DNA of 41,013 nt from Chlamydiota bacterium (lineage in GTDB: Bacteria > Auribacterota > Tritonobacteria > UBA1439), in NCBI GenBank assembly GCA_037133055.1, contig JBAXOY010000012.1, positions 1-41,013 on the forward strand, read 5' to 3'. The translations under genes were made by a program, and so were the position numbers. Below the pieces are notes generated by a model. The model searched no databases. It was not told where the DNA came from and saw nothing but the letters and a program-made list of their open reading frames with translations. The stretch's first letter is position 1; each line of letters starts with the position of its first letter. Below are positions 1-41,013 of the stretch, in pieces.

Positions 1-182
1 ATCCGCGTTCATCCGCGTCAATCCGCGTCCCATCTGCTCCTGCAAAAAATATGGCGTCGAAAATATTCTCTATAGTATCTGCGTTCATCTGCGAAATCTG
101 CGTCCGATGTGGGTGTCCGGCCGCTTTTGTCCGCCTTTTGTATCCTGTCTATCCTGACGATCTGCGTTCATCTGCGTCCCGG
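1..182. repeat. Intergenic short-unit repeat array (ATCYGCGTTC-type units), truncated by the window edge; inverted copy of 4032-4211
   Basis: Clusters such as atccgcgttc-atccgcgtca-atccgcgtcc and atctgcgttcatctgcg. The reverse complement of 1-180 aligns without gaps to 4032-4211, with about 18 mismatches by hand count. Confidence 0.9.
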
Positions 183-304
183 TGTTGATTCTTCATTATT
201 TACATGCCGCCGGTTTTCCCTTGCCATCCCGCCTGGGGCACACTACCATAGGGCTCCGAGTTCCGTCCATCGCCCGCACACGTCGCACACGTCAGGTCGA
301 CCCT

Positions 305-1660
305 ATGGCACACAGCGTGTTGCTCGTCTTCGAGTCGCCGCGCAGGAAGCAACTCTTCATCAACACCCTCCCCCCGCTCGGAATCCTCGGGATCGCCTCC
401 TTTCTCCGGGCGCGGGGAATCCCGGTGCGCGTGCGGGACTGCTGCATCGACACCCTCACCGACGACGATATCAGCGCGGCGGATATCGTGGGGCTGAGCG
501 TCAACATCTCCAACGTCGAGCGCTCCCTCGAGGCGGCCCGGAGGGTGAAGCGCGCCTTCCCCGGGAAAACCGTCATCGCGGGCGGACCGCTCTGCGCCTC
601 GATCCCCGCCCGCATGGCGCGTGAGGAGTGCCTCGACGCCGTCGCGGCCGGCGAGGGGGAGGAGATCATGGCCGAGGCCGCGGAGGGGAAGCCGCTCGGC
701 GAGATCATGGGGCTCTACCTCAGGGACGGCCCCGGCCGAGTCTCCCATACGGGCGCGCGCGCCTGGATCGCCGACCTGGATCGCCTCCCCTTCCCCGCCC
801 TCGACATGGTGGACCTCCCGCGCTACTACTCGCCCGTGAAGAAGGCGCGCCCGATCTCCAACCTCATCTCTTCGCGGGGGTGCCCGTACGGATGCATCTA
901 CTGCTTCAAGACGATGGGAAACAGGTGGCGGGCCCGCTCCCCGAAGAACGTCGTGGACGAGATCGAGTGGCAGGTCGGGGAGCTCGGGGTCAGGGAGATC
1001 TGCATCTATGACGACAACTTCACCATGGACCCGCGGAGGGCGGAGGAGATCTGCGACGGCATCGTCGACCGGGGCATCAGGGTCCGCCTCCAGCTCACGA
1101 ACGGCATCAGGGCCGACCGGATCACCCGCGAAACGGTCCGGAAGCTCAAGCGCGCCGGGGCATGGATCGTGGGCGTCGCGCCGGAGTCCGGCAGCGCGGA
1201 GACCCTGAAGCGGATCGGGAAGGGGTTCGCGCTCCCGCAGGTGGACCAGGCCGTCCGCTGGTGCCGGGAGGAAGGGATCAGGACCTGGTCGTTTTTCATG
1301 GTCGGCTTCCCCTGGGAGACGGAGGGCGATGTCGAGGAGACGATACGCTACGCCGCGGCCCTCAGCACCGACCTCACGCAGTTTTCCCGGGTGACCGCGT
1401 TTCCCGGCACCGAGCTTTATGCTATACTGTGCGGCAAGGAAGAGGGTGGAGATCCGTCGCTGGCGGATCACGGGCTCTTCTACGGCGGCGTGTCGCACGA
1501 GACCCCGGGGCTGGGGGAGGAAGCGCTTGCCCGGCTGGTCAAGCGCGCCTACCGGGCGGTCTACCTACGGCCCGGGAAGATGCTGCGCCTCCTCACGATG
1601 CTCTCCCCCCTCGACCTGTGGCAGCTCTTCTATTACTCCGTCACGACAGGGAGCGTATGA
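305..1660 (+). CDS. Cobalamin-binding domain radical SAM protein (class B methyltransferase-like)
   Basis: PPLGILGIAS, GGP, GEGE and DLDRLPFP motifs; SRGCPYGCIYC (CxxxCxxC); DDNF; ESGS. The ATG at 305 (MAHSVLLV) is preferred over the TTG at 182, which abuts the repeat array. Confidence 0.9.
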   Translation: MAHSVLLVFESPRRKQLFINTLPPLGILGIASFLRARGIPVRVRDCCIDTLTDDDISAADIVGLSVNISNVERSLEAARRVKRAFPGKTVIAGGPLCASIPARMAREECLDAVAAGEGEEIMAEAAEGKPLGEIMGLYLRDGPGRVSHTGARAWIADLDRLPFPALDMVDLPRYYSPVKKARPISNLISSRGCPYGCIYCFKTMGNRWRARSPKNVVDEIEWQVGELGVREICIYDDNFTMDPRRAEEICDGIVDRGIRVRLQLTNGIRADRITRETVRKLKRAGAWIVGVAPESGSAETLKRIGKGFALPQVDQAVRWCREEGIRTWSFFMVGFPWETEGDVEETIRYAAALSTDLTQFSRVTAFPGTELYAILCGKEEGGDPSLADHGLFYGGVSHETPGLGEEALARLVKRAYRAVYLRPGKMLRLLTMLSPLDLWQLFYYSVTTGSV

Positions 1661-2448
1661 CACACGACCTGCGGCAGTTCGAGATCAGCCCCCCGGGGGA
1701 GGCCGCCCCGGGCGTCTCGATCGTGTTCCCGATGTACAACGAGCGGGAGTACGTCCGGAAGACCGTCGCCCTGGCCCTCCGGACCATCCAGGGCATCACC
1801 GACGACTACGAGATCATCATCGTGGACGACGCCTCGACCGACGGCTGCAGCGAGATCGCCGACGAGCTCGCCCGGGAGAACGACCGGATCAGGGTGTTCC
1901 ACCACAAGGTCAACGGAAAACTCGGCACGACCCTGAGGACCGGCTTCCCCCAGGCCCGCAAGGATATCGTCATCTACAGCGACATGGACCTCCCGTTCGA
2001 CCTTGACGAGATCCGGAAGGCCCTGAGGGTGATGTATCTCAACGACTCCGACATCGTGATGGCCTATCGCCTCGATCGCACGAGCGAGGGCCCCCGGCGC
2101 GCCATCTACTCGGGCGTGTACAACATGTTGATCCACGTCCTGTTCGGCGTGCGGATCCGGGATATCAACTTCGCCTTCAAGGTCGTCCGGCAGCGGGTCC
2201 TGCGCGCCGTCACCCTCACCTCGTCGGGCTCCTTCATCGACGCCGAGCTTGTCATCAAGGCCTCGCGCGCGGGGTTCCGGATATCCCAGTTCGGCATCGA
2301 CTACTTCGCCCGGAGCAGGGGCGCCTCGAGCCTTTCGAGCATCTCCGTGATCCTCAACCTCCTCGGGGAGATGGGCCGCTTCTGGCTCTCGCTCCACCGG
2401 CCCCGAAGGGGCGGGGAGCGCGCCGGGAACCCGCCCGCCGCGCGATGA
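1657..2448 (+). CDS. Family 2 glycosyltransferase (polyprenol-phosphate glycosyltransferase, DPM1-like)
   Basis: VSIVFPMYNE, IIIVDDASTDG, YSDMD and FIDAEL motifs. The ATG at 1657 overlaps the upstream stop (ATGA). Confidence 0.9.
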   Translation: MTHDLRQFEISPPGEAAPGVSIVFPMYNEREYVRKTVALALRTIQGITDDYEIIIVDDASTDGCSEIADELARENDRIRVFHHKVNGKLGTTLRTGFPQARKDIVIYSDMDLPFDLDEIRKALRVMYLNDSDIVMAYRLDRTSEGPRRAIYSGVYNMLIHVLFGVRIRDINFAFKVVRQRVLRAVTLTSSGSFIDAELVIKASRAGFRISQFGIDYFARSRGASSLSSISVILNLLGEMGRFWLSLHRPRRGGERAGNPPAAR

Positions 2449-3887
2449 AAAGAATCCTCTTCCTGAACCCCCCGATCTCCCCCGAGGAGCGCTACGGTGA
2501 GCTCGCCTCCGCGGGGGCCATGGAGCCGCCGCACGGCCTCACCTACCTCGCCGCGGTGATGCGCGCGGCCGGGTGGGAGGCCCGCATACTCGACGCCGAG
2601 GCGCTCCGGATGACGCCGGGCCACGCGGCCGCCGCGGCCGTCTCCCTCTCCCCAGACGTTTTCGCCTGCACCGCCGTCACCGTCTCGATCTCCCGGGCGG
2701 CGGAGGTCGCTGCCTCGGTGAAGCGGTCCCGCCCGGGGACGGTGACGGTCCTCGGCGGCGTCCACCTCACCTCCCAACCCCGCGAGACGATGGAGCGCTT
2801 CCCGTGTTTCGACTACGGCGTGATCGGCGAAGGGGAGCGCGCCGTGCGGGAGTTCTGCGAAGCGCTCGACCGCGGCGGGGCGCCGGGGGCGGTCCCAGGT
2901 GTGGTCTCGCGCGAGGGGGGGGAGCTGCGCATCGCGCCGCCCGGCCCCTTCCTCAAGAACCTCGACGCCCTGCCGCTGCCCGCGTGGGACCTCCTCCCTC
3001 CCCTCGCCCGCACCTATGCCCTCCCCCCGCAGAGCGTGATGCAGTCCCCCTCGACCTCCCTCATCACCTCCCGCGGCTGCACCGGGCGCTGCATCTTCTG
3101 CGACACGAGCGTGTTCAGGAACGTCTGCCGGGCCCACAGCGCCGAGTACGTCATGACGATGATCCGCACGCTCGCCCGCGACTACGGGATCCGGGAGATA
3201 CTCTTCGAAGACGACAACTTCGTCCTCTTCCGCGCGCGCCTCGAGCGCCTGACGGAGCTGCTCAGGTCCGCCGGCACCGGGGTGAGCTGGAGCTGCCTCG
3301 CGCGGGTGGATATGATGCCGCAGCCCGCGACGCTCCGGGCGATGCGCGCCGCGGGCTGCTGGCAGATGCTCGTGGGGATAGAATCCGGGTGCCAGGAGAT
3401 CCTCGATCTCGAGAAGAAGGGGATCACGCTCGCGCAGATCGCCGAGGCGGTCCGCCGCGCGCGCGACTGCGGCATGCGGACGAAGGGTTTTCTCATGGTC
3501 GGGCACCCGACCGAGACCCCCGACACCGTCGCCCGCACCATACGCTTCGTGAACTCCCTCCCGCTCGACGACGTCAGCGTCACCTACTTCACCGTGTTTC
3601 CCGGATCCCCGATGTGGCCGGAGGCGTCCCGATGGGGCGCGGTCAGCCCCGACTTCGACAGGATGAGCGTCTTCCATCCGACGTTCATCCCGCACGGCTT
3701 CACCGAGGCGTCGCTCACGGAGGCGTCACGCCGCATTCTTCGATGTTTCTACCTCCGCCCACGCGTCGTGCTCGCGTACCTCGGGCGGATCAGGAGCCCC
3801 CGCCAGCTCGCGGCGCTCGCCCGCGGGGCTATGGCGCTCCTGAAGCACCTCCTTTTCCGGAGGGACGCGAGTTCTCCGGAGAAATGA
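2445..3887 (+). CDS. Cobalamin-binding domain radical SAM protein
   Basis: PPHGLTYLAA, GGVH, GEGE, LDALPLPAWD, SRGCTGRCIFC, EDDNF, GIESG; ATGA overlap with the upstream gene. Confidence 0.9.
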   Translation: MKRILFLNPPISPEERYGELASAGAMEPPHGLTYLAAVMRAAGWEARILDAEALRMTPGHAAAAAVSLSPDVFACTAVTVSISRAAEVAASVKRSRPGTVTVLGGVHLTSQPRETMERFPCFDYGVIGEGERAVREFCEALDRGGAPGAVPGVVSREGGELRIAPPGPFLKNLDALPLPAWDLLPPLARTYALPPQSVMQSPSTSLITSRGCTGRCIFCDTSVFRNVCRAHSAEYVMTMIRTLARDYGIREILFEDDNFVLFRARLERLTELLRSAGTGVSWSCLARVDMMPQPATLRAMRAAGCWQMLVGIESGCQEILDLEKKGITLAQIAEAVRRARDCGMRTKGFLMVGHPTETPDTVARTIRFVNSLPLDDVSVTYFTVFPGSPMWPEASRWGAVSPDFDRMSVFHPTFIPHGFTEASLTEASRRILRCFYLRPRVVLAYLGRIRSPRQLAALARGAMALLKHLLFRRDASSPEK

Positions 3888-3905
3888 GGCACTTTCAACT
3901 GTTGC

Positions 3906-4456
3906 TCGCAGATGAACGCGGATATTATTGAGAATATTTGAGACGCCATATTATTTACAGAAGCGGATGGGACGCGGATTGACGCGGATGAACGCGGATA
4001 AAGAAATAGCCCATGATTTTCAAGAATGAATGGGACGCGGATGAACGCGGATCGTCAGGATAGACAGGATACAAAAGGCGGACAAAAGCGACTGGCTACT
4101 GATATTGGACGCAGATTTCGCAGATGAACGCAGATACCATAGAGAATATTTGAGACGCCATATTATTTACAGAAGCGGATGGGACGCGGATTGACGCGGA
4201 TAAACGCGGATTTTTAACGCAGCGTGCTACCATCTTGAACCTTGATCTTGAACCGTTGTCGTATCTGCGTGCTCTGCGTTCATCTGCGTCCCGAATGATA
4301 TATTCTCTGTTGCCTCGTTGTATTTAGCCTATTCAAGCGATCCGCGTGCATCCGCGTCGATCCGCGTCCAAAGTGTCTTTGCCGTTTCCTTTTATGCCTT
4401 CACGCCGTGGTCTTATCTGCGTTCATCCTGACAATCTGCGTTCATCTGCGTCCCGG
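3906..4456. repeat. Composite non-coding repeat element: GAACGCRGAT-type clusters followed by their reverse complements, with an internal 94-bp direct repeat
   Basis: 3906-3999 is repeated at 4118-4211 (offset 212). Inverted-unit clusters lie at 4263-4292, 4340-4369 and 4415-4454. 4425-4456 matches 151-182 at 31/32. Confidence 0.9.
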
Positions 4457-4497
4457 CGTCAAAGAACCGTTAAAGCATACCCTCCCGGTCCCGATAA

Positions 4498-4506
4498 TGC
4501 TATACT
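4498..4506 (+). promoter_or_regulatory. Putative extended -10 promoter (TG-C-TATACT)
   Basis: TGCTATACT lies 20 nt upstream of the GT2 ATG at 4527. The same or a near-identical motif precedes other transcription units in the window. Confidence 0.5.
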
Positions 4507-4526
4507 ACCACTGATCCTCATGGGAC

Positions 4527-5375
4527 ATGGGAGGCGACGCCGTGCTCAGCGTAATCGTACCCGTCTTCAACGAGAGGGAGAGCATCCGGCAGGTGCTCGA
4601 CGGCATCGCCGCGCCGCTGGAGGGGACCGACCACGAGATCATCGCCGTGGACGACGCCTCGACCGACGGCTCATCCGGGCTCCTCGCCTCCCTTCCCGGC
4701 ATCCGCGTGATCGCGCACGAGGAGAACTGCGGCTACGGCGCCTCCCTCAAGGACGGCATCCGCGCGGCGCGCGGGGACGCCCTCGCGATCATCGACGCGG
4801 ACGGGACCTATCCCGCGGAGCGCATCACGGAAATGCTCTCCCTGCTCGGGAAGTTCCCGATGGTCGTCGGCGCGCGCGAACCGCTCCCCCGCTTCAACCG
4901 CCTCGCCAAGGCGATGCTTGGGCTCCTCGTATGGCTGCTCACGAGGAAGCATGTCCCTGACCTCAACTCGGGCCTCCGCCTCTTCCGCCGCGACACGGCG
5001 GAGCGGTTCATGCACCTCCTTCCCGACGGCTACTCGTTCACGACGACGCTCACGATCGGCTGCCTTGTCAACCATATCCCGGTCCGCTACCTCCCCATCC
5101 GCTACCGCCCGCGGATCGGCACGAGCAAGATCCGCCCCGTCCGCGACTTCTTCAACTTCGCCCTCCTCATCGTGCGGCTGGTGACGTATTTCAAGCCGCT
5201 CGAGGTCTATCTCCCCGCGAGCTTCGCCCTCTTCGCCGCCGGAGGGGCCGTGGGGCTCTACAGCCTTGTCGTGAACCACCGGGTCATGGACGTGACGACC
5301 GTCATCCTCATCGTCTTCGCCTTCCAGGTCGCGCTCCTCGGCCTCCTCGCCGACATCATCATCAGGAAACGCTGA
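4527..5375 (+). CDS. Family 2 glycosyltransferase with C-terminal transmembrane helices (polyprenol-phosphate glycosyltransferase-like)
   Basis: LSVIVPVFNE, VDDASTDGS, NCGYGASL, IIDADGTY, PDLNSGLR, YSFTTTLT; two hydrophobic C-terminal segments. Confidence 0.9.
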   Translation: MGGDAVLSVIVPVFNERESIRQVLDGIAAPLEGTDHEIIAVDDASTDGSSGLLASLPGIRVIAHEENCGYGASLKDGIRAARGDALAIIDADGTYPAERITEMLSLLGKFPMVVGAREPLPRFNRLAKAMLGLLVWLLTRKHVPDLNSGLRLFRRDTAERFMHLLPDGYSFTTTLTIGCLVNHIPVRYLPIRYRPRIGTSKIRPVRDFFNFALLIVRLVTYFKPLEVYLPASFALFAAGGAVGLYSLVVNHRVMDVTTVILIVFAFQVALLGLLADIIIRKR

Positions 5376-5377
5376 TC

Positions 5378-7366
5378 ATGCCGGGATTCCTGGACATCCC
5401 CCCGTCCCTGTGCCACTCCTGCGGCACCTGCATCGCCGTGTGCCCCGCGAGGGCGCTCGTCGCCGGGGGGGGCGCCCCCCGCCTCGCGGGGGACTGCGCG
5501 CAGTGCGGGCTCTGCTATTCCCTCTGCCCGGGACTCGCCTTCGACTTCGCCGCCATGGGGCGCCGGTTCTTCCCCGGGTCGGTTCCCGATCCGTACTTCG
5601 GATGCGTCGAGGCGATGCACACCGGACGGGCGATCCCCGAACGCCCCACCGGCAGCTCCTCCGGCGGGATGGTCACCGCGCTCCACCGGACGGCACTTTC
5701 GGCGGGCTCCGTCCGGGCCGCGGTGGTCGTCGACATGGACCCGTCCGACCCGCTCAGGCCGCGCGCCCGCCTTGCGCGGACCCCTGGTGAAATCCTCGCC
5801 GCCGCGGGGTCGAAATACTCGCTCGTTCCCCTGAACGCGATCCTCACCGAATCCGCCGCGATCGACGGTCCCGTCGCCCTCGCGGGACTCCCCTGCCACC
5901 TCCACGGGATACGGATGCTCCAGTCCGCCGATCACCCCCTCGCGCGGAACATCGCCGTAACGATCGGGCTCTTCTGCGGGTTCAATCTCCTCCCGGAGGC
6001 GACGCCGTTCATGCTCCGGAAGCTCGGGGCTGACCCGGGAGAGGTTGCCGCGGTGCGCTACCGCGCCGGGAACTGGCCCGGGAGATTCGAGGTCACCCTC
6101 AGGAACGGATCGGTGCGCGGCGTGGCGAAGCAGGCGTTCAATTTTCTCCACGCCTTTTTTCTTCCGCCCCGCTGCGCGCTCTGCCCCGACCTCTTCGCCG
6201 AGGCGGCCGACATCGCCGTCGGGGACTACTGGCCATGCCCGGGCGGGGGAGACGGGGGGCGCTCGGCGATCATCGTGAGGAACGCCGCCGGGCGGGCGTT
6301 TCTCGATGGGGCCCTCGCGGCCGGGGCGGTCGAAATCTCGCCGCTCGTCCCCGCGGAGCTCTACCGTTCGCACGCCCATCTCATACGCTACAAGAAGAGG
6401 TCGTTTTCGGTCCGCATGGCACTGAGCCGCCTGAAACCCCGCTTCACGGGGCGATTTCCGCGGCCCTCGGCGGTCGAACGTCTCCGCGGCGCGATTTTCT
6501 TCTCCCTCCTCCGTTTCGGCCGCTCCCGCGCCGGCAGGGGCGTCGCCCGGGCGCTCCCGCTCGGGCTTCTCGGGGCCGGGGCCGCGGCGCTCCGCCGCCG
6601 CGCATCCCGTAAGGGCGCGGCTCGCCCCTCGCGCCGCTACTGGACTCTCGAGGACGTGGGGGCGCACTGGGACAACACCGATGACTACGACGAGATCAAC
6701 GCGCGGACCTACTCGTACCCGCGCCGGTTCACGGACGGTTTCCGCATCGTCTCCCCGCGCATCCCGGACGGGGCGCGCGTGCTCGACATCTCCTGCCGCA
6801 CGGGCATGGGGTCCCGGTACTTCGGCACCCGGCGGAAGATCGCGCTGACCGGGATGGCCCCCTCGCCGCTCCAGGCCGCGAAGGCCCGGGAGCTTCTCGC
6901 GAAGGAGGGGGTCCCGTTCACGGCGATAGAGTGGCGATCCATGCGCCTCCCCTTTCCCGACGACTCCTTCGACGCGGTGCTCTCGTTCGAAACCGCCGAG
7001 CACATCTTCGACCCCGCGGCGTTCATCGGGGAGATCGCCCGGGTACTCAAGCCCGGGGGATGCCTTCTCCTGACCACTCCGAACACGGCATGGGAGCCCG
7101 TCCACGCCCTCGCCCCGGCGCTCGGGCTTCACCACAGCGAGGGGCCGCACCGCTTCATCCCGCGCCGCGAGCTTCTCCGGATGCTCGCGGCCTCGAACCT
7201 CGCCGTCTCCCGCGAGGTCACCACGGTGCTCATCCCCGCGGGTCCCGGCTGGCTCACCCGCATCGGCGAAAAGATCGAACGGGCCCTTCCGGAGAGCATC
7301 CGCCGGGCACTCTGCCTCCGGCGGATATTCCTCGCCGAGAAGCGGCGGAAAGGACATGACGGATGA
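5378..7366 (+). CDS. FrhB/FdhB-like (F420 hydrogenase/dehydrogenase beta subunit family) Fe-S protein fused to a class I SAM methyltransferase
   Basis: Ferredoxin motifs CHSCGTCIAVCP and CAQCGLCYSLCP. FrhB-type motifs SSGGMVTAL, AGSKY, GLPCH, IGLFCG and RCALCPD..ADIAVGD. C-terminal VLDISCRTG, LPFPDDSFD and LKPGG. Confidence 0.85.
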   Translation: MPGFLDIPPSLCHSCGTCIAVCPARALVAGGGAPRLAGDCAQCGLCYSLCPGLAFDFAAMGRRFFPGSVPDPYFGCVEAMHTGRAIPERPTGSSSGGMVTALHRTALSAGSVRAAVVVDMDPSDPLRPRARLARTPGEILAAAGSKYSLVPLNAILTESAAIDGPVALAGLPCHLHGIRMLQSADHPLARNIAVTIGLFCGFNLLPEATPFMLRKLGADPGEVAAVRYRAGNWPGRFEVTLRNGSVRGVAKQAFNFLHAFFLPPRCALCPDLFAEAADIAVGDYWPCPGGGDGGRSAIIVRNAAGRAFLDGALAAGAVEISPLVPAELYRSHAHLIRYKKRSFSVRMALSRLKPRFTGRFPRPSAVERLRGAIFFSLLRFGRSRAGRGVARALPLGLLGAGAAALRRRASRKGAARPSRRYWTLEDVGAHWDNTDDYDEINARTYSYPRRFTDGFRIVSPRIPDGARVLDISCRTGMGSRYFGTRRKIALTGMAPSPLQAAKARELLAKEGVPFTAIEWRSMRLPFPDDSFDAVLSFETAEHIFDPAAFIGEIARVLKPGGCLLLTTPNTAWEPVHALAPALGLHHSEGPHRFIPRRELLRMLAASNLAVSREVTTVLIPAGPGWLTRIGEKIERALPESIRRALCLRRIFLAEKRRKGHDG

Positions 7367-8823
7367 AGATCGCGCTCGTTTATCCCGCGCTCATCCCGGG
7401 GGTAAAGCCCCGCTACGGCCTCCAGCCCCTCGGCATCCTCTATCTCGCGGGAAGGCTCAGGGCCGCGGGGCACCAGGTCGTCACGATCGACGGCGAGATC
7501 CTCGGCCTCTCAGTGAAGGAGACCGTGGACGCGGTGATACGTTCGGAGCCGGACCTTGTCGGAATAAGCCTGATGACCCCCCAGTACCCGGCGGGGATCG
7601 AGATCGCGGAGGAAGTGAGGCGCCGCGCCCCGCGCATCGCGGTCTGCGCGGGCGGGGCGCACGTGAACGCGACCCTCGACGAAACGCTGCGCCGCTGCCC
7701 GTCGATCGACTTTCTCGTGTGCGGCGAGGGGGAGGAGACGCTCGCCGAGGCCGCGGCGCGGGGCGGGCGCGGGGAGGGGCTCGCGGGCGTCGCGGGCGTC
7801 GTCTTCCGCGAGGGCGGCGCGATCCGCATAAATCCGCCGCGCCCGTTCATACCTGATCTCGACTCCCTCCCCTTTCCCGACTTCACGATGCTCCCGCTCG
7901 ACCGCTACCGGATCCCGTACCTCCAGGGGCCTCCCATCGCCTCGATGATGCTCAGCCGCGGGTGCCCTTACCGTTGCGCCTTCTGCGACGCGCACGTGAC
8001 CCAGGGGAAGAAACTCAGGACGCATTCCCCGGCGGCCGTCGTGCGCGAGATCGGGCGCTGCGTGCGGTCGCTCCGGATTCATGATTACGCATTCAAGGAC
8101 AGCACCTTCACGCTGGACCGGGCATGGTGCCTCGACCTCCTCGCGCGCCTCCGCGCCGAAAAGCTCGCCATCAGATACCGGTGCAACACCCGCGTCGACC
8201 GGATCGACGGAGAGCTCCTCACCGCCTTGCAACAGTCCGGCTGCACGATCATCCTCTTCGGCGTCGAGTCGGGCTCGCAGGCGATTCTGGACCGGATGCA
8301 GAAGCACACCACCCTCGCCCAGATCCGCGAGGCATTCCGCCTCACCGCCCGGGCCGGAATACGCACCTACGCCTCGTTCATGCTGGGGAATCCCGGGGAG
8401 ACCGACGCCACGGCCCGCGAAACCATCGAGCTTGCGAAGGAGATCAACCCCGACCTCGTGCTCTTCTTCTACACCACCGCCTATCCGGGCACCCAGCTTT
8501 ACGCGGACGCGCTGAAGGAGGGGCTTGTCGCCGAGGACTGGTGGGTCAAGGAGAAGCCGGCGGAGTCCGACTACGCGGTAAGCAAGTGGCTGTCGGGCGA
8601 GGGGGGGAAGCTCCGCATTCCGGGGTTCGACGTCGGGCCGTGGATCAAAAGGGCGTACCAGTCATACTACTTCAGGCCGCGCTACGCGCTGAAGGCGCTG
8701 AAGTCCCTGTTCACGGACCCGTCATACCTGAAGGGGCTCCTCCAGCTCCTCCCGAGCTTCATCGACTTCTCGCGCGGGAAGGGGTCCGTCCCCGGAAGCG
8801 AAAGCGGCGACGGCGAGGAGTGA
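7363..8823 (+). CDS. Cobalamin-binding domain radical SAM protein
   Basis: QPLGILYLA, GGAH, GEGE, DLDSLPFPD, SRGCPYRCAFC, GVESGS; ATGA overlap with the upstream gene. Confidence 0.9.
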   Translation: MKIALVYPALIPGVKPRYGLQPLGILYLAGRLRAAGHQVVTIDGEILGLSVKETVDAVIRSEPDLVGISLMTPQYPAGIEIAEEVRRRAPRIAVCAGGAHVNATLDETLRRCPSIDFLVCGEGEETLAEAAARGGRGEGLAGVAGVVFREGGAIRINPPRPFIPDLDSLPFPDFTMLPLDRYRIPYLQGPPIASMMLSRGCPYRCAFCDAHVTQGKKLRTHSPAAVVREIGRCVRSLRIHDYAFKDSTFTLDRAWCLDLLARLRAEKLAIRYRCNTRVDRIDGELLTALQQSGCTIILFGVESGSQAILDRMQKHTTLAQIREAFRLTARAGIRTYASFMLGNPGETDATARETIELAKEINPDLVLFFYTTAYPGTQLYADALKEGLVAEDWWVKEKPAESDYAVSKWLSGEGGKLRIPGFDVGPWIKRAYQSYYFRPRYALKALKSLFTDPSYLKGLLQLLPSFIDFSRGKGSVPGSESGDGEE

Positions 8824-8851
8824 CCCCGCACCGTCCGTGAGATGTGCGCGC
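8756..8851 (+). repeat. 96-bp direct repeat, copy 1 (last codons and stop of the radical SAM gene plus 28 nt)
   Basis: gcttcatcgacttctcg...gagatgtgcgcgc matches 11827-11922 at 94/96. Confidence 0.95.
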
Positions 8852-8965
8852 AGTCCATGCCGGAAACCAGCTCATCCGCCGTCAGCCCGGTATCGGTGCA
8901 GGAGGCACGAATTCATCTATCCGTCGCGGAAAGCGCGGAGCCCCTAGCTGCTACGCTACGCCCGC

Positions 8966-10162
8966 CTATGTCATGCACCTGGACGCGCCTGCGTCTTCCC
9001 GCTCGAAGACCGTGCGCAGACACAACCCCCACACGAGAACTGCACAGAGCAGGGGGTAATACGTCCACATCAGGTTGTAGAGGGATAGGTTGAAAAAATT
9101 CCCGTCGCGATTCATCGCCAGAATAATAAAAAGGAAAGGGAATGCCCGACCGCTCACCATGCACGTGATCACATAGTATGTAGGGACCAATAGGAGTGCA
9201 TACCAGTAACCAGACCCGTAGGGAAAAATTAAGATGTAGGCAAAACAGACGAGGAAGATCATCACCTTCGCCGCTTCATCCGATCGGGACACATATAACC
9301 TGCGGCATGCCCGGACGGTGATCCCTATAACCAGTATGACCCACCCCCAATAGCTCACCGTCACAATGGAGGACGGCAGGGGGATCCCGATCTTAAGAGA
9401 CACCATCATGAGCGCATCTTTTATAAAGCATCTCGACACCGGACACGATTGCTGCATCTTGTCGGCGCACTCGAGCGCAAGGTTCCTCATCGAATTTCCA
9501 TAAAGGACCGGCTGTGCCGCATATGACAGGAGTAGGACGAGCGCAAGGGCCCCGCACGATCCCCACAGATAGCGGTACTTCCGGGGAGACGGCGAAACGA
9601 GCAGGAGCGAGAGAAACAGCACCTCCGAGGCACGCCAGCTCGCCAGGATCACCACTAGGGAACAAAACCATATCAACCGGCCGCGCAGGAAGCACAGAAA
9701 CGCTCCCCAGAGCACGAGCTGTTCGAACACGGTGCGGTTCCCCACCCAGACGTCGATACTGAGAGGGTTAAAATATGCGAGGAGGCAGAAACAATAGAAA
9801 CCGGCACCGGCCCGTTCACCTGGCATGAATTTTTTCCAGAGCCATCCAAGTGCGATGAGTGCCGCACCTTTGAGCCCCAGGAAGAGATAAAATGCGGTAT
9901 GCCACGTAAACAGTGTGAAGAATGCAAAATAAAGGAGAGAATGCGGCGGATAGACAATCCGCATCCCCGTGTACTGGCCGGCGAGGCGCGTGAGCACCTC
10001 CGCCGAATAAGGGTTCATCCCGGCGAGATATGCCTGCGATGCGTAATACGCATGCCTAAAATCCCACTGATATTCTCCGGTATCTGAGGCAACCTGATAA
10101 AACAGACGGGTAAGATAGCATATGACGAAAAGCCAAAGCAGGCACTTTAACATTCTTCTCAT
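8966..10162 (-). CDS. GT87/DUF2029-like integral membrane glycosyltransferase (GT-C fold)
   Basis: WDFRHAYYASQAYLAGMNPY...YPP after the first TM helix; many hydrophobic segments; visibly lower GC than the flanking genes. Confidence 0.75.
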   Translation of the reverse strand: MRRMLKCLLWLFVICYLTRLFYQVASDTGEYQWDFRHAYYASQAYLAGMNPYSAEVLTRLAGQYTGMRIVYPPHSLLYFAFFTLFTWHTAFYLFLGLKGAALIALGWLWKKFMPGERAGAGFYCFCLLAYFNPLSIDVWVGNRTVFEQLVLWGAFLCFLRGRLIWFCSLVVILASWRASEVLFLSLLLVSPSPRKYRYLWGSCGALALVLLLSYAAQPVLYGNSMRNLALECADKMQQSCPVSRCFIKDALMMVSLKIGIPLPSSIVTVSYWGWVILVIGITVRACRRLYVSRSDEAAKVMIFLVCFAYILIFPYGSGYWYALLLVPTYYVITCMVSGRAFPFLFIILAMNRDGNFFNLSLYNLMWTYYPLLCAVLVWGLCLRTVFEREDAGASRCMT

Positions 10163-10289
10163 GTCATCACACCCCCCCGCGCCGATTTTTAGACAATGAG
10201 ACCAAAGGTCATGGAATTACACTGCAAAGTGCAGCCTGACCTTGGTTGTTTATGCTCCCTTCTTGTGTCTCTGTCAACCGGTGTTGCTG

Positions 10290-11297
10290 CTAATTCACCT
10301 CCTTGCGCCTGAGGCGCTGTTCGTTGATCCTTCGTTGCCGTTCCTCGACGATGGCTGTCCGTTGCCCGGTGTGAGCCTGGTGGGGCGTCACGTAGTCGAT
10401 ACCGGAGTGGTAGTGTTCGTTGTTGTACCACGGCACGTAGACACCGAAGTATGCCTCGGCGTGAACGGCGTCCCGGAAGCGGTCCGGGAACTCCGGGTCG
10501 ACTTTGACGGTACTGAACATCGCCTCGATGAACGGGTTATCGTTGGGGGTCCGTGGACGGGCAAAGAGCTGGGGCATCTTATGATCCTCGAAGACCTGAC
10601 GGACAGGGCGTGCCTTCATCTGACGGCCCCGGTCATTGATGATTTCGGGCCGTTGATCTTCCGGCAACGACAGAACGTTCTCGTTGGCCATGGCTCCCTC
10701 CAGAAGAACCTTGGCCTCAGAGGCACTCAACCAGCATCTGATCCGCCAATGCACGATCTTGCGCGAGTACTCATCCAGCACCATAAACAGGCACAGGTAG
10801 TGACCCTTCGCAGGCGTCAGCAGGTAGCTGATATCCCAGCACCAGCGCTGATTCGCTCCTGTCAGATCCTTGCGTACGGGGGCCACCGAGTGGCCATTGT
10901 GCCGGCGATCCTTCCCTCGCAAGCCCATCAGGCCGACAGCTTTCAGCACCCGGCATGTGGTGCTGAACGAGACAAAGACCAGCCCCTTGTCCCACGCGGT
11001 AACCGTGAGCTCACGATGCGACAGATCCACCAGGTCTTCCCGTCGAGCCAACGCCACCACCGCCTCCCGTTCAGCCGGCAAGAGTCGATGAAGAGGCCAT
11101 TCTGGCCCCGGCTTTCCGTTCTCCAGGCTGTCTCCGGCCCGGCGTGTTCGCTGCCACCGCGTGATACGGCTGCGATGCATCATCAGCCGCGAGCAACTTC
11201 GGCGGCAGGAAACGCCCTGCACAGTGGCCTCCTCGATCAGACCCAGCATATCCATCTTCGTCTCCGTCGCGAGCCATTCGCCGGTTATCTCGCCCAC
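10290..11297 (-). CDS. IS3-family transposase OrfB (DDE integrase core)
   Basis: WCWDISY, IINDRGRQM, PNDNPFIEAMFSTVK (DDE triad), WYNNEHYHSGI. Confidence 0.92.
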   Translation of the reverse strand: MGEITGEWLATETKMDMLGLIEEATVQGVSCRRSCSRLMMHRSRITRWQRTRRAGDSLENGKPGPEWPLHRLLPAEREAVVALARREDLVDLSHRELTVTAWDKGLVFVSFSTTCRVLKAVGLMGLRGKDRRHNGHSVAPVRKDLTGANQRWCWDISYLLTPAKGHYLCLFMVLDEYSRKIVHWRIRCWLSASEAKVLLEGAMANENVLSLPEDQRPEIINDRGRQMKARPVRQVFEDHKMPQLFARPRTPNDNPFIEAMFSTVKVDPEFPDRFRDAVHAEAYFGVYVPWYNNEHYHSGIDYVTPHQAHTGQRTAIVEERQRRINEQRLRRKEVN

Positions 11298-11653
11298 GAA
11301 CCCCCATTCGTTTTTTTTCGCATGATCGCCAGTTCGACGCTCAGATCCGCCATCGCCCGCTCCTTGGCCTCCAGTTCCTGCTTGAGCGCCGTGTACTCGT
11401 CCATCGACACGGTCTTTGGTTTCGGGCCCGGCCTGGCCTTCAGCCGCTCCAACGCACCCTCCTTGACGTGTTCCCGGATACGGGCAAGGTCCGAGGAATA
11501 CAGCCCCTCCCGCCGCAGCAACTCACCGAGCTGCTGCTCGCCTCTTTCGGCTTCCAGGAACAACTGGTATTTCTTCTCCGCCGACAGGTACCGTCGTGTG
11601 CCTGTCACCTTCGCCTTGCCCTCATCCTGTGTCTTGTGCTCGATATCACTCAT
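11285..11653 (-). CDS. IS3-family transposase OrfA (HTH plus coiled coil)
   Basis: RRYLSAEKK..GELLRREGLYSS; AGAGGAAGG RBS before the ATG at 11653; ends RKKT over the A8 tract. Confidence 0.88.
   Translation of the reverse strand: MSDIEHKTQDEGKAKVTGTRRYLSAEKKYQLFLEAERGEQQLGELLRREGLYSSDLARIREHVKEGALERLKARPGPKPKTVSMDEYTALKQELEAKERAMADLSVELAIMRKKTNGGSWAR
11311..11318 (-). promoter_or_regulatory. Putative -1 programmed frameshift site (A8) fusing OrfA and OrfB
   Basis: The minus strand reads CGA AAA AAA ACG. A -1 slip gives ...K N E W G F V G E I T, in frame with OrfB. Confidence 0.75.
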
Positions 11654-11826
11654 GGAATCGCCTTCCTCTTTGCGGCCAAGCGTTCCCCCGGCTGGCTTCG
11701 GTCGCCCTCCGGGCTCCCTGCGCCAGCCGGGGGAACGCATCCCTCAACCATGTAGTGTAATTGTTCCAGCTCTTGGAGTCACGATCTCAGAAACGGCGGG
11801 GAACACTGCCTGATATTCTCAGGTTT

Positions 11827-11922
11827 GCTTCATCGATTTCTCGCGCGGGAAGGGGTCCGTCCCCGGAAGCGAAAGCGGCGACGGCGAGGAGTGACCCCGC
11901 GCCGTCCGTGAGATGTGCGCGC
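11827..11922 (+). repeat. 96-bp direct repeat, copy 2 (orphan 3' end of the 7363-8823 gene)
   Basis: Encodes the same FIDFSRGKGSVPGSESGDGEE* tail; 2 mismatches to copy 1. Confidence 0.95.
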
Positions 11923-11948
11923 CGTCGGCCGCATTCCCCGAAGGCCTC

Positions 11949-13085
11949 TCACTCCTCCCGCGTGACGATCTCCGCGAGGCGGTCCCCAAGGAGCGACAGG
12001 GAGAAGTGCTCCTCGGCGAAGCGGCGGGCCCTCCGCCCCATCGCCTCCCGCAACACCGGGTCCGCGGCAAGCGCGGTCATCGCCCTGACGAACTCCCCCC
12101 TGCTCCCCGCGAGGAACCCCTGCACCCCGTCCGCCACCAGGCGCCTGAGTTCGGCGGTGGGGCTCGCCACCGTGGGAAGCCCGGAGGCGAGGTACTCGAA
12201 ATATTTCGTCGGGCTCTTCGAGTTCACCCAGTCATTCTCCGCCTGCACGAGGGGAAGGAGCCCCACGTCGATCGAATGGAGGAAGGCGGGCATTTCCGTG
12301 AATAGGATCCAGTCGCTCACGGCGATGTCGAGCGTCCCGTACCGCTCCGCGACGAGCGCCTTGACCCTCCCCATCTGCTGCCCCGCACCGGCGATCTTGA
12401 GCGAAACGCCGGGGACCGTGCGCGCGGTCTCCGCGAAGCAGTCGAGCATGAACGCCATGTTCTCGTACATGAGGTCGCCCCAGACGACCCCGTTCCATCC
12501 GAAGACAACCGGGGAGCGCGGGGGGCGCGGGGCGGGCGTGAAGCGCGACGTGTCCACGCCGGTGGGCACGAGGTGAATCTCCCGGTTGAAAACGGCAAGC
12601 CTGTCGGCGAGCAGTTGGGAGGAGACCACGCAGCACTGCGCGCGCCGCGCGACCTCCGCCAGAATCGGCCGGTACTCCGCATGCCCCCAGAAGAACCTGT
12701 TCAGGGACGGCCTTTTGAACAGGCAGTGGATCCCCTCGTCCCAGTCGTCGTAGTCGAGGATGTACCTATTGAGGCCGAGGCGGGCCATCAGGAATGGGGC
12801 GGCGGCGTGGTAGTGGATCTTCTGGATGTACAGGAGGCTGCCCGGCTCGCGAAGGAGTCTCCCGAGCGCCGCAAGGTTCATCCAAAGCTTCTCGCGGTCC
12901 CCCCGGTCCCACATCTCCACCTCGGAGAGCCCGCCGCTCAGATGATCCCTGAACGACAGCACCGCGGTTGAAATGCCGTGTTTCGCGAGCTCGCGGGCGA
13001 AATCGTAGCAGCGGACCCTCACAAACGGATAGTCGCGGCCGCTCAGGCCGATGAACAGGACTCTCCGGTTACTGCCGTCTGGCAT
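11949..13085 (-). CDS. Family 4 glycosyltransferase (GT-B)
   Basis: PTGVDTSRF, KSPTKYFEYLASGLPTVAS, LREAMGRRAR. The start could instead be the in-frame ATG at 13130. Confidence 0.88.
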   Translation of the reverse strand: MPDGSNRRVLFIGLSGRDYPFVRVRCYDFARELAKHGISTAVLSFRDHLSGGLSEVEMWDRGDREKLWMNLAALGRLLREPGSLLYIQKIHYHAAAPFLMARLGLNRYILDYDDWDEGIHCLFKRPSLNRFFWGHAEYRPILAEVARRAQCCVVSSQLLADRLAVFNREIHLVPTGVDTSRFTPAPRPPRSPVVFGWNGVVWGDLMYENMAFMLDCFAETARTVPGVSLKIAGAGQQMGRVKALVAERYGTLDIAVSDWILFTEMPAFLHSIDVGLLPLVQAENDWVNSKSPTKYFEYLASGLPTVASPTAELRRLVADGVQGFLAGSRGEFVRAMTALAADPVLREAMGRRARRFAEEHFSLSLLGDRLAEIVTREE

Positions 13086-13884
13086 ATGCAATGATGTCCC
13101 TGAAGTCCCTGCCCCGCTCATGATAGTCATGGATAAAAGACTCCGTCATCCGATAGCCCCCTTCTACCAGTGCCCGGGCAAGGGTCGACTCGCTGAAGAA
13201 CTGGAGATGATCCCTGTCGTCGAAATCGGGGAGGATCGGCGTTTCGACGATCAGACGCCCTTCGGGAACGCTCCATTTCCTCATTCTCCGCACCACCGCG
13301 ACCGGGTCGCGGAGGTGTTCAAGCACGTGCGACATGACCACGAGATGAAAGTGGCGTCGCGGAAACCGCACCGTTTCTATCGCACCCACGGCGATCCGCA
13401 ACCCGCGGCTCCGGCCCTCCGTGGCCATATCCTCACCAATCTCGACGCCGGTCACTTCCCATCCCCTCCCGGCGAGAATCTCCATCTGTTTCCCCTCCGC
13501 GCACCCGACCTCCAGCGCTCTCCTGGGGGCACCGATTTGACATTCGTATTCGGGAAGGAACCGCTCGAATATGCCGGATCGGTCTTTCACCCAACTCTCG
13601 CTCCAGGTGATGCCCCCGGGCTGGTTGAACTGCCGCTTCCTCTGTTCAAGGTAGCCGCTGTGATACCTTCCAATCAGTTCCTCGATGGGGGGGCCGTCGA
13701 GGGCGAAGACCATTCCGCAGGCAGTGCAGCGGCCGCAGCGGCCGGCGCCGCATTGTTCCCACTGCCCGCCCCCGCAGACGGTGCACTGTGTCCGCGGCAC
13801 CCGCACCGCCGGCGCGCCGGTGATTTTCCCGAGAACACGGAGACCGTATGCGATCACCCTCCTCACCCGCGCGTGCAGTTCCAT
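13069..13884 (-). CDS. Class I SAM-dependent methyltransferase with an N-terminal Cys-rich (Zn-ribbon-like) segment
   Basis: CTVC...CTACG; LEVGCAEG; GVEI; SHVLEHLRDP; GRLIVETP. Confidence 0.85.
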   Translation of the reverse strand: MELHARVRRVIAYGLRVLGKITGAPAVRVPRTQCTVCGGGQWEQCGAGRCGRCTACGMVFALDGPPIEELIGRYHSGYLEQRKRQFNQPGGITWSESWVKDRSGIFERFLPEYECQIGAPRRALEVGCAEGKQMEILAGRGWEVTGVEIGEDMATEGRSRGLRIAVGAIETVRFPRRHFHLVVMSHVLEHLRDPVAVVRRMRKWSVPEGRLIVETPILPDFDDRDHLQFFSESTLARALVEGGYRMTESFIHDYHERGRDFRDIIAYARRQ

Positions 13885-13913
13885 CGCCGCCTATCCATTG
13901 CCCGACGGCGCCC

Positions 13914-15116
13914 TTATCGTCCAGAGAGGCGCCGTTGCAGCATGCCGATGCTCCGGCGCAGCCAACCGCCCCTGCCCTCGGCGGACTGTTTCGCCAGATG
14001 TTCGCGATAACGCCGGTGGACATCCTGATTGAGCCACCAGTCATCACAGCACCTCGCGCAGTTGATCGCGGCAAAATACTGATCCGTTTTCGAGAGTGTC
14101 GCGGCCTTCCTGCGGAATTCCGCGTAGCCGGCCGACTGCCAGATTTTCCTAAAACTCTGCGCATGGACGGAGCCCAGGGGAAATCTGTCCGCCTTGCAGC
14201 AGGGAACCACGTCGCCGTTCGCAAGGATCCGGCACTCGTACCACCCCATCACGCAGGACAGCGAATCGATCAGATCCGAGTGGTAGATCCCCTCCTCCGC
14301 CCTGCTGTTGCGGACTTTCGTGATGAACTGATCGAAGCCGAGCAGGTTCGGCTGCCACGGCCTGAGAGCCCCCTGCAACTCCACACTGCAGCGGTTCAGC
14401 GCCGCAATGACAAACGCAATTTCCGCTCTGTTGAGGAGGAGATGTTTCAGGAACCCGCTCTCCACGTCGACCGGTTGGAACCAGCACTGGCTCGCTCCGA
14501 TTTCAATCGCCAGCCGGACCATCAATTCCACCTGTCGCACATTCTGGTTGCAGATCACGTTCATAATCACAAGCTCCATGGGGCGGCCGGCCGGGGAGAG
14601 GCGGCCTGCGGCCTTCAGGAGCGATAGTATCCTGCCGAAGGAACCCCTCGCGACGCCTGGATGCATGCGGGAGTAGATCTCCTCGTCCGCCGCCCACAGG
14701 CTCACCACAAGGCGGTCAACCCCGGCGGAGACAATCCGGCGGATCGTTTCTTCATCGGCCAGGGTGAGGTTGCTGATCAGCGTGATCTTGATGCCCCTCT
14801 CCGCCGTTTCGCGGAGGACGCTGAAAAGGTCCGGATACAGGAGCGGGTCCCCCCCCCCGCTGTAGATAATCCGCTCCACCCCCATCGCGGCGGCATCCTC
14901 GACGATATGCCGCACCATCTCGTAGGGAAGGGATAACCGCGTCGCCCAGTGGGGGAGAACCGCGGGGGGGGGGATAAGGGGGGGGCGGTGCCCGCAGCAG
15001 AGGCAGGGGGGCGTGCATGGGGTGGTGAGGGCGATATGAAGCTGCTCGGGGCCGCAAAGCGCCCGTGCGCCGTCCGCGATCCCGTCCAGCCTCATCTGCG
15101 TGCGGTCGGGCAGCAT
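13914..15116 (-). CDS. Radical SAM protein with SPASM/twitch domain
   Basis: CTPPCLCC (CxxxCxxC), SGGGDPLL, and C-terminal CVMGWYECRILANGDVVPCC...CARC. Confidence 0.85.
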   Translation of the reverse strand: MLPDRTQMRLDGIADGARALCGPEQLHIALTTPCTPPCLCCGHRPPLIPPPAVLPHWATRLSLPYEMVRHIVEDAAAMGVERIIYSGGGDPLLYPDLFSVLRETAERGIKITLISNLTLADEETIRRIVSAGVDRLVVSLWAADEEIYSRMHPGVARGSFGRILSLLKAAGRLSPAGRPMELVIMNVICNQNVRQVELMVRLAIEIGASQCWFQPVDVESGFLKHLLLNRAEIAFVIAALNRCSVELQGALRPWQPNLLGFDQFITKVRNSRAEEGIYHSDLIDSLSCVMGWYECRILANGDVVPCCKADRFPLGSVHAQSFRKIWQSAGYAEFRRKAATLSKTDQYFAAINCARCCDDWWLNQDVHRRYREHLAKQSAEGRGGWLRRSIGMLQRRLSGR

Positions 15117-15118
15117 GC

Positions 15119-17434
15119 CTAAATCCAGTCCTCGCGGGAGAACGCAATCACGGAGAGCGAATGTTTCGGCAGTCCGAGCCGAAGCATACCGTCACCCCCG
15201 CGGTTCTCGCGGGCGCGGAAGCTGCGCTCCCAGGACGTAACCTGGTGGGGGCCTGGCAGGGTGCTGCTGCAGTCCGGCGTCTCGGCTTGCACAACCCTCA
15301 TGGTATAGTGCCTCGCGTCGAACCCCCTGATGTCGAGCCGCATGTCGAGCGGGGCGTGGATGCTCCGGTTGATCACGGAGAGCGCCAGTTTCTTTCCCTC
15401 CGCGTCCTTGACCCCCACCACGTCGCAGGGAAGGACATGCTCATTCGCGGGGACAAATCCGAGGGCCGGGGTCGCGCATTCTGCCGCCGCGGCGTGCGTG
15501 TGCACGAGCGTGGCGCCCGCGAACCTGTTGCAGAGGTCGTGCATGAGGGACTGGGGATGGCGCAGCGGCATCCCCTCCCCATCCTGCGGGCTCACAAGGC
15601 TGGAGAAAAGAGGGTGAGAAAGCGTCATGCGGGCCGAGAGGAACAGCTCGGGCCTCCTGAGGCACGCATGGAGGACACCCGCCTCGTACAGGGCGGCGGC
15701 GAAGGTGTGGTTCCTCCCCCACTCCACCGAATCCGGACAGCGGTCATGCATCTGATGCGTCCCGTGCACCACGTTCGGCACGTTCGTAAAATTGCAGCCG
15801 TACTCGCTCAGGGCGATGGGAATATCCTTCTTACCAGTGATTCTTCCGGCCTGCGCCGCCAGCGCCTCGAGGCTGCGCTCGACGAACTGCGGGGCCGCGA
15901 TGAGCGCCGCCCACGTGTCGTCCTCGGTGGGAATATGATAGTCGAGGGTAATGTTCAGGATCGGAAGAGAGGCATGGTGGATCGACAGGAAATCGAACGT
16001 CTCGGGGGGAAGGGCGAAGATCGCCTCGTTCCAGCGCGGGTCGCGGTACCGGGTGAACGCGCCGTTTTCGAGGCAGCACTGCACGCCGATCCTTGCCGAG
16101 GGGTCCGCGCCCCTGACGGCGCGGGAGAACTCCCCGCAGGCGCGCGCGTAGCGCTCGGGGGTCCAGGGGAAATCGACCCCGAGGGGATGGAACTTGTCGT
16201 AGTAGAGCTCGTGCCCTATTTCAAGATAAAGCGGCCCCCGGTAGCGCTCCCTGACCCAGGAGACCCATCCCGCGGCCTCTTCCGGCGTGCCCGTCCCCGC
16301 GTTGAGCGTGAGCATCGGCGCCGCGCCCAGCGCGCCGCACATCTGGAGAAACTCGGCCGGGCCGAAATGGGGATAGAGCTTCGGTTTTTTAAGGTCCGTT
16401 CCGAACACCTGCGGCGTTCGGGATTCCCCGACCGCCTCCCGCCAGTGGAAGTAGTCCGCGTGCTGCATTCCCGGGTACCGGAGCAGCCTGAAGCCGAAAG
16501 GCTCGATGGCGGCGAGAGCGGACGCATTGAGCCGCTTCCCGGGGCGGTCGCACAGCCAGAAACCGTCGCCGAACATATCGACGTTGCTGCCGAAGATCGT
16601 TTCCGGGATCCGCCGCAGCTCCCTCCCCGCATCCACCGTCACGAGGGCGGGCACGGGGGTGTACGCCTCCTTCCTCACCACAGGGCCGAGCGCGAGCTTC
16701 TCCCGGTATCGCTCCTTGTACGCGGCGACGACATCCCCCGGGAGGCCCATCGCCTCCGCCCTGCCGTGCTCGAACCAGATGGCGCTCGAGCAGATCTCCT
16801 CGACCTTGAGGAGATCGTGCGAGACGAACACGATCGTCTTCCCCTCGTCCTCGCAGAACTTCCGCATCGTCCGGAAGCATTTGGTCTGGAAGGAAAGGTC
16901 GCCGACCGCCATGACCTCGTCCATGAGGAGGATGTCGAAGGGGACCATGACGGCGATGGCGAAGCCGAGGCGCATGTTCATGCCGGCCGAGTAGGTCGCG
17001 AGCTTCGCGTTCATGAACTTGCCGAGGTCGGCGAACTTGACGATGTCGTCGTAGATACGGTCTATCTGGGCCTTGGAGAGGCCGAGGATGGCGCCGTTCA
17101 GGTAGACGTTCTCCTGGCCCGTGAGCTCGAAGTTGAACCCCGCCCCGAGGGAGAGGAGCGAGGAGACCTTCCCGTTGGTGAAGACCTCTCCCTCCGTGGC
17201 CGACGACACCCCGGCGAGAATGGTCAGGATGGTGCTCTTCCCGGACCCGTTCGGCCCGATGATGCCGATGCACTCGCCCTTCTCCATTGAGAATGAGATG
17301 CCGTCCAGCGCCCAGAACTCCTGCGCCTTCCCCTGGGAGACGAGAAACGGCAGGATGTTCTTGATGAGCGCGGGCTTCTCGAAATAGACCCGGTATTTCT
17401 TCCGGAGATCCCTGACCCTGATGCTGTAGTCCAT
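15119..17434 (-). CDS. wzt: Polysaccharide ABC exporter ATPase (Wzt/TagH-like) fused to a C-terminal GH51-like glycoside hydrolase domain
   Basis: FWALDGISF, Walker A GPNGSGKS, ELTGQENV, YSAGM, Walker B LLMDE, VSH. These are followed by about 510 aa with RYPG..AD..HW, FGPAEFL..C, NAGTGTPEEAAGWV, EIGHE, LSEYG, VINR and LPKHS. Confidence 0.88.
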   Translation of the reverse strand: MDYSIRVRDLRKKYRVYFEKPALIKNILPFLVSQGKAQEFWALDGISFSMEKGECIGIIGPNGSGKSTILTILAGVSSATEGEVFTNGKVSSLLSLGAGFNFELTGQENVYLNGAILGLSKAQIDRIYDDIVKFADLGKFMNAKLATYSAGMNMRLGFAIAVMVPFDILLMDEVMAVGDLSFQTKCFRTMRKFCEDEGKTIVFVSHDLLKVEEICSSAIWFEHGRAEAMGLPGDVVAAYKERYREKLALGPVVRKEAYTPVPALVTVDAGRELRRIPETIFGSNVDMFGDGFWLCDRPGKRLNASALAAIEPFGFRLLRYPGMQHADYFHWREAVGESRTPQVFGTDLKKPKLYPHFGPAEFLQMCGALGAAPMLTLNAGTGTPEEAAGWVSWVRERYRGPLYLEIGHELYYDKFHPLGVDFPWTPERYARACGEFSRAVRGADPSARIGVQCCLENGAFTRYRDPRWNEAIFALPPETFDFLSIHHASLPILNITLDYHIPTEDDTWAALIAAPQFVERSLEALAAQAGRITGKKDIPIALSEYGCNFTNVPNVVHGTHQMHDRCPDSVEWGRNHTFAAALYEAGVLHACLRRPELFLSARMTLSHPLFSSLVSPQDGEGMPLRHPQSLMHDLCNRFAGATLVHTHAAAAECATPALGFVPANEHVLPCDVVGVKDAEGKKLALSVINRSIHAPLDMRLDIRGFDARHYTMRVVQAETPDCSSTLPGPHQVTSWERSFRARENRGGDGMLRLGLPKHSLSVIAFSREDWI

Positions 17435-17437
17435 GGT

Positions 17438-18292
17438 TCAGATGAGATCGACGAGCTCGCTCTCCCTTTTCATGAACAGGTGATAGGCGCAGAAGAACAG
17501 GACAAGGCTGAAGAGGACCGCCTGAAGAACCATCAGCCACAAGGGATAGTAGAGGGTAATGTCCACCACCATATTCGGGATGGAGGACGGGAGGATGGCG
17601 AGCCGGTACATGCAGAACAGGTCGTACATCGGGTTCAGCATGAAGAGGTCCACGAGCCACGGGAAGCCCTTCTTGACCGCCCCATCGGCCACCAGGTCCA
17701 CCTCGTAGAACACGCCGGAGAAATAGAACCATACCAAAAGGAGGATCTCCACGACGTATTTCACGTCGCGGTAGAACACCTGGAGGGCCGAGGTGATGAG
17801 CACGAACCCCGCGACCATGACGAGGGTCAGGAGGACAATCGCCGGGAGAAAGACGATCTGCGGGGGCAGGGGCATCCAGATGCCCTTGGCGAAACCGTAG
17901 AGGAGCACCAGCACGACCAGCACGACCAGCGAGAGGATGAAGTTGATGAAATTGGAGAGCACGATCGAGAGCGGGATGATCTCCCGCGGGAAATATACCT
18001 TCTTGAGTATGCCCGCATTGTCGATGAGCGAGGTTGTGGAGCCCGCGATGCTCATATTGACGAACTGCCAGACGAAGAGGGCCGTCACGATGGAAAGGGG
18101 CGGGATCGGCCTCTGGAAGAGGAAGGCGAAGAGGAACCAGAAGACCAGCGCCATCCAGAGCGGCACGAAAAACGCCCAGAGAAACCCGAGGAAGGCGTAC
18201 TTGTACTGCACCTTCAGGTTCTTCAGCGCCAGGTGAAACAGGAGCTCACGGTGCGTGGTGCACAGGAGCTTCAACCGCGCGAACACCTTCAC
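17438..18292 (-). CDS. wzm: Polysaccharide ABC exporter permease (Wzm/TagG-like)
   Basis: LKVQYKYAFLGFLW, ILKKVYFPREIIP, VFYRDVKY, LNPM; about six TM segments; adjacent to the wzt-like ATPase; GGAGAG before the GTG start. Confidence 0.9.
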   Translation of the reverse strand: MKVFARLKLLCTTHRELLFHLALKNLKVQYKYAFLGFLWAFFVPLWMALVFWFLFAFLFQRPIPPLSIVTALFVWQFVNMSIAGSTTSLIDNAGILKKVYFPREIIPLSIVLSNFINFILSLVVLVVLVLLYGFAKGIWMPLPPQIVFLPAIVLLTLVMVAGFVLITSALQVFYRDVKYVVEILLLVWFYFSGVFYEVDLVADGAVKKGFPWLVDLFMLNPMYDLFCMYRLAILPSSIPNMVVDITLYYPLWLMVLQAVLFSLVLFFCAYHLFMKRESELVDLI

Positions 18293-18329
18293 TTCGCTGT
18301 CCCTCTCTCCGGACCGAAAAATAAAGTCC

Positions 18330-18338
18330 AGTATAGCA
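18330..18338 (-). promoter_or_regulatory. Putative extended -10 promoter (TG-C-TATACT) upstream of wzm
   Basis: Plus-strand agtatagca reads TGCTATACT on the minus strand, in the 73-nt gap before wzm. Confidence 0.5.
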
Positions 18339-18365
18339 CACCGCAGGCCGTTTCCACACGTCTCT

Positions 18366-20129
18366 TCAACGAAATAAATGCCGCGCGACCACGCCGATCC
18401 CGGATGCGACCCTTTGGATAAAAGAGCGGGGCATCTCTTCCCCGAGCGGCTTCACGCACCCCGCGATCTGGTCCATCGCGGCAACGATGACCACCGGCCG
18501 CTTCATCCCGGCGTCGTGGACCGCCGAGGTGATGACTCCGGTCTGCCCAAGGATGAGGGCCGTGAACGCGACGAACCGCACCGCCTGCCGCCGCTCGACG
18601 CCCAGCCGGCGGTGGACAGCGTCCGCGATATCGCGGAGGGCCCTCCGGCCGTTCGTGAGTTTCCAGAACAGGGCGAGGGAATCCCGATACTGCGCGAGCG
18701 TCTCGCGCTGGCGTTCCTGCGGGATCGCCGCGTTGAAATCGGACCAGAATGAATAGACCAGCGCCATGCCGCAGAGCCGGTACTGGTACAGGTCAAGCGC
18801 GGGGGAGTTCCTGACCGGCACGTCATCGAGAAGCGAGTTCGGCACGAAGTTTATCCGGTGGTGGTGGTAGTCCTCGAGCCCCTCGGCCAGCACCATCCCG
18901 AGTTTCGGGGCCTCCTCGTGGAGCTTCGTCCCCATGTGGGGGGTCGAAAACTGCCCCGTGTAGAGCGGGAACGGCATCGGGTGAAAATAATCATACCAGG
19001 GCAGGCCCGAGACCAGCTCGTCGATGAACCGCGCCTGGGAATAATAGCCGGAGATCGTCTCCCCCGGATTAAACGCCATGTAGGTGAAGAGGGGCGACAT
19101 GCCGTGCGCCTTGTGGAGGCGCGCCACCTCCCTGATGACCTGGAGGTCCTCGTCCTTCTCGACCTGCGCAAATGTCTCCGGGTTCGCGCTCTCTATCCCC
19201 ACCTCGAGCCCGATGCAGCCCGCCTGCTTCAGGAGGTCCATCAGGTCGGGGTTCCGCGCGATGTGGGAGGCGCGCGTCAGGCCGGTCCACCGCACCGGGA
19301 GCCGTTCCTCGATGATCAGCCTGCAGAGGCGCTCGATGTAGCGCCGGTCGAGCATCAGGTTGTCGTCCCAGAAATGGAACTGGGCGAGGCCGAGCCGCGC
19401 GATCGAGGCCTTCATCTCGGCGATGACGTTTTCCGGGCTCCGCCACCTGACGCGGCGGCCCCACATGAGCGGCGAGCCGCAGTAGGTGCAGCCGTAGGGG
19501 CAGCCCCTGGAGCCGATGATGGGAAGACGCCTCCCCCCGACCACGTGGAGAGGGGAGTCGTACGATTCCATCGGAAGCAGGTCCCACGCGGGAAACGGCA
19601 ATGCGTCGAGGTCCTCGATGAGCGGCCGCTGCGGATTGATGCGCGGCACGCCGCGATCCTTCCATGCCAGTCCCGCAATATCCGCCGGCCCCCTCCCCTC
19701 CCCGGCGAGCGCCTGGAGGAGCTCCACGAGTGTCTCCTCGCCCTCGTGCGTCACGCAGTAGTCTGCGGTATCGAGCGCCTCGGAGGGGAAGATGGTCGCG
19801 TGGATGCCCCCGTGGACGATGGCGATGCGGGGGGCGCGCGCGCGCAGCATCCGGGAAAGGGCATGCGCCGCGGGGGCCTGGCAGGTCCAGTAGGTGATTC
19901 CCACCACGCCGGGGCTGCCGGCGAGGACGCGCTCGAGTATCCCGGAGACGGAGAGCTTAAGCGCCTGCCCGTCCACGATCCGCACGCGGAGCCCCGGGAG
20001 GCGCTCCCGGGCATAGGCGGCGAGATAGGCGAGCCCGAGGGGCAGCACCCGCTTGTGCCGCTCGTTCGCCGGGAGCGGCGGCTGCACGAGCGCGAGTTCG
20101 ATCGGCGGCATGGGTGCCATGGCGGTCAC
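18366..20129 (-). CDS. Cobalamin-binding domain radical SAM protein with C-terminal extension
   Basis: LPLGLAYLAA, GGIH, HEGE, DLDALPFPAWD, SRGCPYGCTYC, WDDN, GIESA; GTGA overlap with the upstream stop. Confidence 0.9.
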   Translation of the reverse strand: MTAMAPMPPIELALVQPPLPANERHKRVLPLGLAYLAAYARERLPGLRVRIVDGQALKLSVSGILERVLAGSPGVVGITYWTCQAPAAHALSRMLRARAPRIAIVHGGIHATIFPSEALDTADYCVTHEGEETLVELLQALAGEGRGPADIAGLAWKDRGVPRINPQRPLIEDLDALPFPAWDLLPMESYDSPLHVVGGRRLPIIGSRGCPYGCTYCGSPLMWGRRVRWRSPENVIAEMKASIARLGLAQFHFWDDNLMLDRRYIERLCRLIIEERLPVRWTGLTRASHIARNPDLMDLLKQAGCIGLEVGIESANPETFAQVEKDEDLQVIREVARLHKAHGMSPLFTYMAFNPGETISGYYSQARFIDELVSGLPWYDYFHPMPFPLYTGQFSTPHMGTKLHEEAPKLGMVLAEGLEDYHHHRINFVPNSLLDDVPVRNSPALDLYQYRLCGMALVYSFWSDFNAAIPQERQRETLAQYRDSLALFWKLTNGRRALRDIADAVHRRLGVERRQAVRFVAFTALILGQTGVITSAVHDAGMKRPVVIVAAMDQIAGCVKPLGEEMPRSFIQRVASGIGVVARHLFR

Positions 20130-22522
20130 TCGCTCAGGGTGAGCCCATCCTCAAGGGGCTTCGCGGTTTCCATAATCCGTATCATCTTTTCCCAGAACTT
20201 CCGTTCGCTGGGCATCTTGCGCCTCTTATAGAGCACCGCGAGATTATAACAGGGGGTTATGAATTTTTTGTCCATTTCCACCGCGCGCAGAAATTGCTGC
20301 TCCGCCTCGTTGATCGACCCCCTGGCGGCATAAATGACCCCGAGGTCGTTCACGGGGATGGGGTCGTCCGGCCTCATGGAGGCGGCGGCCGCAGCCTCTC
20401 GCGCCGCGTCGTCGTAACGGCGCTGTCTGAAATAAAGCGAGGAGAGGGTCGATCGGCTGTCAAAACTGTCCTCGTCTATTTCCAGCGCCCTCCTCAGCTC
20501 TTTTTCTCCTAAGGAAAAGAGCCCTACGAGCGTGAAAATGCTCCCCCACTCGCAATGGTATCGTGCTACACGTTTGGCCTCTCCCTTGTTTCCGCTCTCG
20601 CGGTGGATTAGCCCGAGGAGATAGTTATACTCGCTATAGGGAGGGATCTCCCGCGGGATATCGGATCGCCCGATGGCGGAGAAACCCGGCGCATAGGTGA
20701 ATCCGTCGCGGGCCAGATAAAGCCTTGTCCCCGCCTTCAGCGGAGGCAGGTACGCCACATATTTTCCGCGGTCATCATAGAGTATCTCCAACGCACTCTC
20801 TTTCGACACCGCGTCCGGTCCCTCGTATAAAAGCGTGGTCCCATACGGAAGAGAAGGGGGGGCGGAGGTCGGCTGAAAAGCCTGCCGGCCGGCTCTGACT
20901 GTAAAGGACCCCATATATTTCGGGTGCTCCGAGACACTGCTGAACACCCACTGGTGAAGCCCTTTGAACTGCTCGATCCCCTCCGCAACACGCACTCCCG
21001 TTATCCTTTTCGGACGAAAATGGTCGAAGGATGGGCGCCGCGGGGGGGGGTGCTTCTCGATCACCCTTTCCATCCCCGCGACCGCCTCACGGTAACGTCC
21101 GAGGCGCGCCATCGTCAGGAACATGAGCGCCCGCACCGCGTCGTTGTCAGGGTCCACCTGCAGATACTTCTCGAATACGGGGAGCATCCGGGCCGGATCC
21201 TTCTCCGCGGAGAGCCACTTCTCGTAACACCCGCGCAGATGCTCCCCTCCCTCTCCCCCCAGCGCCGAGAACTTCTCCTCCGCGCGGGCAAACTCACCGG
21301 CCGCGAGATATACGTTTCCCGCCGCCACGAGGCACTCCCGGTTTCCCGGGTCTTTCTCCAGAAGCCGCTCGTACCGCTCGATCGCCTCGTCCCGCTCACC
21401 GGCCGCGGCCAGCGCACGCGCGAGTTTCTCCTCGATCCCCGGGGTTCCCGCGGCGGCCTTCTCCGTTTCCCGGTAATGGCGCAGCGCGAGGACCGCATCG
21501 CCCGCCTCCCATGCGCGATCCCCCCTCGCCAGGGAAATGCCGGCCCTTTCCGCGGACACCTCCGCCCGCAGATCCACGCGCGTGGCGAGGTCGAGCCATC
21601 CCGCGGCTCCGTCCAGATCCCCGGCCGCGAGCGCCCTCTTCGCCCGCGCGACAAGGTCCGCGGCAAGCTCCGCGTCGGGCTTCACCTCCGCCTTCAGGCG
21701 GCGCGCCTCCGCGAGCTCCTTCCCTCCCGCCTCGCAGTTCCCCTGGCGCACCAGCGCGGCCCCATGCCGGTAGCGAAGCGCGCCGTTTTTCTCGTCGAGG
21801 ATGAGCGCGCGCCGATAGGCCTCAACCGCGGCGGCGAAATCCCCCGCGCCGACCCGCTCCTCCCCGATCCGCGCGTAGGCGTCCCGGAGCGCGGGGCCGA
21901 CCTTCGCCCCGGGCTTCATCTGAGTCACCAGGGTGAATTGCGCGACCGCCTCTTTGTACCTCCCGGTCCGCTGGTAGAGCCTCCCCAGTCCGTAGTGGGC
22001 ATCGACAGAAGCCGGATCGGTTTCGACGGCGCGAACGAAGAGTTTCTCCCCCTTTGCAACGTCCCCCGCCTCGATCGCGTCTTTCCCCATCGTGAAATAT
22101 ATGCGCGCCCGGGCGGCGCGAGCGCCGGGGTATTCCGGCTTCATCGCCTCCGCCTGCGCCAGGAGCGCCAGCGCCTCGTCGTAGCGGCGCTGCCGCTCGC
22201 ACACCGAGGCCAGGTTGTAGACCGCCGCCGGGTATTCCGGCTTGAGGGCTATCGCCCTGCGGAAACACGCCTCCGCCGTCGCCGCATCGCCGAGGGTGCC
22301 GTAGGCGATCCCCAGCGCGTGATACGCCTCGGCGTAGTTCGGTTTCACGTCGAGGGCCTGCCTGAGCAGGGAGATCGCCGCCCCGCTCCTGCCCTCGCGG
22401 ATCAACTGGACCGCGTTTTCCTTGAGCACCGCATGTTTCGCGGCCCGGTGCCGCCCGACGATGACCGCAGCGATGCTCAGCGAGAGGAGCGCCCCCACCA
22501 CGATGAGGATTCTGGTATTCAT
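20126..22522 (-). CDS. Membrane-anchored or exported tetratricopeptide repeat protein
   Basis: N-terminal hydrophobic segment; repeated TPR patterns (AEAYHALGIAY, AAVYNLASV, DAHYGLGRLY, NDLGVIY, YNLAVLY). Confidence 0.85.
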   Translation of the reverse strand: MNTRILIVVGALLSLSIAAVIVGRHRAAKHAVLKENAVQLIREGRSGAAISLLRQALDVKPNYAEAYHALGIAYGTLGDAATAEACFRRAIALKPEYPAAVYNLASVCERQRRYDEALALLAQAEAMKPEYPGARAARARIYFTMGKDAIEAGDVAKGEKLFVRAVETDPASVDAHYGLGRLYQRTGRYKEAVAQFTLVTQMKPGAKVGPALRDAYARIGEERVGAGDFAAAVEAYRRALILDEKNGALRYRHGAALVRQGNCEAGGKELAEARRLKAEVKPDAELAADLVARAKRALAAGDLDGAAGWLDLATRVDLRAEVSAERAGISLARGDRAWEAGDAVLALRHYRETEKAAAGTPGIEEKLARALAAAGERDEAIERYERLLEKDPGNRECLVAAGNVYLAAGEFARAEEKFSALGGEGGEHLRGCYEKWLSAEKDPARMLPVFEKYLQVDPDNDAVRALMFLTMARLGRYREAVAGMERVIEKHPPPRRPSFDHFRPKRITGVRVAEGIEQFKGLHQWVFSSVSEHPKYMGSFTVRAGRQAFQPTSAPPSLPYGTTLLYEGPDAVSKESALEILYDDRGKYVAYLPPLKAGTRLYLARDGFTYAPGFSAIGRSDIPREIPPYSEYNYLLGLIHRESGNKGEAKRVARYHCEWGSIFTLVGLFSLGEKELRRALEIDEDSFDSRSTLSSLYFRQRRYDDAAREAAAAASMRPDDPIPVNDLGVIYAARGSINEAEQQFLRAVEMDKKFITPCYNLAVLYKRRKMPSERKFWEKMIRIMETAKPLEDGLTLSE

Positions 22523-22584
22523 GGTCGGTCAACAGCGGGACGCGCGCGCGGGGGGCGGGCGGGAGCGACGCCGGAGAGAATATC

Positions 22585-25461
22585 CTACTTCCGGTAGACC
22601 TTCTTCTCGCCGAACACCTGGACGCGGTAGTTGAAGGTGTCGCTCACGTACACGCGCCCGTCCGCGATGAAGATGCCGATCGGGGTGTTGAAATCCCCCG
22701 GCTTGAACCCCTTCGCGGACCATAGGGCGAGGAGGGTCCCTTCGGGGCTGAAGATCTCCACGCGGTTGTTCCGGCTGTCCGTCACCCAGACCCTCCCCGC
22801 GGCGTCGACCGCGACGAACGGCTCGGTGTAATACTCCTCCCACCCGAGCACGCCGAACTGCCCGAGAAGCATCCCCTTCGTGTCGAACTTCTGCACGCGC
22901 TTGTTGGCGGTGTCGGTGACGTAGACCACCTCGCCCCGCACCTCGCGCTGTTTCTTGGCCTCGTCGGCGGGGGCGATGACCCCGTCCGGATGGATCGCGA
23001 TCCCCACCGGCTCCTTGAACTCTCCCGGCCCCTCTCCCTGCTCGCCCCAGACGAGGAGGGGCTTGCCGTCCCGGGTGAACTTCTGCACGCGGTGCCGCCC
23101 CGTGTCCGCCACGTAGAGGTTCCCCTCCCGGTCGAACGCCATCCCCTTCGGGGCCCAGAACCCCCCGGCGCCGCCCTCCCACTGCTTCACAAACTTCCCC
23201 TCGCCGTCGAACTTCTGTATCCTGTGGTTCCACGTGTCGGAGACATAGACAAAGCCCTCTCCGTCAACGGCAATCCCCATCGGCTCCTTGAACTGCGACG
23301 CGCCGCTCCCCGGCCCCCCGACGCAGAGGAGAAGCTTCCCCCCGCCGTCGAACTTCTGCCAGCGATGGTTCTTGGTGTCTGCGACGTACACGGCGCCCTT
23401 CGCATCGGCCCAGATGCCCCGCGGCTCGTCGAACCGCCCCTTCGAGGAACCGCGTTCCCCGAACTCGCGCTCGGGGCTGACCTCGCCGATTATCGCATAC
23501 TCCTTCGGAATCACGGGCGCGGTCCTCGCGGCGGCCGGCGCCTCGACCTCGGCCGGGGTGGGGCCGCCCTTGTCACCGAGGAGGTCCTTTCGCACATAGA
23601 AGGCGATGTCCTGGGAGCCGAGGATGCTCCACACCTTCCTGCCGAAATAGTACTGGAGGAGCGCGTTCATCCGGTAGGACGCGTCCGCGAGGAAGACGGA
23701 AAACGGCGAGCGGCCGAAGACGCTCTCGGCCCATCCCCGCCCGGGGTTCTTCAGGCTGCCCAACGGGCTCGGGACCCACCACTCCCTGAGTTTCATCCGC
23801 ATTTCCCGGTAGTGCGGCTCGAGGACGGCGCTGAAGTCCTTGCGCTTGTCCCAGTCGACCGCCACCACCATCTTGCTCGGAGCCGTGAACGCCCCGGGGT
23901 GGAACCAGTCCTTGTAGTCGCGGAGATACCAGGTGTACGGCCAGGTGGACTCGCCCTGTATCCCCATGGGGAACTGGAACCCCTTCCCGGTCTCCTCGGC
24001 GAGGCCGGCGATGATCCTGAGCGTCTTCTGGATATCCACGGACGTCTGGGTGTAAACCATGCACTCCACGGGGTTCGCCTCGTTGACGAAGCAGAGTCGG
24101 AGCGAGGCCTGCAGGAAGAGGAGAAGACCCGCCCCCAGGAGGGTGGCGTACAGACATGTCTTTCGCCTGAACCGCTCCGCCTCGAGTAACTCGCCGAGGA
24201 TCACGGCCGCCCAGAGCACCATCGGCATGAGCACGTGCATGAGGAGCCAGGGCACCTTTTCGCCCGCGTACGAGTAGAGAAGGACGCTCGTCCAGCTCCA
24301 GTAGGAGAGGAACGCGGGGAACCGCCTCCCCTCTCTGAGGTAGGCGCACGTGGCCGCCATCCCGATCACCAGGACATAGAGGACGAAGACGATGTGCAGG
24401 GTGCTCGTCATGTGGAATATCTTGTCCCACGGCTCGACCGGGAGATCGAGGTTCCAGAAAAGCATCAGCGGGAGCGCCACGGCGGTGGAGACGACCATGA
24501 CGATGCGCGAGAGGCGCCTCCGCGCGAGGAGTCCGGCGATCCCGGCGAAGAGGACGGCGAGGAGCGGGAGCTCGTAGGTCGCCGCGATCGGGCAGAAATA
24601 GGTGAACGGGCCCTTGATGCGCTGGATTCTGTCCTGGTACATCCAGTACCCGAGCGACTTCCGGTAGAGGCCGTCGATGAACCCCGGCATGTTGTGGAAG
24701 AACGAGGTGAAGAAGATGAAGAAGAGGGCGAAAAAAATACCGAGTGAGACGAGCGCGTCAAGGGGAGCGATCGGCCATCCACCCGCCCTGCCCGCGGGCC
24801 GGTCCGCGGGCGCCCCATCCCTCCCGAAGATCCGCTCGAAGATCAGCATGAAGACGCCGAAGGTGACGAATATGAAGAGGAACATGTACGAGTTCTCTTT
24901 GACGCAGAACATCAGGGCGAACGCCGCGGCGGACCCGTAGAGCCAGCCGCGGGCGCGGTCGCGGAGCCAGTTCACGAAGAGCGCCACCGAGAAGAGCGCC
25001 CAGAAGGCGACGAAGATGTCCTCCCGGAAGAAGCGCGAGAAGTACATGAAGGTGGGCGAAACCGCGTAGAGGACCGCCGCCGAGAGGCTCCCGGCCTTCC
25101 CGAGCTCCTTCCGGAACAGCCAGGCGCATCCGACGACCCCCACGCCGAAAAGCGCGGCGGACATGCGGGCGACAAAATCGCTGATCCCGAAGAGCGTGAA
25201 GAGGAGCGCGTCCAGGTAGAACATGAACGGCCCGTGCATCATCGGGTCGTACTTGTAGCCGCGCCCGTCGAACAGGTACCAGGAGTAGGTCGAGTAGAGG
25301 CTCTCGTCGTGGTGGAACGGCTTGAAGGAGAGCCCGTAGAAGCGGGTCACGACGGTGAAGACGAGGACCGCGGCGAAGACGATGCGGAACCAGTCAATGC
25401 GTATCGTCACGTACCCCCTGTCGGGGGCGGCGGTCACTTCGACGGGGCTTGTGCGGCTCAT
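22585..25461 (-). CDS. TIGR03663/Agl23-like GT-C membrane protein with C-terminal NHL-repeat beta-propeller
   Basis: FHHDESLY...YKYDPMMHGPF, FSRFFREDIF, KENSY, YTQTS; NHL repeats F.EP.GIA.D..G.VYV.DT.NHR.QKF. Confidence 0.82.
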   Translation of the reverse strand: MSRTSPVEVTAAPDRGYVTIRIDWFRIVFAAVLVFTVVTRFYGLSFKPFHHDESLYSTYSWYLFDGRGYKYDPMMHGPFMFYLDALLFTLFGISDFVARMSAALFGVGVVGCAWLFRKELGKAGSLSAAVLYAVSPTFMYFSRFFREDIFVAFWALFSVALFVNWLRDRARGWLYGSAAAFALMFCVKENSYMFLFIFVTFGVFMLIFERIFGRDGAPADRPAGRAGGWPIAPLDALVSLGIFFALFFIFFTSFFHNMPGFIDGLYRKSLGYWMYQDRIQRIKGPFTYFCPIAATYELPLLAVLFAGIAGLLARRRLSRIVMVVSTAVALPLMLFWNLDLPVEPWDKIFHMTSTLHIVFVLYVLVIGMAATCAYLREGRRFPAFLSYWSWTSVLLYSYAGEKVPWLLMHVLMPMVLWAAVILGELLEAERFRRKTCLYATLLGAGLLLFLQASLRLCFVNEANPVECMVYTQTSVDIQKTLRIIAGLAEETGKGFQFPMGIQGESTWPYTWYLRDYKDWFHPGAFTAPSKMVVAVDWDKRKDFSAVLEPHYREMRMKLREWWVPSPLGSLKNPGRGWAESVFGRSPFSVFLADASYRMNALLQYYFGRKVWSILGSQDIAFYVRKDLLGDKGGPTPAEVEAPAAARTAPVIPKEYAIIGEVSPEREFGERGSSKGRFDEPRGIWADAKGAVYVADTKNHRWQKFDGGGKLLLCVGGPGSGASQFKEPMGIAVDGEGFVYVSDTWNHRIQKFDGEGKFVKQWEGGAGGFWAPKGMAFDREGNLYVADTGRHRVQKFTRDGKPLLVWGEQGEGPGEFKEPVGIAIHPDGVIAPADEAKKQREVRGEVVYVTDTANKRVQKFDTKGMLLGQFGVLGWEEYYTEPFVAVDAAGRVWVTDSRNNRVEIFSPEGTLLALWSAKGFKPGDFNTPIGIFIADGRVYVSDTFNYRVQVFGEKKVYRK

Positions 25462-25500
25462 CTAATCCTCCCGGGATGCGCGGTTCAGTCTGGAACAGGG

Positions 25501-25509
25501 ATTATCGCA
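25501..25509 (-). promoter_or_regulatory. Putative extended -10 promoter (TG-C-GATAAT)
   Basis: Plus-strand attatcgca, about 40 nt upstream of the ATG at 25461. Confidence 0.35.
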
Positions 25510-25562
25510 CAATCCCGGCAGGCATAAAAGCCGAAAAACAGCCGAAACAGCCGAAAACCAGT

Positions 25563-25778
25563 TACAACGGATGGGGGGAGATCCTCTTGACGGCCCCGCC
25601 GTCGCGCAGGATCGAGGAAGTCAGGGGCGTGCGGATCTGACCCCTCTTCCCGTTCCTGGTGAGGATTCCGCTCCTGGGGAGGGCCCTCGCGGCTCTCGAG
25701 CGGCGAACCTGTGATGGGCTGCTCAAGCGGTTCGCGGGATTCGTGATACTGGTGATGAGGAAGGGTGCGGAGCCCTGA
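25563..25778 (+). pseudogene. Probable 3'-terminal remnant of a gene (methyltransferase-like C-terminus) with an in-frame stop
   Basis: One frame reads YNGWGEILLTAPPSRRIEEVRGVRI*PLFPFLVRIPLLGRALAALERRTCDGLLKRFAGFVILVMRKGAEP* with coding-like codon usage. No convincing 5' part is present. Confidence 0.5.
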
Positions 25779-25784
25779 CCCCGA

Positions 25785-25823
25785 CTCAAATCTCAGATAT
25801 TACTCCCTAATCTGAGATCTGAG
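25785..25823. terminator. Inverted repeat hairpin between convergent 3' ends (possible terminator)
   Basis: ctcaaatctcagat (25785-25798) pairs with atctgagatctgag (25810-25823) at 13/14, with an 11-nt loop and no U-tract. Confidence 0.4.
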
Positions 25824-25827
25824 ATCC

Positions 25828-27201
25828 CTAGTCCTTCCTCCCCACCGCCAGCAGCGAGAGTCCGAAGGGGATCTTCAGGCGCCGCTCGATCTTCAGCAGC
25901 GGGACGAAAAGGTCGAAGAGTTTGAGCTGGTATTTCGGCAGCATATTTCTGCGCAGGATCCTGCCGTTCATGAACCACCCCAGCGCGCCGGGGAGGTTGA
26001 GGAACCCCGCGTGCTCGACGCGGAACCCCGCCACCTCGAGTTTCGAGCCGAGCTCCGCCCTCGAATAGCGCCGGTAATGATCAAGCCCGGCGTCGATCTT
26101 CGAGTACAGGGACGGGCAGGCGGGGACGAGGAGCACGAGCCGTCCGCCCGGCACGAGAATGTCCCGGAAGCACCGGAGCGCGGCGGCGTCATCCTTGATA
26201 TGCTCGAGCACGTTGAGGCAGAGGAGGGTGTCTATCTTCTCGCCGCGGAATCCCCCCGTTTCGCAGCGGTCCAGGTCGAACTCGACGATCTTCAGGCGGT
26301 CGCCCGCGACGAAGCGGGTGCGCAGCGTCTGGAGGTGGCTCTCCGAGACGTCGGAGGCGATCACGAGCTCCCGGTTGAGGATTTTCCCGGTGATATTTCC
26401 GATGCCCGATCCCACCTCGAGGATACGCCGGCCGAGGAACGGGCTGACCCGCTCGTAGAGCCAGTCGTTGTAGCGCCGCACCTTTTCCATCCTGATGAGG
26501 GTCTCCCTCCCGATGTCGAGCGGCTCGAACCGGCACCTGAGGAGCCACCAGAGCGCGACGAAACCGTCCCGCCAGGTGATCTTCTTCCCCTCCGTGTAGG
26601 ACCTGCCGTCGTAGGAGATGGGGACCTCGTAGACCTTGTAGCCCCGCTTCATCACGTTGGCGGTGAACTCCGGCTCGAACCCGAAGCTGTTCGAGCGAAG
26701 ATGCATGCCCGAGAGGACCTCCTTCCGGAAGGCCTTGTAGCAGGTCTCCATGTCGGTGAAGATGCAGTTGTAGAGCACGTTGGTGAAAAGGTTCAGCAGC
26801 TTGTTGCCGAGGTAGTGGGAGAACATGAACACGCGGTGGGTCCCGAGGAAGCGCGAGCCGTACACCACGTCCGCCCTCCCCCTGACGATCGGCTCGATCA
26901 GCTTCGGGTACTCCTCGGGGTAGTACTCGAGGTCGGCGTCCTGGACGATCAGGATATCTCCCGCCGCCCGCGCGAACCCCGTCCGCAGGGCGGCGCCCTT
27001 CCCCCCGTTCCGGTCGTGGAGGACCAGCGTGATGGACAGATCTCCGGCGGCGATGCGCACGAGCTCCTCCCGGGTCCCGTCCGTCGAGCAGTCGTCGACG
27101 ACGATGATCTCCTTCTCGATCGGGACGTCCTTCACCCTGCGGAGAAGCTCCGCGATGGTGGCGAACTCGTTGAAGACCGGGATAACCACGGAGATTTTCA
27201 T
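25828..27201 (-). CDS. Family 2 glycosyltransferase fused to a class I SAM methyltransferase
   Basis: MKISVVIPVFNE, VDDCSTDGT, QDADLEY, VYGSRF, DMETCYK; then LEVGSGIG, LNVLEHIKDD, HYRRYS. Confidence 0.9.
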   Translation of the reverse strand: MKISVVIPVFNEFATIAELLRRVKDVPIEKEIIVVDDCSTDGTREELVRIAAGDLSITLVLHDRNGGKGAALRTGFARAAGDILIVQDADLEYYPEEYPKLIEPIVRGRADVVYGSRFLGTHRVFMFSHYLGNKLLNLFTNVLYNCIFTDMETCYKAFRKEVLSGMHLRSNSFGFEPEFTANVMKRGYKVYEVPISYDGRSYTEGKKITWRDGFVALWWLLRCRFEPLDIGRETLIRMEKVRRYNDWLYERVSPFLGRRILEVGSGIGNITGKILNRELVIASDVSESHLQTLRTRFVAGDRLKIVEFDLDRCETGGFRGEKIDTLLCLNVLEHIKDDAAALRCFRDILVPGGRLVLLVPACPSLYSKIDAGLDHYRRYSRAELGSKLEVAGFRVEHAGFLNLPGALGWFMNGRILRRNMLPKYQLKLFDLFVPLLKIERRLKIPFGLSLLAVGRKD

Positions 27202-27295
27202 ACGGGTATGATACCGGATACGGGGGCCGGAATCAACCCGCAACACCCGCAACACCGATATCCCGTAATCCCGCGCGCCCCCGGCGCGGGAAATA

Positions 27296-27304
27296 TGCTA
27301 TAGT
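27296..27304 (+). promoter_or_regulatory. Putative extended -10 promoter (TG-C-TATAGT)
   Basis: Lies in the divergent gap, 41 nt upstream of the ATG at 27346, which is preceded by an AGGGAG RBS. Confidence 0.45.
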
Positions 27305-27345
27305 GGCGGCGGTCTGTCCGACCGCCCCGCCCCAGGGAGAACCCG

Positions 27346-29649
27346 ATGTCCGCGCCTGATGCCGCGCAGGGCTCACGGGATCGTTTCCGGGCGCGCCTTT
27401 TCCGCGGCGCCGCCCTGTGCGCGGTCCTCTGCCTCGCCGCGGCGCTCCGCTTTTACGGCAGCCCCCTCTACCACCCCGATGAGCATCTCGTCGTCGTCCA
27501 GGCGTCCAACATGCCGCAGCACAAATTCAGACCCGAATCGTTCAACTACCCGTCGTTCTATCCCACTTTTCTTGCCGTTATCTACACGTACTTCCCCTCT
27601 CTGGGGAAGGGCATCATGGGAAAAGCGATATACCCCGCGGATACCGTCGCCTGCACCCCCTTCTACCAGCTCCAGGCGCGCTTCACCACAGCGCTCCTGG
27701 GAACGCTCACGGTGGCGCTCGTATATCTCATCGCACGGATTCTGGGATGGCCGCAGGCCGGGCTCGCCGGCGCCGCATTCCTCGCCGTGTCGCTCAACAA
27801 TGTGGAAAATTCCCACTTTGCCACCGTGGATGCCCCCATGGCGTTCAACGCCACGCTCGCATTCCTCTTCTCGTGCCTGCACTACCGGAGCAGACGGCTC
27901 GTGTGGGCGCTGCTCGGCGGGATATGGTGCGGCCTTACCATCGGCGCCAAGTACAACGGCGTCTTGATCACCGCGCCTTTCCTGCTCTCGCTGATACTCG
28001 TGGCGATACAGAAAAGAAGCCTGCGGGCGTGGCTGACAGTGCTTGCGGGCATTATATCCGTTCCATGCGGATTTCTCCTCGCCTGCCCGTATTTCCTCTC
28101 CATGTCGGCGACATACCTCGATGAACTCCGCGTCCAGATGAGGATCTACCGGCGGGGTTTCGCTCCATGGGACGATTCACTCGGGCCGAACAATTGGATA
28201 TGGAACGTTACCTATTTATTCCGCGCGGGCATGGGCATGCTCCCGATGCTTCTCTGTATCTGCGGGGTAGCGGCGCTGATCCTCGGCGCCGGCGCCAGGG
28301 GATGGCTGGTCGTGTGCTTTCCTCTCTGCTACTACGCGTTTATCTCCCACCAGTCGGTCCGCATCACCCGCAATTTGACGGTGCTCACACCCTTTCTCTC
28401 GCTCATGGCGGGGTATGCCCTCTGGCGTTTCTGCGCACGCATGTTTCAACGGTATCCCGCAAAGCGAGCGCGCACCGCCGTCATCCTGGCGGCGGTCATC
28501 GTCGCGGTCTACTGGCAACCGTTCCTGCTCTCCTTCTGCTACGCGAGGATGATGAATCAGACCGATCCGCGCACAAAGGCTATAGCGTGGGCACAAGCCG
28601 CTATCCCCAAGGGCGGCAAAATCGCCGTCGACTTCCTGTTCGGCCCGTTCTTCTCGAAGGAGATATACAACGTGACATCCAATATGGAGATCGGGCGATA
28701 CCCCCTCTCCTGGTACCTGGACAATGGGTATGATTTCATCGTCACCAGCTCAGGCTACACCGTCCACTGGGCGCCGGACTACAATCCCAAATTCACCGGA
28801 TTCTACTCGGGTCTGAGGGAGAGATTCCAGGATGTCGCGACCTTCCCCGGGAACGAACTGGGACTGCACCAGAGTTACTACGCGGTCCCCACCAGGCCCA
28901 CGATAACGATCTATGATCTCCACAAGCCCCGCTATTCAGCAGTTACCATTCTCGCACCGGCCGCCGGAAGCTCCGTGGATCGTTCATCGTGCGAGCTCCG
29001 CTGGAGTTTCAGCGACCCGGTTTCGGACAACCGCCAAAAGGCCTACCAGGTCGAGGTGACTCGGCACCGCGACGACGTGGCGGACATCGAGGCTGAACGG
29101 CTTCGCGATACGGCGTTCTCAAAAAACGGATGGGTGATGCAGAACCATCTCCTTGACTATCGAGGGGACGGTTACCTGTGCGCCGTCAGGAGCGCCCCGC
29201 CGATTGAGAGCGCTTTCTCTTTGGAAAAAGAGGGCCGCTACCACTGCTGGGTGAGATACAACCCTCAGCCGAACGGCATCACGAAACTCACCGTGGGGAA
29301 CAGCACTCTCACCTTCAGTTCGCGCGGAGGAGAACAGTGGCAGTGGGAGCGCCTGGGCATCGTAGAACTGAATCAGGGGAGAAACAAGATTTCCATCGAT
29401 CACTCAGGGGAAGGAGATACCATAATTGATGTCATTGTGTTCGCCACCGATCCCGCATTCGATCCGCGGAAGGAGTCGCCCTGGACGCCCGCGGTGGACA
29501 CGGGAGAGGTGAACTCCCCTGAAACGTCGCTCCCCCCGTCGTGGTGCAACACCCTGAGCCCGGGACTCTGCCGGGCCCGGATCAGGGCCTCGAATCAGAA
29601 AGGCCAGTGGGGGCCGTGGAGTTCGCCGGCGGTGTTCAGGGTGATTTAA
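27346..29649 (+). CDS. ArnT/PMT-like (GT-C) membrane glycosyltransferase with C-terminal extracytoplasmic beta-sandwich domains
   Basis: LRF...YHPDE, YPSFY, SHFATVD, GAKYNG; multiple TM segments; soluble C-terminal region of about 360 aa. Confidence 0.8.
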   Translation: MSAPDAAQGSRDRFRARLFRGAALCAVLCLAAALRFYGSPLYHPDEHLVVVQASNMPQHKFRPESFNYPSFYPTFLAVIYTYFPSLGKGIMGKAIYPADTVACTPFYQLQARFTTALLGTLTVALVYLIARILGWPQAGLAGAAFLAVSLNNVENSHFATVDAPMAFNATLAFLFSCLHYRSRRLVWALLGGIWCGLTIGAKYNGVLITAPFLLSLILVAIQKRSLRAWLTVLAGIISVPCGFLLACPYFLSMSATYLDELRVQMRIYRRGFAPWDDSLGPNNWIWNVTYLFRAGMGMLPMLLCICGVAALILGAGARGWLVVCFPLCYYAFISHQSVRITRNLTVLTPFLSLMAGYALWRFCARMFQRYPAKRARTAVILAAVIVAVYWQPFLLSFCYARMMNQTDPRTKAIAWAQAAIPKGGKIAVDFLFGPFFSKEIYNVTSNMEIGRYPLSWYLDNGYDFIVTSSGYTVHWAPDYNPKFTGFYSGLRERFQDVATFPGNELGLHQSYYAVPTRPTITIYDLHKPRYSAVTILAPAAGSSVDRSSCELRWSFSDPVSDNRQKAYQVEVTRHRDDVADIEAERLRDTAFSKNGWVMQNHLLDYRGDGYLCAVRSAPPIESAFSLEKEGRYHCWVRYNPQPNGITKLTVGNSTLTFSSRGGEQWQWERLGIVELNQGRNKISIDHSGEGDTIIDVIVFATDPAFDPRKESPWTPAVDTGEVNSPETSLPPSWCNTLSPGLCRARIRASNQKGQWGPWSSPAVFRVI

Positions 29650-29693
29650 AAGGACGCGCCCGGTCTCCCGGTGAACGGATAGCTTTCCGTCCG

Positions 29694-30452
29694 TCACGCC
29701 TTCCTCAAAACCATCACGACCGAGAGACCGAACGGGGGTTTGATGTGACGCTCCAGAAAGGAGACGACGGGGAGCAGCATGTTCATTATCCGGTAATTCT
29801 CGTTTCCGTGCGTCTTCTCCCTGATAATCCTTCCCTTGATGAACCAGCCCAACCCCCCGAGGAAATTCAGATAGTGACACTTCACAACCTCCACATCCAG
29901 ATTCAGCGCGAGCCGCCGCAAAGATTTTTTTGAATACCTTCTGCAATGACCGCCAAGCCTGTCCAACGAACCGTACAGGAAGGCGAAGGCGGGGACGATG
30001 ATGCATATATGGCCGTTGCGGCTCACCCCGTCCACCATTTTTGACAGGGCGCATGCGTCATCTTCAATATGCTCCAGGACATTGATGCAGAGAATCGTGT
30101 CCAGTCCGTTACTCCGCATTTCTTCAACTGCTTCATCGGTGCAGATATCGCCATGAGCCGCCAGCGTAATATTTTTTCCTCCGTGTAACGCCATGAATTC
30201 CCGCACGAATTCCCCGTCGGGTTCAAATCCCACGTATATCTCCTGTTCCCTGAAAAACCCGACAAAATTTCCCAACCCGCAGCCGACATCCCCTATCCGC
30301 CGGCCTATGTACGGGGCAAATTGCTCGAGCTGCCATTTGAAATATGGTTTCTCAAGCTCTCCCCATCTCCGATAAAAATCCAGACGACTTTCCAAAGTCG
30401 TATCGTTCATGATCCGCAGGGGGTGCCATGGTTGCCAACCGATTTCCGCCAT
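29694..30452 (-). CDS. Class I SAM-dependent methyltransferase
   Basis: GDVGCGLG, INVLEHIEDD, HCRRYS, PPFGLS. Start is uncertain: ATG 30452 overlapping the upstream stop, or ATG 30410. Confidence 0.85.
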   Translation of the reverse strand: MAEIGWQPWHPLRIMNDTTLESRLDFYRRWGELEKPYFKWQLEQFAPYIGRRIGDVGCGLGNFVGFFREQEIYVGFEPDGEFVREFMALHGGKNITLAAHGDICTDEAVEEMRSNGLDTILCINVLEHIEDDACALSKMVDGVSRNGHICIIVPAFAFLYGSLDRLGGHCRRYSKKSLRRLALNLDVEVVKCHYLNFLGGLGWFIKGRIIREKTHGNENYRIMNMLLPVVSFLERHIKPPFGLSVVMVLRKA

Positions 30453-33130
30453 CACTGAATCTCCCGGCGATACTCTATCTTCACGGCATCGGCGTCGACA
30501 TTGCCGTTCGCGTCATCCGAGAGGGTAATCTCATATTCATCGCCATTGAGAAACGGGTACGTTCCGAGGCTCATCCACGATCCCCCCCCCTTTTTCTGAT
30601 CCACCCGGCGCAGCTCCTCCCCTTCCGCATGGAGAATGCGATACGGCGCATCCGTTGCATGGTCATCGGCCTTCTCCCATATCGCATACACCTCGCAATA
30701 CCCGTCGCGGGGGGCGGTGAAACTCCACTTCGCCGTATGCCCTCCGTCGCCTCTTTCGTTACGACGACTGGAACCGCCGAACGCGGTGTTGCTGGGCCGC
30801 TCCCCCCAACTTCCGCTCACAATCGAAAAACCTTTGTCTCCGTCATCCACCATCACAATCTCTCCCGATCGATCTACGGCGCTCCCGCACACGCGCTGTA
30901 TCGCGTCACTCCACACATAGAGAGGCTCCATGGATTTCGCATCCGCTCCCCACCGGATGCCGAGACTGCCCGGTTCATTCTGGACATGTTTCACGCTCAC
31001 TTCATGGGCGCCCTCCCCCAGGTAGTGCTCGGGAGCCGCGGAGAGGGATATCTTTTCCCCATCCACAAAAAGTTCTGTTTCTCCATTTCCCATGGCCTGG
31101 AAACCATATCCCCCCTCTTTGGGGACATAGAAAAATGCCTTGAGCCCGATCCGGAAAGGATACGGCAGCGGATGCGCCCTCCAATCAAAATCCAGAGATT
31201 CGGTTCTTGCACTCCCCCACACATCCCCGGGGGCCTCGCCGCAATCCGTGTAGGAGACGGTGCCCCCCCTCCACTTCGCGAGGTCGTTCTGCGAAACAGC
31301 GCAGGTAACTATGTACTCTTTCCTCTCAACCTCGGTATGGGGGATATTCCTCTCAATGGATTCTATCCCCTGCATGGTTTCGGGCATCTTTCTGTTATTC
31401 CAGAGGACAAATACCATATCCCGCGGGGGCGAGTTGAGAATTCGATCGCAGATATGTTTTCCGTCGATGAAATCAAAATCCTTCTTGGAATCTTCTCCCT
31501 TCCTGCTCTCATAACTCATAACGTAGGCTTCCGGACTATACCTATACGAACTGACGTCAACAAGATACACGTAGCGCTTCCCGATCTGGCCGTCCACACA
31601 CTCGCCCATTTGCTTCAGGTCGTTTCCAGTGAAGATGCGAGACCGGCTGAAATATATATGAGTGTTGACCGCGAATAAAACGAATATCAGGAAGGCGAGG
31701 CATGCGAAAAACCCCCTGCTCCGGTTGAAGCCTATCGCGCGCTGGAGGGCCCTGAACAGCAGAAGCGCGCCCAGGGCGACGAGGATGTGGAGCGCCGGCA
31801 TGAATATGATTATCCGGCGAGTGCAGGGCCAGCTCAGAATTCCGCCTATCGGTGAGAGGAGAAACCACACCAGCATGAGAAAATAGTTGTACCTCTTCCA
31901 GTTATAGAGGGCGCACACAAATCCCATAAAAAAGAGCGGAACCAGCGCGCCGTTTATAATCGGCCCCTCCCGCGTCAGGTGGACGGATTCACTCATAACG
32001 CGGAACAGCGTCCTCCCGAACATTTGAATGTTTCCGAGCAAAAGATTTCCGGGGGTAACGGATTGAGGGAGGTTCGGTTTGCCGACGAAGAGAAAAATAT
32101 TGTCCATATAGCCAAGGGTGTGCGCCCCTTGTCCCTTCAGCAGCGGACCCGTCGCGGCAATAAAACCTGCGGCCAGCAGCACAAGCGCGAGCCAATTATT
32201 TTTGAAGTATCCCCTGCTGAATATGACCCTGAAAAAAATGAAGACCGCGAGGGCAAGCAGGACCCCTTTATATACGTCATAGGTCCAGATTCCGAACCCC
32301 AGGAAAAAACCGCTCAGGAACCCGTAACTTTGCTTCCCCCTGCTCTCCGCCAACAAAAGGAAGTAGACCCCCATGCATGCAAAGGGGGTGCCCCAGTTCA
32401 ACGGAATCGCCAGCCTGTCAAATCCGGCGCAGCAAAAACAGAGCGCGAGAGAAGACGCGGCAAGAAGGGCCACCGCCCTCTTGAAAAGCTGGTCGGCCAT
32501 CAGGAAACAGGCCACGACGCTCAGAATCCCGATCACCCCTGAAGCGGAACGCGCGGAGGCGATACTGGCGCCGAACACCTTGAAAATAGCCGCCAGGCTG
32601 TATAAATGGGCGACCAAGTATTGGGAGGGGCCCGCCCACCAGCCTCTCAGCGGCTCCCCCCTCATCGTGAGAAGGCCGTAGTACGAGAACAGGGCCTCAT
32701 CGTTATTGAAACCGGCGGGGTAATCGCCCAGGAGATAAAAGCGCATGAATGCCGCACACGCAACCACCACAATCATAACTGCAACCGTCGCTTCTTTCCC
32801 GATTTCAATTTCTTCCAATCCGTACTGCCCTCTCACGAGCGCACAGTAGCAGCACACAATCGCGGCGCACGCGGCGTATAATGAAACCCCCGTCCGGAAA
32901 TAGCCGTTCAGGAGCGCAATTTCAGCAAGAAAAGCGATGCCCGATCCCAACAAAGCCCACGCGGCAGGGTTGAAAAATTTGCGAGTTCTTGCCGCGCACA
33001 GCGCAACGAGCGCGAGCGTGAGACACGCGATGCCCGCTGCCAGTTCATTCTGGTGAGCCCCGCAAAACTCATACATCCAATTCCCCATACCCTGCAGCCG
33101 CGCGTAGAGGAATTCCATTTCGACATCCAT
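30452..33130 (-). CDS. ArnT/PMT-like (GT-C) glycosyltransferase with PA14-like and golvesin/xanthan-lyase C-terminal-like domains
   Basis: MRFYLLGDYPAGFNNDEA and multiple TM segments; LDFDW..F...FYVPKEGGYGF..LFVDG..GAHEVSV; VDDGD..FS..GSW...YAIW...APY...VDQ..W.SLGTY.F..ADAVK. GGAG RBS before the ATG at 33130. Confidence 0.78.
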   Translation of the reverse strand: MDVEMEFLYARLQGMGNWMYEFCGAHQNELAAGIACLTLALVALCAARTRKFFNPAAWALLGSGIAFLAEIALLNGYFRTGVSLYAACAAIVCCYCALVRGQYGLEEIEIGKEATVAVMIVVVACAAFMRFYLLGDYPAGFNNDEALFSYYGLLTMRGEPLRGWWAGPSQYLVAHLYSLAAIFKVFGASIASARSASGVIGILSVVACFLMADQLFKRAVALLAASSLALCFCCAGFDRLAIPLNWGTPFACMGVYFLLLAESRGKQSYGFLSGFFLGFGIWTYDVYKGVLLALAVFIFFRVIFSRGYFKNNWLALVLLAAGFIAATGPLLKGQGAHTLGYMDNIFLFVGKPNLPQSVTPGNLLLGNIQMFGRTLFRVMSESVHLTREGPIINGALVPLFFMGFVCALYNWKRYNYFLMLVWFLLSPIGGILSWPCTRRIIIFMPALHILVALGALLLFRALQRAIGFNRSRGFFACLAFLIFVLFAVNTHIYFSRSRIFTGNDLKQMGECVDGQIGKRYVYLVDVSSYRYSPEAYVMSYESRKGEDSKKDFDFIDGKHICDRILNSPPRDMVFVLWNNRKMPETMQGIESIERNIPHTEVERKEYIVTCAVSQNDLAKWRGGTVSYTDCGEAPGDVWGSARTESLDFDWRAHPLPYPFRIGLKAFFYVPKEGGYGFQAMGNGETELFVDGEKISLSAAPEHYLGEGAHEVSVKHVQNEPGSLGIRWGADAKSMEPLYVWSDAIQRVCGSAVDRSGEIVMVDDGDKGFSIVSGSWGERPSNTAFGGSSRRNERGDGGHTAKWSFTAPRDGYCEVYAIWEKADDHATDAPYRILHAEGEELRRVDQKKGGGSWMSLGTYPFLNGDEYEITLSDDANGNVDADAVKIEYRREIQ

Positions 33131-33146
33131 ATGCTTTCTCCACACC

Positions 33147-33962
33147 CTACTTCTCGCATCGTATAACGCTCATGCGGCAGTGCCTTTTTAAAAATGGGAT
33201 GCCCGCGAGAAGAATTCTATCCAGTGCATACAATACCTGAAACGCCTTTTCATATCGATCCGCCTGGTTCACTATTTTTATCCAGAAGCGCTCCTTATTC
33301 GGGTCGGCGCCTTCAATGAAGTAAAACCATACGTACAGCGACAGGGTGAGGAGGTGAAACTCGGTGTGGCGACACTGTGAAAAGAGCCCTGCCATTCGTC
33401 TCACGTCCTTCATCAACAGGGGCCTCTCCGATTCTGTGCGCGTCTGAGGAGAAAGGCGCCTGAAGAGATTGATGAAGGGATTATGTCCCAGCGGCTCTAC
33501 AAATACCGCCGTGCCCCCTTTTTTAAGAATCCTGCGAATTTCCGGCACCGCGAGGTCGAGATCGAGATGGTGCAACACATTCTCGCCGAAGAAGAGATCA
33601 CACGATTCATCGCGAACCGCAAGAAACTCCCCCGCCATAACCGATGTGCGGATATGCGGTGAGACGCGGAACCTCCGCGCGAGCTCATCGGCGAGGGCGC
33701 ACATCCCCGGCGAAATGTCCGCCGCAATCACTTCTGCTCCCTTGAGAGCAAAAAAAACCGATGAAATCCCACTCCCGATACCGAGGCACACTATGCGCTT
33801 AGTGCGCACATCGCCAAGTGAATCGATTCCGTACGTCACCTCCGGCGTGGTGGGGCAGCGGTAAAAGGCATCGGGGTCGAGCGTGGCGATATCCATATCA
33901 TTCGCCCACCCGTCGTGGAACTCTTTCTCTTGCTTGAGGCGCTCGAAAATCTCATCCCCCAC
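33147..33962 (-). CDS. Class I SAM-dependent methyltransferase
   Basis: EKEFHD, CLGIGSG, ADIS, VLHHLD, LKKGG..VFVEPLGHNP. The GTG start at 33962 follows AGGGGGA, just after the upstream stop. Confidence 0.82.
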   Translation of the reverse strand: MGDEIFERLKQEKEFHDGWANDMDIATLDPDAFYRCPTTPEVTYGIDSLGDVRTKRIVCLGIGSGISSVFFALKGAEVIAADISPGMCALADELARRFRVSPHIRTSVMAGEFLAVRDESCDLFFGENVLHHLDLDLAVPEIRRILKKGGTAVFVEPLGHNPFINLFRRLSPQTRTESERPLLMKDVRRMAGLFSQCRHTEFHLLTLSLYVWFYFIEGADPNKERFWIKIVNQADRYEKAFQVLYALDRILLAGIPFLKRHCRMSVIRCEK

Positions 33963-33964
33963 GC

Positions 33965-35122
33965 TCAGATCCCCCTGGGTTCCCTGACGCCCAACATGCT
34001 CAGGTAAAATGATGAAAAAATCGTTTGCGTTCCGATCACCACGAGGGTCATCCCGAACAGGGCGGTCCTGAATTCGTGCAGGGGGCCGTAGTTGGCGATG
34101 ATCCATTTCGCAAGGATAAAGCCCAGGATTGCGACGCCCGCGAGAACTATCACGAGCCCCAGCATAATCCCCCTCTCGAGATTGAAGCGGCGGAACCCTT
34201 TCTCGAGAAATTCATCCCGGTACTCAAAGCGCTGCGTATAGATGAAAACCCGAGCGTAAATTCCGAGGGTGACGATCTGGTACCCCAGGATGGTCATCAG
34301 GGTCCCCAGCACCATGTAGTGGACATCGAAGAGCCGGCTGCCGATCGTCAGGGGCCCGGGGAGGAGCGCGCAGAGGATCACAAACCCCGCGCCCATGAGC
34401 GACAGGCCGGGGACAAGGTAGAGCCATGTGGGGGCGAACATGAGCATGAACCGCAGGTGGCGCCACCCGTCCCTGAACGAGCGGAGGTGGGGCCTCCCCG
34501 TACGGCCGTCCGGATAAAGGGTGACGGGGATCTCGGCGATCTTCAGGCCGAGCATGCACGCCTTGATGACCATTTCGGAGGCGAACTCCATGCCTTGGGT
34601 CTGCAATCCCATTTTCTCATATGCAGCCTTTGTGAATGATCTCATTCCGCAGTGGGAATCGGAAATGCGTGTCCTGAAAAATATCCGCAGCATACCCGAA
34701 AGCAGCGGATTTCCGAGATAGCGGTGCAACCAGGGCATGGCCCCGGGCTTGATTTCACCCCTGAGCCTGGTTCCCATCACCATGTCGCACCCCTTCCGCA
34801 GGGGAGTGATAAACCTCTCCAGGTCTGTCCAATCATAGGAATCGTCTGAGTCAGCCATGACGATATAGTTCCCGCGGGCCTCGAAGATCCCTTTCATGTA
34901 GGCGCTGCCGTACCCCTTCTTCGGTTGCACCACCACGCGGGCGCCGAGGGAGCGCGCGATCTCAACGGAGCGATCCGTGGATCCGTTATCGGAGACGACC
35001 ACTTCCCCGGCGATGCCCAGCCGCCTTATGGTCTCGAGGGCCTTCTTCACGCACACCCCCACCGTCTCCTCTTCATTCAAGCAGGGCATCACACATGAAA
35101 GCTCAATGCCGCCCGTTCCCAT
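33965..35122 (-). CDS. Family 2 glycosyltransferase with C-terminal TM domain (polyprenol-phosphate-sugar synthase-like)
   Basis: VMPCLNEEET, SDNGSTDRS, GYGSA, MADSDDSY, DSHCGMR, MEFASEM, HLRSFRDGWRHL. Alternative start at 35155. Confidence 0.9.
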   Translation of the reverse strand: MGTGGIELSCVMPCLNEEETVGVCVKKALETIRRLGIAGEVVVSDNGSTDRSVEIARSLGARVVVQPKKGYGSAYMKGIFEARGNYIVMADSDDSYDWTDLERFITPLRKGCDMVMGTRLRGEIKPGAMPWLHRYLGNPLLSGMLRIFFRTRISDSHCGMRSFTKAAYEKMGLQTQGMEFASEMVIKACMLGLKIAEIPVTLYPDGRTGRPHLRSFRDGWRHLRFMLMFAPTWLYLVPGLSLMGAGFVILCALLPGPLTIGSRLFDVHYMVLGTLMTILGYQIVTLGIYARVFIYTQRFEYRDEFLEKGFRRFNLERGIMLGLVIVLAGVAILGFILAKWIIANYGPLHEFRTALFGMTLVVIGTQTIFSSFYLSMLGVREPRGI

Positions 35123-35126
35123 GAGA

Positions 35127-37496
35127 TCAGTTCCCTTGGTCTCCAGTTTCGTCATCGGGTACCGCCGCCGCCTCGTCGAGGATATGCTCCTTCTTCTCCT
35201 CCCCCCCTCTCATCGCACGAAATTCCCTTTTCTGATAGTCGGCGAAATAGCAGCTCCTCCCCGGGAACGCGTCCGCCATCTTCTTATTCTTCTCCCGACC
35301 CAGGTCTCTCGCGTAAATAATATCGGTGTCAAAACGCGGGCTGTTGAGCGCGGAGACCGATCCATAATTCTGCCATTGTGCCCCGGGGTTCACAAAGACT
35401 ATCGCATTGTGCACGTTGCGCTCCCTTGCCATCGCGGGTATCCTGGCATCTATATCGTTGTAGCAATGGTGTTCTCTGAAGAGCCAGGGGAAATAGTCCT
35501 TCGCGTACCCCCTGACAAGCCACCCGAGAAGAAGCATGAGCGCCGCGGTCGAGACAACCTGCGGCCAGATCGCAACATAGCGGGGCCGCGAGAACACTTT
35601 CCCGAGCCGTTCCGCGAGAGCGCCGCAGCTCCGCGATGCGGTCACGATACCCCTCGCCGACAGGATGATGTAGGCGGGCATCGCCTCAAACCAGTAGCGG
35701 GGGCCGAAGTGTCCCTGTATCCGCGCAAAATAAAAAATGTAGGCCACGGAGATCGCCACCCCGCTGCCCAACAGGAGCCAGTCTTCCCTGTTTTCGCTCG
35801 CCAGAATAAAGGGGATACTAATAAAAACAAGCGTGAGGTAATGCGGCCAGCCGAAAAGATTATCGAGCAGATAGAAGAGCGTGTTCTCCAGGATACGCAG
35901 CCCCCTCCCGAAACTGTGGGCACTCGCAACGCCGTCTCCAAACCCGATCCTGTCGAACGAACAGTAGGCGATGAACGGCGGCAGCAACGGATCGCCGGTA
36001 AGGTGGTAGTTGTACCAAAATTGAAAGCCGCAGGGAATCGCAACCCCCAGGCCGATCACGCTCAACCGCTTCACGCTCTCCCACCGGCGCCCCCTCCGGA
36101 AAATGCGCGCTGCCTGCCAGGCAAGCCAGGGGGCCGCAACAGCCACCGCTGTGAGCGGCCTGGTGATAAAGGCCCAGCCGAGAGCAAACCCCGCCCAGAA
36201 GGCAAAGGATTTCCGCCCCCCCTCTTCCATCCGCAACACGAGATATAGGAATATCAACAGCGCGAGCAGACACGTGATGTGGCTCATAAACGACGCTGAG
36301 AGAAACACAAAGAAGGGAGAGGCGACCGCGATGAGGGAACTCAGCACCGCCACAGGAAACGAATACAACCTTCCGGCAACCACAACAAGAAGCAGAAAAC
36401 TACAGAAGCCGAGAATGGGCGGCTCGATCCAGGGGAATCCCACAACTACCCCGGGGGTAAGCACAAGCGGATGTCCCGGCGGATACTTCCCGTACCATTT
36501 CCCGTCTCTGTGCACCATGAACTCGAAATTAACCGAATCAATGAACGAGGGCGCGGGCACGAAGAACCGGCCGTTGGCATGCATCTTCGCCTGAAAAAGG
36601 TACGCAGAGGAGTCCTGAATATGGGGTATCTTCTCATGGCAATCGACCATGATCCGGATTGCGAGCGCGAGGAAGAGCGCCGCGCACAGAAGTATTATTG
36701 AGATTCCAAAGGCCCTCCCCAGGCGCGCCGCCCGGGGTCGGCCAAAGAGTTTGAGAGGCCAGGAGAGTATCGGGCCAAGCCTGCAGATATCAATCAGCGC
36801 GCACAGGAAGAAAGCCGGGATGGTGATCGCCCACAACGCCAGGATTATCGCCACGGCGATGAGATAGACGCAGAACAGCCTGGAAACAATCTGCTTTATG
36901 ATCAACGCGCTCGGCATGGGCAATATTGCCCCGCCATTCTCAACACCCACCCATCCGATATCGTTATTGAACGGCCGTATGGAAAGAACCGCGCCTTTGC
37001 CCCCATCGGGAACGCGAACGGCGATATTCCCGGCATATGGATTCACAAAGTCAACGTCAAGCGCGAAATCTTTCCATCTCTTGTCCCCAAGATAGAGGCA
37101 GGAGCCGTGGCGCGTGGTGAAGACACCGAAGATATCATCGTAGGTCGCGAACCACCGCGCTCTCTTTTCCTTCTGCATCTCCTTTTTGAGATCATAGTCC
37201 GTGGCGAGTATTTTCCCCGTTGCAAGGTCCTTGACGACCAGATTCCTCCACCCCTGCGGGTGCAGGGGATTGTAAAAATGCACACGGATGCCGGAGTCTA
37301 TGGGAGTGAGCGTGAGGCCGATTTTTCCCCCGGCGTGCCCCGGCAGTGTATTCTTAAGGATCTGCCTACCGTTCGCTCGGACGGTGAACAGATCGCCATG
37401 GGCGGTTATCTCCACGTGGAAATTGTCGGGGGGGATTGACCAGAGGCCATACCCAAACACGACGAGTTGAACCAGTATAATGCGTCTCATATTCAT
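35127..37496 (-). CDS. ArnT/PMT-like (GT-C) membrane glycosyltransferase with an N-terminal soluble domain
   Basis: IPHIQDSSAYLFQAK, GKYPPGHP, SASFMSH, TRPLTA, YNYHLTGDP, FGPRYWFE; many TM segments. Confidence 0.78.
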   Translation of the reverse strand: MNMRRIILVQLVVFGYGLWSIPPDNFHVEITAHGDLFTVRANGRQILKNTLPGHAGGKIGLTLTPIDSGIRVHFYNPLHPQGWRNLVVKDLATGKILATDYDLKKEMQKEKRARWFATYDDIFGVFTTRHGSCLYLGDKRWKDFALDVDFVNPYAGNIAVRVPDGGKGAVLSIRPFNNDIGWVGVENGGAILPMPSALIIKQIVSRLFCVYLIAVAIILALWAITIPAFFLCALIDICRLGPILSWPLKLFGRPRAARLGRAFGISIILLCAALFLALAIRIMVDCHEKIPHIQDSSAYLFQAKMHANGRFFVPAPSFIDSVNFEFMVHRDGKWYGKYPPGHPLVLTPGVVVGFPWIEPPILGFCSFLLLVVVAGRLYSFPVAVLSSLIAVASPFFVFLSASFMSHITCLLALLIFLYLVLRMEEGGRKSFAFWAGFALGWAFITRPLTAVAVAAPWLAWQAARIFRRGRRWESVKRLSVIGLGVAIPCGFQFWYNYHLTGDPLLPPFIAYCSFDRIGFGDGVASAHSFGRGLRILENTLFYLLDNLFGWPHYLTLVFISIPFILASENREDWLLLGSGVAISVAYIFYFARIQGHFGPRYWFEAMPAYIILSARGIVTASRSCGALAERLGKVFSRPRYVAIWPQVVSTAALMLLLGWLVRGYAKDYFPWLFREHHCYNDIDARIPAMARERNVHNAIVFVNPGAQWQNYGSVSALNSPRFDTDIIYARDLGREKNKKMADAFPGRSCYFADYQKREFRAMRGGEEKKEHILDEAAAVPDDETGDQGN

Positions 37497-37643
37497 ATCG
37501 CCTGCCGCATCATGCGCCGTGGAGCCTGTCCGGGCAACGGGCGGCGGGCGATCGTCTGCGGCGTTGCGGCGCCCGTGACGATGAGCAGGACATCGTCTTC
37601 GTCGCCGCGCCGTTACACCCCTGCGCTGCCGGGATTCATACGC

Positions 37644-40600
37644 TCACCTGAAATCCTTTTTCGACACCTTCCGTAGCATGTGGTTGCGGCAGTCCACGAC
37701 GTAGATCGCCTCCCCCTTCTTCTCGACCGCGATCCCCATGGGAAATGAGAGGAGCGGCGTGCTCCCCTCCATCGGCTTCAGCGCCCCGAGGAGTTTTCCC
37801 TTTCGCGAGTACTTGAGGATGCGATTGCCCGGCGGGTCGGTGAGGTAGATGTCGCCGCGCTCATCGACATCCAGATAGGGCTCATTGAATACGCCCCGCT
37901 GCCATCCATCGATCTTGAACTCGCTCCGGTAGCCCCCCTCTTTGTCAAATATCTGCACGCGCCTGTTCCCCGTGTCGGCCACATAGACATTCCCCTTCCG
38001 ATCAACCGCGATGCCGTTCGGGGCATCGAATTCTCCCTTCCCCTGCCCCTTTCGGCCTATCTCCTTCAATTGTTTCCCATCGCTCGAAAAGATTTTTATC
38101 ATGCTATTGGCGCTATCAGCAACCCAGATACGCCCCTTTTCATCCACCGCGATGCCCCGCGGCGCGTAAAATCCCCCCTCGAAATGAAAAAGATACTTGC
38201 CCTCCCCGTCGAACACTTGAACGCGATTGTTGAACGTGTCGGCGACGAACACCCGCCCATCCCCGCCCACCGCGACCCCGCAGGGATCGTTGAACCGGCC
38301 GGCATCATTGCCCTTCGTTCCCCAGAATTTCACGAACACCCCATTCGAGTCGAACTTCTGTATCCGGTAGTTCCGGAAATCAGCGACGTACACGCACCCC
38401 TGCCCATTGAGGGCCACCCCGCGCGGCTCCTTGTACTGTCCGGGCCCGCTCCCCTGCGTCACCCCCGGTATCTTCGCGCGCGGCTCATCCCTTGGAGCCG
38501 CTGCGGGTTCGATTTCGGGCACGGCCTTCAGCGCCTGAACACCGACCTGTTTCGCCGCCAGTTCCCGCGGGATCCGGTACGACTGGCAGAGCGGATCTCC
38601 CTTGGAGTGATCAAAATATTCCTTATCGAGCCGGTGCAGTTCATAGCGCCCGCCGGGGTACAGGGATTTCAGGGATTCGATTATGGCGTCCCCCTGTCCG
38701 TCGGCAGGGACGATGAACATGGTCCCCGCGGGACCAGTGCGAAGTCCCTGCGAAATCGTATTCTTGAATCCGCCGCCATTAAAAAAGGCGATCGGGAGAT
38801 CCTCCTGCCCGGGCGCCAGATACGCTTCGCAATATATCCAGACAGGCTCGATAATTTCATGCGCATCATACTCAAGATAGAGATAGCACTCCCTGATATT
38901 CTCATACACGATTTCCGCGATGCGGCGATGAGCCGCGTGCTTCCACTCTTCGTACACCATCGTGTGATAGTAAAAAGCGGCAAACGCCGACGAGGCCAGC
39001 AGCGCCAGCGCGACGGACAGGAGGATCCTGCCCGCCACGGCAAGCCCGGGCGCGAAGAGTTGCCGAAGCCGGGCGAGCACCACACATGCGAAGAGGGCGG
39101 CCAGGATATATATGGCCGGAGCCGCGCAGGTGATTCTCCGCGCCAGCACATCGCGGGAGGAGATGGTGGGGAGCACTCCGATGCCGAACCACAGGATGAG
39201 AAGCGCGCATCTCGAATCCGAAAGACGGGGAAGGCACCAGGCGAGCCCGCCCACAAAAAGAACGCTCACCGGCCAGAGGAGGATGGCCCCCTCCTTTTTG
39301 AACCAGCAGTCAAGGTCGGTCGCCTCCACGAGCAGGGATTTCGCGAGCTTCACGACATTCACCGCCATTGCCCGGTAGGACTGCAGTGCGTACCCGACCC
39401 TCTCGTTGACCGGCGCATTGATCAACTGCAATTTCTGGGTCGAGCTGAAAAGGCGCGTTCGTGGAGCGCTCAACAATGCCACGAGCACCAGCACTGCCAG
39501 GCCGGAGATGAGAAGGGATTTCCTGGACTGCCTGCTTCGCGCCATGGAGTAGATCCAGAAGGCAATGACCACAAGGACGGCAAACTGGGCGCTCGGGTAC
39601 ACATAGAAATCCAATGCGAGACTGAACACCAGCGAAACGGCCCATCCGATGCTGCGGCCCTGTATCGCTCTCACCGCGCAGAGCATGGTGAACGCCGCGC
39701 AGAGCGTGGTGAGGGCGAACGGGACTTCGCTATACCGTGAATGCGCGTTGTGCCAGGGGCACACCGCCATGAACAGCGCCGCGAACAACCCCACGGATGA
39801 CCCGAAAAGCTCCTCTCCGAGCAAAAATATAACGTAGAGCGCCAGCACCCCGAGCACGACCGAAAGCGCCCTCTGAAGAATGAAATGCGACCCCCATATA
39901 CTAAACGCGGCCCAATTGAGAATGATCTGATAGCTCGTATCATCCAGTGAAAAATGATATACCGAATAGCCACTGCATGCCGGATACTTACAGGCGCGTT
40001 CAGTCTGCACGCCCGCCTCGTCATTAAAAAGCCGGCGGGTCTCGCGGACGGCCTTGACAAGTTTCGCCGGGCTGGTGAAATCCCACGGGGATTCATGCGC
40101 AAGCTGCGCGGCGATCAGTCCGGTCTCCGCGGAGTGATGGGCATGGCCCGGAGGGCGGATGTCAAGGTGATAGGCGCGGAAGACGAGCCCCATCACAATA
40201 ATGGCCAGAAGCGACAGCATCCTGTTCCTGCGGTTCGGAGGGGGGATAAGGTCCTTCAACTGCTCCCGGTAACCGGCAGCGGATGCAATCACCAACACGA
40301 CGAAGGCGGCGCCGAGCAGAGAATAGGACACGGCTGCGGGGATATGGGTCCAGAGCAGTTCCGCCACCACCGCTACGGTCAACGCGGGGAGGAGAAACGC
40401 TCTTGATGGCTGCCGGTTCTCCCTTCGCGCGACAACCAGCAGCGAGCACAGAATCCCCACACCGGCGGCAAGAACGGCGAGAAGCGTCGCATGCCGCGCG
40501 CCGCTCTGGTATACGCGCTCTCCCAGCATAAGGAATGGGTTCATCACCGGGGAGAGGAAATCGAACGTGTGCACAGAGGGGAAGGGCGTCCAGACGCACA

Positions 40601-40691
40601 CGGTGAGAAAACCACAGACGGCCGCGCAGACCGCGCACACGATGCCGAGCGTGCCCCACACGAGCCGGGCCTTTGAGCGCATAATGTTCAT
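37644..40691 (-). CDS. GT-C-like membrane protein with C-terminal NHL-repeat beta-propeller
   Basis: FRAYHLDIRPPG, PWHNAHSRY, ARR; many TM segments; NHL repeats (EPRGVA..VYVADFRNYRIQKFD and others). GAGGAG RBS before the ATG at 40691. Confidence 0.78.
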   Translation of the reverse strand: MNIMRSKARLVWGTLGIVCAVCAAVCGFLTVCVWTPFPSVHTFDFLSPVMNPFLMLGERVYQSGARHATLLAVLAAGVGILCSLLVVARRENRQPSRAFLLPALTVAVVAELLWTHIPAAVSYSLLGAAFVVLVIASAAGYREQLKDLIPPPNRRNRMLSLLAIIVMGLVFRAYHLDIRPPGHAHHSAETGLIAAQLAHESPWDFTSPAKLVKAVRETRRLFNDEAGVQTERACKYPACSGYSVYHFSLDDTSYQIILNWAAFSIWGSHFILQRALSVVLGVLALYVIFLLGEELFGSSVGLFAALFMAVCPWHNAHSRYSEVPFALTTLCAAFTMLCAVRAIQGRSIGWAVSLVFSLALDFYVYPSAQFAVLVVIAFWIYSMARSRQSRKSLLISGLAVLVLVALLSAPRTRLFSSTQKLQLINAPVNERVGYALQSYRAMAVNVVKLAKSLLVEATDLDCWFKKEGAILLWPVSVLFVGGLAWCLPRLSDSRCALLILWFGIGVLPTISSRDVLARRITCAAPAIYILAALFACVVLARLRQLFAPGLAVAGRILLSVALALLASSAFAAFYYHTMVYEEWKHAAHRRIAEIVYENIRECYLYLEYDAHEIIEPVWIYCEAYLAPGQEDLPIAFFNGGGFKNTISQGLRTGPAGTMFIVPADGQGDAIIESLKSLYPGGRYELHRLDKEYFDHSKGDPLCQSYRIPRELAAKQVGVQALKAVPEIEPAAAPRDEPRAKIPGVTQGSGPGQYKEPRGVALNGQGCVYVADFRNYRIQKFDSNGVFVKFWGTKGNDAGRFNDPCGVAVGGDGRVFVADTFNNRVQVFDGEGKYLFHFEGGFYAPRGIAVDEKGRIWVADSANSMIKIFSSDGKQLKEIGRKGQGKGEFDAPNGIAVDRKGNVYVADTGNRRVQIFDKEGGYRSEFKIDGWQRGVFNEPYLDVDERGDIYLTDPPGNRILKYSRKGKLLGALKPMEGSTPLLSFPMGIAVEKKGEAIYVVDCRNHMLRKVSKKDFR

Positions 40692-40718
40692 CCCTTTCTC
40701 CTCGCGTCCCACCGCGCG

Positions 40719-41012
40719 TCACGCGCGCGTGCTCATTGCCTGCGTAAAATCCCGCATGGAAAATTTTCTGATGCCGTGGCTCCGGCAATCAACCGCAAAA
40801 AGGGCGTCAGCATCCTTTGCGACCGCGAGACCGCCTGGTTCGTCCCCCGGATCAGCACGTCGCCGAGGACCGCCACGATGCCCGCCGCCGAAACCCTCCG
40901 GGCCGCCGCCGGTTGCGTCGCGGCGCGGCGTTGCTCCGGCCTCAGCGCACGGCGCTGGGTACGCCTTCGGCCTCGCGCCTTGATCCGCTCGCACCCGACA
41001 GGCGGCGCGGCA
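40719..41012 (-). CDS. Partial 3' end of a gene running off the window; ends in a single NHL-like blade
   Basis: The frame is open to the window edge. PGGLAVAKDADALFAVDCRSHGIRKFSMRDF resembles the C-terminus of the neighbouring gene (PMGIAVEKKGEAIYVVDCRNHMLRKVSKKDF). Confidence 0.5.
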   Translation of the reverse strand, partial: CRAACRVRADQGARPKAYPAPCAEAGATPRRDATGGGPEGFGGGHRGGPRRRADPGDEPGGLAVAKDADALFAVDCRSHGIRKFSMRDFTQAMSTRA

Positions 41013-41013
41013 G

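Follow-up and report, generated by a model that had tools for sequence, protein, structure and literature searches.

A Wzt-type exporter ATPase fused to a GH51-fold domain with altered catalytic residues in the class Tritonobacteria

Analysis of the window, the whole stretch of 41,013 nucleotides presented above, revealed a gene in which a Wzt-type ABC ATPase continues in frame, through a short linker, into a domain with the fold of the GH51 arabinofuranosidases. The fusion is genuine, the protein belongs to the Wzt family, and across the fusion family the catalytic residues of the glycosidase domain are altered or lost. The explanation that we favour, with a probability of about 0.6, is that the domain acts as a non-catalytic cytoplasmic reader of a lipid-linked glycan, a pseudo-glycosidase standing in for the small Wzt_C module.

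The fusion gene, its fold and its locus

The sequence-only reading of this DNA had described a complete ABC ATPase running in frame into a GH51-like region, and both parts were indeed found within one open reading frame preceded directly by wzm (Table 1). The GH51-type motifs that it had listed are all in place, with RYPGM at 16466-16480, EIGHE at 16208-16222, LSEYG at 15797-15811, VINR at 15365-15376 and LPKHS at 15158-15172. The ATPase part showed a Walker A motif (GPNGSGKST, aa 60-68), a signature (YSAGM, 148-152), a Walker B motif (LLMDE, 169-173) and an H-loop (SHD, 205-207), all of them invariant in the 13 aligned fusions, and the top NCBIfam matches of aa 1-245 were TagH and Wzt/RfbE, both under the family cut-offs. 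Membership in the Wzt family is based on these intact motifs, on the neighbouring wzm gene and on the surrounding glycan biosynthesis locus, with GT4, GT2, GT-C and methyltransferase genes in the window. A Pfam search gave no match to PF14524, the Wzt_C jelly roll, on the fusion protein; in the same genome (G000) two further wzt genes, those of C48 and C69, have an ordinary Wzt_C and account for all the PF14524 matches.

Table 1. Features of the fusion gene and of its neighbours in the window
Feature	Position	Strand	Remarks
wzt-GH51-fold fusion ORF	15119-17434	-	771 aa, single ORF
Wzt-type ABC ATPase domain, aa 1-245	16700..17434	-	PF00005, E 5e-19
Linker, aa 246-258	16661..16699	-	Low model confidence
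GH51-fold domain, aa 259-771	15119..16660	-	(beta/alpha)8 barrel plus beta-sandwich; ends in W770
H408-E409	16208..16213	-	Glu kept at the acid/base position, with His in place of the Asn before it
S489	15968..15970	-	Equivalent of the Tyr246-type residue next to the nucleophile in GH51; Tyr lost
E544	15803..15805	-	Nucleophile-position Glu; kept in this copy, variable in the fusion family
wzm, ABC-2 permease	17438..18292	-	PF01061, E 1e-10; stops 3 bases ahead of wzt; directly upstream in 7/7 loci
Cobalamin-dependent (B12) radical SAM enzyme	18366..20129	-	PF02310 and PF04055; ortholog (52-80% identity) upstream of wzm in 6/7 loci
Radical SAM/SPASM enzyme	13914..15116	-	PF04055 and PF13186; begins 2 bases past the wzt stop; downstream in 7/7 loci
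SAM-dependent methyltransferase	13069..13884	-	Outside the conserved core; 1/7 related loci
GT4-family glycosyltransferase	11949..13130	-	Downstream in 7/7 loci; ortholog on the fusion's contig in 8/9 class genomes

A misassembly or a read-through at the junction was ruled out by the existence of fusions in other clusters and genomes and by contigs of sequencing runs that cross the linker. In two of the four runs compared (X2, which shares its study with a possible source, and X4, from a different study), contigs cover the linker wholly, with more than 31 letters on either side and no differences, and no indels were detected in any of the four. Full-length fusions of 766-773 aa form eight further 90% clusters, to which P0043 adds one more full-length fusion, and the architecture recurs in other genomes together with its adjacent wzm.

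The C-terminal 513 aa matched solved GH51 arabinofuranosidases at E 6e-16, and a profile including the relatives matched GH51 chains at E 3e-94. As the earlier reading had supposed, aa 259-771 modelled as a TIM barrel plus a beta-sandwich (pLDDT 95.8, pTM 0.95, from 129 sequences), closest to the GH51 enzyme of Thermotoga maritima (Foldseek E 4e-35; Z 38.5, rmsd 2.4 over 446 residues). The full-length model, built from 13 sequences (pTM 0.67), has a linker of low confidence between the two parts (pLDDT below 50 at aa 245-257), so that their mutual placement is not fixed. No Pfam match above cut-off was obtained for aa 259-771, PF06964 scoring 16.1 bits where 27 are required, and PF22848 appeared in a precomputed listing but gave no match in the genome search. 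A homodimer prediction for aa 262-760, with no folded controls beside it, scored 0.00 and was weighed neither way.

The surroundings of the gene were compared among seven related fusion loci with sufficient flank. The conserved core consists of one glycosyltransferase and two radical-SAM enzymes, of which the B12 protein is a candidate sugar-modifying enzyme, and this composition suggests that the cassette makes a short or simple glycan bearing an unusual sugar. A GT-C/NHL gene was found in three of the seven related loci, and many GT-C enzymes lie near the fusion, through which the glycan may pass to proteins, LPS being the other possible destination. In capped-glycan systems whose Wzt bears a carbohydrate-binding module, the locus encodes a chain terminator that has a coiled-coil ruler. 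In a crude heptad scan, which is not a validated predictor, the five cassette proteins scored 0-1.45, a TPR protein 1.6 and the positive comparison P0192 1.88, and none of the cassette proteins stood out as a conserved, strong coiled-coil terminator; the ligand of the domain may therefore be the modified sugar of a short glycan and not a terminal cap. The genome also has genes for LpxC and for seven Wzy_C/ligase-type proteins.

Active-site residues and conservation of the fused domain

The residues of 13 non-redundant fusions, left after near-copies had been dropped from 27 distinct full-length ones, were compared with those of 150 free relatives. In the profile alignment, H408-E409 corresponds to T. 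maritima N171-E172 and E544 to E281, with numbering counted from the alignment. The residue before the acid/base is Asn in 150/150 free relatives and in none of the 13 fusions, 12 of which have His there, and E409 itself is kept in 12/13. The Tyr of the HNAY motif, present in 137/148 free relatives, is missing from all the fusions; the second Gly of PGG was found in 146/146 free and 3/13 fused domains, and the Glu29-type residue in 110/148 free and 0/13 fused ones, 12 of the latter having Asp. The earlier reading had noted PGM in place of PGG and HE in place of NE, and both substitutions are present in this copy. At the nucleophile column, all 147 free relatives with a residue there have Glu, and the 13 fusions divide into seven with Glu, two with Gln, one with Phe, two with Asp and one with Pro; six of the seven with Glu belong to one genus-level clade. 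On an IQ-TREE tree of 22 rows this distribution requires at least three changes between Glu and non-Glu and at least five residue changes. Scored over eight key residues, the fusions reached 0-5, with P0043 keeping none of the eight, and all 142 scorable free relatives reached 6-8.

Replacement of the nucleophile Glu by Asp cripples retaining glycosidases. Among the nine class genomes, Asp occupies this position in three (G002, G003, G005), Gln in G006, Phe in G001 and Glu in four (G000, G004, G007, G008). The claim that both Glu are kept thus stands for this copy, where E409 and E544 are present, and does not extend to the class, where the nucleophile Glu is found in only 4/9 genomes. According to the available part of PMC4666033, nine residues are conserved in GH51 (Glu29, Arg69, Asn74, Asn174, Glu175, His244, Tyr246, Glu294 and Gln351), and a Glu-to-Gln change at either catalytic position abolished the activity of the enzyme described there. 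By that list this copy retains four of the nine, E409, E544, Arg319 and His486, and has D286, Q324, H408, S489 and T604 at the other five, the equivalents of Asn74 and Gln351 having been placed by motif counting. The same four residues are all kept in the six sequences of the genus clade, in which 225/518 columns and 13/32 Glu columns are invariant. The retained E544 is weak evidence of catalysis, because so many Glu columns are invariant in this clade anyway. Taken on their residues, the fused domains are likely to be catalytically inactive pseudo-glycosidases.

The fusions conserve other positions instead. The C-terminal W770 is invariant in 13/13, and a Trp within the last three residues was found in 3/150 free relatives. 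H408, Y412, D413, H416, R462, N494, R602 and W770 are specific to the fusions and absent in the free enzymes; many of these fusion-specific residues are polar or aromatic and sit just past barrel strands 4-8, on the pocket face, in a list that is skewed to loops, the most variable part of the free set. Identity between lineages is 30-40% for the domain, which retains its full length, and 58-70% for the ATPase, and 44/518 columns are invariant over the 13 fusions. Conservation was 0.385 in the pocket-side (beta-to-alpha) loops, 0.377 in the helices and 0.309 in the bottom loops. Expressed as a ratio to the free enzymes, it was 0.83 (relaxed) in the catalytic strands, 1.14 in the helices, 1.18 in the pocket loops and 1.26 in the sandwich, and on this scale the pocket loops, being below the sandwich, showed no extra conservation. 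From these patterns, binding at the former active-site pocket is plausible.

Distribution and origin

The domain was detected in all nine genomes of the window's class, covering 5/5 genera, with one gene per genome and always on this Wzt. The frame spans about 770-840 codons in eight of them; in G002, a fragmented genome, it is divided between the ends of two contigs. No internal stops were found. In the remaining 70 genomes of the phylum, weak matches (E 2e-16 or worse) were present in 16, of which the one examined, L058, has a 697-aa frame. Named records that bear the fusion are labelled Ca. Auribacterota, one of them being Ca. Tritonobacter lacicola, class Ca. Tritonobacteria, which is thus likely to be the class of the window; the words "wzt" and "arabinofuranosidase" are absent from the accessible portion of the main text of its description (PMC9324843). 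Annotation sources name the fusion records as arabinofuranosidase. A metagenome scan with the single domain returned three weak partial matches (E 4e-6 to 2e-5), which domain profiles did not recover as such and which carry no information. No longer proteins (899-2565 aa) with the domain were found among 8000 scored, which is weak evidence.

The fused domains form one clade, with support of 100 in a FastTree tree of 73 rows, whose input included 59 of the 151 free domains of suitable length, and of 100/100 in the 22-row IQ-TREE tree. This clade is nested among free-standing GH51-like proteins, apart from the classical GH51 rows. The Walker A of Wzt was found in 0/150 of the free relatives, and 102/147 of them have a hydrophobic N-terminal stretch, a crude proxy for a signal peptide. 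In a tree of 43 ATPase rows, the nine fused nucleotide-binding domains group together (support 98), and their sister (97) is a bare Wzt of 247 aa from L007, on a long branch. The locus of the latter includes homologous wzm, GT4 and B12 radical-SAM genes, its Wzt is without a C-terminal domain, and the SPASM radical SAM gene was not found at this one locus. No GH-like domain was detected in the 20 kb of the L007 Wzt, nor was one found in the assembled sequence of that genome. A split partner acting in trans was considered and rejected, as the next ORF is not GH-like and gave no Pfam match at 1e-5; by reading, this ORF resembles a GT-B protein with a coiled tail. The simplest reading is a single gain of the domain on the class stem, in which a mostly secreted, uncharacterised type of GH51-like enzyme would have been appended once to a bare Wzt; alternatively, L007 may have lost the domain.

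Function of the domain and its meaning

We read the domain as a reader because it occupies the place of the glycan-binding domain in characterised Wzt proteins and is derived from enzymes that, like those of GH51, accommodate a terminal sugar in their pocket. In the Wzt proteins treated in the available parts of PMC9445017 and PMC11231755, the reader domains are small C-terminal jelly-roll modules that bind the terminal group of the glycan and are required for export. By the mechanism that we propose, the GT4 enzyme and the two radical-SAM enzymes would build a lipid-linked glycan with a modified sugar, the former exo-glycosidase pocket would hold that sugar at the non-reducing end, this binding would admit only the finished product into Wzm, and ATP hydrolysis would then power its export. 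Several observations count against a reader: Arg319, His486 and both Glu are retained in this copy, with E409 in nearly all fusions; the pocket loops showed no extra conservation on the scale of the free enzymes; the crude scan revealed no strong coiled-coil terminator; and the L007 locus, with its bare Wzt beside homologous wzm, GT4 and B12 radical-SAM genes, implies that related machinery can work without the domain. The sequence-only reading had offered either a hydrolase fold co-opted as a reader or an exporter that trims or proofreads its glycan. The co-opted fold gains from the poor conservation of the nucleophile and the loss of the helper residues, and the trimming or proofreading exporter is weakened because its premise, both Glu kept, holds in only 4/9 class genomes.

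We consider it unlikely that the domain has remained a glycosidase, be it with both Glu, in this and the other Glu-keeping lineages at least, or by a substrate-assisted route that uses the acid/base only, and that it trims, edits or clears unfinished glycan on the cytoplasmic side of the exporter. This explanation would account for the four catalytic-site residues kept here and in all six genus-clade sequences, and for E409 in 12/13 fusions. An HE pair at the acid/base occurs in GH26. A depolymerase, VexL, is present in ABC-dependent glycan loci, although it is periplasmic and separate (part of PMC6003464). However, invariance within the genus clade carries little weight given its background, the helper Asn and Tyr are gone in 13/13 fusions, the nucleophile has been replaced several times, and P0043 is without any catalytic residue. 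A divided outcome, in which the Glu-keeping lineages would cut or transfer the terminal sugar by means of a built-in editing enzyme and their sister lineages would hold a pure reader, appears similarly improbable. A domain that is non-catalytic and acts away from the old pocket, whether as a scaffold or spacer docking the GT4 or radical-SAM enzymes or by binding glycan through the beta-sandwich, is a doubtful alternative. It draws on the top conservation ratio of the sandwich (1.26), on the invariant C-terminal Trp, on the SPASM enzyme, which goes with the domain in 7/7 loci and was not detected at the single bare-Wzt locus compared, that of L007, and on ESM Atlas clusters of Wzt-like ATPases fused to a mutase, an NTP transferase and acetyl- and methyltransferases; against it, many of the invariant residues specific to the fusions are polar or aromatic and lie after strands 4-8 on the pocket face, and pocket loops are more conserved than bottom loops (0.385 vs 0.309). 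Finally, it is very improbable that the domain is a functionless remnant of a chance gene fusion: it does evolve far faster than the ATPase and a bare sister Wzt does exist, but the domain persists in 9/9 class genomes with no internal stops, at full length in eight and split over contig ends in G002, and keeps 44/518 columns invariant over 13 fusions.

Compared with the Wzt_C-type proteins (Aquifex aeolicus WzmWzt, Escherichia coli O9a, Klebsiella O12/O4), the fusion shares the Wzm-Wzt pair in a glycan locus, the extra cytoplasmic domain in tandem after the ATPase and, by analogy, likely the job of selecting the finished glycan (parts of PMC9445017 and PMC11231755). It differs in that the domain is an enzyme-derived TIM barrel plus sandwich of 513 aa, in contrast to a jelly roll of about 150 aa, and in that neither a PF14524 match nor a conserved coiled-coil terminator was evident in the protein and its cassette, respectively. 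With the GH51 alpha-L-arabinofuranosidases of clan GH-A (T. maritima 3ug3/4atw, Geobacillus stearothermophilus 1pz3), the domain has in common the fold and, in this copy, the Glu of strands 4 and 7, the Arg and the His, whereas it is only 20% identical, keeps 4/9 conserved residues, has a nucleophile that varies in the family and is part of an exporter protein; the closest relatives of the domain belong to a GH51-like subfamily, uncharacterised and mostly secreted, and not to the classical GH51 enzymes. VexL, the Vi-antigen lyase of ABC-dependent capsule loci, is likewise a degradative fold recruited to a glycan-export locus (part of PMC6003464), but it is a separate, periplasmic and active beta-helix lyase, and the fusion domain is joined to a cytoplasmic ATPase and likely inactive. 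In full-text literature searches, whose reach excluded most subscription papers, no account of a Wzt with a glycosidase-fold domain came up. The feature matches obtained in the ESM Atlas were all plain ABC ATPases at 0.88 and serve as leads only. Fusions of Wzt-like ATPases to other enzymes are frequent enough to make up clusters in the Atlas, and what is surprising here is a degradative fold that has been disarmed and kept class-wide.

Annotation pipelines will score the fusion as an arabinofuranosidase and so overstate the breakdown of plant polysaccharides in these genomes. The orthologs, with Glu, Asp, Gln, Phe and Pro all found at the nucleophile position, provide a natural case of the passage from enzyme to pseudo-enzyme; if a built-in editing enzyme were indeed retained in some lineages, the class would contain, on a single transporter, a natural gradation between enzyme and binding module, with radical-SAM chemistry as the source of the sugar that is read. 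If the domain is a reader, as we favour, a clan GH-A fold in the Wzt_C position would represent a second, independent route to exporter specificity, and the domain should serve as a soluble probe for a surface glycan that this uncultured class has conserved and whose synthesis likely involves two radical-SAM enzymes.

GT-C proteins and further exporters

Five GT-C (PMT_2) membrane proteins with fused NHL propellers, a Golvesin-type or an Ig domain were found at 22585–40712 of the window, suggesting a protein-glycosylation system. The first of them (22585–25461) also lies near the exporter in three of the seven related fusion loci, with 64–77% identity. Two additional wzt genes of G000, the genome of the window, are included in the table; two Wzt_C matches per genome were detected in eight of the nine class genomes, and therefore three glycan exporters are kept in most of the class.

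Features of the window, of G000 contigs C48 and C69, and of genome L007
Feature	Location	Strand	Composition
Fused oxidoreductase gene	window 5378–7366		FrhB-like Fe-S oxidoreductase (4Fe-4S, FrhB_N, FrhB_C) + C-terminal SAM methyltransferase
GT-C (PMT_2)	window 22585–25461		NHL propeller
GT-C (PMT_2)	window 27346–29649		Ig domain
GT-C (PMT_2)	window 30452–33145		Golvesin-type domain
GT-C (PMT_2)	window 37644–40712		NHL propeller
Cobalamin-dependent radical-SAM genes (n=4)	window 182–1660, 2445–3887, 7363–8823, 18366–20129		
IS3-like element	window 10290–11740	-	two overlapping ORFs, the second an integrase (PF00665)
G000 additional wzt	C48:15688–16866		ordinary Wzt_C domain
G000 additional wzt	C69:1924–3180		ordinary Wzt_C domain
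Sister cassette, another organism	L007 9271–14957		wzm, bare Wzt, GT-B-like protein, GT4, B12 radical-SAM

Radical-SAM genes and the IS3-like element

The region 182–20129, a 20-kb stretch of a glycan locus, holds the four cobalamin-dependent radical-SAM genes and one SPASM enzyme. The FrhB-like/methyltransferase fusion gene has a GT2 gene on one side and a gene for a B12 radical-SAM enzyme on the other. In its 5' portion (15000–15060), the SPASM gene showed Pro/Ala/Thr-rich changes with respect to its orthologs, and a contig from X4, a sequencing run of another study, differed from the window by five letters over 15000–15237. Errors in the sequencing of the window may account for these deviations; the one difference given, at 15031, falls outside the wzt fusion gene. 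In the IS3-like element, the ORF overlap contains a run of eight A that looks like a -1 frameshift site; terminal inverted repeats of this element were sought, and no clear ones were found.

Free-standing relatives and the L007 cassette

Proteins P0011–P0013 and P0044–P0191 form a large free-standing GH51-like subfamily (consensus PGG..SD, GNE, HNAYAP, TEWG), whose members are often about 700 aa long and carry an additional N-terminal domain. In the tree this subfamily is separated from classical GH51, and its match to the single NCBIfam model hit falls far below the level of that model; it appears to be uncharacterised.

The Wzt of L007, a genome from outside the class, has 247 aa and no C-terminal domain, with the same N-terminal motif as the fusion Wzt, and the GT4 and B12 radical-SAM genes of its cassette are homologous to those of the window cassette. 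The protein that follows this bare Wzt looks like a GT-B with a coiled tail, and could act as a chain terminator. The L007 cassette represents a natural control for the contribution of the GH domain.
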